A DNA stretch of 64,000 bases from Planctomycetota bacterium (GTDB lineage Bacteria; Planctomycetota; Phycisphaerae; Sedimentisphaerales; Anaerobacaceae), in the NCBI GenBank assembly GCA_023135865.1, contig JAGLSG010000064.1, positions 8,311 through 72,310 of the forward strand. Reading direction: 5' to 3'. This document shows, piece after piece, positions 1 through 64,000 of the stretch (position 1 is its first letter; each line of letters starts with the position of its first letter). A program made the translations under genes and the position numbers. The notes below the pieces were generated by a model, which did not search any database, was not told where the DNA came from, and was given only the letters and a program-made list of their open reading frames with translations.

Positions 1-773
1 GTTTCGTAAGTAGTAGAGCCCTTTTCGAGCATCACTTTGGCATTAAACATTCTGCGAAGGTGAAACGCAAAAGCGCCAACAGATGTATATTCAGCCGATT
101 TATCTTCCGCAAACATTTGTCTTAAACGGTCAATCGCTTTTGCTATATTGCCGGCGACAATCGCATTGATTACCTCGAAGGCATTAAACAAACGATTATT
201 GCCAATGAGCGATTTTACATGCTCACTTGTTATTGTTTTTTCCTCACCAACAAATAATGCAAGTTTATCAACTTCATTGCGTAAACAGCAAAGGTCATCA
301 CCGGTCAATTCGACAAGAAGTCCAGCTGTCTGCTGCTGAATTTTTTTGTTGTGCGTATTAAAAGCGTATCTTGTAAGCTCCGCCGGCAATTCCCACGACT
401 TTGGCTGTACCACAGTGATTAGTTTTCCAGCTTTGGTTAATTTTTTTGCCAGTTTTGTCTGACTCGGCCAACTGCCAACTGTCATTACAAGAATTCCAGT
501 TGGGCAGGGATTATCGAAATAATTTTCGAGCAGCGAACGGTTGTCTTTAATAAAGTCATCCGCTTTTTTTATAAGGACAACTCTTCGTTCGCTCAAAAAT
601 GGCAGAGTTCGCAATTCGTCAAAAACCCCTGATGCGATGCATTGCTTTGCGTCTGCGTTGAACAATGCAAAAGCTCTTTGCTGCGGCTCAATCAGTTTAT
701 TGAGCAATTCTTCGCACTGACTATTAACAAGAGCTTCCTGCTTGCCGGCTATTACATAAATTGGCTCGTGCAT
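1..773 (-). CDS. holA: DNA polymerase III delta subunit, 3' end runs off the window (partial)
   Basis: Open minus-strand frame from ATG (771-773) to the left edge. It is absent from the ORF track because there is no stop in the window. My translation is MHEPIYVIAGKQEALVNSQCEELL...VFDELRTLPFLSERRVVLIKKADDFIKDNRSLLENYFDNPCPTGILVM, which is the typical Pol III delta N-terminal domain pattern. Confidence 0.7.
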   Translation of the reverse strand, partial: MHEPIYVIAGKQEALVNSQCEELLNKLIEPQQRAFALFNADAKQCIASGVFDELRTLPFLSERRVVLIKKADDFIKDNRSLLENYFDNPCPTGILVMTVGSWPSQTKLAKKLTKAGKLITVVQPKSWELPAELTRYAFNTHNKKIQQQTAGLLVELTGDDLCCLRNEVDKLALFVGEEKTITSEHVKSLIGNNRLFNAFEVINAIVAGNIAKAIDRLRQMFAEDKSAEYTSVGAFAFHLRRMFNAKVMLEKGSTTYE

Positions 774-792
774 TTAACAGTTGCCTCGTCTT

Positions 793-3357
793 TTATTTAT
801 CTGGTTTTTCTTTTGGATTATCCGCACTTTCAGCCATTATTTTAGCAGCTGCAACGAGTTTGTCATCAGCTTTCATTTTAATCAAACGCACGCCCTGCGT
901 ATTTCTGCCGATGGAGCGTATCTGGTCAAGACCGGTACGAATAATTATTCCGTTTGCAGTTATCATCATCAAATCGTCATTGGACTGAATAGCTTTTAGC
1001 GCAACGACTTTACCATTTCTATCTGTTGTTTTTATATTTATAAGCCCTAAGCCGCCTCGGCTTTGCACACGATAATTATCAAGTACAGTTCTTTTACCGT
1101 AACCATTTTCGCACACCGTAAGCAGAGATGCCTTTTCTTCATTGATTACCATATCGATTACAGAATCTTTATTACGCAATTTTATTCCTATCACGCCTCT
1201 TGAAACTCTGCCCATTGAACGAACCTGTTTTTCGTCAAAGCGTATCGCCATTCCATCACGTGTGCCAAGAATGATATGACTATCGCCGGCTGTCAATGCG
1301 ACTCCAATCAGAGCGTCATCTGGGTCAAGTTTTATTGCAATTACACCGGTATTTCTCGGATGGCTGTACGCTGAAAGTTTTGTCTTTTTCACCAAGCCGT
1401 TTTTCGTTGCCATAACAAGCTGGCGATGCTGTGTTTCATCAGCACTTTCATCATCTTCAAAACTTCTAACATTTATTATTGATGCTATTGCCTGGTCGCC
1501 GAGTTTCAGAAGATTAGCTATATTTCTTCCCTTACTCTGGCGGGACATACTCGGAACATCATAAACCTTCAGCCAGTAGCACTTGCCTCTGTTAGTGAAA
1601 ACCAGCAGATAGTCATGCGTAGAAGCGGTGAAGAGATGCTCGAGGAAATCGCCTTCTTTTGTATCCGAACCGATAATTCCCCTGCCGCCTCTTGCCTGTT
1701 TACGATAAGTATCCATCGGCATTCTTTTAACGTATCCATCGTGGCTCACCGTAACAATAACATCTTCGTCAGCGATTAAATCTTCTATGTCAAAGTTTTC
1801 AATGCCAGCAACAATTTTGGTTCGCCTTTTGTCAGCGTATTTTTCTTTCATTTCGTGAATATCTTCACGGATAATATCCATCAGAACCTGCTCATTAGCA
1901 AGGATTGCTTCGTAGCCATCTATCTGCTCGGCAAGGTCTGAAAATTCTTTAGCAAGTTTTTCCATTTCAAGTCCGGTCAGCCGCTGCAGCTGCATTGTCA
2001 AAATGGCATCGGTCTGCGGGCCTGTCAGAAATTGATTGGTTTTACTTTTCTCTTTAATAAAAGAGTCAGGCAGAATTTTTTTCAGTGTAGCCGAAGTAAC
2101 CAACCGCAATGCTTTTTTCATCAGGTTGATTTTGGCCGTTGGTGCGTCTGGAGATTTTTTTATAATTTCGATGATTTCGTCAATATCACCAACAGCGAGA
2201 ATCAGGCCTTCAAGAATGTGAGACCTGTTTCTGCATTTGCTCAGCATAAACTTGCTTCGTCTTCTGATGACAATTTTTCTATGCTCGATAAAATATTCAA
2301 GCATCTGTTTAATGTTGAGCGTTTCCGGCCGATTATTAACAAGTGCTATATTTGCGATGGCAAATGTTGTCTGCAACAAAGTATAGCGATAGAGTTTATT
2401 TAAGACGACTTCGCCGTCAGCATCTCTCTTCAAATCCACAACTATCCGCAAGCCGTGCCGGTCGGACTCATCTCTTACATCCGAAATTTCCGCAACGGAA
2501 CCGTTCTGCACACAAGCCGCAATTTTCGCTACGATTGTGGTTTTAACAACCATATATGGAATTTCAGTTATTACGATTTTTTCTCTGCCTTTTTTGTTTG
2601 TTTCAATAGCTGCTTTGGCTCTAACAGTCAGATGGCCTTTTCCTGTTGTGTAGGCATCTTTAATTCCTTTTCTGCCGCAAATCATTCCACCTGTTGGAAA
2701 ATCAGGCCCAGGCAGGCATTTGATAATATCTTTGAATCCACAATCCGGCTCTTCTATAACCAGCAGCAATGCATCGCAAACTTCGCCAAGATTATGTGGC
2801 GGAATATTAGTAGCCATTCCAACTGCAATACCAGTTGAGCCGTTCACCAACAGGTTTGGAAATTTAGCCGGAAGAACTGTCGGCTCCTCGCGGGTTTCAT
2901 CATAGTTCGGCACAAAATCAACGGTGTCATATTTAATATCAGACATCATTTCCATAGCCGGCGCAGCCATTCTTGCCTCGGTGTATCGCATAGCAGCCGG
3001 CGGGTCGGAATCAATACTTCCAAAGTTGCCCTGCGGGTCAATCATCTGGTATCGCATATTCCATTGCTGGCCGAGCCGCACGAGCGTGCCATAAGTTGCC
3101 TGGTCGCCGTGAGGATGGTAATTACCGCCCGTATCACCGACGATTTTAGCGCATTTACGATGCTTGCTGCGCGGGCCGAGACTCAGGTCGTTCATTGCAA
3201 CAAGTATTCGCCTTTGTGAGGGTTTTAATCCGTCCCGTACATCCGGCAGAGCTCTTGAGACAATCACACTCATCGCATAATTGAGGTAGGAAACTTTTAA
3301 TTCATCGAGAATACGCATATCCTCAAAGCGTTCCTGTAGCAGATTAGCTTCATCCAT
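793..3357 (-). CDS. gyrA: DNA gyrase subunit A
   Basis: 854 aa. N-terminus LNYAMSVIVSRALPDVRDGLKPSQRRILVAM, catalytic region AAMRYTEARM, and C-terminal beta-pinwheel repeats. Confidence 0.97.
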   Translation of the reverse strand: MDEANLLQERFEDMRILDELKVSYLNYAMSVIVSRALPDVRDGLKPSQRRILVAMNDLSLGPRSKHRKCAKIVGDTGGNYHPHGDQATYGTLVRLGQQWNMRYQMIDPQGNFGSIDSDPPAAMRYTEARMAAPAMEMMSDIKYDTVDFVPNYDETREEPTVLPAKFPNLLVNGSTGIAVGMATNIPPHNLGEVCDALLLVIEEPDCGFKDIIKCLPGPDFPTGGMICGRKGIKDAYTTGKGHLTVRAKAAIETNKKGREKIVITEIPYMVVKTTIVAKIAACVQNGSVAEISDVRDESDRHGLRIVVDLKRDADGEVVLNKLYRYTLLQTTFAIANIALVNNRPETLNIKQMLEYFIEHRKIVIRRRSKFMLSKCRNRSHILEGLILAVGDIDEIIEIIKKSPDAPTAKINLMKKALRLVTSATLKKILPDSFIKEKSKTNQFLTGPQTDAILTMQLQRLTGLEMEKLAKEFSDLAEQIDGYEAILANEQVLMDIIREDIHEMKEKYADKRRTKIVAGIENFDIEDLIADEDVIVTVSHDGYVKRMPMDTYRKQARGGRGIIGSDTKEGDFLEHLFTASTHDYLLVFTNRGKCYWLKVYDVPSMSRQSKGRNIANLLKLGDQAIASIINVRSFEDDESADETQHRQLVMATKNGLVKKTKLSAYSHPRNTGVIAIKLDPDDALIGVALTAGDSHIILGTRDGMAIRFDEKQVRSMGRVSRGVIGIKLRNKDSVIDMVINEEKASLLTVCENGYGKRTVLDNYRVQSRGGLGLINIKTTDRNGKVVALKAIQSNDDLMMITANGIIIRTGLDQIRSIGRNTQGVRLIKMKADDKLVAAAKIMAESADNPKEKPDK

Positions 3358-3559
3358 ATATTGTAATGTCCTTAAAAATTGACTTTGTACGTGGTAAGAT
3401 ACTTGTAATCAGCGATAAAGTCAAGAATTGAACTGTCAATTTAAGCCGCTTTGCCTGCCGAAATACAGATGTAAAAATTGTTTGCCACTATTGGGCGCAG
3501 CTGTTAGTATGTCCGAGTTATCGACAAGACAACAAAAATACAATTAAAAGGAGATTAGG

Positions 3560-6076
3560 ATGGCCTCAAAAAAACACGCAAAGATTTTTATTTTCACATT
3601 TTTATTGTTAATTTCAGTTTTTATTGCCAACGCATCCGTTGCAGCAGAAAAACCCATCTACTTAAATTCTCAGGCAGCAGTTGAGGATAGAATTGAGGAT
3701 TTACTTTCCCGAATGACGCTTGAGGAAAAGATAAAGCAGCTCGGCGGAGATGAGACTGGTTTTTCGACTCCGGACAATGAGCGGCTCGGCATACCCGGCT
3801 TCAAAATGGCTGATGGCCCTCACGGCGTTCGCCACGGCAAAGCAACCTGTTTTCCCGGCTCGCTCGGCCAGGCGTGCAGTTGGGATACGGATTTGATTTC
3901 CCGAATTGGCCAGGCGCTTGGCAAAGAGTTCCGAGGCAAAGGCCGATATGTTGGACTTGGCCCCTGCATAAATATAATTCGAGACCCAAGAGGCGGCAGA
4001 AGTTTTGAAACTATGGGCGAAGACCCGTATCTTACTTCTCAACTGGCAACGGCTTACATAAAAGGTTTGCAAAGCCAGAAAGTAATTGCCGTACCTAAGC
4101 ACTACGCCTGCAACAATCAGGAAAACGGCCGAATGAATAATAATGTCGTAGTAGGTGAAAGAGTTCTTCGTGAGATTTATCTGCCTGCCTTTCGTGCTTG
4201 CGTGGTAGATGGCGACGCAATGGGAATTATGTCTGCCTATAATAAAGCCAACGGTTTGTACTGCTCGGAAAATCCACACTTATTAACCGACATATTAAAA
4301 AATGAATGGGGATTTAAGGGTATTGTAATTTCCGATTGGGGCGCATGCCACTCAACAGCTGCTTCAGCTAATGCCGGCCTTGACGTTGAAATGCCGCATT
4401 CTGACTACTTTGGTCAGTCGCTTTTGGATGCCGTTGAAAATTGGGAAGTACCGGAAGAAAAAATCAATGAAGCGGTTCGCCGTGTTTTGCGAACTAAATT
4501 CTGGGCTGGTGTTTTTGAAAATCCTGTCGAGCCAAATGAAAGTGCGGTCAATACGCCGGAGCATCAGGCATTGGCACTTGAAGCTGCGAGAAAAGCTATC
4601 GTATTACTGAAAAATGAAAAATCGGCACTGCCGCTGAATAAAGAAAAAATTAAAAAAATTGCCCTCATCGGCCCCAATGCGGATGTCGCCAGACCAACCG
4701 GCGGCGGCAGCAGTTACATTACTCCATATTATGCCGTTTCTGCTCTGGAGGGCATAAAAAACAAAGTCGGTGATGATGTTCAAATCAATGTTGTCAGGGG
4801 CTGCAATCTTGGCATTGAGGATTCTTTTTACACAATCAAAAATTTAAAACCGACAAATAAGGACCAGTGCGGCTTACTCGGCGAATACTACAACAATATA
4901 TATCTAAGCGGCGAACCAGCTGTCAGAAAAATTGACGCATCGGTCGATTTCGACTGGGGCGGTGAATCACCAATAAATGCAATTAACAATGACGGTTTTT
5001 CCGTAAGATGGACTGGAAAACTTACTCCTGAAAAAACCGGCGAGTATGAACTTGCAACAACAACCGATGATGGTTCACGTTTATTTTTGGATGGCAAGCT
5101 GATTATTGACGATTGGCAGGACCACCCCACGGAAACTCATTCGGTAAAAGTTACTCTCGAAGCCGGACGTGAATATGACATTCGTTTTGAATACTATGAA
5201 AACGGCGGTGGTGCCGTGGCCAAGCTCGGCTGGAATATGCCTCAAGAAAAACAGACAGGTACATTTACGGAGGCAAAAAAAGCTGCCGAAGAAGCAGATG
5301 TTGCCATTGTAGTTGTCGGCACAAATGCTCAAATAGAAACCGAAGGTCGCGACAGAAATACGCTGGCTCTGCCCAGCCAACAGGACGAATTGATAAAAGC
5401 TGTTTTCCAGGCAAATCCCAAAACTATCGTAGTACTCATCAGCGGTTCGGCTGTTTTAATGGACAAATGGATAGATAAAGTTCCAGCGGTTCTTGAGTGC
5501 TGGTTCGGCGGCCAGGAAGTCGGCAACGCCATTGCTGATGTTATTTTCGGCAACTACAATCCATCCGGCAAATTACCAATTACTTTCCCCTTAAACGAAC
5601 AACAGCTGCCGTCGTTTGATAATGATTATGAAACAGCTGGCGAAAGTCGCGGCTACCGCTATTATGAAAAACAAAATCTAAAACCGCTTTTCCCATTTGG
5701 CTATGGCCTTAGCTACACCAGTTTCGAATACAGCAATCTGAAAGTTAAGCCACAATTATGCAAAATTTCCGATACTGTAACTGTAAGCGTAGATGTTTCC
5801 AATGTCGGCAAACGTACTGGCGATGAAATTGTTCAGCTTTATGTAGGCGATGTTAAGGCAAGCGTTCAGCGGCCACTAAAAGAATTAAAGGGTTTTAATC
5901 GTGTTACGCTTCAACCGGGACAAACAAAAACCGTAACGTTCACTCTCGGCGGAGACTCTTTTGCCTTTTACGATGTGGATGCGAAAAAATTTGTAACTGA
6001 GCCGGGTGCATTTAAAATAATGGCCGGTACGAATTCCGCAAACTATCTAACAACTGGTCTGGAAATTGTTCCTTAA
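3560..6076 (+). CDS. Secreted GH3 beta-glucosidase with inserted PA14 domain
   Basis: 838 aa with a signal peptide. GH3 motifs GPCINIIRDPRGGRSFE and VISDWGA (nucleophile Asp). PA14-like insert GLLGEYYNN...VDFDWG...FSVRWTG. C-terminal Fn3-like domain. Confidence 0.9.
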   Translation: MASKKHAKIFIFTFLLLISVFIANASVAAEKPIYLNSQAAVEDRIEDLLSRMTLEEKIKQLGGDETGFSTPDNERLGIPGFKMADGPHGVRHGKATCFPGSLGQACSWDTDLISRIGQALGKEFRGKGRYVGLGPCINIIRDPRGGRSFETMGEDPYLTSQLATAYIKGLQSQKVIAVPKHYACNNQENGRMNNNVVVGERVLREIYLPAFRACVVDGDAMGIMSAYNKANGLYCSENPHLLTDILKNEWGFKGIVISDWGACHSTAASANAGLDVEMPHSDYFGQSLLDAVENWEVPEEKINEAVRRVLRTKFWAGVFENPVEPNESAVNTPEHQALALEAARKAIVLLKNEKSALPLNKEKIKKIALIGPNADVARPTGGGSSYITPYYAVSALEGIKNKVGDDVQINVVRGCNLGIEDSFYTIKNLKPTNKDQCGLLGEYYNNIYLSGEPAVRKIDASVDFDWGGESPINAINNDGFSVRWTGKLTPEKTGEYELATTTDDGSRLFLDGKLIIDDWQDHPTETHSVKVTLEAGREYDIRFEYYENGGGAVAKLGWNMPQEKQTGTFTEAKKAAEEADVAIVVVGTNAQIETEGRDRNTLALPSQQDELIKAVFQANPKTIVVLISGSAVLMDKWIDKVPAVLECWFGGQEVGNAIADVIFGNYNPSGKLPITFPLNEQQLPSFDNDYETAGESRGYRYYEKQNLKPLFPFGYGLSYTSFEYSNLKVKPQLCKISDTVTVSVDVSNVGKRTGDEIVQLYVGDVKASVQRPLKELKGFNRVTLQPGQTKTVTFTLGGDSFAFYDVDAKKFVTEPGAFKIMAGTNSANYLTTGLEIVP

Positions 6077-6103
6077 CGGCAAAATAAAGGGTAGCTCTAA
6101 GGT

Positions 6104-6991
6104 TTACTTTAATTTGATTGGCAGGCCATCGTTGCTCGACTGCTCTATGAATATTTTCATATTATGCAGCAGCACCTCTACCTGCTCACTGTTTTCAAGT
6201 AAACTTTCGTAGAGCTTGCCATCGTTGATAAACCTTGCGATTGTACCCCGACCGTTGTTGATTTTTTCCAAAATAACGCTAAGCTGAATCACGGCTTTAC
6301 TTAGCTCCTGACTTGTATCAGTTCCCTGAGCTGAAAATTTCTGAATTTCTTTAAGTGTTTCAGTAGCTTGATTTGAAGCTTCGGAAAGATTAGCCAACGC
6401 AGTTTTGATGCTTTCTTTATTTTCATCATCGCCAATAATATCATTTGCATTTTTGACAAGTTTTGCGAGGTCTTCAGCCAAATCATTCAATTTTTTCTGT
6501 GTTTCTTCGGGGAATAATTCACTATTGATTCCGATGCTGCCCTGCAGAACAGTGCCATCTTTTAAAAATTCCGTTGCGGATTGACTATAATCCTGCGGCG
6601 GAGCGACAAGTTCTATGTAACTACTGCCGAGACCTCTTGTCATTAATTTTGCTTCAAGGTCTTTTGGAATGTCTTTGTATTTTTTATCGATGCTTACAAT
6701 AACAGTTGTCTGATGGTAGGATTTATTTGTTTTGAGATTTCGCAGAACTTTCGGCGGTTCAACTTTTGTTACACTTCCAATTTGATAGCCGCAAAATTGG
6801 ACAGCTGTTTTTTTCTGCACACCTGCTGCTTTCGGTAATTGGATAGTAATTTCAAAAGATTTCCATTTACTGACCGCTATCGGCAAATCGCCAAATTTGA
6901 AGACCAGCCAAAATAAAGAGCATAAACCCAAAAACACGAAGAGTCCTACTGCGATATTTCGTTTTCTCTGGATACTTTCATAATCATTCAC
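6104..6991 (-). CDS. MlaD/MCE-domain protein (N-terminal membrane anchor)
   Basis: 295 aa. TM helix VGLFVFLGLCSLFWLVF, an MCE-like beta-barrel region, a coiled-coil tail, and the G(R)GTIARFINDGKLYE motif typical of MCE C-termini. Confidence 0.8.
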   Translation of the reverse strand: MNDYESIQRKRNIAVGLFVFLGLCSLFWLVFKFGDLPIAVSKWKSFEITIQLPKAAGVQKKTAVQFCGYQIGSVTKVEPPKVLRNLKTNKSYHQTTVIVSIDKKYKDIPKDLEAKLMTRGLGSSYIELVAPPQDYSQSATEFLKDGTVLQGSIGINSELFPEETQKKLNDLAEDLAKLVKNANDIIGDDENKESIKTALANLSEASNQATETLKEIQKFSAQGTDTSQELSKAVIQLSVILEKINNGRGTIARFINDGKLYESLLENSEQVEVLLHNMKIFIEQSSNDGLPIKLK

Positions 6992-7305
6992 TGTTTGCTT
7001 CCTTTCAAATCAGTACGACTTTTTTTCGATTGCATTAGTTTGTTTTTTGGTTCGGCTCTGGCTTGTAGAAATAATTCCCTTATCGCTCTCAGCGGATAGC
7101 CGCTTTTGTTGAGTTTTTTTACCAGTTTAATTCTCTCAATACTATTTTCGTCAAACATCCGCCTTGCTGTTAAGGTAATTTTTACCGGTTCAACCAGCCC
7201 TACCATAATGTAATATTGCAGAGATTGCCTGGAAATGCCAGCTTTTTTTGCGGCTTGACCTATCGGCATCAATTTGCTTTTTTGCTCCACAGCTTGTCCC
7301 CACAT
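6988..7305 (-). CDS. MerR-family helix-turn-helix protein
   Basis: 105 aa. MPIGQAAKKAGISRQSLQYYIMVGLVEP...RRMFDENSIERIKLVKKL matches the MerR HTH pattern. Its stop overlaps the MlaD start by 4 nt. Confidence 0.7.
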   Translation of the reverse strand: MWGQAVEQKSKLMPIGQAAKKAGISRQSLQYYIMVGLVEPVKITLTARRMFDENSIERIKLVKKLNKSGYPLRAIRELFLQARAEPKNKLMQSKKSRTDLKGSKQ

Positions 7306-7311
7306 TCCCTG

Positions 7312-7722
7312 CTAAACACTAAATTTTTCACTATTGCCGATTTTTTCAGCAGCAATCTCTACCAGAGCCAAAAATGATGTATTTATCTGCTGAAAAGTCA
7401 GCTTTTTCAAAGCCGGCTCGGCTCCCTTATCTAACTTCGTAAATTTCCGTGAAATCATTAACAAATAATCGAATCCAGCTGGAATTTGCTCCTGATTTTG
7501 CCGAAACGCCTCTCTTAACAGCCGTTTCAGCCGATTTCGCACAACCGCCCTTTTATCGTACACTTTGCCAACCGAAACACCCAGCCGTGAGTAGCCGCAA
7601 TCATTTCTCGCTATGTACATTGTGAGCAGCTCATTTCTAAAACTGATTTTATTAGCGAGAACATTTTTGAACTGCTCGTTACTTACAAGCCGTTGTTTTT
7701 TTTTAAAGGTCAGCTGTTTCAT
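7312..7722 (-). CDS. rnpA: Ribonuclease P protein component
   Basis: 136 aa. KKQRLVSNEQFKNV...RLGVSVGKVYDKRAVVRNRLKRLLREAFR is the RnpA signature (RNR motif). Confidence 0.85.
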   Translation of the reverse strand: MKQLTFKKKQRLVSNEQFKNVLANKISFRNELLTMYIARNDCGYSRLGVSVGKVYDKRAVVRNRLKRLLREAFRQNQEQIPAGFDYLLMISRKFTKLDKGAEPALKKLTFQQINTSFLALVEIAAEKIGNSEKFSV

Positions 7723-7760
7723 TGCCGCTCAATCGCTGAAATAACACTAACTATATCTTT

Positions 7761-9548
7761 TTATACTTTTGAAGTAACTCCAAGTCCGTACATTCGGTCA
7801 GCTTCACTTTGCTTGGCCAACACTTCTGCGCTTAACTGGCGATGAACTGCTCGAGCAGTCAGCAAGCCGGAAAGTTTATTTGCCTCCTGCGAGACAACGA
7901 CCGGCAAGTATTCAACTTCAAATTTTTTCATTTTATCCAGGCCATCTCCCAGCGGAATATCAGCAGTAATCGTTGCAACTATCGGCTCGACAATATCAAG
8001 TGCCACCAGCCAATCGTTTAGTTCCTGAGTTGCAAACATATTTCTTATGCCGTCAAGCGTAATAGCTCCTATCAGATTTTCATCACTGTCAATAACACAG
8101 TAATAGAAATTTTCAGTAGTACTGACTACTTTAATAACCTCGCTCAAAGACGTTCCCGCTGACAGAACCGGCATTTTCGCATTCATAATATCACCGACTT
8201 TATACGTTTTAATAAGGTCTTCTTCGGTAACATTTAGGCCAAGCTCGCCCGCTTTTCCAGCTCCGATTTTAACTCCAATCGGGCCGATTATCTGAAGTAT
8301 GAATGCGCCGATAATTATAACGAGCAGCATAATCGAACTAATGTTTTGGTCAAATTTCTGACTCGCCATAATTAATAAACCGACAGCAATTCCGCCCTGC
8401 GGATACAGACAAAAGCCGAGATATTTTCTAACAGTTTTAACAGCACCACAGTAAACACTTCCCCAATACGCGCCTGCAGTTTTGCCAACCACGCTTCCAA
8501 TCACATACGCAGCCACAAGCAGCCAAATCATTTTTGTAACATTTGAAACATCCAATCTTGCTCCGACAAGAACGAAAAACAACACGTAAATGGGTGCGGA
8601 AAAATTGCGAAGCAGTGAAAAAGAAATTTTTGCTTTGTTTGATTTGCTATTTATCAACGTCAATCCAAGAGCCATTGACGAAAGTATAACATCAAGATTC
8701 AGCCGTATCGCCATCCCGACAACGAGCAGAGCTGAACTGATTGTGAAGACCAACACTTTTTCATTATCATCGATTCGTTTCAGAATCCAATTCAAAATCC
8801 ATCCAGCTGCAATTCCCATAGCAAGCGAGCCAACTATTTCATAGAAGGAATGAACAAGTGCAAAAATAAATCCTGTTTCCTGATGGCCGGTAATTACGCC
8901 TGCAACACTAACTCCCACCGCATATAATACGAGAGCGAGCGCATCATCGAGAGCAACAATAGCAGTCAGCATAGTTGTCAATGGGCCGCGTGCCTTATAT
9001 TCCCACAACACACTAACTGTCGAAGCCGGGTCGGTCGCCGAGCAGATTGCACCAAATACCACGCTGACCGCCAACGCCATCTGCCAATCGGAAAAACATA
9101 TCATTACAGCAAAACTTAGCAATCCAACCAGCAAAAATGCCGTCAGCCCTTCAAACAGTAAAATAGCTAAAACCTGCTTTCCAAGTCTTGCAAAAACCTC
9201 ACGTTTTAGTTCGCCGCCGATTAGAAAACCGATTATTCCAAGTGCATACAGATTGAACGGCTCAAACATTTGAATCGTTCCATTTGAGAAAACTTTCAAG
9301 ACCGGCCCAAGAACAATTCCTATAGCAACATAGCCCACAATTTGCGGAATGTGGAGCTTCTGAAAAAGTTTAGCTCCCACCACGCCGCAAAAAACAGCTA
9401 TTCCCATCAGCAGGATAATATTGAGATGCTCATCGCCCTGTACCAAAATGCTACATAGTAAATTAACCACAGTTTTACATCCTCTTGAAACATAAAATAT
9501 TACCATCAGGAAGGCACAAATCAAGCCGCAGAATATGTAATCCAACAC
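7761..9548 (-). CDS. Cation:proton antiporter (Na+/H+ exchanger family) with C-terminal CBS pair
   Basis: 595 aa and multi-TM. LHIPQIVGYVAIGIVLGP is the typical CPA motif. The C-terminal ~140 aa resembles tandem CBS domains. The exact start codon is uncertain. Confidence 0.8.
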   Translation of the reverse strand: MLDYIFCGLICAFLMVIFYVSRGCKTVVNLLCSILVQGDEHLNIILLMGIAVFCGVVGAKLFQKLHIPQIVGYVAIGIVLGPVLKVFSNGTIQMFEPFNLYALGIIGFLIGGELKREVFARLGKQVLAILLFEGLTAFLLVGLLSFAVMICFSDWQMALAVSVVFGAICSATDPASTVSVLWEYKARGPLTTMLTAIVALDDALALVLYAVGVSVAGVITGHQETGFIFALVHSFYEIVGSLAMGIAAGWILNWILKRIDDNEKVLVFTISSALLVVGMAIRLNLDVILSSMALGLTLINSKSNKAKISFSLLRNFSAPIYVLFFVLVGARLDVSNVTKMIWLLVAAYVIGSVVGKTAGAYWGSVYCGAVKTVRKYLGFCLYPQGGIAVGLLIMASQKFDQNISSIMLLVIIIGAFILQIIGPIGVKIGAGKAGELGLNVTEEDLIKTYKVGDIMNAKMPVLSAGTSLSEVIKVVSTTENFYYCVIDSDENLIGAITLDGIRNMFATQELNDWLVALDIVEPIVATITADIPLGDGLDKMKKFEVEYLPVVVSQEANKLSGLLTARAVHRQLSAEVLAKQSEADRMYGLGVTSKV

Positions 9549-9717
9549 AACAACCGCAGCAAAGAATGTTTATGCTAATGTTAAAATTGGTTTTGTCAAA
9601 GAATTTCCTTTTATTGCAGCTATTTGGAATTTATTGATTTTGACTTTATTAAATAGCTTGGTTGCGGTATATTTAAGCTATGCCTGTTAGTAATTGTAAT
9701 TTTGAAAGGAACGTAAA

Positions 9718-10404
9718 GTGCCTGAGAAAAACAAGTTTATCCGTTTCTTTCTATATAAATTGGGTGGTTTCATGCCGCTGACTTTCATTGGTGTGTTTAT
9801 ATTGCTTTTGGTTACAACCGCGCCATTGATGATGCGGATTAAGTCCACTCCTGCGCAAATGGAACAACCGGCAGTTGAAACACAATCAATTGACAATAAG
9901 CAGCCAATAACGAGAACCGAAAAGAAAACACAAAAGAGAAATTTGAATAATATCATCCTAGCAGCTCGAACGTGGGGGCCTGTTCTTAAATCCTGGCACG
10001 GACAAACGGCAACCGATTTCACCTTGCCCGACCTTAATGGCAAAGAGCATAAATTAAGCGATTACAATGGAAAAGATGTTATAATTGTTTTCTGGGCTAC
10101 GTGGTGTGGGCCTTGTATCAGGGAAATACCGCATTTGAAAAAACTGCGAAATACAATCAGAAAGGATAAATTAGCCATATTAGCCATTTCGAATGAGCCG
10201 ACTGATTTGCTGGAAAGATTTGCCAAAAAACGCCGAATTAATTATACAGTTCTTTCGTCCAACGGAAATCCCCTACCTGCTCCTTTTGACCGTGTAACCT
10301 CAATTCCAACCACCTTTTTCATTGATTCAACCGGCAAAATAAAACTGGCTGCTTCAGGTATGATTTCACTGGGCGAGCTCAAAGCCATTCTAAAAGCAGA
10401 GTAA
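9718..10404 (+). CDS. TlpA/ResA-like thiol:disulfide oxidoreductase (thioredoxin fold)
   Basis: 228 aa. N-terminal TM anchor, FWATWCGPCIREIP CxxC motif, GTG start preceded by AAGGAA. Confidence 0.85.
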   Translation: MPEKNKFIRFFLYKLGGFMPLTFIGVFILLLVTTAPLMMRIKSTPAQMEQPAVETQSIDNKQPITRTEKKTQKRNLNNIILAARTWGPVLKSWHGQTATDFTLPDLNGKEHKLSDYNGKDVIIVFWATWCGPCIREIPHLKKLRNTIRKDKLAILAISNEPTDLLERFAKKRRINYTVLSSNGNPLPAPFDRVTSIPTTFFIDSTGKIKLAASGMISLGELKAILKAE

Positions 10405-10425
10405 CCAATTGCCGACAGAAATCTA

Positions 10426-10881
10426 TTATTGTTTTTTCATTAGCTGGTTGTATTCGTTTTGGAATCTCAATTTGTGGGCAACTTCTTCTTCTGCAATTGC
10501 CATCAGAACTTCGCGAGTTTCCTGTTCATAAGCATTTGGCAGCAAATTCACGTAGGTTCTAAATGATGCCTCTTCCTTTTCAATAGCCATGAGAAGCATG
10601 TCCTTGTAATCCATATCCAACGATACCTTATCACCAATTAGAACACTTTTTTTGACATATTTTTCAGGAACTTCTCTTATTGTTATGGTTTTGCCAAGTT
10701 TAACAAGCTCCAGTTCCAGCTTAGCTTTGTGTTCCAATTCTTCTTCGGCCAGCTGTTCAAACATTTCACGAACCTTATCATCGCTTAGATACTCAGCCAG
10801 GCCGGTATAAAACTCATAAGCTTCTATTTCTCGTTCGATGGCAAATTCAAGAACTTCCTCAAAAGCATCCGTTTTTTCCAT
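10426..10881 (-). CDS. Ferritin-like/rubrerythrin-domain protein (no rubredoxin domain)
   Basis: 151 aa. Two E..H-type di-iron half-sites (EREIEAYEFY...EEELEHK and EKEEASFRTY...EEEVAHK). Confidence 0.7.
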   Translation of the reverse strand: MEKTDAFEEVLEFAIEREIEAYEFYTGLAEYLSDDKVREMFEQLAEEELEHKAKLELELVKLGKTITIREVPEKYVKKSVLIGDKVSLDMDYKDMLLMAIEKEEASFRTYVNLLPNAYEQETREVLMAIAEEEVAHKLRFQNEYNQLMKKQ

Positions 10882-11001
10882 TTTAGGCCTCTTTTTATCC
10901 CCAGTTATTTGGTATGCAAATTATACAAAATTGATGTAAAATTGCACAAGTTTATTTTTTTTCTTGAGATTGTGTTTATTTGGCATATTTTCAAAATTTT
11001 C

Positions 11002-11030
11002 TGGACAATTTTCAATCAGCTCGTTAGAAT
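11002..11030 (+). promoter_or_regulatory. Candidate sigma70-type promoter for rpmA (TGGACA-N17-TAGAAT)
   Basis: -35 TGGACA at 11002-11007, a 17-nt spacer, and -10 TAGAAT at 11025-11030, about 50 nt upstream of the rpmA ATG. Pattern match only. Confidence 0.35.
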
Positions 11031-11082
11031 TACGGGTTTGAGATTTGACGATAAAATTTACATAAGTTTTTAGAGGTATTTT

Positions 11083-11316
11083 ATGGCTCATAAAAAAGGA
11101 CAGGGTTCATCGAGAAACGGCCGAGACAGTGGTCCGCAATATAGAGGTGTTAAACTTTACGGCGGACAGGCAGCTTGTGCCGGCTCTATTATTGTAAGAC
11201 AGTGTGGAACGAAATTTTTCCCCGGCAATAATGTCGGAATGGGAAGAGATTTTACTCTTTTTGCAACTGCTGACGGCACGGTCGAATTCAAAGGCCGCAA
11301 AGTTCACATTGTCTGA
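11083..11316 (+). CDS. rpmA: 50S ribosomal protein L27
   Basis: [29 protein letters not shown] is the canonical L27 N-terminus. Confidence 0.97.
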
Positions 11317-11351
11317 CGACCAGATAGCTGTTAAAATAATCAATAACAATT

Positions 11352-11383
11352 AAGGATGGTATATTTTTTACCATCCTTTTTTT
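11352..11383 (+). terminator. Rho-independent terminator/attenuator between rpmA and obg
   Basis: 10-bp perfect stem AAGGATGGTA/TACCATCCTT (11352-11361 / 11369-11378), a 7-nt loop, then a T5 run. Confidence 0.7.
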
Positions 11384-11404
11384 ATAAAAGGTACGAGCAA
11401 CTAA

Positions 11405-12403
<999 letters not shown>

Positions 12404-12411
12404 CAACAAAC

Positions 12412-12449
12412 AACGCTTGCCCTCCATAGCTTGCGAAGGAGGGAGCAAC
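12412..12449. repeat. Short hairpin repeat (family H), copy 1; its 3' arm carries the coaX Shine-Dalgarno
   Basis: AACGCTTG-CCCTCC-atagcttgcgaa-GGAGGG-AGCAAC. The 6-bp stem is 12420-12425 / 12438-12443. Related copies lie at 13317-13364 and 25941-25984. Confidence 0.6.
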
Positions 12450-12454
12450 TAATT

Positions 12455-13246
12455 ATGAATATAATTGCGATAGATATTGGAAATACGAATACGGCAATCG
12501 GCTTATTTCTCAACGACAAAGAAGAATCAATAAAAACAATTGCAAATGATTCGCAGGTGGAACTGGCAAAGCATATCAAGTCTTGCTGGCAGAAAATTCC
12601 TGTTGTTAAAAATTCAAAAGAGAAAAAGCGAGATGGCGTTATTGTTGTAAGCTCAACCAAGCCGGCTGTAACAAAACTTATTGGCAAAATTATTAAAGAA
12701 AATATCGACGAAAAAATTCTGCTTATTGGCAAAGACATTCCACTTCCGATGAGTTTATGGGTGGATGAGCCGGACAAAGTCGGAACCGATAGAGTTGTTT
12801 CCGCTGCAGCGGCTTACGATGTTGTTGGAGATGCAGTGGTCATTGCCGATTTTGGAACAGCTGTTACGATTGACCTTGTCGATTCAAACGGCATTTTTCA
12901 GGGCGGCGTAATTTGTCCCGGCTTTGAAATCAGTGCAAGAGCATTAAAGGATAATACCGCTCAATTGCCGGAGGTAAAAGTTACACGGCCGGATTCACCT
13001 TACGGCAAAAACACAACCGAAGCTATAAATTGCGGCCTATACTATTGTGCAGTTGGTTTGCTTGAAGATATAATTCGGCGTTACGCAGAAAAAATCGGCA
13101 ACTGGCCGCAGACAATTCTAACCGGCTCAGCTGCAAATGTTATAAAAGATGATTGTGAGTTTATAGATTCATGGGTTCCGAATCTTGTAATTAAAGGCAT
13201 CGTCCTTACGTACAAAAAATATATCGAAGAAAAAGCAAATACATAA
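12455..13246 (+). CDS. coaX: Type III pantothenate kinase
   Basis: MNIIAIDIGNTNTAIGLF (ASKHA phosphate-1 motif) and ADFGTAVTID. I prefer ATG 12455 (GGAGGG 11 nt upstream) over the track's TTG at 12431. Confidence 0.9.
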   Translation: MNIIAIDIGNTNTAIGLFLNDKEESIKTIANDSQVELAKHIKSCWQKIPVVKNSKEKKRDGVIVVSSTKPAVTKLIGKIIKENIDEKILLIGKDIPLPMSLWVDEPDKVGTDRVVSAAAAYDVVGDAVVIADFGTAVTIDLVDSNGIFQGGVICPGFEISARALKDNTAQLPEVKVTRPDSPYGKNTTEAINCGLYYCAVGLLEDIIRRYAEKIGNWPQTILTGSAANVIKDDCEFIDSWVPNLVIKGIVLTYKKYIEEKANT

Positions 13247-13261
13247 ACACAAAAATCTATT

Positions 13262-14539
13262 TTGGCTTTTCAATCTGCTTCAAATATGAACTCCAAATCA
13301 AAAACGAGCAACGAGCAACGCTTGTCCGCCGTAGCTTCAGCGAAGGCGGAAGCTACGAGCAACGTAGTTGCCGCAGTTATGACCGGCAAAGGAGCCGGCG
13401 CAATATCAACTATCGAGGTCTTTGGCAAAAAGGCCGAAACCGTCATACAAAAAATCTTCATCCCTTCAAAAAATAATCAATCACAATTAAAAACAGGCCG
13501 TGTTTTGCTCGGCACAATTAAAGATGGAAATGAAATCATCGACCAGGTTACAATCGGCTGCGAAGCTGATAATTGCTACGCTATAAATTGTCACGGCAAT
13601 CCTCTGATTGTCGAAATGATTATGCAGCTGCTCGGCAAAAACAGCGTAAAACTAATAACTGCGAAAGAACTTTTAATAAAAATATTCTGCCAGCAGGAAA
13701 AATTAAACACCATCGAGCTGGAATCAAAGTTGGCTCGATTAAAAGCTGCAACAATTGAGGGAACAAAAATAATTGCAAATCAAATTGATTTTGGCCTGGC
13801 CAGAACCACTGCAAACTGGCTGGAAAATTTGGATGATTTGCAACTTGATGAAATTAAAACGCAATGCGAAAAAATTCTAAAAGCAACTCAAACAGCTGGA
13901 TTGATTATGTATGGCTGCAAAATCGCTATAGTTGGCCAACCTAATACTGGGAAAAGCACATTGCTGAATTGTCTTTGCGGCCGCCAAAAAGCGATAGTAA
14001 CCGATGTTCGCGGCACAACCCGCGACTGGGTAAGTGCTTTCTGCAAAATCGGGCCACTTTCAGTAGAATTATTTGACACAGCCGGTCTGGACGAAAAACT
14101 TTCAACTTCCGAGCAAGCCGCACAAAAAGAAACCGTAAATATTTTAAGACAAGCTGATTTGGTTTTATTTGTTTTGGATGGCAGCGAATCAATAGAACAG
14201 TTAGACAAAAAAGTTATAGATAAACTTGTCCCGAGCCAGGCCGAGGGAACTATTCTAACTGTTTTGAATAAATCCGATTTAGAATTTCATCTCAAAACCG
14301 ACAAACTGCCTTCAATATTAAATAACACTGTTAAAATAAGTGCAAAATTAGATACTGGAATTGATGAGCTTAGAGAAAAAATCCTTAAATTGTCCGGCAC
14401 TGATAATTTCGATTTGCGACAAGCGGTTTGCACAACAACTCGGCAGGAAAATTTATTGATACGATTAACTAATGCAAAATCAAAAGATATTGCCGTGGCA
14501 ATTATAACAGAGTTGTTAAACGCTCCATTGAGTGTATAA
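13262..14539 (+). CDS. mnmE: MnmE(TrmE)-like GTPase, divergent, lacking the C-terminal C-I-G-K tail
   Basis: N-terminal domain GAGAISTIEVFG...INCHGNPLIVEMIMQLL. G-domain GQPNTGKSTLLN, TDVRGTTRD, DTAGL, NKSD. It ends ...ITELLNAPLSV. The start is ambiguous (TTG 13262, ATG 13286 or ATG 13379). Confidence 0.75.
   Translation: MAFQSASNMNSKSKTSNEQRLSAVASAKAEATSNVVAAVMTGKGAGAISTIEVFGKKAETVIQKIFIPSKNNQSQLKTGRVLLGTIKDGNEIIDQVTIGCEADNCYAINCHGNPLIVEMIMQLLGKNSVKLITAKELLIKIFCQQEKLNTIELESKLARLKAATIEGTKIIANQIDFGLARTTANWLENLDDLQLDEIKTQCEKILKATQTAGLIMYGCKIAIVGQPNTGKSTLLNCLCGRQKAIVTDVRGTTRDWVSAFCKIGPLSVELFDTAGLDEKLSTSEQAAQKETVNILRQADLVLFVLDGSESIEQLDKKVIDKLVPSQAEGTILTVLNKSDLEFHLKTDKLPSILNNTVKISAKLDTGIDELREKILKLSGTDNFDLRQAVCTTTRQENLLIRLTNAKSKDIAVAIITELLNAPLSV
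13317..13364. repeat. Short hairpin repeat (family H), copy 2, inside the annotated 5' end of the mnmE-like ORF
   Basis: AACGCTTG-TCCGCC-gtagcttcagcgaa-GGCGGA-AGCTACGAGCAACG. The hairpin is flanked on both sides by ACGAGCAACG (13311-13320 and 13355-13364). Confidence 0.6.
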
Positions 14540-14548
14540 TCTTTTAAT

Positions 14549-17173
14549 ATGGCCGCACAAGACAAAAAATTAACTCCTGCAATGAAGCAGTTTCATCACT
14601 TCAAGCAGAAATATCCCGATGCGATATTGTTTTTTCGCATGGGCGATTTCTACGAAACTTTTTATGAAGATGCCAGAATCTGCTCGAAGGTTTGCGGTTT
14701 AACTTTAACCAGCCGCAGTAAGGGCAAAAATCCAATTCCGCTGGCCGGAGTGCCCTACCATGCGGTTGACGGTTACATAAAAAAAATGCTGCAAGCCGGC
14801 TACAAAGTTGCAGTTTGCGAACAAATCGAAAATGCCAAAGATGCAATAGGCGTTGTAAAACGTGATGTTGTGCGAATCATAACAGCCGGCACATTAACTG
14901 ACGATACATTGCTTGATGCAAGAGAGGACAATTTTCTCTGCTCGGTATGGCTCGATTCAAAACAGGCAGCAATCAGCTGGGTTGACATTTCAACCGGCCA
15001 CTTTTTCGTCCAGCATTTGCCGGAAGAAAATCTGCTCGACGAATTATTGAGATTATCACCAGCCGAATGCCTTTTGCCCGACCGGCGCGGCGAATTATTT
15101 GAAGCTGAAACAAAAAAACTTGCCAAGAGCATTTCGCAATTGACCAACTGCATAATAACTGAAAGACCGCTTTGGTATTTCGACCCCTACCAGGCAAAGC
15201 AGCGTTTATTAAAACATTTCGGAACAGCTACTTTGGAGGGTTTTGGCATTGAAGATGCTGACGGTTGGCTAATCCCACCGGCTGGAGCAATTATCGAATA
15301 CTTAAATGAAACACAAAAAACCGCCCTCGGCCATATTTCGAATATCAAAAAAATCAGCCGTGAAAAATTCCTGCAAATCGACCAGACTTCTCTGCAAAGT
15401 TTGGAGATTTTGCGAACAATTCGTTCGGAAGGCAAAAAGGGCTCACTTTTGGATTGCCTCGATTCAACGCTAACCGCAATGGGAGCGAGGATGTTCAGAA
15501 GCTGGCTGTGTATGCCCCTTAATAATCTCGGAGCAATAGAACTTCGTCAGGACGCAATCGAGGAATTAAAAGATGACGAAATGAAATTGGCCAAAATTCG
15601 CGGACTTCTCTCGAACGTCTGTGATACGGAAAGAATTGCAGCTCGGCTCACAACTTCAAGGGCAGCGCCTCGGGATTTACTAGCATTGGCAAACACACTT
15701 CGGCAAGTGCCGATTTTACGGGAAATTTTGCAGCAATTTACAGCTGATTTACTTATGCAATTAGCTGACAACTGCGATAGTATGGACGAATTAGCTGTTC
15801 TTCTTGAAGCGGCAATCGAGCCAAACAGTCCCACACATTTTCGAGATGGCGGCGTAATAAGAGCCGGCTTTTCTGAAAAGCTCGACGAACTTCGCTGCAT
15901 TTCCAGAGACGGCCAAAGCTGGCTCAGGAATTACCAGAAAACTCAGGTAGAGCTGACCGGAATTACAAATTTGAAAATCGGCTACAATAAAATTTTCGGC
16001 TATTACATTGAAGTGAATCACTCCGCTGCCGAAAAAGTTCCGGACAATTACGTTCGCAAACAAACCATAAAAAATGCTGAGCGTTACATCACCGATGAAT
16101 TAAAAAATTACGAAGGCAAAGTTCTTTCAGCAGACGAAAAAGCAATCGAGCTTGAACTCGAACTTTTCGAGCAGGTTCGCAGTCAGGCCACACAATATGT
16201 TCTGCGTATGCAAAAACTCGCTGAAGTTTTGGCAGATTGCGATTGCCTTTGTTCGCTCGCATTCACAGCAAGACGGCGTAATTACATTCGTCCGAAATTA
16301 ACCAGCGGCGGTGAGCTTGAAATAATCGAAGGCAAACACCCTGTGTTAGCTGAATCTCTGCAAGCCGAATTTGTGCCAAACGACATTGAACTGGGCAGCG
16401 GCTTTGGTGATTGTTTAATTATTACAGGCCCAAATATGAGTGGAAAGAGTACATATATTCGGCAAACCGCCCTGCTTGTTTTAATGGCTCAAACGGGCAG
16501 TTTTATTCCAGCTAAGGCCGCAACTATTGGCCTGGTTGACAGAATTTTTACACGTGTCGGCGCTTCGGATGAATTAAGCAGAGGCCAATCGACTTTTATG
16601 GTCGAAATGACCGAGATGGCAAACATTATTAACAATGCCACTGAAAAATCTCTCGTGATTTTGGATGAAGTCGGCCGCGGCACGAGCACTTACGATGGCC
16701 TATCTCTTGCCTGGGCAATTACCGAACATATTGCGAGCAAGCTGAAATGCCGAACGCTTTTTGCAACGCATTATCACGAACTGACCGAACTTGCCGAGCT
16801 TTTTGAAAACGTTAAAAATTATAATGTAGCTGTTCGTGAATGGATGGATGAGGTTGTTTTCCTGCACAAGATTTTGCCCGGCGGAACTGATAAAAGTTAC
16901 GGCATTCACGTTGCCAAGTTAGCTGGCATTCCAAAATCTATTTTGGACAGGAGCAGTGAAATTTTAAACGAACTGGAAAGCACATTCCAAAAAGAGGCCG
17001 GAGGAGAGCATTTAGCCAAACACAAAACAAAAGAGCCGGATACGGATTTACTTTTCGTACAGAAACATAAATCGGTTCTGGATAAACTAACTACAATCGA
17101 CCTTGACAATCTTACCCCCATTGAAGCAATAAATCTGTTAAGCCAGATAAAAAAGGAAATTGACGGAAAATAA
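14549..17173 (+). CDS. mutS: DNA mismatch repair protein MutS
   Basis: 874 aa. TPAMKQFHHFKQKYPDAILFFRMGDFYETF, Walker A GPNMSGKST, DEVGRGTSTYDG. Confidence 0.97.
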   Translation: MAAQDKKLTPAMKQFHHFKQKYPDAILFFRMGDFYETFYEDARICSKVCGLTLTSRSKGKNPIPLAGVPYHAVDGYIKKMLQAGYKVAVCEQIENAKDAIGVVKRDVVRIITAGTLTDDTLLDAREDNFLCSVWLDSKQAAISWVDISTGHFFVQHLPEENLLDELLRLSPAECLLPDRRGELFEAETKKLAKSISQLTNCIITERPLWYFDPYQAKQRLLKHFGTATLEGFGIEDADGWLIPPAGAIIEYLNETQKTALGHISNIKKISREKFLQIDQTSLQSLEILRTIRSEGKKGSLLDCLDSTLTAMGARMFRSWLCMPLNNLGAIELRQDAIEELKDDEMKLAKIRGLLSNVCDTERIAARLTTSRAAPRDLLALANTLRQVPILREILQQFTADLLMQLADNCDSMDELAVLLEAAIEPNSPTHFRDGGVIRAGFSEKLDELRCISRDGQSWLRNYQKTQVELTGITNLKIGYNKIFGYYIEVNHSAAEKVPDNYVRKQTIKNAERYITDELKNYEGKVLSADEKAIELELELFEQVRSQATQYVLRMQKLAEVLADCDCLCSLAFTARRRNYIRPKLTSGGELEIIEGKHPVLAESLQAEFVPNDIELGSGFGDCLIITGPNMSGKSTYIRQTALLVLMAQTGSFIPAKAATIGLVDRIFTRVGASDELSRGQSTFMVEMTEMANIINNATEKSLVILDEVGRGTSTYDGLSLAWAITEHIASKLKCRTLFATHYHELTELAELFENVKNYNVAVREWMDEVVFLHKILPGGTDKSYGIHVAKLAGIPKSILDRSSEILNELESTFQKEAGGEHLAKHKTKEPDTDLLFVQKHKSVLDKLTTIDLDNLTPIEAINLLSQIKKEIDGK

Positions 17174-17220
17174 TTTACTAAACTTTCAACGTAAAGTATT
17201 TGTCCACTTAAGAAATTATT

Positions 17221-17814
17221 TTATTTATCCTGTTCCTTGATTTCACTTCTTAACTTCGTATAGTTTCTAATCTTTTGCTGCTTATCCTCCACAGAACTTA
17301 CCTGATATTTGTAGTAGCCATTGTATAATTCTCTGGTGTAATTATTAGGTTTGGTTAGTATTGCTGAGACATAATAATTTTCGCCATCGTAAAGAAACTG
17401 GTAAAACTTAGGAACATAAGGCGACTCATACACTATGGGGCTGTCATCGTAAGGAAGCTTTAATTTTTTCCCCAATTCAGATTGAAAATATTTCAACAAT
17501 TCTTCAACAGAATCTACATATCCTGAAACCCCTGGCGGTGGATATTGATATTGTTCAGGAATTTCCTGGTCGGTAATAACAACACTTACAGGAACCGCAA
17601 CATAACCTTCCTCAACATCTTCAAACCAATCATGGTAGGGATAGTTACCCGTTTTTTCTTTGTACTGCTCACAAAGTTCAGCAATGTAATGAACATCTTG
17701 AATTCTCTCAGCATCAGTCTTGGGATCAGTTTGAGGGGTGTCAGTATTGCATCCAGCAAAAACAACAAATAGAAACAAGGCCATTATTTCTATTGTTTTA
17801 ATCATTCGACTCAT
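17221..17814 (-). CDS. Hypothetical lipoprotein (AT-rich orphan)
   Basis: Lipobox LFLFVVFAGC-N. I prefer ATG 17814 (AGGGG upstream) over the longest ORF start at 17859. No recognisable domain. A hand-counted 100-nt sample (17301-17400) is 33% GC. Confidence 0.5.
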   Translation of the reverse strand: MSRMIKTIEIMALFLFVVFAGCNTDTPQTDPKTDAERIQDVHYIAELCEQYKEKTGNYPYHDWFEDVEEGYVAVPVSVVITDQEIPEQYQYPPPGVSGYVDSVEELLKYFQSELGKKLKLPYDDSPIVYESPYVPKFYQFLYDGENYYVSAILTKPNNYTRELYNGYYKYQVSSVEDKQQKIRNYTKLRSEIKEQDK

Positions 17815-17952
17815 TTTTACACCCCTAACATAGTTTTGTGTTTTGTCATTCTCGTTCAATTAAATATAATAACTACAAACCTCTTTCCAGTCAAACCAAA
17901 ATTTACTCTTGTTTTATTGCTTAGATGATTGATTTTTCATTTGGTTTATTGA

Positions 17953-19089
17953 ATGTCTTTGGCTATTATATCGGCTATGAAAAAGGTTCTTGCAGATAGG
18001 ACAAATAAAATCGACGCAAGCGGAATACGAAAAGTTTTCGCTCTCGCAGCCACAATGAAAAACCCAATAAATTTCTCAATCGGCCAGCCGGATTTTGATA
18101 TTCCCCAGCCAATAAAAGCTGAAGCAATAAAAGCCATTCAATCCGGCGCAAATAAGTATTCACTGACAGCCGGCGATGATGCTCTAAAAGAGAAAATAAC
18201 CAGTCAAATAAAAGATAAGTTCGGCTGGCAAAATCCATCGACAATTGTAACCAGCGGAGTAAGCGGCGGATTGCTGTTGGCTTTTATGACACTAATAAAT
18301 CCCGGCGATGAAGTCATAATACCAGACCCGTATTTCGTAATGTATAAACATCTCGTAAATATGCTCGGCGGAAAATGCGTTTTTGTTGACAGCTATCCTG
18401 ATTTTAATCTGCCGGTCGAAAAAATCAGCAAAGCCATAACGGATAAAACAAAAATTATCGTGCTAAATTCACCCTGCAATCCGACGGGAATTGTATATTC
18501 AGCAGAGCAAATCAAGGCAATGGCAAAAGTGGCAGCAGAAAAAGACATTCTCGTTATTACCGATGAAATCTACGACAGATTCTGCTACGACGGGCCGTGC
18601 CCGAGCATAGCGAGCTATTACGATAAAACGCTTTTGCTTGGCGGCTTTAGCAAAACCTACGCAATGACCGGCTGGCGGGTCGGATTTGCGACAGCACCGG
18701 CGGCACTGGCTGAAGTAATCGAGCAGATGACAAAAATTCAGCAATATACTTTTGTCTGTTCGCCCACGCCTTTTCAAAAGGCAGCTGTTGCGGCGATGGA
18801 TTACGATGTAAGTGATTTGGTTGCTGCATACAAAAAGAAACGGGATTTGATTTACAACGGCTTGAAGGAAAAGTTTGAACTTAATCTGCCCGGCGGTGCT
18901 TTTTACGCATTTGTAAAAGCGCCCGATGGAATTAGTGCAACAAAGTTTGTTGAAAAAGCCATTGCCAATAATGTTTTAATAATTCCCGGAAATGTTTTTA
19001 GTGAAAAGGATACGCATTTCAGGATAAGTTACGCAACCAGCGATGACAAAATCCAAGAGGGAATCGAAATCCTCTGCAAACTTGCATAG
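17953..19089 (+). CDS. PLP-dependent aminotransferase, class I/II (aspartate aminotransferase-like)
   Basis: 378 aa. NSPCNPTG and GGFSKTYAMTGWRVGF (PLP-lysine motif). Confidence 0.9.
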   Translation: MSLAIISAMKKVLADRTNKIDASGIRKVFALAATMKNPINFSIGQPDFDIPQPIKAEAIKAIQSGANKYSLTAGDDALKEKITSQIKDKFGWQNPSTIVTSGVSGGLLLAFMTLINPGDEVIIPDPYFVMYKHLVNMLGGKCVFVDSYPDFNLPVEKISKAITDKTKIIVLNSPCNPTGIVYSAEQIKAMAKVAAEKDILVITDEIYDRFCYDGPCPSIASYYDKTLLLGGFSKTYAMTGWRVGFATAPAALAEVIEQMTKIQQYTFVCSPTPFQKAAVAAMDYDVSDLVAAYKKKRDLIYNGLKEKFELNLPGGAFYAFVKAPDGISATKFVEKAIANNVLIIPGNVFSEKDTHFRISYATSDDKIQEGIEILCKLA

Positions 19090-19127
19090 TACCATAATAC
19101 GATTAAAAAAGATTGCAGATTAACTTT

Positions 19128-20036
19128 TTATTCTATTGTATGTACAACATTCTCTGCCTGGCTTTGTATCTTTTTTTCAACAGTCTCTGTTACAGTATCT
19201 ATTATTCGGGTTTTTGTTTGTTCGTCTGTCAAATAGCTGTCAAGGCATTGGCTCAATTCGTCGGTTTTGAATGGCGGCTCAGAATATGCCCGAACGACGT
19301 AGCTTTCTGTTGTTCTTGAAAACCTCTTTCGCCATTTGCGTAATCTATCTTGCTCTGAATATCTTTCGATTTTTTGTTGATTTTTTTGCATAGCTGTCTC
19401 GTATTCATCTCGGAGATCTGTATCCTGTATGGTCTCCGATTCTATAGTGCCTGGGAACCCCATACTAATAGCTACGACATTAGGGCTGACTGTCACTTCA
19501 TTTGGGTCCCAACTTGGATCAATAGCAGTTATCAATCGTTTCCATGTATGCAGACGCACTTCCAGGTCTTTCTTCCTGCTTTGTGCAAAATCCTCACCTT
19601 TGGGTGCGTCAAACGCATACATTTTTGTTATTACATGATCAGTTAATTCCAGCTCTATAGTAACTGAGATTTTATCTGGTTCTTCCAAAGCAGACAAGGC
19701 ATATTCCCTTGCGAGTACAAATCTTCTGTTGCTTTTAAAACCTCCCGAAGTAAGTGGCTTACAAATCTCCAGCATCAAGCGAGCGTAATATTCTCTGTTA
19801 CTTTCTTGTTTCCATTTGTCCCGGATTTCATCGGCAAATTGTTCATATTTCCCAAGGTCGTTTGTTTGTCCCGGGGAGAGAGATTTACGCATTGCTCTTA
19901 TGCTGTTCATATCTTGCGTGTATTCCTGTTTTTGCATTTCTAAAGCATCAGAATTTACACCAAATGCTGCACTTTGCAGTAAAACAAAACACAAGAGAGC
20001 TAAAAAAGAAAATGTAATATATATTCTTTTTGACAT
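19128..20036 (-). CDS. Hypothetical secreted/membrane-anchored protein downstream of murG
   Basis: 302 aa. N-terminal signal/anchor FSFLALLCFVLLQSAAFG. The remainder is charged and helical with no recognised motif. It starts 27 nt after the murG stop on the same strand. Confidence 0.5.
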   Translation of the reverse strand: MSKRIYITFSFLALLCFVLLQSAAFGVNSDALEMQKQEYTQDMNSIRAMRKSLSPGQTNDLGKYEQFADEIRDKWKQESNREYYARLMLEICKPLTSGGFKSNRRFVLAREYALSALEEPDKISVTIELELTDHVITKMYAFDAPKGEDFAQSRKKDLEVRLHTWKRLITAIDPSWDPNEVTVSPNVVAISMGFPGTIESETIQDTDLRDEYETAMQKNQQKIERYSEQDRLRKWRKRFSRTTESYVVRAYSEPPFKTDELSQCLDSYLTDEQTKTRIIDTVTETVEKKIQSQAENVVHTIE

Positions 20037-20063
20037 AATTTATCCCCTTTCAAATATTAACAT

Positions 20064-21197
20064 TTAGGAACAACATAAATTTCCCAATAAGTTTTCTGCA
20101 ATTTGCAAAGCTGCATTTGTGTTTGCAATTGCTGCGTAATTTGTTTTCATTTGCTGCAATTGGTTTTGATTTTCCATAAGCGGATTTAATTTCAGCCAAA
20201 GAAACTCAGCACTATTAGCATCAATCGCCAAGTCATCAACTATCACCGCTGCGCCGGCCTCGACGAGTTTGGCTGCATTTAAGTATTGATGTTTATCTTT
20301 GTGATACGGATACGGAATACAAATAGCAGGCAAAACAGCTGCGGCATATTCGGCCACACTAACAGCTCCGCTTCGGCCAATAACCAGAGCAGCAGCGTTT
20401 AATAAATCCGGCATATTGTCATAATAATCCAGCAATTTATAATTGATTTCCGCATCAATATATTTCGCATTAACATTTTCAAAATCAGCTCGCCCCGTTA
20501 AATGAACGATTTGCCAATTGACGGCAAAGCCGTTTAATTTTTCCAGCAATGAACATATTATTTTGTTAACGTTCACAGCTCCACTTGATGCGCCGGTTAC
20601 GAGCAGTATTTTTTTATTTTTTTCAAGCTTTAATTGTTCAAATGCTTTATTGGCTTGCGGATTATCAAAACCGCTACGAAGTGGGCAGCCAAAAACATTA
20701 ACAGTAGCAGCATTTTTTACGAAATACTTTTTTGTATCTTCAAACTGCACAAAAATTTCGTTTGCCCAGCGACATATTATTTTATTGGCTCTTCCGGGAA
20801 CAATATCAACATTTATAGCTGCAATTGGAATTTTCATTTTCCTTGCAACGACACAAACGGGAACTGCTACAAATCCGCCAGTGCCAATTACAACTGATTT
20901 TTCGGCTTTGGAAATGATTTGTTTTGCAATTTTATAGCTTTTGAAAAATGATTTAACAAAACAAAAAAGCTTATTTGGTTTTATAGAAAATCGCAAAGCC
21001 GGCAAACAAGTATATTCAAAATCAGTTTGTTCGAGAATCTTGGAATCTATTTTACTGCTGCTAATAAAAAAATGAATTTTTGAATTCGGCTGTAATTCGA
21101 TGATTTTTTCAGCTACAGCTATTGCCGGATAAATATGGCCGCCAGTTCCACCGCCTGCAAAAAAAAATGTTTTATTACTAATAGTGTTCTGTCGCAT
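20064..21197 (-). CDS. murG: Undecaprenyldiphospho-muramoylpentapeptide beta-N-acetylglucosaminyltransferase
   Basis: FFAGGGTGGHIYPAIAVAE plus the C-terminal GT28 region (GRSGAVSVAEYAAA). I prefer ATG 21197 (MRQNTISNK...). The longest ORF (to 21323) reads through a palindromic repeat element. Confidence 0.88.
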   Translation of the reverse strand: MRQNTISNKTFFFAGGGTGGHIYPAIAVAEKIIELQPNSKIHFFISSSKIDSKILEQTDFEYTCLPALRFSIKPNKLFCFVKSFFKSYKIAKQIISKAEKSVVIGTGGFVAVPVCVVARKMKIPIAAINVDIVPGRANKIICRWANEIFVQFEDTKKYFVKNAATVNVFGCPLRSGFDNPQANKAFEQLKLEKNKKILLVTGASSGAVNVNKIICSLLEKLNGFAVNWQIVHLTGRADFENVNAKYIDAEINYKLLDYYDNMPDLLNAAALVIGRSGAVSVAEYAAAVLPAICIPYPYHKDKHQYLNAAKLVEAGAAVIVDDLAIDANSAEFLWLKLNPLMENQNQLQQMKTNYAAIANTNAALQIAENLLGNLCCS

Positions 21198-21212
21198 TTG
21201 AGTTGAGGAATT

Positions 21213-21279
21213 GTCATTCCGCACTTGATGCGGAATCCAGACTTTCGAGAAACTGGATTCCTGCTTTCGCAGGAATGAC
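21213..21279. repeat. GTCATT...AATGAC nested-palindrome element (family E), copy 1, between ftsW and murG
   Basis: GTCATTCCGCActtgaTGCGGAATcc...ggATTCCTGCtttcGCAGGAATGAC. It has two 8-bp hairpins plus complementary outer ends. Confidence 0.7.
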
Positions 21280-21322
21280 ACCCATCGATCAAGCTGCAAC
21301 AAAGCAATAGTGATGTTAGCCA

Positions 21323-22483
21323 TTATTGCTCATCCTCAATTTGCGTTTTGGGTGATTGACTCGCTATATTAATCAGCACGCCAACTGCAGCAGCGGTGAG
21401 AAGCAAACTTGTTCCGCCGGCACTTACAAACGGCAAAGGCACACCTTTTGTCGGCAGCATAGCTGTAGCTACGCCAATGTTAAGTGCGGCCTGGCCAACA
21501 ATTGACAAAACAATTCCAGCTGCGAGAAACTGGCCAAAACGGCTTTTGCATCGAACGATAACCATTATTCCGAGCAAAGCAAAAATGATAAACAAAACGA
21601 TGATTGCCGCTGCTCCAAAAAAACCAAGCTCTTCTGCAATTATGGAAAAAATAAAATCGGTTGTGTCTTCCGGCAAATGGCCGTATTTGCAAATTCCTCT
21701 GCCAAGCCCTTTTCCGAACAGGCCGCCTGAGCCAATCGCAATAAGAGATTGATTTGCCTGGTAGCCAGTTGAATCAGCCCATTTTTCAGGATTTAGAAAA
21801 GCTGCAATCCGCCGCATACGATTCGGCGAATGGATTAAAACCGCAGCAGCCGCAGCAAAACAAAACGGAAGCGGCGTTAAAACGTGCCAGAATTTTACGC
21901 CGGCAATTATCAACATTAGAAAACTCAAAAATAATATGAAAGCCGCTGTACCGAGATCTTCGGTAATTATTAATCCAGCCACAACAGCTACAACGCCGCA
22001 AATCGGCACAAATCTTTTCCAGTACAATTTTATGTCGCTGCCGATTCTATCGCAAATAGCAGCAAGAAAAAATATAACCGACCATTTGGCCAATTCTGAC
22101 GGCTGAAAACTAATCGTAATAGCTCCAATTGGAATCCGCAGCCATCGGCGAGCATAGTTTATTTCCGTACCAAATCGCGGAACAAGAACAATCGCAAGCA
22201 ATATTGCGCTCAAAGCCAAAATGTATGTGGTTGGTGATTTGAATAGGCCGGAATCCATACTGAATTTGCGGTAATTGAAACAGGAGGCAATATACATAAT
22301 CAGGCCAGCCAGCGGAAAAAACATCATTTGCCGCAAATGGGGAAATTCATAGAAACGGCTTAAATCGAATTCCTGCTCGACACTAACTCCAGCTGAAAAT
22401 ACAAAGACTACGCCGACAGCCATTAGGATAATGACCACCATAGCGATATTGCGAGCGAGCGAATTGTCTTTTATACTGTTCAC
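21323..22483 (-). CDS. ftsW: FtsW/RodA/SpoVE-family peptidoglycan glycosyltransferase
   Basis: 386 aa and about 10 TM. SHAPE-family motifs QPSELAKW, GLGRG...LPE..TDFIFS and GGTSLL. Confidence 0.9.
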   Translation of the reverse strand: MNSIKDNSLARNIAMVVIILMAVGVVFVFSAGVSVEQEFDLSRFYEFPHLRQMMFFPLAGLIMYIASCFNYRKFSMDSGLFKSPTTYILALSAILLAIVLVPRFGTEINYARRWLRIPIGAITISFQPSELAKWSVIFFLAAICDRIGSDIKLYWKRFVPICGVVAVVAGLIITEDLGTAAFILFLSFLMLIIAGVKFWHVLTPLPFCFAAAAAVLIHSPNRMRRIAAFLNPEKWADSTGYQANQSLIAIGSGGLFGKGLGRGICKYGHLPEDTTDFIFSIIAEELGFFGAAAIIVLFIIFALLGIMVIVRCKSRFGQFLAAGIVLSIVGQAALNIGVATAMLPTKGVPLPFVSAGGTSLLLTAAAVGVLINIASQSPKTQIEDEQ

Positions 22484-22559
22484 AATTGCATTTTCCCGTT
22501 TATTTTATCCGTTGAAAAGATTCATAATACGTGTATTTTCGGCTGACTGAAACAAATAA

Positions 22560-23190
22560 ATTTAGAATCCTTCGGCCACGCTCAGGACAGGTGTATGATT
22601 AAGAATTCAAAATTCAACTGGTTAGCCCTGCCATTACTATGGCGAGGTCATTTTCAATCAAAATCGTCAAAAAAATATTCGATTTGGGGAGTACAAAATC
22701 CGAAAATATGGCATTTTTCGGTTTTTTTTTATTCGATTTTTCGGCCAAACCTCATTTTTAGCCCAAAACCAAAGGGGGGCAAATCACCATGCGTAATTTA
22801 GATAAGATAAGTAAGAAAAAAACGGTCGAAAAGTGAGTGTTTTTTATCGTTTTTTGTCAATTTTGGTCAAAAATGAGCAGGAATTTACCGTTTTTCGTCA
22901 AAAATGAACCAGTTTTTTCATGACCTCTTTTTTTTGAATCAATCGTTTTGGAAAGTTTTTGGAACGGGAAATTAACCACGGATTTCACGGATTAACACGG
23001 ATTTCTAAGAATCTATTTTTGTTTAATCGCAGATTACACTGATTTCGCTGATTAAAAAGGCGGAATTTAACCACGAATTTTTCGTATTGTGTTCCTTCGA
23101 CTTCGCTACGCTCAGGACAGGCGTGCGTGATGTGTATTGCGTAATCGGTTAGCCCTGCCAGCACTTTGGCAGGGTTGAAAGTATTTGTTA
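22560..23190. repeat. Composite repeat block (left arm) flanking the orphan ATPase gene
   Basis: Modules in order: ACGCTCAGGACAGG + GGTTAGCCCTGCCA-N6-TGGC(A)GGG hairpin (22577-22647); T-rich 'tttttcg' tract; CACGGATT x3 (22974-23005); 41-nt core TTAATCGCAGATTACACTGATTTCGCTGATTAAAAAGGCGG (23023-23063); second ACGCTCAGGACAGG (23107-23123); hairpin GGTTAGCCCTGCCAgcacttTGGCAGGGTT (23147-23176). Confidence 0.75.
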
Positions 23191-23222
23191 CTGAATCTGT
23201 TTTTTATGACAAAAACGTGGTT

Positions 23223-25709
23223 TTAGTTTTTGTTGCTTAATGCTTTTGCAACAAATGAGCATGCTCCTGTAACAGGGCCTATAAAAGCCATCCCTATAAT
23301 TAAACTCAGATTAATCGGTATTTTCCAAACATACAGTAGATTAATGTTATGCCAAGTAGAATCTTTATTGGTTATCTCGGTCAAATTATCTCTAAATGTA
23401 AACGATAAGTCGGTAAATAAGCCGGTAAAAATTGCAACACTGATGTATAATAATAAAATAATAACAAAAGATTTGAAATATTCAATACAGCAAAAGTATC
23501 TTGCTCTCTTGAGAGCTGTCGCAAAATCCAAAACTTTACCTTTAATAAATATTGCTATAATAAAACTACAAAACACACCTATGCCTGCTGCAATTCCCAA
23601 AATTATAAGATCATCATAAAATTCATTATTGCCTACATCAACTATGAAAGATACCACTTTATCTATGTTTGCAATTGCTACGCTAATAATAGCAAAAAAT
23701 GGCACCATCAATAAAGTATTATTGATTAGGAGTTTTTTATACAATTTCCGTGAATCCGGCAAATCACAGTATTTTTCTGAAAAAACAGCCCTAAACATCA
23801 TCCATGCGAGACCTGCAAAGAAAGCCGCTACGACGAATGTTATTATAGTTCGGAGAATTTTTCCAGGAGTACCAGCTTCTGAAATCTCACCGGTGAAGAA
23901 TGCAGCTATAAATAAAGGAATAACAACAATAAAAAAAACGGTTACTGCAGGATGCCGAAAAAATCGGCCAGCTAAATTTTTACAGCACCCAAAATGTAGT
24001 TGCAAAACTGAAGTTGCGCGACTGTAATCATGTACTTCGACAAGTCGGTCAAAAGCGTTTTTTGTAAGTTCTTCAAAATCAGGAAATTTTTCATCCCCAA
24101 ACTTTTTCATATATTCTACTCTTACTGCCAAAAGTCTGTCAAAGCCGTTGCCAAATTTCATTTTCTTTTGTGTTTTTTCTAAAGACAAAATGCTTCTATC
24201 AAGGATTATTTTGCCTGTTTCGATTTTTATTTGTTTTTTTTGTTCCCCAAACCAGTCATTTCCTTCAAAATAACCACACAGCTTCTTAACGTAGTTGTCA
24301 ATTTCCCTCTCGATAGCTCCGCCATTTTTTGCTGCTCTGTAATTTTCCGTATTTGAATCGCAATATGACAGCAGATCACGTAAGACAGACAAAATTTTAT
24401 GCAGTCTGTCGCATTTTAAATAAATATCCCCAAGTTCTATCTCACTGTCATCCTGACGTTGTTCGTGCCAGTCTTCTACAAGACTTCCGAGAGTGTTTGT
24501 TATTTTTTTGACGTTTTCATAGTCGAGCTTAACGTAAGATTTGCAAATACCCTGTTCTATCCGTTCATACTTATCTGCAAGGGCGTTGATGTATTCTCTA
24601 ACATAATTTGTAAATGACTCAGAAAACAGCATTAACGCTCCTTCGTTTTTGTCATCATCTTTGAGTATTCCTCTGAGGTATAATGATTCTAATTCTTCGT
24701 GTATATCCATTTTTTCGCGATTTATTCCGTCTGTTCTTTGGGAAGTAATTAACCAGTCACGTTCTTTCTTTCCAAGCGATGACCACATCCGGTCAAATTC
24801 TTCATCTGCTTCGACACGATATTTTTTCGTCCATAAAACTTCTGGTTCATTGCCATTGGAAACCCAATCGAACAAATTTGCACAGGCTATTTTTAAGAAA
24901 TATGGATGTCTTCCGGCAATATCAATTGCCTCCCGACGTTGTTTTGCCGAAAAGTAATCTGCATCTTCGCCATGAAATTTTAAAGTTCCCACTATGAGTT
25001 GCTCGCATCCATTTTCCTGAAGGAGCCCCAAATACAACGGAGTGCTGAAATTATTATCAAATGGCGAACCGTCAGAGTCCGTCTCTCGAGATATTTGCGA
25101 CAACGGCTTTCTTGACGAAGTAACATATGCTAAAGCATAATTGTCTGAGATACCTCTTAGATAGTGTAAAAATTTTACATCTTCATGTGCGAGATTTCTG
25201 GCCAATAGCTCAAATTCATCGAAAAGAAAAACAAAACGGTATTTTTTTTCACAGGCATCCCGAAGCAAATTTTTCAGTATAATTTGTGGATGCCGTTGGT
25301 GTGCTTCTTTTTTATCAAGAGCTTTCGGATAATATTCGACAAATTCTGCAAGTTCAGGTTTTTCTGAAATAATTTCGTCAATAAGAATCCATGTAAATTC
25401 CTTTGAACTGCTGGTATTAATTTCTTCAGGGTCAATCATTATGCAGACAAACTTTTCCGGTTCAATTAACTTATCTTCGTATTCTTTCCAAACATCACAC
25501 TTTCTCTTTGAAAATATTTGATATATCCTGGTGAGTAGGGATGATTTGCCGGATCTCCGTTCGCCTATTACTGCTACGCTTTGTGGTTCTTTATAAGTAA
25601 TGTTTTTGATTATGTAATCTAACTCACGTTTTCTGCCGAAAAACTCTGCCGGTTCCGTAACTTTATTACGGTTCAAAAAAGGATTCATTTTTGTTTTAAC
25701 AGCTGGCAT
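23223..25709 (-). CDS. Orphan P-loop NTPase (Arch_ATPase/AAA_16, STAND-like) fused to a C-terminal 6-helix membrane domain
   Basis: 828 aa. FFGRKRELDYI...VIGERRSGKSSLL (Walker A, aa 49-57); YRFVFLFDEFE (Walker B, aa 157-167); PLYLGLL and GRHPYFLKIA (STAND/Arch_ATPase-like helical and wHTH signatures); helical region aa ~370-585. Six hydrophobic segments lie at about aa 588-606, 618-642, 660-682, 700-722, 745-765 and 797-822. RBS is GGGAGGaaattcaATG. Confidence 0.8.
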   Translation of the reverse strand: MPAVKTKMNPFLNRNKVTEPAEFFGRKRELDYIIKNITYKEPQSVAVIGERRSGKSSLLTRIYQIFSKRKCDVWKEYEDKLIEPEKFVCIMIDPEEINTSSSKEFTWILIDEIISEKPELAEFVEYYPKALDKKEAHQRHPQIILKNLLRDACEKKYRFVFLFDEFELLARNLAHEDVKFLHYLRGISDNYALAYVTSSRKPLSQISRETDSDGSPFDNNFSTPLYLGLLQENGCEQLIVGTLKFHGEDADYFSAKQRREAIDIAGRHPYFLKIACANLFDWVSNGNEPEVLWTKKYRVEADEEFDRMWSSLGKKERDWLITSQRTDGINREKMDIHEELESLYLRGILKDDDKNEGALMLFSESFTNYVREYINALADKYERIEQGICKSYVKLDYENVKKITNTLGSLVEDWHEQRQDDSEIELGDIYLKCDRLHKILSVLRDLLSYCDSNTENYRAAKNGGAIEREIDNYVKKLCGYFEGNDWFGEQKKQIKIETGKIILDRSILSLEKTQKKMKFGNGFDRLLAVRVEYMKKFGDEKFPDFEELTKNAFDRLVEVHDYSRATSVLQLHFGCCKNLAGRFFRHPAVTVFFIVVIPLFIAAFFTGEISEAGTPGKILRTIITFVVAAFFAGLAWMMFRAVFSEKYCDLPDSRKLYKKLLINNTLLMVPFFAIISVAIANIDKVVSFIVDVGNNEFYDDLIILGIAAGIGVFCSFIIAIFIKGKVLDFATALKRARYFCCIEYFKSFVIILLLYISVAIFTGLFTDLSFTFRDNLTEITNKDSTWHNINLLYVWKIPINLSLIIGMAFIGPVTGACSFVAKALSNKN

Positions 25710-25769
25710 TTGAATTTCCTCCCATGTATTGAAACGAGTCCTTAGAAATCTCTAATGTTTACGAAGCAA

Positions 25770-25799
25770 AGTATAATGGTGTTGTGGTTTAAATTGCAA
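25770..25799 (-). promoter_or_regulatory. Candidate promoter of the orphan ATPase gene (TTGCAA-N18-TATACT on the minus strand)
   Basis: -35 TTGCAA (25799-25794), an 18-nt spacer, and -10 TATACT (25775-25770), about 55 nt upstream of the ATG. Pattern match only. Confidence 0.4.
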
Positions 25800-25840
25800 C
25801 AAAAAAATGTTAGAATGTTTAGTGTCGGTCATCTGTTTTT

Positions 25841-26260
25841 CCTTAGCCCCTTCGCAAGAAATTAAGGGGTAATGAAAAAACATCGAAAATAAAACCCGAT
25901 AGAAAAGAACCCTGCCATAGTGATGGCAGGGCTAACCCGTCTTCGCTAAAGCTTCCGCCTTCGTTAAAACTTCGGCGAGACAAGACGACGCGACAGGCCA
26001 AAAACGCAATACGAAATACACATCATAAAATATCCCTCCTTGACAGGAGGGGCTCTGTTGGGAACTAAACACGAAAAAATCCGTGTAATCAGCGTAATCC
26101 GTGGTTAAATTTTTCTGCCTTTTTAATCAGCGAAATCAGCGTAATCTGCGATTAAAATGCAATCAAAAGCCCTGAAAATCAAAAAAATGACAGAAAAACA
26201 CCAAAAAACACCAAAAAATGATGAAAATCCGTAAAAATTTATAAAAAATCGCAAAAAATA
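25841..26260. repeat. Composite repeat block (right arm), inverted relative to the left arm
   Basis: Hairpin CCCCTTcgcaagaaattAAGGGG; AACCCTGCCAtagtgaTGGCAGGGCTAACC (25908-25937, reverse complement of the 23147-23176 hairpin); family-H copy 3 (25941-25984); CCCTCCttgacaGGAGGG (26034-26051); AATCCGTG repeats (26078-26103). The core at 26115-26155 is the reverse complement of 23023-23063 with 2 mismatches in 41. An A-rich tract follows to ~26260. Confidence 0.75.
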
Positions 26261-26271
26261 ATATTTAGTTG

Positions 26272-26301
26272 TTGCACATTCCCTTTTCTACTTCCTATAA
26301 T
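26272..26301 (+). promoter_or_regulatory. Candidate cspA promoter (TTGCAC-N18-TATAAT) with ~105-nt 5' UTR
   Basis: -35 at 26272-26277 and -10 at 26296-26301. The long leader is typical of cold-shock genes. Confidence 0.5.
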
Positions 26302-26412
26302 AACAATATTGAAATATGGGGTTGCTATTTGGTCTCTCAGTATCGCTCCCAATTAAAACTAATAGAGAGACACTAAGAACTGCTCTTTTAAGCAGAGTCA
26401 AGGAGAACACAA

Positions 26413-26616
26413 GTGAGTACAGGTACAGTAAAATGGTTCAACGCAAGTAAAGGTTATGGTTTTATTACTCCTGATGATGGTGGAGATGATCTCTTCGTAC
26501 ATCATTCAGAAATTAAGACCTCTGGCTACGCATCACTCGACGAAGGTCAAACTGTTGAGTTTGAAGTCGGCCAAGGCAAGAAAGGCCCATGTGCAACAAA
26601 CGTAATTCCCGGCTAA
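26413..26616 (+). CDS. cspA: Cold-shock protein (CspA family)
   Basis: [31 protein letters not shown] (RNP1/RNP2 motifs). GTG start with AAGGAGA 6 nt upstream. Confidence 0.95.
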
Positions 26617-26636
26617 ATTTATAGCGAGAATCAAAA

Positions 26637-26668
26637 TAAAAAGCCCTGCCAAAAGCAGGGCTTTTTTT
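26637..26668 (+). terminator. Rho-independent terminator of cspA
   Basis: GCCCTGC-caaaa-GCAGGGC stem (26643-26649 / 26655-26661) preceded by an A-run and followed by T7. Confidence 0.85.
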
Positions 26669-26755
26669 ATGGGTACAATTAACGCAAAAAAACATAAAAA
26701 TAAACCCATATGTAAATACACTTTAATGCCAATACTGATTAGTTGTTGCGACCTG

Positions 26756-26880
26756 GTCATTTCGACCGGAGAGCTACAAAGCAGCTTGAAGCGGAGAAAT
26801 CTATTAAAAAACAGATTTCCCTTCGTGGCTCTCTGCTTCCGCTTCGTGTCTCAACTACGCTCCACTTCGCTCGAAATGAC
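26756..26880. repeat. GTCATT...AATGAC nested-palindrome element (family E), copy 2
   Basis: The outer 10-bp inverted repeat is GTCATTTCGA...TCGAAATGAC. Inner imperfect palindromes include GAAGCGGAGAAATCT...AGATTTCCCTTC and others. Confidence 0.7.
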
Positions 26881-26932
26881 ACTTTTGCAAAACACAGTAA
26901 TTATTCTTAATTGGCATAACCGGCATTTAACC

Positions 26933-26961
26933 TTGACAGAATAAAGCCATAAAGGTAAATT
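26933..26961 (+). promoter_or_regulatory. Candidate thrS promoter (TTGACA-N17-TAAATT)
   Basis: -35 at 26933-26938 and -10 at 26956-26961. Pattern match only. Confidence 0.4.
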
Positions 26962-27017
26962 CACTGAAAGACAGTCAGTAAAATAAACATTTGATTAAGG
27001 CGATAACGGACAAACTT

Positions 27018-28934
27018 ATGCCAAAAGTAACACTGCCAAACGGCAGTATCTTAGAAGTAGAAAACGGCGAAACTGCAAAACAGGCAGCTGAAAAAATAGG
27101 GCCGGCTCTCGCAAAGGCAGCACTGGCTGCAAAAATCAACGGCGAAATAAAAGACCTCTCAACTCCTATCAATAACAATATCAAAATAGAAATCATCACG
27201 CCAAAAAGCAGTGAAGCCCTCGAAATTATGCGGCATAGCTGTGCTCACATAATGGCTGAGGCAATATGCAAAATTTTTCCAGCGGCAAAACTCGTCTATG
27301 GGCCGACAGTTGAAAACGGATTCTATTACGATGTAGACCTCGATGAGCCGATTCGGCCAGATGATTTTGAGCGTATAGAAAACCAAATGCAAAAAATCGT
27401 CAAAGCAGATACCCCTTTCGTGCGAACGGAAATGTCAAAAGACGAAGCATTAAAAAAACTGGCCAGCGATAAATACAAACTCGATAATGTCAAAAACGCT
27501 GACAGTGATACGCTCAGTTTTTATTCACATTCGGACAGCTTTGAAGATTTGTGCAGAGGCCCGCACGTGCCGAGTACCGGCAAAATCGGCAGCTTCAAAA
27601 TTATGTCGGTGGCTGGTGCGTACTGGCACGGCGATGCAACTCAAAAAATGCTGCAAAGAGTTTACGGAACTTGCTGGCAAACAAAAAAAGAACTGGGCGC
27701 TTATCTTGAACGGCTCGAGGAAGCAAAAAAACGAGACCATCGGCTGCTTGGAAAACAATTGGATTTGTTCAGCTTCAATCAGGCCGGCCCCGGTTTTGCA
27801 TTCATTCACGCAAAGGGAATGGTTATCTGGAATGAGATAATCGATTTCTGGAGAAGCATACACGACAAATATGGTTATCAGGAAATCCGCACACCGATTA
27901 TTCTAAATGAAGAATTGTGGCACAAAAGCGGGCATTGGGATAACTACAAAGAAAATATGTATTTCACAAACGTGGATGGAAACAACTACGCAATTAAACC
28001 GATGAATTGCCCCGGCGGATGCCTGGTCTATAAAGCACGTCAACATTCGTACCGTGAATTCCCGATGAAAGTAGCTGAGCTTGGCCTGGTTCATCGCCAC
28101 GAAGCAAGCGGCGTTATGCACGGACTGTTCAGGGTGCGACAATTTACGCAGGACGATGCTCATATTTTCTGCACGCCGGAGCAAATCGAAGCTGAAATAA
28201 TCGGCGTAATCGAACTCACATTTGAAATTTACAGAGCGTTCGGATTTGAAGATTTCCATATCGAGCTTTCAACAAAACCCGAAAAGCATATCGGTTCCGA
28301 TGAAATGTGGGACACGGCAACAAACGCTTTGAAAAATGCACTAAAGCAAAAAAATATCGACTATAAAATCAACGAAGGTGATGGTGCTTTCTATGGGCCA
28401 AAAATAGATTTCCATATAAAGGATTGTCTCGGCAGGTCGTGGCAGCTCGGAACTATCCAATTGGATTTCTCAATGCCGCAGCGGTTTGGCCTTGTTTATA
28501 CGGACAAAGATAATATCGAGAAAACGCCGGTGATGATTCATCGAGCGGTACTCGGCTCATTCGAAAGATTCATAGGAATCCTGATTGAGCATTATGCTGG
28601 CAATATGCCGCTATGGCTTGCACCGCAGCAGGTAAGAATTCTCACAATCAGTGAAAAAACAAATGACTATGCAAAAACTGTTTACCAAAAACTAAAAGAT
28701 GCAAAACTGCGATGCGGCGTGGATTTGTCGAATGAAAAAATAAATGCAAAAATAGCAAAAACACACGGCGAAAAACTGCCATATATGCTAATAGTAGGCC
28801 AAAAAGAAGCTGAATCAAATACCGTAAATGTAAGAATTGCGGGATGCAGGGAAACTAAAACGATGAGCGTTGATGAATTTTTGAGAAGTGCAGAGAATAA
28901 AATAGCCGATAAGGAAATGGATTTACAAATATAA
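27018..28934 (+). CDS. thrS: Threonine--tRNA ligase
   Basis: MPKVTLPNGS... TGS domain, the HSCAHIM editing motif, and class II motifs (FRVRQFTQDDAHIF, GAFYGPKID). I prefer ATG 27018; the track ORF begins at TTG 26991. Confidence 0.96.
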   Translation: MPKVTLPNGSILEVENGETAKQAAEKIGPALAKAALAAKINGEIKDLSTPINNNIKIEIITPKSSEALEIMRHSCAHIMAEAICKIFPAAKLVYGPTVENGFYYDVDLDEPIRPDDFERIENQMQKIVKADTPFVRTEMSKDEALKKLASDKYKLDNVKNADSDTLSFYSHSDSFEDLCRGPHVPSTGKIGSFKIMSVAGAYWHGDATQKMLQRVYGTCWQTKKELGAYLERLEEAKKRDHRLLGKQLDLFSFNQAGPGFAFIHAKGMVIWNEIIDFWRSIHDKYGYQEIRTPIILNEELWHKSGHWDNYKENMYFTNVDGNNYAIKPMNCPGGCLVYKARQHSYREFPMKVAELGLVHRHEASGVMHGLFRVRQFTQDDAHIFCTPEQIEAEIIGVIELTFEIYRAFGFEDFHIELSTKPEKHIGSDEMWDTATNALKNALKQKNIDYKINEGDGAFYGPKIDFHIKDCLGRSWQLGTIQLDFSMPQRFGLVYTDKDNIEKTPVMIHRAVLGSFERFIGILIEHYAGNMPLWLAPQQVRILTISEKTNDYAKTVYQKLKDAKLRCGVDLSNEKINAKIAKTHGEKLPYMLIVGQKEAESNTVNVRIAGCRETKTMSVDEFLRSAENKIADKEMDLQI

Positions 28935-28995
28935 AGTAATAAATTATTGATAATCAATTAGAAAGGTCTGGTGATATACAATCGGTAAACAGGCA

Positions 28996-29499
28996 TTGAA
29001 AATAAACGGTGGAATCAGAGCGGAAAACGTTCGCTTAATCGATGAAGAAAATAATAAAATCGGAATTGTGACACGGCAAGAAGCGATTAGCAAGGCACGC
29101 CAGGCCGGACTCGACCTCGTTGAAGTTGCACCTACGTCCGACCCGCCAGTTTGCAAAATTATGGATTACGGCAAATGGCAGTACGAGCAGAAACGCAAAA
29201 TGCGTCAGAGCCATAAGAAAAGTCAGCAGCACGTAAACACGCTAAAGGAAGTTCGGCTGCGACCAGAAACAGATACGCACGATATGGAAATCAAGCTCAA
29301 ACATGCACGTGAATTTCTGGGAAAAGGACACAGGGTACAATTTACAATGTTGTTCCGCGGACGGCAAATGCTGCACAGAGATAGAGGGCACGAAGTATTC
29401 GCTCAAATAATTGAATCGCTTGAAGATATGGCAAAAGTTGAGCAGCGAGGCAGGATGGCCAATAGACGAATGACAATGCTGCTTTCACCAATAAAATAA
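28996..29499 (+). CDS. infC: Translation initiation factor IF-3 (non-ATG start)
   Basis: KINGGIRAENVRLIDEENNKIGIV...PPVCKIMDYGKWQYE...LFRGRQM. There is no in-frame ATG; the start is TTG 28996 (or ATC 28981). Confidence 0.92.
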   Translation: MKINGGIRAENVRLIDEENNKIGIVTRQEAISKARQAGLDLVEVAPTSDPPVCKIMDYGKWQYEQKRKMRQSHKKSQQHVNTLKEVRLRPETDTHDMEIKLKHAREFLGKGHRVQFTMLFRGRQMLHRDRGHEVFAQIIESLEDMAKVEQRGRMANRRMTMLLSPIK

Positions 29500-29684
29500 T
29501 CGGCATTGTACTTCGGCCAGTAAAATTTTAGTAAAAAACAGTATTTATATAGGATACCGCTGTTAATTTGCCAGTTTTTCGGATATTTTTGTACTGCGCT
29601 ATTGACCAGCTGTAATAAATACTATAAGCTGGCTTTCTTTGTAATTTCAGGTTATTATCCGTACTCGTTAGAGGGATCAGTCAA

Positions 29685-29879
29685 ATGCCAAAACAGAAAA
29701 CCCATAAGGGGTTAGCAAAAAGAGTAAAAGTTACCGCTTCGGGTAAAGTTAAAAGTAAAGGTGCGGGCAGTGGACACTTGATGAGCAGCAAAAACGCAAA
29801 ACGCAGAAGGCGAATCTCTACTCCATCAATAATGAATAGTGCGTCCGCTAAAACAGCGAAAATAAAACTCGGTAAATAA
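29685..29879 (+). CDS. rpmI: 50S ribosomal protein L35
   Basis: MPKQKTHKGLAKRVKVTASGKVK. Confidence 0.95.
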   Translation: MPKQKTHKGLAKRVKVTASGKVKSKGAGSGHLMSSKNAKRRRRISTPSIMNSASAKTAKIKLGK

Positions 29880-29897
29880 AAAAACAAAATCAATCGT

Positions 29898-29984
29898 CGC
29901 TAATAATTAATTAGCGCAGCTTGCTTCTCGGCTTATGACCATTACCATAAAATAATGGTTCTATCAGCTGCCGTTAGCAAGCTG
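29898..29984 (+). promoter_or_regulatory. Structured rpmI-rplT spacer (possible L20-responsive or processing element)
   Basis: Hairpin CGCTAAT-aatta-ATTAGCG (29898-29916). A 9-bp stem CAGCTTGCT/AGCAAGCTG (29917-29925 / 29976-29984) encloses the inner hairpin ACCATTA-N8-TAATGGT (29938-29959). It ends 33 nt before the rplT ATG. Confidence 0.3.
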
Positions 29985-30016
29985 TAAATATAACAAACTC
30001 TTAAAGGAAAGCTGAT

Positions 30017-30370
30017 ATGCCAAGAGTAAGAAAAGGTGCCGCAAGGCATCAAGCCAAAAAAAGAATTCTAAAAGCTGTCAAGGGACATCGCGGTGCGGCA
30101 GGCCGACTTTACCGACTCGCAAAAGAAGCTGTGGTTCGAGCCGGAGTCAATGCCCGAATCGGCCGTAAACTCAAAAAACGTGATTTCCGCAAACTCTGGA
30201 TAATCCGCATCAATGCCGCTTGCAGGCAAAGAGGTTTAAGATACAGCGAGTTTGTCAATGGCTGCAAAAAAGCCAACATCCAGCTCAACAGAAAAATGCT
30301 GAGCGAAATTGCAATTGCCGATCCAGCTGGTTTCGATTCGATTGTCGAGATTGTCAAAAAAGCGATATAA
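30017..30370 (+). CDS. rplT: 50S ribosomal protein L20
   Basis: MPRVRKGAARHQAKKRILKAVKGHRG. Confidence 0.97.
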   Translation: MPRVRKGAARHQAKKRILKAVKGHRGAAGRLYRLAKEAVVRAGVNARIGRKLKKRDFRKLWIIRINAACRQRGLRYSEFVNGCKKANIQLNRKMLSEIAIADPAGFDSIVEIVKKAI

Positions 30371-30372
30371 AA

Positions 30373-31362
30373 ATGCTTGAGCAGTTCGAGAAAATTGGTA
30401 AAGAAGCTCTCGCTGCCTTAAAGAACATCGAAGATTCGGCGGCGATGGAGGAATTTCGTATAAAATATCTGGCTCGAAAAGGCCAGGTTACGGAAATGCT
30501 CGGCCAAATAGGTAAATTCTCCGCAGAAGAAAAACCAAAAGCAGGCCAGCTTGCAAACAAAATAAAAAAAGAGGTAACCGCAGCATTTGAGCAATTAAAA
30601 GCAACCTTAGGCAAAAAACAAAACAAAACTGCCGATTCAATAGATGTTACTATTCCAGGCATAATTCCAAATGTCGGCAAAAGCCACATCATAACGCAAA
30701 CCACGAATGAACTGCTGGAAATATTCGGCAGAATGGGTTTTGATTTTGCATACGGCCCGGAGGTCGAGGACGAATGGCATAATTTTGTCGCACTAAACAT
30801 CAACGAAGAACATCCGGCACGAGACCCGCTCGATAATTTTTATATCGACGACAAAACACTACTACGAAGCCAGACCTCGACAATTCAAATTCGAGTTATG
30901 GAAAATAATAAACCACCAATCAGAGTTGTTGCTCCGGGAAGGGTTTATCGGCCAGACACCGTTGATGCAACACATATGTATATGTTCCACCAATTGGAAG
31001 CACTCGTTGTTGACGAAAATATCAGTATGGTGGATATGAAAACAGCTATCAATCAATTCATTCACGCATTTTTCGGAGCCGATACGAAATGGCGATTTCG
31101 GCCGAGTTTCTTTCCATTCACCGAGCCAAGCGCCGAGATTGATTTGCTCTGGGTTGACAAAAACGGCAAGGAAAGTTGGATTGAAATGGGCGGCTGCGGA
31201 ATGGTTGACCCAAATGTTTTCGATGCTGTTGGAATAGACAATGAAAAATATACCGGATGGGCTTTCGGATTCGGAATAGAACGACTCGCTATGAGAAAAT
31301 ACGGTATTACAGACATTCGCCTGCTGTTTGAAAATGACCTGCGATTCCTAAAACAAGCTTAA
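30373..31362 (+). CDS. pheS: Phenylalanine--tRNA ligase alpha subunit
   Basis: MLEQFEKIGKEAL... and class II motifs (HPARDPLDNFY, RVVAPGRVYR, FRPSFFPFTEPS, GFGIERLAM). ATG 30373 lies 2 nt after the rplT stop. The track's 30220 start overlaps rplT and is rejected. Confidence 0.95.
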   Translation: MLEQFEKIGKEALAALKNIEDSAAMEEFRIKYLARKGQVTEMLGQIGKFSAEEKPKAGQLANKIKKEVTAAFEQLKATLGKKQNKTADSIDVTIPGIIPNVGKSHIITQTTNELLEIFGRMGFDFAYGPEVEDEWHNFVALNINEEHPARDPLDNFYIDDKTLLRSQTSTIQIRVMENNKPPIRVVAPGRVYRPDTVDATHMYMFHQLEALVVDENISMVDMKTAINQFIHAFFGADTKWRFRPSFFPFTEPSAEIDLLWVDKNGKESWIEMGGCGMVDPNVFDAVGIDNEKYTGWAFGFGIERLAMRKYGITDIRLLFENDLRFLKQA

Positions 31363-31392
31363 AACTTAAGGCAACCTCTAAAAATACATTCT

Positions 31393-31519
31393 GTCATTAC
31401 GAGCGAAGTCCTGAGTTCGTCGAAGGACGAAGCGAAGTAATCTCGCTTTTGAAACAATGACAGAGATTGCTTCCCTTCGGCTATGCTCAGGGCAGGCTTG
31501 TTTCACTCCTCGCAATGAC
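31393..31519. repeat. GTCATT...AATGAC nested-palindrome element (family E), copy 3
   Basis: Outer inverted repeat GTCATTACGAG...CTCGCAATGAC. Inner inverted repeat CGAAGCGAAGTAATCTC / GAGATTGCTTCCCTTCG. It also contains TATGCTCAGGGCAGG, related to the ACGCTCAGGACAGG module at 22577 and 23107. Confidence 0.7.
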
Positions 31520-31545
31520 ATTTTTAGGGATGCCTTTCTAAAAAT

Positions 31546-32355
31546 TTATTTCATTCTCGCAAACGTTTTTGAAACTATCTTTGCAGCTAATTTATTTCGC
31601 CCTGATTTCAATTTTGGATTTTCTTTCAGGTAAGATTTGAAAAACCTCATTCTGTCAGCACTATTTATCGCCGCTGCACGAAACATATTTATCTGAACCA
31701 GATTTTTCAGGCGAAGCCGTAAAGGCAAATGCCATAATTTTTTTGTTCTCTCATTATCCAAAAAGAAAAACTGCCAGTTGCCACCCTCTTTTTTCACAAG
31801 CACATTTCCCAATCGCAAATCGCCGTGACAAATACCAGCTGCGTGCATTCGGCCAACGGTTCGGCCAAATTCACAAATTAAACAACGCCTGTCTTTTAAC
31901 TGTTCTTTGCCCAGAGCAGCAAGCGATTCGGAAATAAATTTACGAATCGATTCGGTGCCATTTATTTCAAGAGTTATTAAAAATTTATCCGCTCGCCTGG
32001 AATGATTTTTGCCAATTGCAACAATTGTCGGAGTTCGAAAACCATTTTTTTCCAGCATTATCGCTGCCGTAAAAGCACGCTGAGCGCGGCTGGAACGAAA
32101 AAAATGCTTAATAAAATCAAAAAATGACCTGTATAAATACTGCTTGAAATAAACGGTTTCTTCAGCATCATTAAATTTGACTGTTAGCTTGAGTACGCTC
32201 GCAAATTTTGAAGATGGCACAGTAACAGCTTTATAGTTTTGCTTCAGATTTTCTTCGCCGGATAATAAAATTTCCTCAAATTCTTCATTGCGAAAATTTC
32301 GATTAACGCACAACGCCCGACCACCCATTCGTATTTTATCAAATCCGTCAATCAA
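31546..32355 (-). CDS. Lipopolysaccharide kinase (Kdo/WaaP family)
   Basis: 269 aa. ICHGDLRLGNVLV catalytic loop, FFFLDNERT, and position next to lpxI/lpxD. Confidence 0.72.
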   Translation of the reverse strand: MIDGFDKIRMGGRALCVNRNFRNEEFEEILLSGEENLKQNYKAVTVPSSKFASVLKLTVKFNDAEETVYFKQYLYRSFFDFIKHFFRSSRAQRAFTAAIMLEKNGFRTPTIVAIGKNHSRRADKFLITLEINGTESIRKFISESLAALGKEQLKDRRCLICEFGRTVGRMHAAGICHGDLRLGNVLVKKEGGNWQFFFLDNERTKKLWHLPLRLRLKNLVQINMFRAAAINSADRMRFFKSYLKENPKLKSGRNKLAAKIVSKTFARMK

Positions 32356-32357
32356 AA

Positions 32358-33227
32358 CTATCGCCCTAAAATAGCTATGCCGAGTTTATCAGCCAGTTCT
32401 ATTGTGTCCGGTTTATCGATAATTATGGTTTTATCCGCTTCCACGACAAGGCATCTTGCCTGATTTTCAGATAAACTTTTTATCGTATCCGGCCCAACAC
32501 AGGGAACATCAAATCTCATATCCTGCTGCGGTTTGGCAGTTTTGAGAAGCGTCCAGCCGCCAGCTTTGCAAAGCTGGCCGGCTCGCTCAATCATTTTCGC
32601 TGTACCTTCCAACGCCTCAACAGCAATCACCTCTTTTTCCTTAACAGCGATTGCCTGGCCAATATCAATTTCGCCGAGTTTTTTGACTATGCTCCAGCCA
32701 AATTCAATATCATCTTCAACTGATTTTTCCGGCTGAGTTTTTGTCATAACACCGGCTGTTGCCAAATGCTCCTTACAATACATAGTGGAATTCTCCAATA
32801 TTATTCCGCCGCTGGCAAGCTCATCTGCCAGTGCGCCAAGAAGTGTATCATTTTGTTTATTTTTACTGCGCAATCGCCAATAGTAAATCCTAATTGAACG
32901 CCAATCCGGCAGATATTTCAGGATGCGCCAAGGCGTGAAAAGTCGTGATTTGGCAACACGCCCTACCATAATAGTTTCTGTTACGCCGTGCTTTTTTAAT
33001 TTGCGTATCCAGCTACCCGGCCGAGCAATCGCAACATCATAAAAAACATCAACCTTATCAGCGAGCTGCGGCTCGGCGTTATCAGCCAGGCCGACACAAA
33101 TAACTTTTAATCCGGCAGCTTTTGCTCCGGCGGCTACAAGAAACGGCAATCTGCCCTGGCCTGCGATAAGGCCAATGGTTTTTGCGCCGCCACATTTGCA
33201 CTCGAATGAAAATAATTTAGAAATCAT
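32358..33227 (-). CDS. lpxI: UDP-2,3-diacylglucosamine diphosphatase LpxI (DUF1009)
   Basis: IGLIAGQGRLPFLVAAGAKAAGLKV..., GQAIAVKEKEVIAVEALEGTAKMIERAG, DMRFDVPCVGPDTI. Confidence 0.85.
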   Translation of the reverse strand: MISKLFSFECKCGGAKTIGLIAGQGRLPFLVAAGAKAAGLKVICVGLADNAEPQLADKVDVFYDVAIARPGSWIRKLKKHGVTETIMVGRVAKSRLFTPWRILKYLPDWRSIRIYYWRLRSKNKQNDTLLGALADELASGGIILENSTMYCKEHLATAGVMTKTQPEKSVEDDIEFGWSIVKKLGEIDIGQAIAVKEKEVIAVEALEGTAKMIERAGQLCKAGGWTLLKTAKPQQDMRFDVPCVGPDTIKSLSENQARCLVVEADKTIIIDKPDTIELADKLGIAILGR

Positions 33228-33235
33228 AACTGTCG

Positions 33236-34327
33236 CTATTTATTCGACTCTTGTGAATCTGGATTATTGGATGAAGTAATCTTGTCAATCTGCTTTTGAA
33301 GTTTGCGAACGCTTTGCCGTATATCCGGCAGATACTGTATCATACTATATGCCCTTCTCGCTTTACTGATTTCAATAGCAGGTGAACCAAATATGGCTTT
33401 TCCATCAGCAACATCATTAATCACTCCGGATTGAGCTGCAATCTGAACACCGTTTCCGATATTTATGTGGCCGACAATGCCCGCCTGACCACCAACTACA
33501 CAATAGTTTCCAAGTCTCGCTGAACCCGCCACTCCAACCTGAGCTACAAGCAAACAATGTTCGCCGATTTTTGTGCCGTGGCCGATTGCAATCAAATCTC
33601 CAAGTTTACTGCCTTTTCCGATTACCGTATCATCCAAAGTGCCTCGCTCAATCGCACAGCAAGTGCCGATTTCAACGTCATCTTCCAAAATCGCAATGCC
33701 AACCTGTGGTATTTTGTGATGACTGCCATTGGCAGTTGCAAAACCAAAACCATCCTCGCCAACTGTTGAATTTGCATTTATAATCACACGCTCGCCTATA
33801 ATCGAGCCATCGTAAATAGTAACACTCGGATAGATTATGCAGTCGTTGCCAATCGTTACGCCTTCGGCAATATAAACACCAGGATAAATTGTACAGCCGC
33901 TTCCGATTTTTACATTATCCGCAATTACAACAAAATCGTGAATATCACAATTTTCGCCGAGCTTGGCGGTCGCTGAAATCGAAGCTTTTTCACTTACTCC
34001 AATATTTTTATGTTTACGATGGCCAAATAACAAAACCATAATCTGCGTAAAAGCATAATACGGATTTTCGGCAATCAATAAAGCGGTTTTAATTTCACCA
34101 TTCTCAGCAGCTGTACGAAATTTTTCGCTAACAATTACGGCGCCAGCTTTTGTGGTTCGCAGTTGTTTTTCATATTTATCGTTGGCAAGAAAAGTAATAT
34201 CACCTTCACCAGCTCTATCAAGAGTTGAAGCTGAACTGATTTTAATATTGCCATCGCCGAAAACAGTTGCGTTTACGTGTTCGGCTAATTCTTTTAAGGT
34301 TTTTATCTGCATAAAAAATTTCCTCAA
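33236..34327 (-). CDS. lpxD: UDP-3-O-acylglucosamine N-acyltransferase
   Basis: LKELAEHVNATVFGDG...ITFLANDKYEKQL plus a long hexapeptide-repeat LbH region. Confidence 0.93.
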   Translation of the reverse strand: MRKFFMQIKTLKELAEHVNATVFGDGNIKISSASTLDRAGEGDITFLANDKYEKQLRTTKAGAVIVSEKFRTAAENGEIKTALLIAENPYYAFTQIMVLLFGHRKHKNIGVSEKASISATAKLGENCDIHDFVVIADNVKIGSGCTIYPGVYIAEGVTIGNDCIIYPSVTIYDGSIIGERVIINANSTVGEDGFGFATANGSHHKIPQVGIAILEDDVEIGTCCAIERGTLDDTVIGKGSKLGDLIAIGHGTKIGEHCLLVAQVGVAGSARLGNYCVVGGQAGIVGHINIGNGVQIAAQSGVINDVADGKAIFGSPAIEISKARRAYSMIQYLPDIRQSVRKLQKQIDKITSSNNPDSQESNK

Positions 34328-34408
34328 AAAGGAAAATCAAAACTACAACACAAAATATAATTCCAGATTAGTATCAAGCTGGTCATTATATCATTAAAGC
34401 TGGTACGG

Positions 34409-35473
34409 TCAACCATTTACACTTTCAGCGGTTTCAATCCAGGCACTTGCAGCTACACGGCTTTCGCCGCCAAATTGAATATAAAAAACCGCCAATTGAC
34501 CGGGCGTAATAGCAAACACATCTTCGTCAAATTCAACATTAACAATATCGCCCTTTGGAGTAACCGTGGCCATAGCCCCTTTGCTGTTGTAACGGATTTT
34601 CACTTTAGCTCTAAAAGGTGCAGCATAAGCATCCATCAGCCAATTTGGTTTAACAGCTGTCAGTTTTTTGTGCATCAGTTCCTGTTTTGGGCCGAGCGTA
34701 ACAATATTATTTTCGGCATCTATTTTTGTTACATAATGCGGCTGGCCAAGAGCAATGCCAAGTCCTCTCCGCTGGCCGATGGTAAATTTGTGTATGCCGT
34801 TGTGCTCACCCAAAATTTTTCCGCTACTATCGATAATTTTTCCAGTGCGGACAAGCTCCGGACGCATTTCTTCCAAAACCGAAACATAATCATCGTTCGG
34901 AATAAAACATATATCCTGAGATTCAGCTTTTTTTTCAATGTCCAAACAAAGCGAAGATACTTTTTTTCTCGCCTGGCTTTTGGAATAATCACCAAGCGGA
35001 AAAATTACATTAGCCAATATGATTTTATCAATCATCGCCAGAGCATAGGACTGGTCTTTTGTAATGTGAGCAGCTTCATACAATCCGAACTCGTTTTGGG
35101 TTTTTATAATGCGAGCGTAATGGCCGGTTGCCAAAAAATCAGCACCATTTATCTTTGCAAAATCCCACAACTTTCCGAATTTAATCAGCCGATTACAAAA
35201 AACACAAGGATTGGGAGTGCGGCCACTACGGTATTGAACGCAAAAATAATCGAGAATCGACTTAAAATCATTTCGCAAATCCAACACATAAAATTTTATG
35301 CCAAGTTTCTCAGCAACCGCTTGAGCATCCCCCTGAGACTGATGGGAATTTTCAGACGTAACCATAAAAACAGCTGAACAATCAAAGCTGGCCTCGATAA
35401 GCAGTATAGCTGCAGCTGCACTATCGACCCCGCCGCTTAGCGCAACAAAAACTTTTTTCGCCTTACCGGTCAT
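34409..35473 (-). CDS. mnmA: tRNA 2-thiouridine(34) synthase
   Basis: VALSGGVDSAAAA PP-loop, NPCVFCN, ATGHYAR. Confidence 0.95.
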   Translation of the reverse strand: MTGKAKKVFVALSGGVDSAAAAILLIEASFDCSAVFMVTSENSHQSQGDAQAVAEKLGIKFYVLDLRNDFKSILDYFCVQYRSGRTPNPCVFCNRLIKFGKLWDFAKINGADFLATGHYARIIKTQNEFGLYEAAHITKDQSYALAMIDKIILANVIFPLGDYSKSQARKKVSSLCLDIEKKAESQDICFIPNDDYVSVLEEMRPELVRTGKIIDSSGKILGEHNGIHKFTIGQRRGLGIALGQPHYVTKIDAENNIVTLGPKQELMHKKLTAVKPNWLMDAYAAPFRAKVKIRYNSKGAMATVTPKGDIVNVEFDEDVFAITPGQLAVFYIQFGGESRVAASAWIETAESVNG

Positions 35474-35484
35474 TTATTATGCGC

Positions 35485-37881
35485 TCAATCCTGAGGATAG
35501 ATGATTATGCGGTCGTGAATGAGCGTTACAATATCGTTTTTGCCGTCTCCTGTAACATCAGCTATTTTCAATTCGTGCGGCTCAACATTATTACGATTAC
35601 TTTTTTCACCACGATAACTTTTCTTATCAAATATCTTGAAACGCATCGCAGGGACAGGTTTCATTTGAAAATCAAGAGCAAGTATTTCAAGATAATTGCG
35701 GCGATACTCAACCATAACAATATCCGGCTTTCCGTCGGAATTAATATCGCCTGCCGCAAAATTGCCGTATCCACCGTCTTTTAACTCGGTTTCATAGCTG
35801 AACTGCTTTTCCAAACGCTGCGGAATGCTGTCAGCATCAGGCGGTGTTACAATTGCAAATTTTTCACCGTCAAACAACAAAATACTTTTGGCTTTACTAC
35901 CGGTCAGCGGAGCAAAGAGCATTTTCAAATGAGTCGCAGTATTCCACTTGCCAACATCCAATTCCTTTTCCAGCCGATAGGTCTTGTCTTCACCAATTTT
36001 TAATATCTGAAGCTGACCTTTTTGGCCGTCCAAAAGCAAAATGGCTGGCTGCTCGTTTAAATTTTCACCACCAAGAGCAAAAGCAGCAACAGCTGATACT
36101 TTATTTTCAACACCCTTGGCATTATATTGGTCAACAACAGTCCAGATTCGGCTGTCTGAAAAAATCAAACTCCTTGCAAAATTATTTTGAGCAATTAGTA
36201 ACTCCTCACCAGCTGAATTATCCACATCGGCAATCGCAATGGAACTTTGGCTGGCATCTTTAATCAAACTGGCCTGCGATTGTGAAGAATCAATTATCTT
36301 AAATTCGCCCGGCTTAATCTGACGAATCAGCACGGCCGGAGGATTGTAATTGTCAAAAACAAGAACGTCCTTTAAGCCGTCCTGGTCAACATCAACAATC
36401 TTCAAACCATCAGGATTTGAACTAAATCCTTCAAGCTCCAGTGCAAATGAAGCTATTTTTTTTGTTTTTTTATCATCAACCGCTGCAAAATTATAAATCA
36501 CCCTCATAAACCGGTTATCATTGGCATCTTTGGACACGTAAAGACAATCAACTTTGCCATCGTTGTCAACATCAGCAAGTTCCATAGCCAACGGCTCGCC
36601 AATTAAATCTATCGGCTTGGGAAATGAAAACCTGTCATTCTCAAATCTGCTTATTCCAATTACTTTTTCCTTAACACTCAAAACTGCAACTTCATCCTTT
36701 TTATCTCCGTCAATATCAGCTACGGATAAACTTTCAATATCAGCAAAAGCAGGAAATTTTTTCGGCTCAGCTAATCCTGAACCTGGCAATTGTTTATAGA
36801 AAACCAATTCAGCTGCCGCCGGCTCACTTATCACAACATCAGACAAACCATCACCATCAAAATCGCCGAGCTGCAAATCACGTTTTGAACTTCCATCACC
36901 AGATTCCAGCGGATAAAAAAACGCCGGCCAGTCAGCATTATCACGACTTTCAGATGCAAATTTATAGCAGCTCAACCGCCAACTAATACTGTCAATAGTC
37001 AGCATCTCATCGCCGGCCTGATTATCAATATCACAAAGCTCCATTGCATACGGCTTTTCAATAAAAAATTGTATCTGAGGTCCAAGCTGGCCACTGACAA
37101 GGCCAAATCTTACATTGACTGGCTTTTCCTTATTATTAGTTACAAGGATAAGGTCATTTATGCCATCGCCATTTAAATCACGCGCTTCAATACCAAATAT
37201 TTGTTCAGTAACAGGATACTTAATTGGTTCCGCAAGTGAGCCATCCTTTTTCTGCAAAATAATATAAACTTTATTGCGAGCAGCCAGAGCCAAATCAGAA
37301 AGCCCGTCATTATTCAAATCGGCACACACCAAAGCATTCAAAGTTAGCAGGCCATCATCAATGTCTATTTTTTTTCTTTCCTGCCAGCTTAAACTATCCG
37401 CAGATTCAAGAGCACCATCAGTTGTTTTTTGCAATATTACATATAAACCCTTCGGCTCGCCGTAAAAGGCCAAATCTGTCATTGCATCCGAATTCAAATC
37501 GCCGCAAACAAAACTGAATATTTTCTGCGAAACAGCTACCGACTGCTTGCTAAATCGAGTTGGAATGTCTCCAAAAATATCATTTATGTCCACATCATCT
37601 GCATCAAGAGCTGCTGGCGTTTTGCCGGGACAGATGGCTTCTTTTTGAATTAAAAGCTCAATTCTCGCTTTTCGATTGTTGACAACAGCAATATCGTTTC
37701 GGCTATCGCCATCAAAATCAGCTATTCTCAAGCCGTTTATGCCCCAGTTCAGCTTGATTATCTCTATTTCGCCGAATCCGTAATATGCTGAAATGTCGTT
37801 GAAATCAACCTGGCCGAAACCAATAGCGTTAAAAAAAATACTCACAAAAATAACTACAATTATTGTCTTAATCAGCCGCAC
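35485..37881 (-). CDS. Secreted FG-GAP/VCBS-repeat (integrin-alpha-like beta-propeller) protein
   Basis: 798 aa with a signal peptide. At least 11 Ca-binding-like D-x-D/N-x-D-G-x-x-D motifs (DFDGDSRNDIAV, DLNNDGLSDLA, DLNGDGINDLI, DFDGDGLSDVV, DVDNDGKVDCL, DINSDGKPDIV, DVTGDGKNDIV ...). Confidence 0.8.
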   Translation of the reverse strand: MRLIKTIIVVIFVSIFFNAIGFGQVDFNDISAYYGFGEIEIIKLNWGINGLRIADFDGDSRNDIAVVNNRKARIELLIQKEAICPGKTPAALDADDVDINDIFGDIPTRFSKQSVAVSQKIFSFVCGDLNSDAMTDLAFYGEPKGLYVILQKTTDGALESADSLSWQERKKIDIDDGLLTLNALVCADLNNDGLSDLALAARNKVYIILQKKDGSLAEPIKYPVTEQIFGIEARDLNGDGINDLILVTNNKEKPVNVRFGLVSGQLGPQIQFFIEKPYAMELCDIDNQAGDEMLTIDSISWRLSCYKFASESRDNADWPAFFYPLESGDGSSKRDLQLGDFDGDGLSDVVISEPAAAELVFYKQLPGSGLAEPKKFPAFADIESLSVADIDGDKKDEVAVLSVKEKVIGISRFENDRFSFPKPIDLIGEPLAMELADVDNDGKVDCLYVSKDANDNRFMRVIYNFAAVDDKKTKKIASFALELEGFSSNPDGLKIVDVDQDGLKDVLVFDNYNPPAVLIRQIKPGEFKIIDSSQSQASLIKDASQSSIAIADVDNSAGEELLIAQNNFARSLIFSDSRIWTVVDQYNAKGVENKVSAVAAFALGGENLNEQPAILLLDGQKGQLQILKIGEDKTYRLEKELDVGKWNTATHLKMLFAPLTGSKAKSILLFDGEKFAIVTPPDADSIPQRLEKQFSYETELKDGGYGNFAAGDINSDGKPDIVMVEYRRNYLEILALDFQMKPVPAMRFKIFDKKSYRGEKSNRNNVEPHELKIADVTGDGKNDIVTLIHDRIIIYPQD

Positions 37882-37993
37882 AATAATATCCTCCAGATAA
37901 AATCACTAAATAATCGCAATGCAATACTATATCCACTTATTACGGCAATATCAATAATGCTTTTGTAAACACCTTTATCACAAATACAGCGCA

Positions 37994-38028
37994 TAAAAAA
38001 GGGCCTGTGCCGAATCTCGGCACAGGCC
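37994..38028 (-). terminator. Rho-independent terminator after the PEP-CTERM gene
   Basis: 12-bp stem GGCCTGTGCCGA/TCGGCACAGGCC (38002-38013 / 38017-38028) followed on the minus strand by T6. Confidence 0.75.
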
Positions 38029-38059
38029 ATAAAATACTAAAACAATTAGCCAATACGAA

Positions 38060-38677
38060 TTAACAAATCGAAGATGCTTTCCTTCTGCGAAGCAGGGCTA
38101 ATCCACCAAGACCGAGAAGAGCCATTGTTGCCGGCTCAGGAACCCCTGTAGAAGCCGCAAAACTTGCATCATCAAACTTACCACACTTATCGATACCGGC
38201 AAACTCAATCATAATACGAGCCGTATCGGCAGTAGCCGCAGATGTAGCATTGAAACTAAGCTCCTGCATGGTATCAGTCATGGTAGCGGAAATATCCTCA
38301 GACGCTGAACTAAGAAGGCTTGCACCAGCATACCATTCAATCTTCATACCGTAACTGCCTGCCAAAACACCGGAATCTCTGGAAGCCCATAAAGAATAGG
38401 TGTACTCTGTCGCTGCACTCACCGAAACATCTTGGTAAAAATTGCCCGTTCCGTCATCTCGCCACGTAACCACTGCCATACCCCAGCTATCTGTATGCGC
38501 AGCCCAGCCCTCAACACCTGGCTCAAGCGGGTCTCCAGTATTCGTCCAGTTATCAGCGGATTGTCCACCACCACCATTGGTTTCAAATCCTGCGTTTAAC
38601 AGCAAATTGGCCTGAGCAGTCGCAGCAAAACTCGTTATTAAAACCAAAAGTGCCAAAAAAATTGTTCTGTTATTCAT
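38060..38677 (-). CDS. PEP-CTERM-anchored secreted protein with CBM4/9-like jelly-roll domain
   Basis: 205 aa with a signal peptide. NLLLNAGFETNGG... is a CBM-like start. C-terminal VPEPATMALLGLGGLALLRRRK is a PEP-CTERM sorting signal. It is paralogous to the N-termini of the 43100 and 46209 genes. Confidence 0.8.
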   Translation of the reverse strand: MNNRTIFLALLVLITSFAATAQANLLLNAGFETNGGGGQSADNWTNTGDPLEPGVEGWAAHTDSWGMAVVTWRDDGTGNFYQDVSVSAATEYTYSLWASRDSGVLAGSYGMKIEWYAGASLLSSASEDISATMTDTMQELSFNATSAATADTARIMIEFAGIDKCGKFDDASFAASTGVPEPATMALLGLGGLALLRRRKASSIC

Positions 38678-38743
38678 AATATTCCTCCGAAAAATTTAAA
38701 AACACAATTGTTCCCTACACATCACACCAAATCCTCATTTACT

Positions 38744-38899
38744 CTAATCTTTTGAACTGCTAAAATTGTATTCCTCCACAACTTTAAGTATAGATGAAAA
38801 ATTTTCATTTTTAGAGTGGACAACAAAATCTTTTTTCATAACAAAATTCTCTAAATGCTTGTTGTCAGCTTTCAGTTTTTTGTTTCGTAATGATTTCAT
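38744..38899 (-). CDS. Possible 51-aa small ORF upstream of the PEP-CTERM gene (speculative)
   Basis: My own translation is MKSLRNKKLKADNKHLENFVMKKDFVVHSKNENFSSILKVVEEYNFSSSKD. GGAGA lies 8 nt upstream of the ATG. The region is AT-rich, so a chance ORF is plausible. Confidence 0.2.
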   Translation of the reverse strand: MKSLRNKKLKADNKHLENFVMKKDFVVHSKNENFSSILKVVEEYNFSSSKD

Positions 38900-39145
38900 T
38901 TTATTTTTCTCCGCTATCTGTTGTGTCTATCCTAACCATTACAACTATTTTTCACAATTGCGGCTATTACGTGATTAAAACGCAGTCTAGGGCGGTTTTC
39001 AAAATTATCCGAAAAGACCAAATAAGAACTGTAAATATAGGACGTTCGATTAAAAATTAGTCAAAATCGAGTTAAAAAAACCAAAAACAATTATCCTTGC
39101 AACATCAACTAATAAAAAGTAAACTACTAAATCTGATTATTATCA

Positions 39146-39228
39146 GGGTCGGTGCCCGAGTGGCTAAAGGGGATGGGCTGTAAACCCATTAGCGTAAGCT
39201 TACGCAGGTTCGAATCCTGCCCGGCCCA
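39146..39228 (+). tRNA. tRNA-Tyr (GUA), class II with long variable arm, no encoded CCA
   Basis: Hand-folded. Acceptor GGGUCGG/CCGGCCC (one G-U pair), anticodon stem AUGGG/CCCAU, loop CUGUAAA, T-arm GCAGG-UUCGAAU-CCUGC, discriminator A. Confidence 0.93.
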
Positions 39229-39292
39229 CTGTTTCAACAAGTTCGGTTTTTGAAAACAATTCGAGTTGACACTTTTTTAGAAAGAAACGGAT

Positions 39293-40048
39293 ATGAAAAA
39301 GACGGCTCTGGTAAGCATGCTAATCCTGACATATATTTGCAGCTCAGCAAATGCAAAAGAAGACAAGCTCGGCGTTACCTTAGATTTAACGTATGTGAGT
39401 AAATGGATGAGTAAAGGTGCCCAGGGCTACGGTCAGCAAGGCGGACTTTTTAAGACAATCGATGTTGATTTTTATGATACGGGATTTGGAGTAAAAGTTA
39501 CTCATCGCAACGCCACTGCCAGCGGATATGTTGACAAAGAAAGATTTGATTTCAGACCTTATTACAAAAATGTGCTTTTCGCTGACGAACCATATACCAC
39601 AAACTATAATGTCAGCGTTGGAATTGAATACTATCCCGGCCTTGCTGCGAGTAAAGCAAACACCACTTATGAATGGGTATTTGCTTTTTCATGGCCGAAT
39701 ATTCTGCCAAAGGGATTCGTTCCGAGCTATATCGCCAATTATGAATACCCTGCAGAACACAATTTTATTGGTGCTACCGGCTGGGTACACCGATTTTTGC
39801 TCGGTTATGATATGGAAACTTCGGCATTGCCTAAGCCGCTGCATCTATCTTCGGAAGTTGCTTATACAGACGGATTGGGCGGCGCATCGCATGACTGGTC
39901 ATACGCAACCTTTGGTGCCTCGACAAAATTTGATATTACAAATAACCTTTGCTTTGTTCCTGGAATTTATCAGCAAATATCGATGGATGATTCCGTCTGC
40001 AAAGGCGATGTAACATACTGCAAGCTGAGTATGAAATATAAATTCTAA
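39293..40048 (+). CDS. Putative outer-membrane beta-barrel protein (TorF/porin-like)
   Basis: 251 aa. Signal peptide ...CSSANA, alternating amphipathic strands rich in Y/G, C-terminal ...LSMKYKF (terminal Phe typical of OMPs). Confidence 0.45.
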   Translation: MKKTALVSMLILTYICSSANAKEDKLGVTLDLTYVSKWMSKGAQGYGQQGGLFKTIDVDFYDTGFGVKVTHRNATASGYVDKERFDFRPYYKNVLFADEPYTTNYNVSVGIEYYPGLAASKANTTYEWVFAFSWPNILPKGFVPSYIANYEYPAEHNFIGATGWVHRFLLGYDMETSALPKPLHLSSEVAYTDGLGGASHDWSYATFGASTKFDITNNLCFVPGIYQQISMDDSVCKGDVTYCKLSMKYKF

Positions 40049-40069
40049 AACAACCAGGCAATTTCACTT

Positions 40070-41425
40070 ATGGCAAAAACTATGGAAAAGACAGATGTAT
40101 TGGTAATTGGCGGCAGTGCCGCAGGTATCGTAGCAGCAACAACCGGAAAAGCTAACTATCCAGATAAAGATTTTCTTCTCATCCGCAAAGAAAAACAGGT
40201 ACTCGTTCCCTGTGGAATTCCATACATATTCGGCTCGCTCGAAAGTAGCGATAAAAATGTTATACCTGATGGGGTTTTGAGCAAAGCGTGTGTAAATCTC
40301 AAAATCGGAGAAGTGGTTTCCGTCAACCCTGAAAATAAAACATGCAAAACAAACGACGGCACTGAAATCAGCTTTGAAAAACTTGTGCTGGCAATCGGCT
40401 CTATCCCGACAACGCCAAAATGGCTAAAAGGGACAACGCTTAAAAACGTCTTTACCATCCCAAAGAACAAAGAATATATCGATAACGCAATAAATAAACT
40501 CAAAGATTGTAAAAAAATCGTTACTGTCGGCGGCGGCTTTATAGGCGTTGAAATATCAGATGAGCTAAACAAAAAAAATAAAGATGTAACCCTTGCTGAG
40601 ATACTGCCACATATATTAACACTCGCCTTTGATAAAGAGTTGGCCGTCAAGGCAGAAGAAATCCTTCAATCAAGAGGAGTAAAAATAAAAACCGGCCAGG
40701 GAGTAAAGGAAATACTGGGAAATGAAGAAGTTACCGCTGTTCTATTAAATAACGGCGAAAAAATAGAAGCTGATGCAGTAATTTTGTCTATGGGTTACCG
40801 TCCAAATACAACTCTTGCGGAAAAATCAGGAATAAAAATCAACGAAAAGGGCTTCGTTCGCGTAGATGAATATATGAGAACAGAGGATGCGGACATCTTC
40901 GCTGTGGGCGATTGCGCCGAAAAGAAAGATTTTATCACAAGAAAACCAAGCGGAGCTATGCTTGCTTCAACCGCCTGCGCAGAAGCAAGAATCGCAGGTA
41001 TGAATCTTTACAAATTGTCCACATTGAAAACACTCAGCGGAACAATTGCTATTTTCTCCACCGCAATAGGCGAAACCGGATTCGGGGCAGCCGGATTGAT
41101 AGAAAGTGCCGCTAAAAGAGAGGGCTTTGACGTTGTAACAGGCAGCTTTGAAGGTATTGACAAACATCCTGGAACGCTATCCGGCACACACAAACAAATC
41201 GTCAAACTAATCGTAGCGAAAGAATCGGCTGTGGTACTCGGGGGCGAAGTCGTAGGCGGAGCAAGCATTGGCGAACTGACAAATCTAATTGGTCTTGTCA
41301 TCCAAAACAGGATGACTATAAATTCTATTCTAACGGCTCAGATTGGAACGCATCCGTTGCTTACCGGCCCGCCAACTGCATATCCACTAATCAAGGCCGC
41401 AGAAGCCGTTGCAAAAAACATTTAA
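40070..41425 (+). CDS. FAD-dependent pyridine nucleotide-disulfide oxidoreductase (NADH oxidase/CoA-disulfide reductase family)
   Basis: VLVIGGSAAGIVAA (FAD), VPCGIPY (redox Cys), VTVGGGFIGVEISDEL (NAD), FAVGDCA. Confidence 0.85.
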   Translation: MAKTMEKTDVLVIGGSAAGIVAATTGKANYPDKDFLLIRKEKQVLVPCGIPYIFGSLESSDKNVIPDGVLSKACVNLKIGEVVSVNPENKTCKTNDGTEISFEKLVLAIGSIPTTPKWLKGTTLKNVFTIPKNKEYIDNAINKLKDCKKIVTVGGGFIGVEISDELNKKNKDVTLAEILPHILTLAFDKELAVKAEEILQSRGVKIKTGQGVKEILGNEEVTAVLLNNGEKIEADAVILSMGYRPNTTLAEKSGIKINEKGFVRVDEYMRTEDADIFAVGDCAEKKDFITRKPSGAMLASTACAEARIAGMNLYKLSTLKTLSGTIAIFSTAIGETGFGAAGLIESAAKREGFDVVTGSFEGIDKHPGTLSGTHKQIVKLIVAKESAVVLGGEVVGGASIGELTNLIGLVIQNRMTINSILTAQIGTHPLLTGPPTAYPLIKAAEAVAKNI

Positions 41426-41428
41426 CAG

Positions 41429-42139
41429 ATGTATTCTACCAACCGCTTATTCGATACAAACAAATTAATTGTGTCGCTGCTTGCTATCATCCTGACAGCC
41501 ATCGGCTGCGTCCGTGACAATCCTGAAAAAAACAGCTTCACTATCACAGAAGGGGATTTGTTCTTTCAGGACATCGATTGTGGCCAGCTCTGCGATGCAA
41601 TTGAAAAAGTTACAACCGGCTTCAATGGAGCAAATCTTTCGCACGTTGGCATTATTGCAAAAAATAATGACAGCAATTTTATCGTAATTGAAGCAGTATC
41701 AGACGGCGTTCAAGCTACGCCATTACAAACTTTTCTAAACCGAAGTTTCGATGTAAATAATCAACCGAAAGTTATAGTCGGACGCTTAAAACCACCTTTT
41801 CGTTTTTTGATACCTCTTGCAATCAAAGAAGCAATTGCCCTTCAAGGCAAGCCCTATGACAAAGTATTTGCCATCGACAATAATCGTTACTATTGCTCTG
41901 AACTTATCTACGAAATATTTTTGCGAGCCAATGGCAACAAGCCGGTATTCAAATTACAGCCAATGACATTTGCCGAGCCGGATACAGAAGAGATTATGCT
42001 TGTGTGGAAAGAGTATTTTGCCGAATTGGATGTTCCTGTTCCACAAGGCCAGCTCGGCATCAATCCAGGCGGCATCTCATGTTCGCCGGCTTTAACTATC
42101 GTTCATATATATGGTATTCCAGATGGCTTTAATCAATAA
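41429..42139 (+). CDS. YiiX/YaeF-family permuted papain-like amidase lipoprotein
   Basis: Lipobox LTAIGC, GDLFFQD, SHVGII, GKPYDKVF, YYCSELIYEIF. Confidence 0.65.
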   Translation: MYSTNRLFDTNKLIVSLLAIILTAIGCVRDNPEKNSFTITEGDLFFQDIDCGQLCDAIEKVTTGFNGANLSHVGIIAKNNDSNFIVIEAVSDGVQATPLQTFLNRSFDVNNQPKVIVGRLKPPFRFLIPLAIKEAIALQGKPYDKVFAIDNNRYYCSELIYEIFLRANGNKPVFKLQPMTFAEPDTEEIMLVWKEYFAELDVPVPQGQLGINPGGISCSPALTIVHIYGIPDGFNQ

Positions 42140-42209
42140 ACGACAGAAAACACTGGCAAAAGCTGAAATCTTTCTTACACTAAGGTCTCAATTAAACGGA
42201 GCCGAATAA

Positions 42210-43097
42210 ATGACAGCGAAAATTATCGATGGCAAACAAATAGCCGCTCAAATGCGGTCTGAATTAAAACAGGAAGCGGCAACACTAAAACAGAAAAACA
42301 TCATCGCCGGCTTGGCAGTTATTCTCGTAGGCGAAGACCCAGCTTCACAATCTTACGTTACAGCTAAAGAGAAGGCCTGCGAAGAAATCGGAATTTATTC
42401 TGACGACAATCGTCTGCCTGCAGAAACCACACAAAAAGATTTAATCGCACTGATTGAAAAAAAGAATGCCGATTCAAAAATAAACGGTATCCTCGTTCAA
42501 TTGCCTCTGCCAAAACATATTAACGAATCTGAAATTCTTTTGGCAATCAGTCCCGAAAAAGATGTCGATGGATTTCATCCGGTAAATATCGGCAAAATGG
42601 TAACAGGTCAAAAAGCATTTCTGCCCTGCACTCCTCATGGAATTGTGCAGCTTCTAATGCGAAGCAAAATTGCTATTGAAGGAGCGCACGTAGTAATCGT
42701 AGGACGCAGTAATATAGTTGGTAAGCCGCTCGCTAATATGCTGATTCAAAAAACCACAACCGGCAATGCAACTGTAACCGTTTGCCACACGCGAACAAAA
42801 GACCTTGCAAATTACACACGTCAGGCCGATATTGTCATTGCCGCAGCTGGAAAACCAAATACCATAACAGCTGATATGGTAAAAGACGGTGCCGCTGTAA
42901 TCGATGTCGGCGTTAACCGCGTTGATGATGCAACTAAAAAACGCGGCTACCGACTCGTCGGCGATGTCGATTTTGAATCGGTCAAAGCCAAAGCAAGTTT
43001 CATCACTCCGGTTCCCGGAGGCGTAGGGCCAATGACAATCACTATGCTGCTCTACAACACAATCGAATCTGCAAAAAAAGCAGCAAAGCTGTTGTAG
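42210..43097 (+). CDS. folD: Bifunctional methylenetetrahydrofolate dehydrogenase/methenyl-THF cyclohydrolase
   Basis: ILVGEDPASQSYV, ILVQLPLPKHI, DVDGFHP, VVGRSNIVGKP, PVPGGVGPMT. Confidence 0.96.
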   Translation: MTAKIIDGKQIAAQMRSELKQEAATLKQKNIIAGLAVILVGEDPASQSYVTAKEKACEEIGIYSDDNRLPAETTQKDLIALIEKKNADSKINGILVQLPLPKHINESEILLAISPEKDVDGFHPVNIGKMVTGQKAFLPCTPHGIVQLLMRSKIAIEGAHVVIVGRSNIVGKPLANMLIQKTTTGNATVTVCHTRTKDLANYTRQADIVIAAAGKPNTITADMVKDGAAVIDVGVNRVDDATKKRGYRLVGDVDFESVKAKASFITPVPGGVGPMTITMLLYNTIESAKKAAKLL

Positions 43098-43099
43098 CC

Positions 43100-46000
43100 C
43101 TACTGAATATCCACATTGCCAAACACAGCTGTACAAAGATTGCCAACGCTGTGTGAAGTAACAGCAAGACCAATATAAATATCCTCGCTCATCGAAATCG
43201 TTTGAGTACTACCCTGCTGCGTCCACGAAGTGCCGTTGGAAGAACGATAGGCCTTAAATGTATCACCCACCCTTACGAGTCGAACCCAATAAGGCAATGA
43301 TAAACTGTATTGCGTAGATGCAGTGGTATCTCCGCCAGTAGTCGAACGCCACTGGAATGTAGCGTTTTTGCTGTCGGGCGTCATCGCCATTAAAACACAT
43401 TTGGAATCAACATAGCGGGACTCGCGTATCATTACGCCAGCTTTTGCCCAATAATCCGTATTGGTCATACTTACAACTCGAGCTGTAATCTGACAATCAC
43501 CGGATAATCTGCGGTACGCATAATGACCCTCATCATAATTACCCCAGAAATCACAGCCGGCACCGGTAACTGTGTATATGCCTCCACTAACATCCAAGCT
43601 TCCATCAACATTAGGATTTCCTAATCTGTCATTGGCAAATTCAACATCCGCAATCGCATCCAGAGCCGGCTGAATTTCAGGATTGGCCATAAACAAATCC
43701 CAGCACAAACCAGTTCGGGAATTCTCCATCATAACCACAATCGGGCCCTGGTCGATGGCTACATAGCCCTGCGCAAACCAGTTCGGGTCTTCATTTAAAT
43801 TAAACGCATCGACAAAACCAAATGCCCCCCACAAACCTTCCTGGCCATAAGTATGATACAAATGTTTCATCGTTGCGAGGGATTCAGCTGGAGTATAGGC
43901 CATCGCAGAAAGAGCCGCAGTAGGAGCGATAGTGCCATCATCTTCAGCTGGAATCGAATGGCCGCCATAGCCCCATGGCCCATAACAGGAGGTAAAGCCC
44001 CATACTAAATCGCTATGCCCAACAAAGCCGCCAGGATTGGCATCAGCGTAAGCACGCTGAATCAGGGATATGTTGCGATTATTGTCAAAATAATTACAGT
44101 ACCAATCGCTCCAGTTCGGGTCGAATCCAAGATAGGAATAATGTGTCCAGAACAGATTTCCGCCGTAAGGCGAACTTCCTCCAACCCACTGTTTGTAGCC
44201 GTAATACTCGTTGCCGTTTGGAAAATTCTCAGAGCCAGCCCAGCCATTATAATAGCAGGAGGCAGGTATCGGATGTGTCGGTGAAGCAACAGCCAGTATG
44301 TACGGAATCATACCTTCATTCCATCCGCCTATCGGCATACCCATATGCCAGTCGTAATTTTCCGACCAGTGCCAATAAAGCCATTCGCTGTTTTCATAAC
44401 CCGTGTCCGTTCGACGCAAGTACCAATACCAATCCAGATCTTCCCACATTGAAGTAACTCTGCTGCGAATTTCTGTTTCAACGGAGTCATTTGCATCAAA
44501 ATACTCACGAACCGTCAGCATACCCTGCATCATAAAAGCGGTTTCAATCAAATCACCACCATCATCATATTCGCTGAATGGAATCGTCTCGCCCGTAGTG
44601 CCGTTAATCCAGTGCGCCCATGCGCCGTGATAACGCTCAGCATCTTCCTCAAGGAAAGTTAATATTTTCAGCAGACGCTCGGCTGCATCAGCTCTTGTAA
44701 CAAAACCACGTTCAATGCCAACACAAATAGCCATCAATCCCATACCACTTCCGCCCGTAGCGCAGTGATCATCGGTATGCTCAGTATTTACATTGTATGC
44801 TTCTCTTGCCAGACCGCTAACAGGATGGCCGTAATCCCAGAAGAATCTAAAGTGTGCTTCCTGAACAGAATCAAGAAGCTCTTCATCAGTCATCGCATAA
44901 GAAGTGGCAGAAACAATACGAGAAGTCGCAGATTCCTCGCCGTCAAGTACGGTCGTTACGTAATAAAAATACGTCTCGTCATTAGTTCCAAAAAAATCAC
45001 TATAAACAGAAATCGCATACAGCGAACTATTCTGTTTGCTAAACGGCCCTAAAGCCGAGGCCGAACGATAGATGTTATAGCCGTCCACATTCGCATCAAA
45101 CGGCCATCTCAAATCGATTCTGCTGTCGTGGCCGGTGGCAATTACAGGCAGATAGGAAACCGTAAAACTCCAAACATCGCCCTGCCACACATCAACGCCG
45201 CTAACTTCATCAATCCGCCAATAATATGTCGTGTTGACATCCATAGTACCCGGCTCAAAACTCGTTTCGGTCTGGTTGCCTTTGAAAGCCGAAGTTTTCA
45301 TCCAGTCATTTGCCATAACAGCAAAATCAAGAAGATTTACTCTACTGTCGCCGGCAATATCCGCTGACGGCGAACCGCTCGGAATTGTCAGCCACTGCTC
45401 GGAAAGTATCGCAATATCATCCCAGTCAACCTCGCTGTCATTGTCAACATCGCCAGTTAAAAATGTCGCATCCGCTTCGTTGACATCGTTAAAATCAGTA
45501 CCAAAGTACACATCGTGCGAAGCAGCATATATTCCCGCCTGCCAGCCAAGGTCAGCATTAGGGTCAACATAATCAGCACCATCAGCTGGACTTGGGCTAT
45601 GGGCAATTGTTGGGGTAAAACTTGCATCATCAAATTTGCCAACTTGAGTAACAGCAACAGAACCGAATATAATACGAGCCGTATCACAGCTGGCAGGAGA
45701 TGTGGCTTCAAGGGTTTGCTGCGTCCAGCTGGATGAAGAAAGTGTGATATTTTTAGAGCTTTCGGAAAGATATGTTGAGCCGTTATACCACTTGATTTTC
45801 ATATAAAACTGGCCACTGAAAGTATCCGGATCTCTTCGAGTCCAAATCTTGTAGATACAGAATGTACTTTCAGTTACACTAACATCCTGATAAACTTCAC
45901 CAGTTCCACCGCCCCGCCATGTAACAATAGACATCCCCCAGCTATCGGTACGTGCTGCCCAAGTTTCGATTCCTGCTGCTTCGGTTTTTGTCCAGTGGTC

Positions 46001-46150
46001 AGCTGAACCTCCGCCACTGCCGCCGTTTTCTTCGAAGCCGGGATTTTGCAGTAAATTTGCCTGAGCTGTTGTGCACAGAAAAATCCATAGGAAAAAAACA
46101 GCTCGAAATGTAAATGTCTTTACTTTTGCGTTTTCCGTCATCCCGCTCAT
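43100..46150 (-). CDS. Secreted multidomain glycoside hydrolase: CBM4/9-like + Ig-like with dockerin-like insert + Fn3 + GH144/'putative glucoamylase'-like (alpha/alpha)6 core + C-terminal ConA/LamG-like domain
   Basis: About 1016 aa from ATG 46150 (GAGGAG upstream). Catalytic-core motifs FRFFWDYGHPVSGLA, CATGGSGMGLMAI, HGAWAHWINGTTGE, DLIETAFMMQGMLTVREYF and AIDQGPIVVMMEN resemble the DUF3131/PF10091 (GH144 beta-1,2-glucanase) family. That family call comes from memory of motifs, not from a search. Confidence 0.7.
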   Translation of the reverse strand: MSGMTENAKVKTFTFRAVFFLWIFLCTTAQANLLQNPGFEENGGSGGGSADHWTKTEAAGIETWAARTDSWGMSIVTWRGGGTGEVYQDVSVTESTFCIYKIWTRRDPDTFSGQFYMKIKWYNGSTYLSESSKNITLSSSSWTQQTLEATSPASCDTARIIFGSVAVTQVGKFDDASFTPTIAHSPSPADGADYVDPNADLGWQAGIYAASHDVYFGTDFNDVNEADATFLTGDVDNDSEVDWDDIAILSEQWLTIPSGSPSADIAGDSRVNLLDFAVMANDWMKTSAFKGNQTETSFEPGTMDVNTTYYWRIDEVSGVDVWQGDVWSFTVSYLPVIATGHDSRIDLRWPFDANVDGYNIYRSASALGPFSKQNSSLYAISVYSDFFGTNDETYFYYVTTVLDGEESATSRIVSATSYAMTDEELLDSVQEAHFRFFWDYGHPVSGLAREAYNVNTEHTDDHCATGGSGMGLMAICVGIERGFVTRADAAERLLKILTFLEEDAERYHGAWAHWINGTTGETIPFSEYDDGGDLIETAFMMQGMLTVREYFDANDSVETEIRSRVTSMWEDLDWYWYLRRTDTGYENSEWLYWHWSENYDWHMGMPIGGWNEGMIPYILAVASPTHPIPASCYYNGWAGSENFPNGNEYYGYKQWVGGSSPYGGNLFWTHYSYLGFDPNWSDWYCNYFDNNRNISLIQRAYADANPGGFVGHSDLVWGFTSCYGPWGYGGHSIPAEDDGTIAPTAALSAMAYTPAESLATMKHLYHTYGQEGLWGAFGFVDAFNLNEDPNWFAQGYVAIDQGPIVVMMENSRTGLCWDLFMANPEIQPALDAIADVEFANDRLGNPNVDGSLDVSGGIYTVTGAGCDFWGNYDEGHYAYRRLSGDCQITARVVSMTNTDYWAKAGVMIRESRYVDSKCVLMAMTPDSKNATFQWRSTTGGDTTASTQYSLSLPYWVRLVRVGDTFKAYRSSNGTSWTQQGSTQTISMSEDIYIGLAVTSHSVGNLCTAVFGNVDIQ

Positions 46151-46208
46151 AATCACCAATCCTCTCCTCTTATTTCAAAAAACATACCAATTCAAAACAT
46201 CACCGATA

Positions 46209-49200
46209 TTACTGAATCTGAATATTATCGAACACAGCTGTACATAATGTACCATCATTGTGCGATGTAACAATCAAACCAACATAAACATCTGCGCTCA
46301 TCGAAATAGTCTGCGTACTGCCCTGCTGCGTCCATAAAACGCCGTCAGAAGAACGGTAGGCATTAAATGTATTACCAGTGCGCACGAGACGTACCCAATA
46401 AGGCAATGACAAGTCATACGTTACTGGATCACCATACGTATATTCGGCAGTCTGGTAACGCCGCTGGAAGGAAGCACGTCCATACGGTGTCATCAGCATC
46501 GTCGCATTCCTGGAATTGGAATCGAGCGATTCACGGATAGTCACACCGGCCTTGGCCCATTCATCTGTGTTCTCGACACTGACAACACGAGCGATAATTT
46601 CACAATCACCGCTTAACTGACGATATATGATGTGGCCTTCATCCAACTGATTCCACAGGTCATCGCCGGAACCTTCGATTGTGTACCCGTCGCCATTAAT
46701 CTCTACACTTCCTGCGGCCTGAACGTTGCCTATATCTGTATTGGCAAAGGTGATAATATCAATCGAGATGCTCACAGGTAATGTATCGAAGGAAATCTCA
46801 TTACCGGTAAATCCAACTATCTCGTTGCCATCAATTGTTACAGAGTTTATCTCACTCGCTAAAAACGGCGGTTTGAATACAAAACCGTTGCCAGGGTTTG
46901 CCGCACCATTAACGTCCATTGTTACTGTATCGCCAATCCTTTCCATATCATAGCTTATATTGCCATAATAGGTGGGCATATTCTGTACAGAGACACCTTC
47001 GTCCAGCCACTCTCTATCAACCCCGTGGCCGAGAATTAAGCTATCGTCTCCTTCATAAACGAATAAACTCCGGAAAGAATTCATATATATAGAAGCAACC
47101 CACGTATGCGGCAAATCTCCGATAAACCACGGTTTGCGATCATCAGCCAATGTTCCTTCTGCCCATTGATTCCACGCAAGAGGCCTGCGAAGCTGCAGAT
47201 ACTGCTCCAGCATTTTCAGCGCCCTATCCCTTTGATTTAATCGCACAAAAACATGGGATACCCTCAAACCGTATGACGAATAAGACCACGGGTCATCATC
47301 TAAAGTAGGAGCAAATTGGTCATTCCAAAATGTCTCGAAAGTATTGAGCAGTGAAGTTTGCGGCAGATACTGTGATTCTTCCGTAGGCCAGACAGCAATA
47401 GCCGTAGAAGGTGCATCAAAATCACCCATTTCTGCACATCCAGGGATAAAGTCTATGCCTTCCAAGCTCTGAACAAGTGTAATTGAATCATACACGCACT
47501 GCCTGAAACCTGCTATTTCAGCGTCTATCCAGGCAAACAAACTGTCTTCATCAAGAATTTCAGCAATAGTTCTTGCGTCAACCCATCCTTTAACGCCCCA
47601 GAAATCATCCCAGTAACTATGCTTTCCAGGAGGAGGAAGATAACCTTCGTGACTTACAGACTCAGGGAAAATCCCATAATATCTTCCGCCTTCATATTCA
47701 GGGGTTAATCTTTCTGCTCTCAAATCTTCCATAAAATCAAGAACAAGTATTACGGTAGGTAATTTTTCTGCAAGAAACGCCGCATCTTTTGTGAAGAGAT
47801 AGTATTGCAAAACAGCATAGATGTACTGGCCCTGACTGTCATACTCTTCATAGACATTTTCCCATGCAGGGTCAATGGTGTCTTCCTCAACCATAATTGG
47901 CGGAACTTTGCCATTTTCCTTTACATAGTCGCTAATCCAATCAAGGTACGCTTCTACTTCCTGGGTGTATCCCATTCTCAAAAGAGCTGAGGATGTTATA
48001 CAAGCATCACGAATCCAGGATTTTTCATATGCACCAGAACCGGCCTGCAGCATAGGGCCATCTCTGTTGATAAGAATATACGCCAGACTGCTTTTAATTG
48101 TCTCAAGCATCTCATAATTCGGAATATCTATCTGAACCTGATTTAACTTGGTTTCCCAGAGATTAACCGTCTCGGTGTATTTGTCGTTAAAATCTTCCGG
48201 TGAAGATATGCTTGCAATTGTGTTGGCATCATTACACAAAGGTATTACAAAGAAGTATTCCTTTTGCTGCCCTGCGGCTAATGTAAAATCATACTCCAGT
48301 GCCCCTGAAGCATAGCCGAACGGATCGTCAACCGATGCCCCCGAAGTAAGGTTTCCTGTTTTGATTTCATCGACAATATCACCGGCGAGATACCCTAATG
48401 CGGCGAACTCGTTAGAATCTTCCAAAGCAATCAATTGGTCTTGTCCGTCGATTTTTACTATTCTGTTAGTTTCATCATATTCAATGCTCTTTATCTTTGC
48501 CATTCCGCCACCCCACTGCCAGGAAGGATTCACCTGGAAAGGCCTCATGGCGATAAACAGTTTGCCATTCATTGCTGCACCGCTTTTGTTTTCCAGGGTA
48601 TAATGGACAAAGGTCATGGATTTATCTGCCGTTCCGTTGGCAAATATTTTTTGGGAAAGGGTCAAATTATCATTTTCCCATTTTACTTTCGGAATAGGAA
48701 GATAGTCTTCTTCGAGTGTTTGAGTAAGCTCGAAATCCGCATAAGAAAGAAGTTCATTTGTATCATTCAAATATATGAACGGCATTAGAGACGGGCCAAA
48801 ATTGTACATCTGAATCATTCCGTCCTCGCAGAATGTACTTTCTGTGGCATCTGTCTCAACTCCAACTACCGTCCAATAAGCCAGATAACCGCCCACCCAG
48901 TTCGGATAATATTTACTCTGCGATGGCTTGGCTTTTATCTGGTAATAACTCTGTGCATCCAATCTGTTTTCGATAAAATCTATGCTTTCCTGTTCTCCAT
49001 TTTGTACCAGCATTATCGGGTCTTTGGTAATTCCGCCATCTCCCCAGAAATCGAAGACACGGAAAGTAAAGTCATTCAACTGCCCAGACACAATATAGCT
49101 GCTTATAGATGAAGTAGTCAGCGTATGAGCTACGCTTGTCTCTTCCGAAGACATAGTTCCAAATGAAGCAACATATTGACCGTTAATATACAACTCGTAG

Positions 49201-50861
49201 GCATCATCAACACCGCCCAAAACTATGGCAGCATTACTATCAGCCCATCCTGCTGGAATAAATATGTCTTTTTTATACCAGGCATAATCATCGTATCCGG
49301 AGTAACCCTGCTCTTCCCAGGATTTTCCAAGTTCTATCTCAGCGCTCCAGTTTGCACCGTTGGAATCTTCAGAAGGCCATCCACTTGCGACTCCTGTATT
49401 CGTCGGGTCCAGCCGGAATTTCCACTTACCTTCGAGCAGGCCGAACTCGCCTATATCACATGTGCCGTAAAGATCGATTCCATCTATGGCAATTTCATAT
49501 ATTGAATAGCCCCATATGGTAGCTCTTTGCGTAAAAGAGAATTTAATATATCTTGCTTCCACCATTGCAAATTCAATACCTTCGTATCCGCCCTGGCCGG
49601 AACTCTGACTGTAAACAGTTTGCCAGTTTTCCCCGTCAAGAGAGGTCAGAACGTCATAAGAAAGGGCATAAGCATCCTGCCAGAATATGGTTAAAGCTGA
49701 TATTTCCTCAACCTGTCGCAAGTCGATTTCGAGCCACTGCGAATCGGAATGCTCACTGCTCCAACGAGCTTCCATGTCCATATCAAGGGCATTTTCAGGG
49801 AAAAACGATCCGTCTTCCGATGGAGATTCTGACGATGAGGCAGTAATCCTTATTTCATAATCATAGGAAACCGTAAAACTCCAAACATCACCCTTCCACG
49901 TATCAACGCCATTGACCTCATCAATTCGCCAATAATAAGTCGTATCCATATCCATAATACCCGGCTCAAAGCTCGTCGCAGTCTGATTGCCTTTGAAAGC
50001 CGATTTTCTCATCCAGTCATTTGCCATAACAGCAAAATCAAGTAGATTCACGCTACTGTCGCCGGCAATATCCGCTGATGGTGAACCTCCCGGAGTAGTC
50101 AACCACTGCTCGGCAAGTATCGAAATATCATCCCAATCAACATAGCTATCACTATTCACATCGCCAATTAAAAATGTCGCATCCGCTTCATTTACATCGT
50201 TGAAGTCAGTACCAAGATACACATCGTGCGAAGCAGCATACGTACCCACCGACCAACTAAGGTCTGTATTAGGGTCAACATAATTGGCATTATCAGCTGG
50301 GTTTGGGCTATGGGCAATTATTATTGGAGTAAAGTTTGCATCGTCAAATTTACCACACTTATCGACATCTACACCAACCATCATAACACGAGCCGTATCA
50401 GCAGTTGCCATTGATATAACGTTAAGCGTCAATTCGGTCCATGCGACACCCTCAGGAAGTACCTCACTCGTGATGTCCAGCGATGTTTCCCCGAGAAGTA
50501 TTGCACCGGCATACCACTCGACTTTCATTGTGTAGCTGCCTGGATTTGGATTGCCATCATCTCTACATGCCCATATTGAGTAGGCATAGTCTGTATTTTC
50601 AGTTACAGCAACATCTTGGTAAAATTCACCGTTTCCATCATTATTCCACCAAACAAGTGCCACACCCCAGCTATCAGTATGGGCAGCCCACGTCTCCCTG
50701 CTTACTGCTCCAGAAATCACCCAGTAGCCATCGCTCTCAAAGCCGGGATTTTGCAGTAAATTTGCCTGAACTGTTGTGCACAGAAAAATCAATAGAAAAA
50801 AAACAGCTCGAAATGCAAATGTCTTTACTTTTGCGTTTTCTGTCATCCCACTCATAGCCAC
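46209..50861 (-). CDS. Secreted multidomain glycoside hydrolase-like protein: CBM4/9-like + Ig-like with dockerin-like insert + F5/8 type C + galactose-binding-like + large six-hairpin (GH15-like) core + C-terminal ConA/LamG-like domain
   Basis: 1550 aa. F5/8-C-like ARWSSEHSDSQWLEIDL...LDGENWQTVY. GH2-sugar-binding-like DDYAWYKKDIFIP...VDDAYELYINGQYV. Core YEKSWIRDACITSSALLRMG...GDLPHTWVASIYMN. The N- and C-terminal modules are shared with the 43100 gene. Confidence 0.68.
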   Translation of the reverse strand: MAMSGMTENAKVKTFAFRAVFFLLIFLCTTVQANLLQNPGFESDGYWVISGAVSRETWAAHTDSWGVALVWWNNDGNGEFYQDVAVTENTDYAYSIWACRDDGNPNPGSYTMKVEWYAGAILLGETSLDITSEVLPEGVAWTELTLNVISMATADTARVMMVGVDVDKCGKFDDANFTPIIIAHSPNPADNANYVDPNTDLSWSVGTYAASHDVYLGTDFNDVNEADATFLIGDVNSDSYVDWDDISILAEQWLTTPGGSPSADIAGDSSVNLLDFAVMANDWMRKSAFKGNQTATSFEPGIMDMDTTYYWRIDEVNGVDTWKGDVWSFTVSYDYEIRITASSSESPSEDGSFFPENALDMDMEARWSSEHSDSQWLEIDLRQVEEISALTIFWQDAYALSYDVLTSLDGENWQTVYSQSSGQGGYEGIEFAMVEARYIKFSFTQRATIWGYSIYEIAIDGIDLYGTCDIGEFGLLEGKWKFRLDPTNTGVASGWPSEDSNGANWSAEIELGKSWEEQGYSGYDDYAWYKKDIFIPAGWADSNAAIVLGGVDDAYELYINGQYVASFGTMSSEETSVAHTLTTSSISSYIVSGQLNDFTFRVFDFWGDGGITKDPIMLVQNGEQESIDFIENRLDAQSYYQIKAKPSQSKYYPNWVGGYLAYWTVVGVETDATESTFCEDGMIQMYNFGPSLMPFIYLNDTNELLSYADFELTQTLEEDYLPIPKVKWENDNLTLSQKIFANGTADKSMTFVHYTLENKSGAAMNGKLFIAMRPFQVNPSWQWGGGMAKIKSIEYDETNRIVKIDGQDQLIALEDSNEFAALGYLAGDIVDEIKTGNLTSGASVDDPFGYASGALEYDFTLAAGQQKEYFFVIPLCNDANTIASISSPEDFNDKYTETVNLWETKLNQVQIDIPNYEMLETIKSSLAYILINRDGPMLQAGSGAYEKSWIRDACITSSALLRMGYTQEVEAYLDWISDYVKENGKVPPIMVEEDTIDPAWENVYEEYDSQGQYIYAVLQYYLFTKDAAFLAEKLPTVILVLDFMEDLRAERLTPEYEGGRYYGIFPESVSHEGYLPPPGKHSYWDDFWGVKGWVDARTIAEILDEDSLFAWIDAEIAGFRQCVYDSITLVQSLEGIDFIPGCAEMGDFDAPSTAIAVWPTEESQYLPQTSLLNTFETFWNDQFAPTLDDDPWSYSSYGLRVSHVFVRLNQRDRALKMLEQYLQLRRPLAWNQWAEGTLADDRKPWFIGDLPHTWVASIYMNSFRSLFVYEGDDSLILGHGVDREWLDEGVSVQNMPTYYGNISYDMERIGDTVTMDVNGAANPGNGFVFKPPFLASEINSVTIDGNEIVGFTGNEISFDTLPVSISIDIITFANTDIGNVQAAGSVEINGDGYTIEGSGDDLWNQLDEGHIIYRQLSGDCEIIARVVSVENTDEWAKAGVTIRESLDSNSRNATMLMTPYGRASFQRRYQTAEYTYGDPVTYDLSLPYWVRLVRTGNTFNAYRSSDGVLWTQQGSTQTISMSADVYVGLIVTSHNDGTLCTAVFDNIQIQ

Positions 50862-50969
50862 CCATTCTCCAGTTTATCGCCAAAACCTACTCTGCGCGCA
50901 GGCAACTCTCCCGAACTTAGGCCTTTACTATAACAAAAATCCGCCAAAAATCAACAAAAATCCGCCAAA

Positions 50970-50998
50970 TTGACATACATATTGTGCATTGCATAACT
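50970..50998 (+). promoter_or_regulatory. Candidate clpB promoter (TTGACA-N17-ATAACT)
   Basis: -35 at 50970-50975 and -10 at 50993-50998, about 95 nt upstream of the ATG. Pattern match only. Confidence 0.3.
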
Positions 50999-51094
50999 AA
51001 GAATCGCCGTTTTAACCTCAATTTAGCGATTTTGCTTTTCTGGAACGCAGTTTGCACAATGTTTTAAGGTAAGTAATATACAAGGAAGCTGATT

Positions 51095-53677
51095 ATGAAA
51101 TTCGATAAATTCACATTGAAAGCTCAGGAAGCATTGGCTACAGCTCAGCAAATTGCGATGGCAAAATCGCATAGCGTCCTTTCTCCGCTGCACTTGTTGA
51201 GTGCCGTTTGCAATGATGAAAACAGCGTTGTGGTTATGATTCTTAAAAAAATAGGGGCGAATATTTCACGAATTAAAGATGTAACGGAAAGTGAATTAGG
51301 CCATCTGCCGCAGGCAACGAGCAACTCACAAATTATGCCAGAGCCGATTTTAAATCAAATTGTGCTGGACGCTCAAAATAAAGCTGATGCAATGAAAGAT
51401 GAATATCTGAGCGTAGAGCATCTTTTCCTGGCGATGGCTGATGTGCAAAGCGATGCAAAAGAAATCCTTCGACTAAATTCCATCACAAAAGAAGAAATTG
51501 AAAAAGCTCTCAAAGAAATTCGCGGCGGAGAAAAAATAACCGACCAAAATCCGGAAGCCAAATACAAGGCCTTGGAGCGATACGGAATTGACCTGTTGGA
51601 AATGGCTCGCAAAGGAAAACTCGACCCTGTAATCGGAAGAGAAGAAGAAATCCGAAGATGTATGCAAGTCTTAAATCGGCGAACCAAAAATAATCCAGTT
51701 CTAATCGGCGAACCCGGCGTTGGTAAAACGGCAATCGTCGAAGGACTTGCACAAAGAATAATTGCAGGCGATGTTCCAACCGGATTGAAAAATAAAAAAA
51801 TTATCGCTCTGGATATGGGTTCACTAATCGCCGGAACAAAATTTCGAGGTGAATTTGAAGACCGCTTAAAAGCTGTTCTAAAAGAAGTCATCGCAGCCGA
51901 AGGACAGATAATCCTTTTCATTGATGAACTGCACACCGTAGTGGGAGCCGGAAAAGCTGAAGGTTCTGTCGATGCAGGCAATTTATTAAAGCCGTCATTG
52001 GCACGAGGTGAATTGCGATGTATCGGCGCAACAACAATTGACGAATACAGAAAACATGTCGAAAAAGATGCTGCACTGGAAAGGCGGTTTCAGCCAATTG
52101 TGGTTGCTCCGCCAAATGTGGAAGAAACCATCGCAATCCTGCGCGGCTTGAAAAACCGCTATGACACCCATCACGGCGTACGAATTACAGATTCGGCACT
52201 TGTCGCAGCTGCGACACTATCGAATAGGTACATCTCTGACAGATGGCTGCCGGACAAAGCAATTGATCTGATGGATGAAGCTGCTTCAAAACTTAGAATC
52301 GAAAATGATTCACTGCCGGCTGAACTTGACAGCATCCGCAGAAAAATTATCCAATTACAAATCGAATGCGAAGCACTAAAAAAAGAAACCGACAAGCCGA
52401 GCAAAGAACGATTAAAAACAGGTGAAAAAGAATTGGAAAACCTGCAAAAACAGGATAAAAAACTGACCTCGCAATGGGAAAACGAAAAAGGCGAAATCGA
52501 CAAGATAAAACAACTAAAAGAAAAAATCGAAAACGCTCAAAACGAATTTGAAAATGCTCAGAGAAAAGGTGATTTGGAAACCGCAGCTCGGCTCAAATAC
52601 GGAACAATAGCTGATTTGAAAAAAGAGCTGGAAGAAAAAGAAGCAAAACTTGCCAAATCGGAAAAAGCAAACATAATCCAAAACGAAGTAACCGAGCAGC
52701 ACATAGCCGGCGTAGTTTCAAAGTGGACAGGGATACCAATCAGCAGGTTGCTCAGCGGTGAACGCGAAAAGCTGATTAAAATGGAAGAAACCATAAGCAA
52801 AAAGGTGGTCGGCCAAAACGAAGCTGTTGCCGCTCTTTGCAATGCCGTTCGCAGAAGCCGGGCTGGCCTGGCTGACCCAAACCGGCCAATCGGAACATTT
52901 TTGTTCCTCGGGCCAACCGGCGTTGGCAAAACGGAACTCTCAAAAGCACTTGCGGAATTTATGTTCAACGACCCAAACGCCATGATTCGAATCGATATGA
53001 GCGAATTTATGGAGCCGCATTCGGTGGCACGACTTATCGGTTCACCGCCAGGATATGTCGGCTACGAAGAAGGTGGGCGACTGACAGAAGCTGTTCGGCG
53101 AAAGCCATATTCGGTAATTCTGCTTGATGAAATTGAAAAAGCACATCCGGATGTTTTTAATGTGCTGCTTCAAGTATTCGATGATGGGCGGCTGACAGAT
53201 GGAAAAGCCAAAACCGTCGATTTCAAAAATACCGTGATTATTATGACAAGTAATATCGCCAGCCAGCAGATACAGGAGCTTACCGAAGAAGCTGGTGCCG
53301 ATTGGGAAATAGAAGCACATGTAAAAGATTCTCTTAAACAATATTTTAAGCCGGAATTTTTGAACCGCATCGATGAAGTGATTGTTTTCCGTATGTTAAC
53401 AAAGGAAGATTTGAAAAAAATTGTCGATATTCAGCTCGAATATCTTTGCCGGCGTTTGGCACATCGCAAAATAAAAATAGAAATCACAAAAGAAGCCCGC
53501 AAACAAATTATGGAAGAGGGCTATGACCCTGTTTTCGGTGCAAGGCCGTTAAAGCGAACCATTCAGCAGCGACTTGAAAATCCGCTTGCAACTGAAATTC
53601 TCACAGGCAAATTTACTGACGGCGATTCGGTTAAAATCGACGCAGGGCCACACAAATTTACATTTGAGAAAATGTAA
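51095..53677 (+). CDS. clpB: ATP-dependent chaperone ClpB
   Basis: 860 aa. Clp-N repeats, two AAA modules ([15 protein letters not shown] and [15 protein letters not shown]), and a long coiled-coil middle domain. Confidence 0.97.
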
Positions 53678-53691
53678 AATCCAAAATCGTT

Positions 53692-54456
53692 TTACATATT
53701 TACAGCGATATTGCGGCTGGCAAGATATTCTTTGATTTGCTTTATCGTATAATTTCCAAAATGAGTTATCGAAGCTACAAGAACCGCATCCGCGCCGCCA
53801 TTAATAATGGCATCATAGAGATGTTCGAGTGTGCCAGCCCCGCCGGAAGCAATGACCGGAATATTGACAGCACCGCTGACAGCTTTATTCAATTCATTAT
53901 CATAGCCGGCCTTAGTGCCATCGGCATCCATACTCGTTAAAAGTATTTCGCCTGCACCGAGTTTTTCAGCTTGAACAGCCCAATCAACAACATCAATATC
54001 CGTCATCTGCGAACCGGCTTTTACGCACACCTGCCATTTTTCAGTTTGCTCCTTTGAACGGCGAGCATCAATCGCTAAAACAACACATTGATTGCCGAAA
54101 CGCTTTGCTGCCTGGCTTAATAAATCAGGATTTTCGACAGCTGCGGTATTTACAGAAACCTTTTCAGCTCCGCTTCGCAGAAGCTCATCAATTTGCTCAA
54201 CAGTTCGAATCCCGCCGCCTACGGTAAAAGGAATAAATACATTTTTTGCCACTTCACTGACCAGTTCGACAATCGTTTTTCGCGAACGAATGGTAGCTGT
54301 AATATCGAGAAATACCAATTCATCAGCACCAGCCTGGGAATATCTTGCACCAAGTTCGACAGGGTCGCCCGCATCACGAAGATTCAGAAAATTAACGCCT
54401 TTCACAACGCGATTATCTTTTACGTCAAGGCAGGGAATAACTCGTTTGGTCAGCAC
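53692..54456 (-). CDS. hisF: Imidazole glycerol phosphate synthase cyclase subunit
   Basis: (M)[22 protein letters not shown]..., [19 protein letters not shown] prefer GTG 54456, 2 nt after the hisH stop. The longest ORF starts at TTG 54477. Confidence 0.94.
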
Positions 54457-54458
54457 AA

Positions 54459-55067
54459 TTAAATTTCCTTCTCGCAAATTTTTGCAAAATTTTTCAGTAC
54501 GGCAAGGCCAGCTTCGCCGCTCTTTTCAGGATGAAACTGTGTTCCGTAAACATTTGCCTTCTGCACCGATGCCGGCAAATCAAATCCGTAATCAGTATAA
54601 GCAATTTTCGCCTGCTCGTCAGCAACATCAGCGTAGAAAGAATGTGCGAAATAAAAATGTTTCTCTTTGTCAAGTCCGTTAAATAAATCCATATCTTTTG
54701 GCGGCTTTACAAGATTCCAGCCCATATGCGGAATTATCTGTTCACTTGGAATTGGTACTACATTTCCGCTAATCAATCCCAATCCACTATGTTCGCCATA
54801 TTCGCAACTCTTATCAAATAACATCTGAAAGCCGACACAAATGCCCAATAAAGGTTTACCTTCGAGAGCAAGTTTTTTTATCAATTCAGCTAAATTTCCC
54901 AAAGCATTGACGGCATAACCAAAAGCCGCCACTCCCGGCAAAACAATACCATCAGCAGATTTAATGACTTCCGGCGAGCAGCTAAGCTCGGCATCACAGC
55001 CAATATGCTCGAACGCATTACAAACGCTCTTAACATTTCCAACATTGTAGTCGATAATAACTATCAT
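54459..55067 (-). CDS. hisH: Imidazole glycerol phosphate synthase glutamine amidotransferase subunit
   Basis: [24 protein letters not shown] (nucleophile Cys), QFHPEKS. Confidence 0.95.
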
Positions 55068-55174
55068 AATTGAGTGTTGACTATAGTATAAGAACTTCTT
55101 ATCCTATCTGGCGTATTAAAAATTAAAATCAGCAATACGAATAATAAATGATAAACAAGGAATAGTAAATAATA

Positions 55175-57034
55175 ATGTGTGGAATAGTAGCTTATCTTGG
55201 TGGAAAAGCGGCTCAGCCGATTCTTGTTGAAGGCCTCAAGCGTCTGGAATATCGCGGTTATGACTCAGCCGGCGTAGCAATCTTAAGCAACGGCTCAATG
55301 AGAATCGTAAAAACAAAAGGCAGAATAAAAGCCCTCGAAGGAATTCTCGCTTCGCCCAACGAAAATGAAAAACTCGGCATAGGACACACACGCTGGGCTA
55401 CGCACGGCAAGCCAAATACTATCAACGCACATCCACATCAGGATTATACCGGCAAAATCGCTGTGGTTCACAACGGCATTATCGAAAACTACGGCACGTT
55501 GAAAAAATGGCTGCAAACCGAAGGTGTAGAATTCGCCAGCGAAACCGATACGGAAGTAATCGCAAATTTAATCGGCTATTTCTACACCAAGGGCAATAAA
55601 ACCGAAGAAAATAACGGGCAGAGCAAATTCGAGTGGGCAGTACAAAGGGCACTTCACGAAGTACACGGCACTTACGGATTGGCAATTGTCTGTTCGGATG
55701 AGCCGGAAATGCTGATAGGAGCAAAAAAAGGCAGCCCACTGATACTCGGCGTAGGCGATGATGAATATATTCTTGCTTCCGATGCAGCTGCAATAGTTGA
55801 ACACACAACTCAGGCAATATATCTTTCTGACAGTGAAATGGTTACCATTAGCCCAAAGGGTTTTTACACAAAAACCATTAACAATGTCTCGGTAAATAAA
55901 GACCTGAAAGAAATTGAATTCTCGCTGGAACAAATCGAGCTTGGCGATTTCAAACATCATATGCTCAAGGAAATTTTTGAGCAGCCGGAAGCAATTAGCA
56001 CCTGTATGCGAGGCCGAGTTGATATTGAAAATAATAAAATAAAACTTGGCGGAATTGATTCACATCTGCGGGAAATGACCAGGACCAGGCACCTTATATT
56101 AACCGCATGCGGAACCGCATTTCACGCCGGCCTGGTTGGGGAATTCCTGTTTGAAAAATTGGCACGCATACCAACTGAAACCGAATATGCCAGCGAATTT
56201 CGATATCGCAATCCAATCATAGAAGATGGAACCGTTGTTATATCGATAAGCCAGTCGGGCGAAACGGCTGATACTCTCGCAGCAATTGACCAAGCCAAAG
56301 AACGCGGAGCTAATGTACTCGGCATTGTTAACGTTGTCGGCTCCTCCATCGCAAGAGCAACTGATGCAGGAATATATCTGCACGTCGGACCCGAAATCGG
56401 CGTAGCAAGCACAAAAGCATTCACAGCTCAGGTTACAGTATTAACTATGCTTGCAATCGAACTCGGCAGAAGAAAGCTCATAAGTAGCGACCAGGCAAGC
56501 AGTTATATTCACGAACTTTCACAAATACCAGATAAAATAAGTCATATTTTAAAACAATCCGAACATATAAAAGAAATCGCCGCAGCAAACATCGATAAAA
56601 ACAACTGGCTCTTCCTCGGTCGCGGATTCAATTATCCGGTAGCTCTTGAAGGTGCTTTGAAACTAAAGGAAATCAGCTACATTCACGCCGAAGGCCTGCC
56701 TGCAGCAGAGATGAAGCACGGCCCAATCGCTTTAATTGTTGATGGGATGCCAGCTGTTTTCATTGCGACCGCCGGGCCGCAATACGAAAAAATTATGGGC
56801 AATATAGCTGAGGTCAAAGCTCGCGGCGGAAAAGTCATAGCGGTCGCAACCGAAGGCGATGAAAATATAAAACAATATGCAGACCATTTAATCACAGTCC
56901 CGGATGCACCGGAACTCCTGCAGCCAATATTAACTGTCGTACCGTTGCAACTACTGGCTTATCACGCCGCAGTTCTGCGAGGCCACGATGTGGATAAACC
57001 GCGCAACCTTGCAAAAAGTGTGACGGTTCAATAA
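55175..57034 (+). CDS. glmS: Glutamine--fructose-6-phosphate aminotransferase
   Basis: MCGIVAYLG, GIGHTRWATHG, two SIS domains, C-terminal ...NLAKSVTVQ. Confidence 0.97.
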   Translation: MCGIVAYLGGKAAQPILVEGLKRLEYRGYDSAGVAILSNGSMRIVKTKGRIKALEGILASPNENEKLGIGHTRWATHGKPNTINAHPHQDYTGKIAVVHNGIIENYGTLKKWLQTEGVEFASETDTEVIANLIGYFYTKGNKTEENNGQSKFEWAVQRALHEVHGTYGLAIVCSDEPEMLIGAKKGSPLILGVGDDEYILASDAAAIVEHTTQAIYLSDSEMVTISPKGFYTKTINNVSVNKDLKEIEFSLEQIELGDFKHHMLKEIFEQPEAISTCMRGRVDIENNKIKLGGIDSHLREMTRTRHLILTACGTAFHAGLVGEFLFEKLARIPTETEYASEFRYRNPIIEDGTVVISISQSGETADTLAAIDQAKERGANVLGIVNVVGSSIARATDAGIYLHVGPEIGVASTKAFTAQVTVLTMLAIELGRRKLISSDQASSYIHELSQIPDKISHILKQSEHIKEIAAANIDKNNWLFLGRGFNYPVALEGALKLKEISYIHAEGLPAAEMKHGPIALIVDGMPAVFIATAGPQYEKIMGNIAEVKARGGKVIAVATEGDENIKQYADHLITVPDAPELLQPILTVVPLQLLAYHAAVLRGHDVDKPRNLAKSVTVQ

Positions 57035-57085
57035 AATAATAAATAAAATCCATCCCCAATTTGAAATCCAAATCGGTATTACCCT

Positions 57086-57829
57086 ATGATTAGACTCAAA
57101 AAATTTCGATGTGGCTTTACGCTTATTGAATTGCTAATTGTGATAGGTATTATAGCTCTTTTGCTGGCGATACTTTTGCCGTCATTTGGCAAAGCCAAAT
57201 CTATGGCTATGCGGCTAAAATGTGCACACAATTTGAAACAAATCAATGTAGCTGTATCTCTCTATCTCGGAGACAATAAAGATACATATCCTTGTGCCGA
57301 TATCGATGACCCGATAGAACAAAGACCCGGTGGAGGTAATATCTGGCTATGGATGGGACGCGGCTGGCGGAGTTTTGTTGAGCCGTATCTTGGCGGAAAT
57401 ATCGATGCAAATAATCCTTCGGTTCTGCACTGTCCGCAGGACAAAAGCGAAGATTATGAATCCACAAGTTATTCTTATTCGATGACCTTTTACCACAGCC
57501 CTGCACAAATCGACTCAATCAACAATACAGTTAACACCTGCGGTGGGCCCGGCAATTCATTAATATCGCCTACACCGCAACGAGTTTTTGATGTAGCTAA
57601 GCCCTCTGAAAAAATCCTTATGGGAGAGTGGAACAGTAATCATTTACGCGTAGATGAAACGGGATGGTACGGAGAAGGTGGCTGGTGGTGCTGGGAGGGC
57701 AGCCGGAACTATCTCTTTGCTGACGGACAGGTGCAATACATTCCGGCAGAGGAAATCCGTCCTGCGAGAGACGGCTGGCCTGATGCGAATCTGACATTTA
57801 ATGGAATTAAAGGCAGCGATTACCCTTAA
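57086..57829 (+). CDS. Prepilin-type N-terminal cleavage/methylation domain protein (DUF1559/HX9DG-like)
   Basis: G|FTLIELLIVIGIIALLLAILLP prepilin motif, KCAHNLKQI, and C-terminal NYLFADGQVQYI. Confidence 0.8.
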   Translation: MIRLKKFRCGFTLIELLIVIGIIALLLAILLPSFGKAKSMAMRLKCAHNLKQINVAVSLYLGDNKDTYPCADIDDPIEQRPGGGNIWLWMGRGWRSFVEPYLGGNIDANNPSVLHCPQDKSEDYESTSYSYSMTFYHSPAQIDSINNTVNTCGGPGNSLISPTPQRVFDVAKPSEKILMGEWNSNHLRVDETGWYGEGGWWCWEGSRNYLFADGQVQYIPAEEIRPARDGWPDANLTFNGIKGSDYP

Positions 57830-57852
57830 GTCGGCCATCGCTATGCCTAAAA

Positions 57853-57927
57853 TCGGGGTGATAGGATTCGAACCTACGGCCTCCTGGTCCCAAACCAGGC
57901 GCTCTAGCCAAGCTGAGCTACACCCCG
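57853..57927 (-). tRNA. tRNA-Pro (UGG)
   Basis: Hand-folded from the reverse complement. CGGGGUG acceptor, D-arm GCUC-AGCUUGGCUA-GAGC, anticodon arm CCUGG-UUUGGGA-CCAGG (UGG, G37), T-arm GUAGG-UUCGAAU-CCUAU, discriminator A. Confidence 0.93.
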
Positions 57928-58064
57928 AAAAACGCATTTTACAGAAAACAGCAGCCAAATGCAATAAAATCATATCCCATTTCTTCAGCAAAAGAAAAAA
58001 TATCTGTTCTAAAATCCACAATTCTCCAGCTGTCAATTTGCGCAAACAATGCTGGAAAAATAGC

Positions 58065-58093
58065 TTGCATATTCATAAGTCCTAATATACAAT
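58065..58093 (+). promoter_or_regulatory. Candidate promoter (TTGCAT-N17-TACAAT) for the 58132 gene pair
   Basis: -35 at 58065-58070 and -10 at 58088-58093, about 40 nt upstream of ATG 58132. Confidence 0.4.
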
Positions 58094-58131
58094 TTTTGTG
58101 TGGAAGTTGCTTTTCTCGACAAAAATGAACA

Positions 58132-58596
58132 ATGAATCCAAAAGCTATGACCTTAAAAGCTAATAAACAATTACTGTTGCCTGCCTTTATAATCCTCGGC
58201 TCGCTGTGTTTATTTCTCGCTGGAAGCAAAAGCGGTTCACAAACAAACGAGCAATCACAAGCAGGTATTCAAACTGGAGTGCTGGTAATACCGGTTCAGC
58301 TTGAACGCGATGGCTACGGCTTGGCAATGGTTGATACTGTCAATGAAACATTATTGGTATATCAGTTGAGCAGCCGCAGCTCAGCGCACAATCGGCTAAA
58401 ATTATTGGCCGCAAGGAGCTTTAAGTACGACCGGCTGCTACAGCAGTACAACACAGCAGAACCAAAACCGCAGCAGGTTAAAATGCTGCTGGAAAATATG
58501 GGGCAGCAGCAACTTGAAATAAATGAAGATGACCTGCAGGATCCAAATTTTATACTAAAGACAGCAGAGCCAATCAAGACGAGAACAGAAAACTAA
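58132..58596 (+). CDS. Hypothetical membrane-anchored/secreted protein
   Basis: 154 aa. N-terminal hydrophobic helix LLLPAFIILGSLCLFLAG and no recognised motif. Confidence 0.5.
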   Translation: MNPKAMTLKANKQLLLPAFIILGSLCLFLAGSKSGSQTNEQSQAGIQTGVLVIPVQLERDGYGLAMVDTVNETLLVYQLSSRSSAHNRLKLLAARSFKYDRLLQQYNTAEPKPQQVKMLLENMGQQQLEINEDDLQDPNFILKTAEPIKTRTEN

Positions 58597-58637
58597 AATA
58601 GAAAATAAAAAGTTAAGTTGCAGGAGAATAAATAATA

Positions 58638-59594
58638 ATGGCTGGTATGTTCTATTCACTCCAAGAAGCGGCAGAAAAACTCAATAAAACGGAAGAGCAA
58701 GTAAAGGAATTCGTAAAAGAAGGAAAACTGCGGGAATTCCGTGACGGCTCCAATCTGCTGTTCAAAATCGATGAAGTAGAAGCATTGGTTTCTGACGCAG
58801 TTATTATGCAATCAGAAGAGACCCGTCTCGAAGAAGAATCCCCAAAAGACGAAGGAGAACTTCTGCTTGAGACAAATGAAGATGAAGATACCGCAACAGG
58901 AAGTGAATTAACAAACGCCGACACTGCTGCAGGTGCCGAAGGAATCGATATTCTTGAAGAAACCGAAGACAGTTTCAATCTTGGAGACGACACTATAAGT
59001 GCAGATAAAGCCGAAACAGGTGAGGCATCTCTCGAAGAAATAGAAGACGATATAAACCTTGATACTTTCGGCAGCGGTTCCGGCTTGTTAGACCTTTCCC
59101 TACAAGCTGATGATACTTCGCTGGGCGGAATTCTTGACGAAATTTATACACCCGAAGAAAACAACGCTCAACTGGCAGATGAAACTCCCAGCTCAGGTTC
59201 AACGATGAGTATGGCAACAGGAACCGGCCAGATGCTTTCGGAGGAAGATTTTGGTCTATCGCAATCAGCTCAGCAAGCAGCTGCGGTAGTTCAAACATAC
59301 GCAGAGCCACAACCGGACACTTTAAGTAATGCTCTTGGAGTTATGTTGTTTTTGCCGCTGCTCGCTGTCATTTATACCGCGGTGGTAGTAGTGGCTGGTC
59401 TGAATGGAACAATGCCCGCTATTCTTGAAAAATCACAGGATATAATCTGGTACATTGCAGCCGGAGCAGCAGTGGTAGCAATCCTGCTCGTTGCAGCAGC
59501 TTCACTACTAAGCAGCAATTCAGGTAAAACACGTAAATCTAAAAAAGCCAAGCAACAACCAGAACCATCAGAAGACCTGTCGGATATGTCCTGA
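58638..59594 (+). CDS. Excisionase/MerR-like HTH protein with acidic disordered linker and C-terminal TM helices
   Basis: 318 aa. MFYSLQEAAEKLNKTEEQVKEFVKEGKLREFRDGSNLLFKIDEVEAL (HTH_17-like), about 150 aa rich in D/E/T/S, then two hydrophobic helices (LGVMLFLPLLAVIYTAVVVVAGL; IIWYIAAGAAVVAILLVAAASLL) and a basic tail. Confidence 0.6.
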   Translation: MAGMFYSLQEAAEKLNKTEEQVKEFVKEGKLREFRDGSNLLFKIDEVEALVSDAVIMQSEETRLEEESPKDEGELLLETNEDEDTATGSELTNADTAAGAEGIDILEETEDSFNLGDDTISADKAETGEASLEEIEDDINLDTFGSGSGLLDLSLQADDTSLGGILDEIYTPEENNAQLADETPSSGSTMSMATGTGQMLSEEDFGLSQSAQQAAAVVQTYAEPQPDTLSNALGVMLFLPLLAVIYTAVVVVAGLNGTMPAILEKSQDIIWYIAAGAAVVAILLVAAASLLSSNSGKTRKSKKAKQQPEPSEDLSDMS

Positions 59595-59631
59595 TAAAAT
59601 CCGGCTGGCTGTCGAAGTAATACATAAAATT

Positions 59632-60465
59632 TTATTTCATAAACAGGCAAAGTTCCTGGTCGAGTAGTTTTGTGTATTTGCCAGTTTTGCTGCCACCGAT
59701 TGTGTTGCCATCAAATTTGATTACCGGAACAACACCTTTGGTAGTTACAGCTATGAAAAGTTCGTCTGCACAAATCACCTGAGCTGGAGTAAATGATTTC
59801 TCCGACAGTTTCAAACCAATATTCTTAGCCGCTTTAATAACAAATCTGCGAGTAACAGAAGGTAAAATATTTCCAGCCAGTGGCGTGGTTTGCAGCGTTT
59901 TTCCAAATAATGCAAAAAAGGAAGAAGCGGCGCCTTCGGTTATAAAACCCGATTCGTTTACAAGTATAGCTTCATCACAACCTTTTCTATCTGCATCACG
60001 ACGAGCAAGAACATTAGCGAGCAGATTCAGCGATTTTATGTCGCATCTCTTCCACCTCAAATCTGGATGAGTTGAAACAGCAATACCATTTCTTTTCGTT
60101 TCAGAATCATCGGCTAATTCTGTAATGGTTAGAAAAAAATTCGGCTTCAAATTAGCATCACAAATATGATTTCGCTGGGCTGAGCCGCGAGTAATATGAA
60201 AATATATTTTAGCGTTAGCAATATGGCATTTTTCAAAAGCCGTTTTAATGCGTGAGCGAATCGTCTCAATATCCACTCCTCCTATTTCAATCGCAGCCAA
60301 TCCGTTGGTAAATCTGTGCAAATGCTCGTCCATCGCAAATATTTTTCCATCGTAACTGCGAAGCACCTCATAAATTCCATCGCCAAAATACAGCCCACGG
60401 TCGAAATAAACCGCCTCAAGCTCGTCGAGCGGCAAAATTTTATCGTCTATCATAGCCATCTGCAT
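59632..60465 (-). CDS. Class IV aminotransferase (branched-chain/D-amino-acid aminotransferase or ADC lyase family)
   Basis: FDRGLYFGDGIYEVLRSYDGKIF..DEHLHRF and the fold-type IV pattern. I prefer ATG 60465 (GGGAG 7 nt upstream) over TTG 60489. Confidence 0.85.
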   Translation of the reverse strand: MQMAMIDDKILPLDELEAVYFDRGLYFGDGIYEVLRSYDGKIFAMDEHLHRFTNGLAAIEIGGVDIETIRSRIKTAFEKCHIANAKIYFHITRGSAQRNHICDANLKPNFFLTITELADDSETKRNGIAVSTHPDLRWKRCDIKSLNLLANVLARRDADRKGCDEAILVNESGFITEGAASSFFALFGKTLQTTPLAGNILPSVTRRFVIKAAKNIGLKLSEKSFTPAQVICADELFIAVTTKGVVPVIKFDGNTIGGSKTGKYTKLLDQELCLFMK

Positions 60466-60596
60466 AAGACTGCTCCCAAAACCACACAAAATCAGGATAC
60501 AAAAATATAGGATAATTTGCTTTACAACAAAGAATCAAACATATAGAATACCAAGTTCTTTTGAATCTTTAAATACAGAAATCGGGAGTTTTTTGA

Positions 60597-60926
60597 ATGT
60601 ATGCAGTAATCGAACAAGGCGGAAAACAATATAAGGTTGCACAGGGTGATTGCCTGAACATCGAACTGGACGGGGTTTCTCGAGATGCCACAACAATCGA
60701 ACTGGACAAAGTTCTATTGGTCAGCGATGGCAAGGATACCAAAATCGGCACGCCTTTTCTTGATAATGCAAAGATAATTGCTTCATTTAAAACCACAGCC
60801 GAGGATGCACTCGTTAAAGGTGAAAAGCTCTATCCTATTCATTTTCGCAGACGTAAGAACAGTAGAACAAGAATCGGGCATCGCCAAAAATACCTGCAGG
60901 TAACCATCGACAAAATCGAGTCATAG
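60597..60926 (+). CDS. rplU: 50S ribosomal protein L21
   Basis: MYAVIEQGGKQYKVAQGD...GHRQKYLQVTI. Confidence 0.95.
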   Translation: MYAVIEQGGKQYKVAQGDCLNIELDGVSRDATTIELDKVLLVSDGKDTKIGTPFLDNAKIIASFKTTAEDALVKGEKLYPIHFRRRKNSRTRIGHRQKYLQVTIDKIES

Positions 60927-60999
60927 ACCGGGCAGTTCCAGAAGCACTTTAATATTTTCTGTTCCGCTTTAGGCCACCGTGAGGACAAGGATGGCAAAA

Positions 61000-62034
61000 T
61001 TACTCTGCTTTTAACTGACGATTCATCAATTCAGATATGGCTGTTTTAACCGGTTTGTCTTGGAAAACAATTTCATAAACCGCTTGGGTAATCGGCATTT
61101 CAACCTCGCATTTTCGGCCAAGAACAACCGCTGATTCGCAGGTAGCAATACCCTCGACTACTGATTCGTTCGCCATTCGAGCTTGCTTCACGCTTTGACC
61201 TTTTCCTATTCGCTCGCCAAATGAACGATTTCTGCCTTTTGGCGAAACACAGGTTGTTACCAAATCGCCAAGCCCTGTAAGACCGGCAAACGTTTGCGGC
61301 TTTGCGCCGCAGGCAACGCCAAGACGAGTTATTTCGGCAAGACCCCTGCTCAAAAGAGCTGCTTTTGCATTATCTCCTGCACCTATGCCATCGATAATCC
61401 CAGCAGCAATCGCAATAACATTCTTCATAGCTCCTGCCAATTCAACACCAACAACATCAGTATTTGTGTAAACCCGCAGCCAGTCGGCATTGAAAGTGTG
61501 CTGCATTTTTTTTGCCAATTCCTCATCGTCAGTTGCAATACAAGCCACCGCCGGCAGTTTTTTCGCTAATTCATCTGCGATAGTAGGCCCGGACAGGACA
61601 GCAGTTTTGAGTTTTCCATCCAACACGTCGGCAAGAATTTGAGTTGGACGAAGAAGTGTATTGTTTTCAATGCCTTTTGCTACCGAGACAATCGGCACAT
61701 TCTGGGGAACGTATTTTTTTAATCTTTTCCAGACGCTTCGCATAAACTGGCACGGCGTAGCTGAAACAATCAAATCAGCATTAACCATTATCTGCTCATC
61801 AGATGGTTCAAAAACCAGAGATCCCGGCAGTTTATAGCCGGGTAGAAATTTTTTATTTTCCCCTGCCAGCTGAATCTGTTTTAACTGCTCACTGTCATAG
61901 CCCCATATCCGTATTTCGTGGCTCGTGGCTCGTGACTCGCAGTTCGCCTGGCGTTTCTCACACAGCAGCATCGCCAAAACAGAAGCCATTGCTCCATCAC
62001 CGATTATTGAAATATTTTCAAACATTTTTTGCAT
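61000..62034 (-). CDS. gpsA: NAD(P)H-dependent glycerol-3-phosphate dehydrogenase
   Basis: ISIIGDGAMASVLA..., VSVAKGIE, SGPTIADELA, GAMKNVIAIAAGI, GLGDLVTTC, RNRSFGERIG. Confidence 0.92.
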   Translation of the reverse strand: MQKMFENISIIGDGAMASVLAMLLCEKRQANCESRATSHEIRIWGYDSEQLKQIQLAGENKKFLPGYKLPGSLVFEPSDEQIMVNADLIVSATPCQFMRSVWKRLKKYVPQNVPIVSVAKGIENNTLLRPTQILADVLDGKLKTAVLSGPTIADELAKKLPAVACIATDDEELAKKMQHTFNADWLRVYTNTDVVGVELAGAMKNVIAIAAGIIDGIGAGDNAKAALLSRGLAEITRLGVACGAKPQTFAGLTGLGDLVTTCVSPKGRNRSFGERIGKGQSVKQARMANESVVEGIATCESAVVLGRKCEVEMPITQAVYEIVFQDKPVKTAISELMNRQLKAE

Positions 62035-62048
62035 TATAATATGATGCT

Positions 62049-63365
62049 TTACGTATTTACAATTTCTATTTCTTCAGGATTTAGCCGCTTAAGCTCAGGT
62101 AATAGTTTTTGGCTGAGCCGGACTTCGATAATAACAAAATCATCGCTATATTGCTCCTGCAAAATCTGGCTGTATGCCCTCAAAAAACTCTGCACCCTGC
62201 CGTCTGATTGACTCACAGTAATACGCAATAAAAGTTCATCACCTTTATATTCTGCCAATACTGCTTTACCTAATTGTTCCAGGCCAAAGCCGGTATTAGC
62301 TGAAATACACACCGCATCAGGAAACATTGTTTGTAGTATTTCAAGCTCACCAACTTGGCTGACTATATCAACTTTGTTGAGAACTATCAAAACCGAACTT
62401 TTGCCGCAACCAATCTTTTTTAAAACGCCCTTAACAGCAACAATTTGCTCAGCGGCCTGAGCATCTGAAGAATCCACCACATGCAAAAGCAAATCGGCAT
62501 TAACAGCTTCTTCAAGCGTGGCCTTAAACGAAGCAACGAGATGATGGGGTAAATTCTTTATAAAACCAACTGTATCACTTAAAAGAACCTCTGCTCCACC
62601 GCCCAAAAACCATTTTTTTGTTCGGGTGTCGAGAGTAGCAAACAATCTATCTTCAACAAAAACATCTGAATCAGTGAGAATATTCAAAAGTGTGCTTTTG
62701 CCCGCATTTGTGTAGCCGACGAGGCAAATCTTGAACAGGTTTTTTCTGCCGCCAATTTCACGCATCTTTCGCTTATCAATTGAGGCAAGCTGGCGTTTCA
62801 GCTCTGTAATTTTCTTATTCACCAGCCGCCGGTCAATTTCCAGTTGCTGCTCGCCTGTACCCCTTGTTCCAATTCCGCCGACAGCGCCGGCAGCAGTTGC
62901 GCCTCCGGCACCGGCCACACTATCCAGGTGCGACCACATCCTCGTTAATCGGGGATAAGTATATTCCAGCTGAGCTAATTCGACCTGCAACTTGGCTTGT
63001 TTTGTTCTGGCTCTTGTAGCGAAAATATCGAGAATTAATTCGCTTCTATCGATAACTTTGGTCTCAATAATCTCTTCAAGCTCACGGATTTGGCCGGGCG
63101 AAAGATTATTATCAAATATAACAACATCAGCAGAAAAACTTTTTACCCTCTCTGCGAGTTGAGCCGCTTTGCCTTTGCCTATATATGTAGCCGGACTTAT
63201 TCTGCGGACCTTCTGGGGAAATCTATCTACCACAATTGCGCCGGCACTTTCGGCCAAAGCGGAAAGCTCAACCAAGTCAGGTTCATTGGCTTGATTGCGA
63301 AGAAAAGCCGCCACCAGAATAGCTCGTTCCTTTTTAACTCTCAGTGTCTGACGCATATTTTCCAA
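62049..63365 (-). CDS. hflX: GTPase HflX
   Basis: GTRGTGEQQLEIDRR, VGYTNAGKSTLLN, DTVGF, NKVD. Confidence 0.95.
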   Translation of the reverse strand: MENMRQTLRVKKERAILVAAFLRNQANEPDLVELSALAESAGAIVVDRFPQKVRRISPATYIGKGKAAQLAERVKSFSADVVIFDNNLSPGQIRELEEIIETKVIDRSELILDIFATRARTKQAKLQVELAQLEYTYPRLTRMWSHLDSVAGAGGATAAGAVGGIGTRGTGEQQLEIDRRLVNKKITELKRQLASIDKRKMREIGGRKNLFKICLVGYTNAGKSTLLNILTDSDVFVEDRLFATLDTRTKKWFLGGGAEVLLSDTVGFIKNLPHHLVASFKATLEEAVNADLLLHVVDSSDAQAAEQIVAVKGVLKKIGCGKSSVLIVLNKVDIVSQVGELEILQTMFPDAVCISANTGFGLEQLGKAVLAEYKGDELLLRITVSQSDGRVQSFLRAYSQILQEQYSDDFVIIEVRLSQKLLPELKRLNPEEIEIVNT

Positions 63366-63418
63366 TTAGAAACACCTGAAATATTATAAACGATAAATTT
63401 CACTATTTAAGACAGCTT

Positions 63419-63877
63419 TTATTTCTTCGAAGCGCGTGAACGTCGAACTGTCGGCTTTGATTTAGTAGTTTTTTTCAAACCCTTTTCCAAAATCTTTATC
63501 GCCTTATTAACATCAGCAACTTTCAAAACACCTGTCGTTCGTCCACCCCTTGCCCCTGCCGTGCAATACGCATACGAAATGTTTACATGGTTCTTCGCCA
63601 ATTTCTGGGCAACCTCTGCCAGTGCTCCGGCGGTGTTAGCAAGATTCAAACATAAAACATCTGTCTCATTGTATGACATATTCAACTCAGAGAGAACCTT
63701 CTTTGCGTTTGTGGGCGAAGCAAAAATCACTCTCATAACACCATGCTCAACCGAATCCATCATAGTCATAGCTATTACGTTAATTTTTGCCCGCGCAAAT
63801 TCGCTAAGTATATGACCAAGCACTCCCGGCTTATTAACCATAAAAATAGAAAACTGTTTTGCAATATACATATCCAA
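63419..63877 (-). CDS. ACT-domain (amino-acid-binding) protein
   Basis: 152 aa. Two ACT-like halves (FSIFMVNKPGVLGHILSEFARAKINVIAM; LNLANTAGALAEVAQKLAKNHVNISYAY) and a basic tail. Confidence 0.7.
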   Translation of the reverse strand: MDMYIAKQFSIFMVNKPGVLGHILSEFARAKINVIAMTMMDSVEHGVMRVIFASPTNAKKVLSELNMSYNETDVLCLNLANTAGALAEVAQKLAKNHVNISYAYCTAGARGGRTTGVLKVADVNKAIKILEKGLKKTTKSKPTVRRSRASKK

Positions 63878-63898
63878 CCCCTTCCAATAAAGCGTAAA

Positions 63899-64000
63899 TC
63901 AATTTGAAGCTATAGCTTCAACAGCACTTTTTCTGTCTGGAAAAAATCTAAAAATCCTGTCAAGATTAGTTATCTTAAAAACCCTGTGTAATTGCGGATT
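63899..64000 (-). CDS. C-terminal fragment of a gene running off the right edge; possibly a STAS/anti-sigma-factor-antagonist-like protein
   Basis: My translation of the minus strand is ...NPQLHRVFKITNLDRIFRFFPDRKSAVEAIASN-stop (TGA at 63901-63899). The pattern resembles STAS C-termini. Only 33 aa are visible. Confidence 0.3.
   Translation of the reverse strand, partial: NPQLHRVFKITNLDRIFRFFPDRKSAVEAIASN

Follow-up and report, generated by a model that had tools for sequence, protein, structure and literature searches.

A single gene between ftsW and cspA in a planctomycete genome is bracketed by long, imperfect inverted repeats, and the question raised by this locus is whether the repeats are the ends of a mobile element, the arms of a switch or the borders of something else. 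The window analysed is a stretch of 64,000 nucleotides, to which all coordinates below refer unless a contig is named. The earlier note had described the repeats as facing arms of 170–350 bp that resemble the termini of a non-autonomous element. The inverted repeats were recovered: a 44-nt core at 23022-23065 is 95% complementary to 26113-26156 (I1), and a 30-nt hairpin at 23147-23176 pairs with 25908-25937 at 93% (I3). Two shorter pairings join the arms through the GATGTGTATT..GCGT unit (23128-23150 with 26003-26025, I8) and through AATTTAACCACG (23064-23079 with 26096-26111, I21). Both arms, read inward, have the order that had been proposed, namely core, AACCACG-type unit, GATGTGTATT and hairpin, and a third partial copy does lie in direct orientation in the left arm (22575-22648 against 23105-23175; D8, D11). 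The only real gene between the arms is 23223-25709 on the minus strand, and neither a transposase nor an integrase is enclosed with it.

Other parts of that description had to be revised. The mirrored stretch measures about 155 nt on the left (23022-23176) and about 250 nt on the right (25908-26156). The CACGGATT block, placed distal to the core in both arms, is distal on the left, whereas its right-hand copy (26078-26103) is proximal. The outer A/T-rich tracts are not homologous to each other: that on the left is a 23-copy element called E330 (22646-22973), and that on the right is single-copy cspA upstream sequence (26157-26300), which the sister genomes share. Nor is the core unique to the locus: it is one member of a tri-unit family (TU) with 39 copies, and an exact 26-mer of it occurs three times in the genome. 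The left and right cores have a similarity of 0.857, a value in the upper 1.2% of pairs across the TU family, which is borderline given the number of comparisons.

Instead of forming a terminal repeat pair of their own, the arms are assembled from module families with copies throughout the genome. Repeat coverage on the left begins at about 22560, and the modules of this arm read on the plus strand. The outer end (22560-22648) consists of a CCTTCG..GCTCAGGACAGG module and a degenerate copy (22620-22648) of a REP-like hairpin, HP; it contains the D8 and D11 repeats. E330 follows (22646-22973), an A/T-rich dispersed element of about 320 nt with a terminator-like hairpin (22700-22721), a Lys-rich mini-ORF of 15 codons and three TTTTTGTCAAAAA-like boxes; neither a conserved RNA fold nor an Rfam match was found for it. 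Two tri-unit modules (C[AG]CNGATT x3) come next, TU-A (22969-23005, AACCACGGATT-TCACGGATT-AACACGGATT) and TU-B, the core itself (23022-23065, CGCAGATT-ACACTGATT-TCGCTGATT inside TTTAAT...TTAAAAAGGCGG). The inner modules (23064-23146) are a degenerate TU (AATTTAACCACGAATTTTTCGTATT), CCTTCGAC..GCTCAGGACAGG and GATGTGTATTGCGTAATC, which take part in I6, I8, I21 and D9, and the arm closes with HP(+) (23147-23176), GGTTAG-CCCTGCCA-loop-TGGCAGGG, whose T-rich tail points toward the gene.

The right arm reads on the minus strand. Going outward from the gene, it comprises HP(-) (25908-25937), again with its tail toward the gene; inner modules (25938-26075), which are a 73-nt module, a GATGTGTATT-type unit (26003-26025) and a 50-nt module with the hairpin CCCTCCTTGACAGGAGGG; TU-A' (26078-26111; minus-strand reading AACCACGGATT-ACGCTGATT-ACACGGATT; I5, D6; regex match at C91:34388-34413); and TU-B' (26113-26156), the right copy of the core. 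The two hairpins fold with −22.4 kcal/mol (z = −4.0) for HP(+) and −23.3 kcal/mol (z = −4.3) for HP(-), and both are predicted to be terminator-like, HP(-) on the minus strand; terminator and promoter calls in this work are consensus or thermodynamic predictions only.

HP has 37 copies in the genome, all of them intergenic, and is the commonest member of a 125-copy superfamily of TTAGC hairpins with a conserved GGTTAG, GATTAG or GTTTAG head. The 39 copies of TU compare with no match in a reversed-genome control, and near-exact copies of TU-A are present in several phyla. E330 has 23 copies on 19 contigs of this genome (G000) and many more in a sister genome, and none was found outside the genus; one copy has an orthologue in the sister species and is therefore old and static. 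There are 15 copies of the GATGTGTATT module, 5 of the 73-nt module and 14 of the 50-nt module.

Using HP, TU and E330 as markers, the whole genome (1.69 Mb) was surveyed; judged from its relatives, it appears to be that of a Phycisphaerae/Sedimentisphaerales-type planctomycete. Intervals with several markers have them co-oriented in 27 of 28 cases, and the lone interval of mixed orientation faces outward. The order within an array is strictly polar, from E330 through the tri-unit modules to the REP-like hairpin. Among the 16 pairs of marked intervals that lie no more than three genes apart, 11 face inward around one to three genes (binomial p = 2.9e-4), and inward-facing arrangements outnumber outward-facing ones by 11 to 1. 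The earlier note had suggested looking for paired arms around other cargo genes, and these do recur; its converse, modules scattered singly with no pairing, is contradicted by the same pairs. The genome has at least 11 slots in which facing arrays enclose horizontally acquired, low-GC genes, mostly of anti-phage defence. These counts use crude ORF calls as the gene set, and slot and copy numbers are lower bounds because contigs break at repeats and some pairs are split.

The GC content of the enclosed genes is 0.367, compared with 0.423 for the genome on average (Mann-Whitney p = 4e-9), whereas genes in non-slot marker configurations are normal in this respect. E330 points from core DNA to foreign DNA at 17 of 18 loci, with a GC content of 0.351 for the gene in front and 0.437 for the gene behind (p = 7.6e-6), and TU points toward the low-GC side at 22 of 29 loci. 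The cargo includes matches to DarG (7.9e-94), DarT (1.1e-37), the Rosmer-like RmrA (2.7e-59) and a type II MTase (6.5e-122), together with a MjaI-type REase and an IrrE/capP-like peptidase; type II R-M systems are among the slots. No empty slot, with facing arms and nothing between them, was found in the genome.

Such a pattern could in principle result from modules that spread singly, in the manner of REPs or MITEs, into the permissive borders of acquired AT-rich DNA and play no role in moving cargo. Their polarity would then stem from selection against read-through into toxic foreign genes, or from preferences of the modules for targets or orientations. Nesting speaks for this, with other small modules sitting inside tri-unit modules on C122, C45 and G001:C121, for example, and so do the HP-only copies beside ordinary genes, whose tail faces the 3' end of the gene in 13 of 13 cases within 100 nt, and the TU modules that adjoin housekeeping genes in other phyla. 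Lineage-specific arms and a cargo that is independent of them (see below) fit as well. However, independent insertion alone would not align three unrelated kinds of module in 27 of 28 intervals, nor would it polarise E330, itself no terminator, at 17 of 18 loci. There is also little read-through to block because the core genes beside a slot are often oriented away from it, as ftsW and cspA both are, and markers occupy just 50 of the 1,652 intergenic intervals. We consider this explanation unlikely.

The gene enclosed at the present locus encodes a protein of 828 aa with a STAND NTPase and a C-terminal multi-helix membrane region. Its Pfam match to nSTAND2 (7.9e-09; 35.6 bits, cut-off 24) places it in the P-loop STAND class, and nSTAND1 (1.6e-05) falls just under its own cut-off. 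The gene's GC content of 0.357 corresponds to the 3rd percentile of this genome. A PADLOC search gave no match, the gene was not found among 30 relatives, and only about 12 full-length homologues, at 35–49% identity, were found among 5.8 billion proteins. HP(+) sits 46 nt from its 3' end and HP(-) 199 nt upstream of its start codon. A candidate promoter (25770-25799, minus strand, TTGCAA-18-TATACT), which comes from a consensus scan only, is placed inside the hairpin-bounded unit.

Inverted repeats of 30–44 nt around a single gene would also be expected if the arms recombined to flip the STAND gene and so made a costly defence gene phase-variable, and repeated inversion would yield the roughly 5:5 orientation of cargo relative to the long arm that we read across the slots. 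However, with the candidate promoter inside the unit a flip would not silence the gene, and no invertase or recombinase lies near the locus. The ftsW-STAND-cspA arrangement is identical in all of the assemblies of the same population (at least eight), none of which has an inverted or excised form at assembly level, where a minor orientation could escape. An invertible segment is therefore very improbable.

Sequence comparison indicates that cargo identity and arms are independent of each other. The junction on the cspA side (about 26157) is orthologous in G001:C121, L074 and L075, relatives among which are the sister species and a contig from a metagenome. Three distinct sequences occur leftward of this junction, one in G000 and L075, one in G001:C121 and one in L074; in G001:C121 the inward hairpins enclose another two small ORFs. 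Since G001 repeats thus stand with a different cargo at the same cspA locus, the arms appear to be independent of the STAND cargo, an outcome that the earlier note had named as speaking against its cassette reading, here a discrete transposon made of arms plus cargo. The R-M and DarTG cargoes occur at 78–85% protein identity in other families, in which FtsW is only 40–50% identical, and there the arms are absent. A further genus of the host's own family also has the R-M pair enclosed by inward TU modules, but at another site. The descriptive account, which comprises the families, their polarity, the inward pairing, the pointing from core to foreign DNA and the independence of arms and cargo, can be held with high confidence.

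The facing arrays may alternatively be the asymmetric ends, a long one with E330 and a short one, of non-autonomous cassettes mobilised in trans. One version would be a 'giant REPIN', a gene trapped between inverted REP hairpins that a RAYT-like Y1 transposase would cut and rejoin; in another, a different enzyme would bind the tri-unit repeats, much as transposases occupy multiple sites at the ends of Tn7 or Mu. Strict polarity toward the cargo and inward pairing are expected of such ends, the distal TTAG heads of the paired hairpins are mutually complementary as in a REPIN, the tri-unit modules resemble arrays of protein-binding sites with a spacing of 9–10 bp, and transposon cargo would show the same 5:5 orientation. 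The genome also has two RAYT-like Y1_Tnp genes (C45:1998-2447 and C45:56141-56686) flanked by inverted sister REPs that share a TTAGCC head. However, left and right arms match only at the family level: in the other slots, left/right TU pairs match no more closely than pairs drawn at random from the family, and the STAND slot alone has a well-matched pair, which is internal to its arms. Arm composition differs among slots, no target-site duplication is seen at the outer STAND junctions (22560 and 26157), no slot cargo has a second copy in the genome, the same cargoes occur elsewhere without arms, and one E330 copy is static, as described above. No slot contains or adjoins a transposase gene; in the genome search TnpB and IS110 were absent, DDE transposases were not associated with slots, and a single rve gene, that of an IS3 copy on C70, bears no relation to the arms. 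Integrases near slots were likewise not found, and those of the genome appear from C-terminal translations to abut tRNA-like sequence, without flanking repeats. The arms are thus poor candidates for the terminal inverted repeats of a non-autonomous element, and mobilisation of the cassettes is doubtful.

MITE-bounded composites, such as integron mobilisation units and MITE pairs around resistance genes, likewise have a single gene between inverted non-coding repeats and no internal transposase, but the slots are without matched TIRs across slots, target-site duplications, a repeated arms-plus-cargo unit or a cognate transposase. Tn7-like and Mu-like elements share the asymmetric inverted ends with several directly repeated short sites each, often a defence cargo and often an insertion just downstream of a core gene; here, however, the units measure 8–9 bp instead of about 20 bp, the composition of the ends varies by slot and no TnsB/rve-type transposase is associated. 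Integron cassettes, with their attC sites and with chromosomal integrons that store defence genes, resemble the slots as small, often single-gene defence or toxin-antitoxin units with a folded hairpin at the border and a polar repeat order. In contrast to them, the slots have no IntI/attI platform, are dispersed and not gathered in one array, have inverted borders where attC sites are co-oriented, and carry cargo with its own predicted promoter.

Overall, the best explanation is that the polar arrays are the borders of acquired defence islets and probably provide portable homology and insulation, a reading to which we assign a probability of about one half. The arrays would be lineage-specific border elements and not the ends of one transposon. 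The recombination and insulation mechanism within this reading is tentative, at somewhat less than even odds. Right-arm blocks of 88–125 nt recur at 90–97% identity on C50, C117 and C13, and because multi-module blocks of 90–125 nt are this similar between slots, the arms may supply portable homology; a double crossover in both arms could then swap the enclosed cargo, exchanging cassettes between strains or slots. The inward hairpins with their T-rich tails may act as terminators that shield a cargo with its own promoter from outside transcription. Against this stand the identical arrangement in all of the population assemblies, with no exchange event observed, the failure to find an empty slot, and the fact that homology alone accounts for inverted arms but not for the excess of inward over outward facing.

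In Neisseria, NIME/dRS3 arrays are intergenic mosaics of several short repeat families, and minimal mobile elements are single sites between conserved genes that hold different accessory genes in each strain, R-M systems among them. Their exchange is attributed to homologous recombination, with no dedicated transposase. The slots are likewise intergenic mosaics of several short repeat families with R-M cargo. However, the slot arrays keep a strict polarity and lie opposed on either side of the cargo, their families have no sequence relationship to the Neisseria ones, the host is a planctomycete without evidence of natural transformation, and exchange has not been observed.

For the origin of the hairpin, the two RAYT-like genes with sister REPs suggest a REP/RAYT setting, and HP may spread as a REP element through the Y1 transposases encoded elsewhere in the genome. 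The REP-like character proposed earlier is supported, as is the recurrence of paired arms; the discrete cassette and its inversion or excision are not. As in REP/REPIN-RAYT systems (TnpA-REP, IS200/IS605-like Y1; 'REPtrons'), HP is an imperfect palindrome, short, extragenic and present in many copies, whose conserved TTAG head adjoins the stem, in a genome that encodes Y1_Tnp-like proteins, two of them between inverted same-head hairpins. It differs in that none of the Y1 genes found in this assembly (94.5% complete) has HP on its flanks, that the heads are distal in the slots and proximal in the REPtrons of this genome, that slot pairs lie 0.6–9 kb apart around unrelated genes and not around a RAYT gene or a short spacer, and that the arms also hold the non-palindromic TU and E330. 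Outside the right arm, the cspA upstream region (26157-26412, plus strand) is single-copy, A-rich sequence with a repeat coverage of 0 that includes the promoter and 5' leader, and it gave a weak match to the Rfam cspA thermoregulator.

The interval between ftsW (21323-22483, minus strand) and cspA (26413-26616, plus strand) belongs to an assembly, G000, of 1.69 Mb in 129 contigs with 41.9% GC, in which the window is C91:8311-72310. It holds a left repeat block of 640 nt (~22560-23200), the minus-strand STAND gene (23223-25709) and a right repeat block of 270 nt (~25890-26156), beyond which a single-copy upstream region and a leader precede cspA, with thrS next. The STAND protein of 828 aa has a Pfam match to nSTAND2, a weaker one to nSTAND1 and a C-terminal membrane region; a candidate promoter of its gene lies at 25770-25799. 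An earlier note had described this gene as bracketed by inverted repeats built from the same ordered modules, like the ends of a non-autonomous element. The core inverted repeat was indeed found (23022-23065 versus 26113-26156, 44 nt, 95% complementary), together with the hairpin pair (23147-23176 versus 25908-25937), the smaller modules common to both arms, which follow the same inward order in each, and the partial direct copy at 22575-22648. Other details had to be corrected. The right CACGGATT block, which had been placed distal to the core, is actually on its inner side. The outer A/T-rich tracts, taken to be counterparts, are unrelated, the left one being a multicopy element and the right one conserved cspA upstream sequence, and the mirrored stretch, put at about 170-350 bp, is really ~155 nt versus ~250 nt. 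An Rfam search of 22400-26500 at E <= 1 returned the cspA leader, one chance lncRNA match and nothing else. Between cspA and thrS, public gene callers place a 91-aa ORF (26669-26944), which overlies a palindromic repeat region and is missing from the related contigs L074 and L075, where thrS directly follows cspA; it is probably not a gene.

The bracket around the STAND gene is real, yet generic. A BLAST comparison of both arms with the whole assembly, as the note had proposed, gave 231 matches on dozens of contigs. Self-comparison of the assembly revealed 267 repeat blocks, and ~3% of its sequence occurs at least three times. All counts of repeat copies and pairs are lower bounds, because the assembly breaks at repeats. 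Three marker families were defined for counting. The REP-like hairpin (HP), GGTTAG-CCCTGCCA-loop-TGGCAGGG with a T-rich tail, has 37 copies with a folding energy of -22 to -23 kcal/mol (z about -4), and is terminator-like by prediction; it is nearly palindromic, and its orientation was assigned from head and tail. The tri-unit module (TU) consists of three C[AG]CNGATT units spaced by 9-10 nt. Its 39 copies represent more than 25 sequence variants, and the reversed genome gave 0 matches. The 41-nt core of the note is a member of this family, as is the CACGGATT block, and an exact 26-mer of the core occurs three times in the genome. The third family, E330 (22646-22973 at this locus), is an A/T-rich element of ~320 nt that occurs 23 times here and in many copies in the sister species; no copy was found outside the genus. 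Both an Rfam match and a conserved fold are lacking, and a structured RNA was rejected after RNAalifold on 16 copies gave only -10.5 kcal/mol on either strand. Within it (22775-22835), a Shine-Dalgarno-like AAAGGGGGG is followed by a possibly coding, Lys-rich mini-ORF of 15 codons (MRNLDKISKKKTVEK). Most copies retain it; the start codon is ATG, TTG or CTG, and several changes fall in third positions. The remaining arm sequence is made up of other small palindromic modules. Some of these, such as a 34-nt CTCGTGCTACGTAGCGATACTTCGCAGAGTAGTA and a CCTGTCCTGAGC..GTCGAAGG module, are inserted between TU units (G000:C122:560-640 and 2716-2830; G000:C45 ~7400-7460; L065:1255-1320), so that the repeat families are nested. 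Slots, as the sites with one to three low-GC genes between two facing arrays are called here, share multi-module blocks of 88-125 nt with 90-97% identity.

The arrays recur with a consistent polarity. Only 50 of the 1,652 intergenic intervals carry any of the three markers, and marker orientation is uniform in 27 of the 28 intervals with more than one. Where marked intervals are at most three genes apart, the orientation of the pair is inward in 11 cases, ++ in two, -- in two and outward in one (binomial p = 2.9e-4); for hairpins alone, 9 of 15 adjacent pairs, 0.6-8.8 kb apart, are inward-facing. The enclosed genes have a mean GC of 0.367 versus 0.423 for the 1,189 genes of the set, which consists of longest-ORF calls made in this analysis (Mann-Whitney p = 4e-9). 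Other configurations, such as enolase and cmk between two outward-facing arms, show normal gene GC, and many unpaired arms are directed at low-GC genes or a contig end. E330 marks borders directionally: the gene ahead of it (mean GC 0.351) is lower in GC than the gene behind (0.437) at 17 of 18 loci (Wilcoxon p = 7.6e-6). The same tendency is seen for TU at 22 of 29 loci. Passive accumulation of repeats, combined with selection for inward terminators, is considered unlikely; were the arrays insulators or passive repeats only, their polarity would still need an explanation.

The enclosed genes include DarG and DarT (PADLOC, 7.9e-94 and 1.1e-37), an RmrA-type HTH-peptidase with a partner gene (2.7e-59), a type II methyltransferase (6.5e-122) whose partner gene is conserved beside it in other genomes, an MjaI-type endonuclease with its methyltransferase, an IrrE/capP-like peptidase, a DUF4145 protein, several orphan membrane proteins and the STAND gene. 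The STAND bracket is one member of a recurrent polar architecture bordering acquired defence islets. The STAND protein itself has no PADLOC match and was not found in 30 relatives; among 5.8 billion proteins searched, only ~12 full-length homologues were obtained, at 35-49% identity. A larger low-GC island (GC 0.30-0.38) at G000:C50:2360-6395 is bordered by an E330/TU arm on one side and an inward hairpin on the other, and has ~6 genes, including a Bro-N protein and a D12-class methyltransferase fragment.

The arms and the cargo are independent of each other. The arms are not matched terminal inverted repeats, since the left and right TU copies of each slot are no more similar than random family members. 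The exception is the STAND slot, whose core (TU-B) pair ranks in the top 1.2% of all TU pairs, which is borderline after multiple testing. Nor do the arms travel with the STAND gene: four homologue loci (36-49% identity) have no TU, HP or inverted repeats, and in other genomes the homologues are solitary genes, flanked by long non-coding stretches between housekeeping genes. In other families of the order, DarG is 78-83% and the methyltransferase 81-85% identical, far above the 40-50% of FtsW; both have been transferred horizontally. The flanks of DarTG and the methyltransferase lack arms there, and some show direct repeats instead (47 nt in L194; 367 bp, 99.5% identical, in L198). In the latter (G060:C12), the repeats at 175-541 and 2711-3077 enclose the DarTG pair and contain a gene's 3' end, which resembles a long target duplication left by an insertion. 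The R-M pair of the genome under study at G000:C69:1994-5388 also occurs in another genus of its family (L203, G154:C47, 403-2620), again between inward-facing TU modules. Nucleotide identity is ~80% over the two ORFs only, and the pair adjoins the same dus gene in both genomes, on opposite sides. No second copy of any slot cargo, or of the cargo of the sister-species assembly, was found in the genome. On this evidence, the arms are a property of the host lineage rather than of the cargo.

Comparison among relatives, which covers the cspA side, shows that this side of the site is variable. From a common junction at ~26157 ('ATGCAATCAAAAGCC'), three different sequences extend leftward: the TU core in the genome under study and a second strain (L075); other modules, followed by two small, unrelated ORFs enclosed by a pair of inward hairpins, in the sister species (G001:C121); and, in a third contig (L074), a hairpin immediately next to the junction. 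The empty ftsW-cspA site sought by the note was not recovered, as the sister assembly has no ftsW and its contigs break at repeats; for the other slots, one orthologous E330 border was recovered from this fragmented genome. Neither cspA nor thrS was found within 6 kb of ftsW at 80 metagenome loci (FtsW <=71% identity), so that the ftsW-cspA synteny is genus-specific and absent at family level. Within one population, at least eight assemblies have an ftsW-STAND-cspA interval that is identical or 98.8-99.9% identical; this population is represented in the ZHAN22-2 series, SAMN18200491-98, and by GCA_030633685.1. Inversion of the segment, for which the facing 44-nt copies might serve, is regarded as very improbable.

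No transposase or integrase was found in or beside any slot in searches for PF00589 integrases, rve, IS110 and TnpB. The genome encodes two Xer-like recombinases, three integrases of ~440 aa and one IS3 copy, while searches for TnpB and IS110 found none. The integrases are not flanked by the arm repeats and, judging from their C-terminal translations, appear to abut tRNA-like sequence. Five ORFs match Y1_Tnp (IS200/RAYT-like) weakly. Two of these, outside the window at G000:C45:1998-2447 and G000:C45:56141-56686, have inverted hairpins on both sides with an xTTAGCC head and the head-plus-stem design of HP. The hairpin of the first reads GATTAG-CCCCAGC..., with the stop codon of the gene inside the head, and that of the other GTTTAG-CCGTTGTCGG...; both loci have the REPtron arrangement. 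A generic search found 125 TTAGC-hairpins in the genome, among which HP has the commonest stem. Given these sister hairpins and this superfamily, HP is best filed as a putative REP-type element, by shared design rather than by a RAYT of its own. A cassette mobilised in trans, as a giant REPIN or through multi-site transposon ends, could draw on such enzymes; with the unmatched arms and single-copy cargo described, it is considered unlikely.

In the preferred reading, the arrays may serve as portable homology through which the cargo between them is replaced, because blocks of 88-125 nt are so similar between slots, while the inward terminator-like hairpins would insulate cargo that has its own candidate promoter. 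Homology and insulation do not account for the inward, rather than merely inverted, facing or for the E330 polarity, which is why the rival explanations are retained. The arms resemble NIMEs and Tn7 ends. More speculatively, with a probability of roughly one in five, the lineage may have a dedicated polar slot system, in which E330/TU/REP arrays would be recombination ends that capture, hold and exchange foreign cassettes without an internal integrase; the activity might come from RAYT-like Y1 enzymes that have been domesticated, with the slots as giant REPINs with cargo, or from a TU-reading protein. Islands would then form by a new route, different from those of integrons, transposons and tRNA-targeting integrases. 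The clustering of defence genes in islands is known, but the entry and turnover of islets of one or two genes in reduced genomes without integrases or transposases are poorly understood. Here a 1.7-Mb genome offers a scorable rule: polar arrays run from the core towards low-GC defence cargo and face each other across it. If the arrays are recombination substrates, they would be a compact marker from which variable defence slots in uncultured planctomycetes could be predicted, and possibly a new route of cassette exchange. They are a practical guide to acquired genes in such MAGs, and explain why these assemblies break at slot sites.

The TU module extends beyond this genome. The 30-nt pattern AACCACGGATTTCRCGGATTRACRCGGATT, with three degenerate positions, is near-exact at 39 loci (L024-L062) in MAGs labelled Planctomycetota (Sedimentisphaerales, Phycisphaerae, Pirellulales), Verrucomicrobiota, Lentisphaeraceae and Bacteroidota, with a locus GC of 31% to 69%. 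Two loci, each from a different phylum, have it 5 nt and 24 nt ahead of PD-(D/E)XK_3 genes, which we take to be of the 'GxxExxY' type. Such genes were considered as TU partners in the genome under study and none is present in it; two 23S-IVS-type genes were seen there. No published description was found for TU, the flanks of GxxExxY genes or Sedimentisphaerales repeats. If the slot system exists, near-exact TU copies in PVC phyla and Bacteroidota, some of them directly upstream of multicopy PD-(D/E)XK 'GxxExxY'-type genes, would point to a widespread undescribed element. Elsewhere TU often occurs in inverted pairs that give long hairpins; example copies are L043:674-703, L056:477-506 and L062:2554-2640.

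Follow-up and report, generated by a model that had tools for sequence, protein, structure and literature searches.

The question raised by this locus is whether a protein of 828 aa, encoded by a solitary gene in a metagenome-derived genome of Planctomycetota, is a switch of bacterial immunity, as the initial annotation had proposed, or an ATPase that serves signaling outside immunity. Innate immunity relies on NTPases of the STAND/NLR type as its central switches, in bacteria as well as in plants and animals; among their outputs, effectors acting at the membrane are some of the least understood. To our knowledge, phage defense in Planctomycetota is essentially unexplored. In this work, we report the analysis of the gene within a stretch of DNA of 64,000 nucleotides (the window).

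General features of the gene

The gene and its potential expression signals were located as follows:

23223..25709, minus strand: complete coding sequence of 828 aa (nSTAND2 NTPase, helical region and 6-TM module), from the ORF list and homologues
25718..25723, minus strand: strong Shine-Dalgarno sequence GGGAGG, 8 nt 5' of the ATG, read directly
25770..25799, minus strand: promoter-like site TTGCAA-18-TATACT, 9/12 matches, a consensus match only

The ORF starts with ATG, is intact and matches exactly the description given initially, including the motifs, all of which were found in place (FFGR at residues 23-26, GERRSGKSS at 49-57, FVFLFDEFE at 159-167, GRHPYFLK at 266-273 and LESLYLRGIL within 293-362). 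The strong ribosome-binding site and the promoter-like signal attributed to the gene are both present, at consensus level only. Promoter-like sites numbered 21 in the region against 12.9 expected and, therefore, TTGCAA-18-TATACT must be taken as weak evidence. The gene had also been described as much more AT-rich than its neighbors, which held with respect to direction and was overstated with respect to size: its GC (0.357) and GC3 (0.302) are both the lowest among the 42 ORFs of the window, at only about 2.3-2.4 sd from the means (0.424, sd 0.028, and 0.384, sd 0.036, respectively). The adjoining murG is almost as AT-rich (GC 0.375, GC3 0.312). The gene is the compositionally most deviant ORF of the window.

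N-terminal NTPase and its relatives

The STAND class of NTPases was reportedly set out by Leipe, Koonin and Aravind in 2004. The features by which it was recognized here are a Walker A motif GxxxxGK[ST], a Walker B motif hhhhD[DE], an arginine after strand 4 and a helical lid bearing a GxP motif, followed by a winged helix. The N-terminal part of the protein contains the following elements, with invariance referring to 13 sequences:

25632..25685, minus strand: conserved motif NPFLNRNKVTxPxEFFGR, residues 9-26, before the P-loop; N9, P10, R14, K16, T18, F23, G25 and R26 invariant
25539..25565, minus strand: Walker A (P-loop) GERRSGKSS, residues 49-57; G49, R51, R52, G54, K55, S56 and S57 invariant
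25209..25235, minus strand: Walker B FVFLFDEFE, residues 159-167; F159, D164, E165, F166 and E167 invariant; model strand E158-164
25110..25133, minus strand: strand 4 and sensor-1-type arginine, LAYVTSSR, residues 193-200; L193, A194, T197 and S199 invariant; model strand E193-199
25044..25067, minus strand: family-signature motif SPFDNNFS, residues 215-222; S215, P216, F217, N219, N220 and F221 invariant
24600..25019, minus strand: helical lid with the GxP motif (GRHPYFLK, 266-273; G266, P269, Y270 and K273 invariant) and winged helix (about 293-362), end of the STAND module, from conservation, model, Foldseek and Pfam

The P-loop core of a STAND NTPase is thus provided by GERRSGKSS and FVFLFDEFE, whose key residues do not vary. 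The sensor-1 arginine (R200, kept in at least 90% of the sequences), the GxP lid and the winged helix were also found, the structural part of them as predicted by the AF2 model, which has helices within residues 232-345 (H232-345) and a hairpin (E349-351/E358-361), with three helices and a beta-hairpin at 293-361. The catalytic and switch motifs of this cytoplasmic nSTAND2 NTPase are all intact.

The STAND-type NTPase proposed in the initial annotation was supported by both Pfam and Foldseek. The protein scored 35.6 bits against nSTAND2 (PF20702), above the gathering cutoff of 24, in a partial match covering residues 158-299 and profile positions 112-248 of 279, and precomputed PF20702 matches were present in 11/11 full-length homologues. 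The matches to ATPase_2, AAA_16 and nSTAND1 were sub-threshold, with that to ATPase_2 (PF01637) reaching 21.9 bits, below the cutoff of 33.2, and no Pfam match was obtained to KAP (PF07693, absent at E<=1), NACHT, NB-ARC or TPR. In the model, the NTPase fold is nearest to Arch-ATPases and ORC/Cdc6. The best structural matches of residues 1 to about 390 were the archaeal Walker-type ATPases PAB2304 (2qen, E=2.6e-8) and SSO1545 (2fna, E=3.3e-5), with target TM-scores of 0.59 and 0.61 over about 390 aligned columns; these proteins differ in being soluble, about 350 aa in length and devoid of a membrane module, and share only 13-14% identity with the 828-aa protein.

The nearest relatives of the NTPase are mostly fusions with Ser/Thr kinases or adenylate/guanylate cyclases (Pkinase, Pkinase + Guanylate_cyc), accompanied by Reg_prop-ectodomain-TM proteins, all of them typical architectures of signal transduction. 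The kinase-fused relatives carry a related N-terminal motif (NPYLNR...FFGR), and SPFFNIFS is found outside the family where its members have SPFDNNFS. Conflict-type modules, namely CHAT and EAD7, also occur among the nearest relatives: in P0014 a linker joins nSTAND2 to a CHAT protease at the C-terminus, and P0015 and P0016 contain the conflict adaptor EAD7. The C-terminal CHAT of P0014 provides a precedent in the clade for an output located at this end of the protein.

The kinase and cyclase fusions keep alive the alternative that the initial annotation itself had named. According to it, the protein would be a membrane-tethered signaling or regulatory STAND ATPase outside immunity, in which the six TM helices would act as an anchor and/or as an input for the state of the membrane or periplasm, and the NTPase as a nucleotide-gated scaffold engaging cytoplasmic partners through a patch of the helical region. 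We regard this as rather unlikely; the relatives speak in its favor, and the family itself contains no recognizable output domain (HTH effector, kinase or cyclase), which speaks against it.

Helical region and membrane module

The remainder of the protein comprises the following features:

23970..24599, minus strand: all-alpha cytoplasmic middle region (residues 371-580, about 210 aa), candidate sensor or stalk, with long helices of pLDDT 80-94
24018..24155, minus strand: invariant polar patch, FGNGxD (519-524) plus R555, D561 and R564; F519, N521, G522, D524, R555, D561 and R564 invariant in 13 sequences
23226..23969, minus strand: C-terminal membrane module (residues 581-828) with six TM-like helices, predicted N-in/C-in from hydropathy and loop charges, helical in both models
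23490..23516, minus strand: cytoplasmic-face motif ALKRARYFC between TM4 and TM5; R735 and Y738 invariant, A732 nearly invariant

Hydropathy revealed no hydrophobic segment in residues 1-580. The six segments reported initially, at about 588-609, 616-643, 661-680, 701-723, 739-766 and 799-821, have Kyte-Doolittle 19-residue means of 1.7-2.7, and their positions are kept in 12 homologues. Across 12 sequences they follow a positive-inside pattern, with K+R enriched before TM1 (5.2 per loop) and in L2-3 (4.1) and L4-5 (3.7), and values of 0.2 in the short L1-2, 1.4 in L3-4 and 2.7 in the 33-residue L5-6. Hydropathy, the two models and the loop charges agree with a helical region devoid of recognized motifs followed by six TM-like helices, as had been described.

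Neither part resembles a known domain. The middle region (residues 371-580) gave no Pfam, PDB-sequence or fold match, and for the C-terminal half nothing matched in Pfam or in the PDB, by sequence or by fold, nor among viral folds; Foldseek searches of this half against the PDB and viral predicted structures returned nothing significant (best E = 0.5 and 0.1, respectively), and the family profile found only P-loop-level noise among PDB sequences (Rad50, E=0.002). When 1.84 billion proteins were searched exhaustively, the C-terminal half appeared in none outside the family. A MscS-like channel (PF12794, MscS_TM) was considered and rejected as a chance hydrophobic match, since its scores of 21.2-22.6 bits fell short of the cutoff (28), it appeared in 1/12 members and it was accompanied by no channel fold in Foldseek. 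The helical plus 6-TM C-terminal module (about 460 aa) may constitute a new domain family, whether or not it is immune.

Mean pairwise identity falls from 54% in the NTPase to 38% in the winged helix, 31% in the helical region and 24% in the TM region, and a search for conserved polar residues inside the TM helices of the family found none. Both points are more consistent with disruption of the membrane than with transport. The lack of such residues, which might have suggested ligand sensing, and the periplasmic loops, which are short or variable and poorly modeled, also count against a signaling ATPase. In favor of the latter, the invariant patch of the helical region, which suggests a conserved partner and not a fast-evolving pathogen sensor, and the RAxYF motif at the cytoplasmic face could both serve a conserved partner or ligand.

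A further alternative reverses the roles of the two halves. The membrane module of a defense or stress sensor might detect perturbation of the envelope (for instance, injection of a phage genome or damage of the holin type), and the oligomerized NTPase-helical part would be the output, acting on unlinked partners. The cytoplasmic parts are the most conserved ones, the invariant patch suits a fixed partner, no effector domain precedes the NTPase, which lies at the very N-terminus, and relatives of the L025 type (ectodomain, TM segment, NTPase) show that NTPases of this clade can follow an input module that spans the membrane. Nevertheless, a TM region that is the least conserved of all and has short external loops is a poor candidate for a specific sensor, and a conserved neighboring partner gene is absent from all loci. 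We consider this arrangement improbable.

Distribution and genomic neighborhoods

The family is very small. There are 12 full-length homologues with 35-49% identity and about 20 representatives in total, those with a taxon label all belonging to Phycisphaerae/Planctomycetota. Matches numbered 17 in 5.8 billion clusters, 22 in 1.84 billion representatives, one in 185,579 species genomes and one, by full-length alignment, in JGI metagenomes; for comparison, FtsW orthologues form more than 100 clusters in the same clade. The JGI label of P0002 ('transcription termination factor NusB') was set aside as a misannotation. No copies of the family were found on viral contigs or in phage and plasmid records.

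The accessory placement of the gene that had been suggested was supported, in that synteny is not fixed. The neighborhoods differ in 9/9 family loci, with the gene always solitary, and the ftsW-murG loci of relatives are without it. In a comparison meant to reveal empty sites, genomes whose FtsW orthologues have 67-69% identity keep only ftsW-murG, and the DNA upstream is different in every genome. A housekeeping signaling protein would be expected to be commoner in the clade and syntenic, whereas this gene is extremely rare and never syntenic. On the other hand, the neighborhoods are of housekeeping or signaling character, which favors a signaling ATPase, as in L175, where the gene lies amid MCP, two-component and sigma-54 genes.

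The enrichment of defense genes or mobile elements near homologues, put forward initially as a check, did not materialize: in the small sample of nine family loci no integrase, transposase, prophage or defense gene adjoins the gene, and there is no recurrent adjacency. Defense-like genes (GajA/AriA-like, PDC-S01 and a weak DrmC-like) were present in only 2-3 of the 9 loci, 5-6 kb away and with housekeeping genes between. The surroundings of the gene do not confirm an immune role. In addition, the protein matched no PADLOC family, the best hit being mad8 through the P-loop only (E=0.002), and no PHROG; with KAP, NACHT and NB-ARC also unmatched, the statement that it falls in no named defense family holds.

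Within its population the gene is fixed in all assemblies, being identical in three others and with one nonsynonymous difference (S757R) in the fourth. There is no gene-specific signal of selection, because the mismatch-free stretch among these assemblies also spans murG and ftsW. Both this fixation and the absence of matches in defense databases are in line with a signaling ATPase.

Flanking repeats

The gap around the gene had been described as filled with repeats and, indeed, both intergenic regions (22484-23222 and 25710-26412) carry them:

23022..23176, no strand assigned: left (3'-side) repeat cluster with B' (23022-23079), X (23128-23143) and hairpin A (23147-23176), inverted matches to the right cluster
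25908..26156, no strand assigned: right (5'-side) repeat cluster with A' (25908-25937), X' (26010-26025) and B (26096-26156; tandem partial copy at 26078-26109)
22575..22659, no strand assigned: GC-rich unit and hairpin A again, in a second copy located upstream of ftsW (direct repeats D8 and D11), some 530 bp away from the copy at 23105-23176

The inverted matches of the right cluster to the left one are colinear (26156-26096, 61 bp, 90%; 26025-26010, 16 bp, 94%; 25937-25908, 30 bp, 93%), and no further copy of the main repeat blocks turned up in the rest of the 64 kb. Hairpin A forms a palindrome resembling a terminator. Three such blocks bracketing the gene with the lowest GC of the window might be explained by a small non-autonomous mobile cassette with inverted repeats at its ends (about 23022-26156), or by a phase-variable segment able to invert, and so might the breaks of two independent assemblies in repeat zones, namely L171, which ends inside the right cluster at about 26000-26006, and L174, which breaks at about 22701. 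This explanation is highly improbable. Homologues have no comparable flanks, with only an inverted match of 42 bp (83%) in L175 and one of 19 bp in L006, and the repeats of the window are absent from the loci of other species, except for one weak match of 30 bp (90%) to the hairpin unit. Moreover, there is no transposase or recombinase nearby, no target-site duplication was identified, the gene has the same orientation in 4/4 assemblies that include it and the inverted orientation of block A carries no information because this block is palindromic.

Comparison with known systems

In Avs proteins, the effector is N-terminal, the NTPase central and the sensor a C-terminal repeat (TPR-like) region. 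The 828-aa protein resembles Avs and bNACHT in being a single large polypeptide built around a STAND NTPase switch, and would share with them the logic of sensing, NTP-dependent oligomerization and effector action. The parallel in arrangement drawn by the initial annotation, however, does not stand: the NTPase comes first, starting at residue 9, the membrane module is last and a repeat sensor is lacking. At E<=1, none of the PADLOC models of Avs or NLR was matched. KAP proteins have four TM helices that are not C-terminal, and the 828-aa protein differs from them in giving no PF07693 match even at the permissive threshold mentioned above.

Some Avs have pore-forming membrane effectors (PMC13001434). 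KAP NTPases (PF07693; PifA, Kidins220/ARMS) are membrane-associated P-loop NTPases implicated in signaling and phage exclusion, and Tmn and PifA are single-gene membrane P-loop defense proteins (PMC13001434). Tmn, of the YobI family, acts at the membrane upon phage recognition (PMC13001434). Like Tmn, the 828-aa protein is a P-loop NTPase embedded in the membrane and encoded by a single gene, has a cytosolic region of alpha-helices and occurs in diverse contexts without a conserved operon. However, Tmn has about 1270 aa, two TM helices inside the P-loop domain and long solenoid arms, whereas the six TM helices studied here are C-terminal and outside a STAND-type NTPase, and the PADLOC model of Tmn was not matched.

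The nSTAND2 family was delineated in operons predicted to be mobile and directed against invaders (Kaur, Iyer, Burroughs and Aravind 2021, eLife, PMC8195603), described as two-gene systems with one active and one inactive STAND and GT4 or HEPN effectors (PMC8195603). NPxLNR...FFGR, GERRxGKSS, DEFE, SPFxNxFS and GxP are common to the 828-aa protein and to members scoring 110-200 bits. By contrast, its own score of 35.6 bits is low, the helical plus 6-TM module has not been described for nSTAND2, and neither the window nor the 8 other loci contain a second STAND, a GT4 or a HEPN beside the single gene. The protein is a real new architectural variant of STAND NTPase.

Proposed role

The reading that we prefer, tentatively, is that of a stand-alone membrane-inserted STAND switch acting most likely as a one-protein module of anti-phage or abortive-infection-type conflict. 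With less assurance, it may be an immune receptor of inverted layout on a single polypeptide, in which a STAND switch, a novel alpha-helical sensor and a novel six-helix membrane effector would form an NTP-driven, membrane-damaging oligomer that kills or arrests infected Phycisphaerae. At rest, the protein would be held as a monomer by its ADP-bound NTPase. Nucleotide exchange would follow when the helical middle region binds a trigger, or when the trigger is sensed at the membrane, after which the NTPase-winged-helix modules may oligomerize by analogy with other STANDs. The poorly conserved 6-TM bundles would then cluster and cause ion leak or other damage to the inner membrane, so that the infected cell would be arrested.

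We counted in favor of an immune role the STAND identity, the six-helix membrane module, the rarity of the family, its differing neighborhoods, the lowest GC and GC3, the conservation gradient, the CHAT and EAD7 relatives, the operons in which nSTAND2 was described and the precedents of Tmn, PifA and the pore-forming Avs. Counted against it were the lack of PADLOC or PHROG matches, of phage or plasmid copies and of adjoining defense or mobile genes, the fixation in the population, the flanking inverted repeats, which are specific to the population, the kinase and cyclase relatives, a compositional deviation of only about 2.4 sd with murG close behind, the invariant polar patch of the helical region, and the absence in the protein of a repeat-type sensor (TPR, WD40 or LRR).

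If the protein is a defense module, it would represent a one-gene design of 828 aa from Planctomycetota that dispenses with a repeat sensor and contains a membrane effector domain of a new kind. If it is an immune receptor of inverted layout, its C-terminal half would define a membrane effector domain that is new and unrelated to any entry of the structure or family databases. If it is instead a signaling protein, nSTAND2 modules would be general membrane-proximal switches, and caution would be advisable before every orphan bacterial STAND is called immune.

The gene and its NTPase module

The ORF proposed in the initial annotation was present on the minus strand at positions 23223-25709, with ATG as the start codon and a product of 828 aa, and every motif quoted from that product was found at its position. 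Residues 158-299 matched nSTAND2 (PF20702) in Pfam with 35.6 bits versus a curated cutoff of 24; nSTAND1, ATPase_2 (PF01637), AAA_22 and AAA_16 gave matches below threshold, and neither a Pfam match to NACHT, NB-ARC or KAP nor any NCBIfam match was obtained for the gene product. Conservation was read from an alignment of 13 members of the family, that is, the gene and full-length homologues sharing NTPase, helical region and transmembrane (TM) module. Invariant or nearly so were the Walker A residues G49, R51, R52, G54, K55, S56 and S57, the Walker B residues D164, E165 and E167, T197, S199 and R200 of the strand-4 motif (R200 in at least 90% of the sequences), the SPFDNNFS motif, and G266, P269, Y270 and K273 of the GxP motif. 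In the AlphaFold2 model of the protein (pLDDT 74.9) the strands run in the order expected, and a winged-helix (WH) element lies at about residues 293-361. The best Foldseek matches of the model were the archaeal Walker-type ATPases 2qen (E = 2.6e-8) and 2fna (E = 3.3e-5), with target TM-scores of 0.59-0.61, followed by ORC/Cdc6. Since Pfam, conserved motifs, model and Foldseek agree, the description of this module as an Arch_ATPase/AAA_16-type STAND is supported, its formal family being nSTAND2.

As had been noted, the gene is the sole long ORF between ftsW and cspA; these two bounding genes and the signals ahead of the gene are as follows:

21323-22483, ftsW
26413-26616, cspA
8 nt upstream of the ATG, Shine-Dalgarno sequence GGGAGG
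25799-25770, promoter-like site with 9/12 consensus matches (such sites are frequent in this AT-rich DNA, 21 found versus 12.9 expected)

The claimed AT-richness held qualitatively, the GC (0.357) and GC3 (0.302) of the gene both being the lowest among the 42 window ORFs of at least 150 aa (mean GC 0.424, sd 0.028; mean GC3 0.384, sd 0.036). Its magnitude did not hold, as the deviation of about 2.4 sd is far below that implied by the original hand counts. The neighbouring murG is almost equally AT-rich (GC/GC3 0.375/0.312).

The helical region and membrane module

Starting at residue 364, the model is all alpha-helical. Residues 371-580 form long helices, predicted with confidence, and include a polar patch invariant among the 13 aligned sequences (F519, N521, G522, D524, R555, D561 and R564). 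Six hydrophobic segments, as first reported, occur in residues 581-828 (Kyte-Doolittle means 1.7-2.7), at positions kept in all 12 close homologues. The loops enriched in lysine plus arginine are those ahead of TM1 (5.2 per loop), TM2-3 (4.1) and TM4-5 (3.7); the short TM1-2 (0.2) and TM3-4 (1.4) loops and the 33-residue TM5-6 loop (2.7) have fewer. This pattern of hydropathy and charge fits a six-pass topology with both termini inside. Mean pairwise identity drops along the protein, from 54% in the NTPase core to 38% in the lid/WH, 31% in the helical region and 24% in the TM module. No polar residue is conserved within any TM helix; the conserved positions lie on the predicted cytoplasmic face (LPxSxKL in loop 2-3 and RAxYF ahead of TM5).

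The C-terminal half was also modelled separately (pLDDT 76.9, pTM 0.74). Foldseek comparison of this model gave a best E of 0.5 against the PDB and of 0.1 against viral predicted structures, and a profile search against PDB sequences returned nothing meaningful. The Pfam family MscS_TM was considered and rejected, its match being below threshold and confined to 1 of 12 members. The C-terminal half is without a relative in any library searched (Pfam, PDB sequences and folds, viral folds).

Distribution and genomic context

The family is extremely rare. A search of 5.8 billion clusters gave 17 matches, of which 11 were full-length homologues with 35-49% identity and one, P0013, was an outlier with 28%. 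With residues 371-828 as the profile, exhaustive HMM searching of 1.84 billion representatives recovered 22 proteins, all of them the family or its fragments except two marginal matches of coiled-coil type; in none was the C-terminal module joined to another N-terminus. The closest homologue, the JGI protein P0002 (865 aa, 49% identity), is named "transcription termination factor NusB" at source, evidently a misannotation. JGI metagenome contigs yielded a single copy, and among 185,579 species-representative genomes a Phycisphaerae MAG was the only one with a full-length copy; viral contigs and the records of phages and plasmids had none. In that MAG (STA_45, locus L010, 9959-12675) the copy is broken into ORFs that overlap, at 9959-10768 and at 10765-12675, a frameshift due to pseudogenisation or sequencing error. 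The window host is a Planctomycetota MAG (FtsW MCK4913940.1), and the locus also occurs in GCA_030633685.1. FtsW orthologues of the same clade, with 66-72% identity, form well over 100 clusters; the related organisms that carry the gene are therefore a small minority.

At nine loci, the window and eight others, the gene stands alone between intergenic gaps, and its neighbours change from locus to locus, so that these loci share no fixed syntenic housekeeping context. Neighbours by locus include:

the window: ftsW-murG and cspA-thrS
another locus: leucine biosynthesis and a MacAB-type pump
another locus: radical-SAM and PLD genes
another locus: pyrimidine biosynthesis
another locus: LarN and PEP-CTERM proteins
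another locus: hydrogenase, MCP and two-component genes
another locus: thiamine genes

None of these nine loci has an integrase, transposase, prophage or defence gene next to the family gene. When neighbours that were unannotated or looked suspicious were scanned with PADLOC, the matches were a GajA/AriA-type ATPase (L006), PDC-S01 (L176) and, weakly, a DrmC-like PLD (L004), each 5-6 kb off with housekeeping genes between. In three relatives with FtsW identity of 67-69%, conservation at that locus is limited to ftsW-murG, with no nSTAND gene there; given the genome rearrangement at this distance, these loci represent non-synteny and not a clean empty site.

Within the window's own population, the gene is in every assembly spanning the site, identical in three and with one residue change (S757R) in a fourth. 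The mismatch-free tract extends over murG and ftsW and is therefore uninformative on this gene specifically. Mismatches between assemblies of this population and the window are concentrated in sharply bounded patches (27000-30500 and 20000-20500 versus L173; 18300-19000 versus L172) with kilobases of perfect identity between, and reach about 10% over the thrS 3' end, infC and rpmI; this points to a mosaic of strains, to recombination or to a chimeric consensus assembly. The murG ORF (20064-21323, 419 aa) exceeds the MurG proteins of relatives (369-377 aa) by about 45-50 aa at its N-terminus. This extension (21198-21322, minus strand) consists of a REP-like element, GC-rich and with a double hairpin (ATTCCTGCGAAAGCAGGAAT ... 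TCCGCATCAAGTGCGGA), and murG translation probably begins at the ATG near 21197 (MRQNTISNK...). Downstream of murG, a 302-aa ORF (19128-20036, minus strand), without a Pfam match and with an N-terminus that is hydrophobic and signal-like, is kept in all own-population assemblies.

Flanking repeats

The repeat-filled character ascribed to the surroundings was evident, short GC-rich repeats being abundant in both intergenic gaps. Three blocks of the 3' gap match three of the 5' gap, inverted and colinear:

23022-23079 versus 26156-26096, inverted repeat, 61 bp, 90%
23128-23143 versus 26025-26010, inverted repeat, 16 bp, 94%
23147-23176 versus 25937-25908, inverted repeat, 30 bp, 93%
22620-22659, additional copy of the hairpin unit

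The blocks occur nowhere else in the 64-kb window, the sole outside match being an unrelated 35-bp GC-rich stretch (25950-25984 versus 13354-13321). Two independent assemblies break within the repeat zones. Both gaps contain short ORFs of 52-68 aa (25843-26001, 22985-23164 and 22595-22801), which are translated GC-rich repeat units and probably not genes. The inverted, colinear arrangement could bound a mobile cassette or an invertible segment, to which we give a low probability: the hairpin unit is itself palindromic, its exact form is found in own-population loci only, comparable flanks are missing around homologues elsewhere, and no recombinase is nearby. We take the repeats to be REP-like elements specific to this lineage, which have built up in two long stretches of intergenic DNA.

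Proteins related through the NTPase

Similarity confined to residues ~1-370, with 27-32% identity, extends to more than 200 loci from Acidobacteriota, Calditrichota, Spirochaetota, Clostridia, Fibrobacterota and other phyla, and 9 of 10 sampled NTPase-only relatives scored 110-200 bits for nSTAND2. In sampled relatives a Ser/Thr protein kinase precedes or follows nSTAND2, or a kinase and an adenylate/guanylate cyclase are fused to it. Such kinase fusions, some with the cyclase domain, are a large, widespread set in Acidobacteriota, Calditrichota, Fibrobacterota and others (loci L012, L016, L017, L022, L028, L055, L057 and L083). Stand-alone nSTAND2 proteins of 330-360 aa were also found (L027, L030, L041, L067, L076 and L088). 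In L025 the NTPase comes after a large ectodomain of Reg_prop type and a TM segment, with nSTAND2 undetected at E<=1e-4. Proteins of ~1400 aa in L024, L025, L032, L038, L042, L044 and L086 (Blastocatellia and Clostridia MAGs) begin with a signal/TM segment and a ~900-aa Reg_prop/CarboxypepD_reg ectodomain and, after another TM segment, end in an NTPase related to the query, an arrangement that resembles receptor-type membrane STANDs.

Further relatives join nSTAND2 through a linker to a C-terminal CHAT protease, or EAD7 to nSTAND2/AAA_35. As the CHAT fusion demonstrates, members of the clade can have their output at the C-terminus. In addition, the paper that defined nSTAND2 (PMC8195603) places it in a two-gene operon, predicted to be mobile and directed against invaders, that includes GT4 or HEPN effectors. 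Given these kinase/cyclase, CHAT, EAD7 and GT4/HEPN associations, the clade serves both conflict-type and signalling-type partners. The main rival reading, a membrane-tethered signalling ATPase unrelated to immunity, draws on the kinase and cyclase fusions, on neighbourhoods of housekeeping or signalling genes and on the invariant, partner-like patch of the helical region; the family, however, has no recognisable output domain and is extremely rare, and we consider this reading somewhat less likely than the one set out below.

A candidate sensor, switch and effector in one protein

In the gene product an intact STAND switch is followed by a cytoplasmic helical region and then by a six-pass membrane module, its topology drawn from hydropathy and charge, and the genes of the family are solitary, rare and non-syntenic. 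The best explanation, put forward tentatively, is a sensor, switch and effector united in one protein. A trigger would bind the helical region, or be sensed at the membrane, and would free the NTPase from an ADP-locked state; the NTPase-WH modules would oligomerise, and the clustered TM bundles may compromise the inner membrane. Membrane disruption fits better than a defined transporter because the TM helices are without conserved polar residues. Experimentally studied analogues are Tmn, PifA and Avs with pore-forming effectors (PMC13001434), although by the membership tests for each the gene product belongs to none of them.

The observation made in the initial annotation stands, and its interpretation does so in part, the reading as a STAND NTPase being supported. 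A candidate immune function is plausible, but the genomic context on which such claims usually lean gives it no backing at the loci examined. The protein is a STAND NTPase of the nSTAND2 family in a new architecture, in which the NTPase carries a previously undescribed helical and six-TM module.
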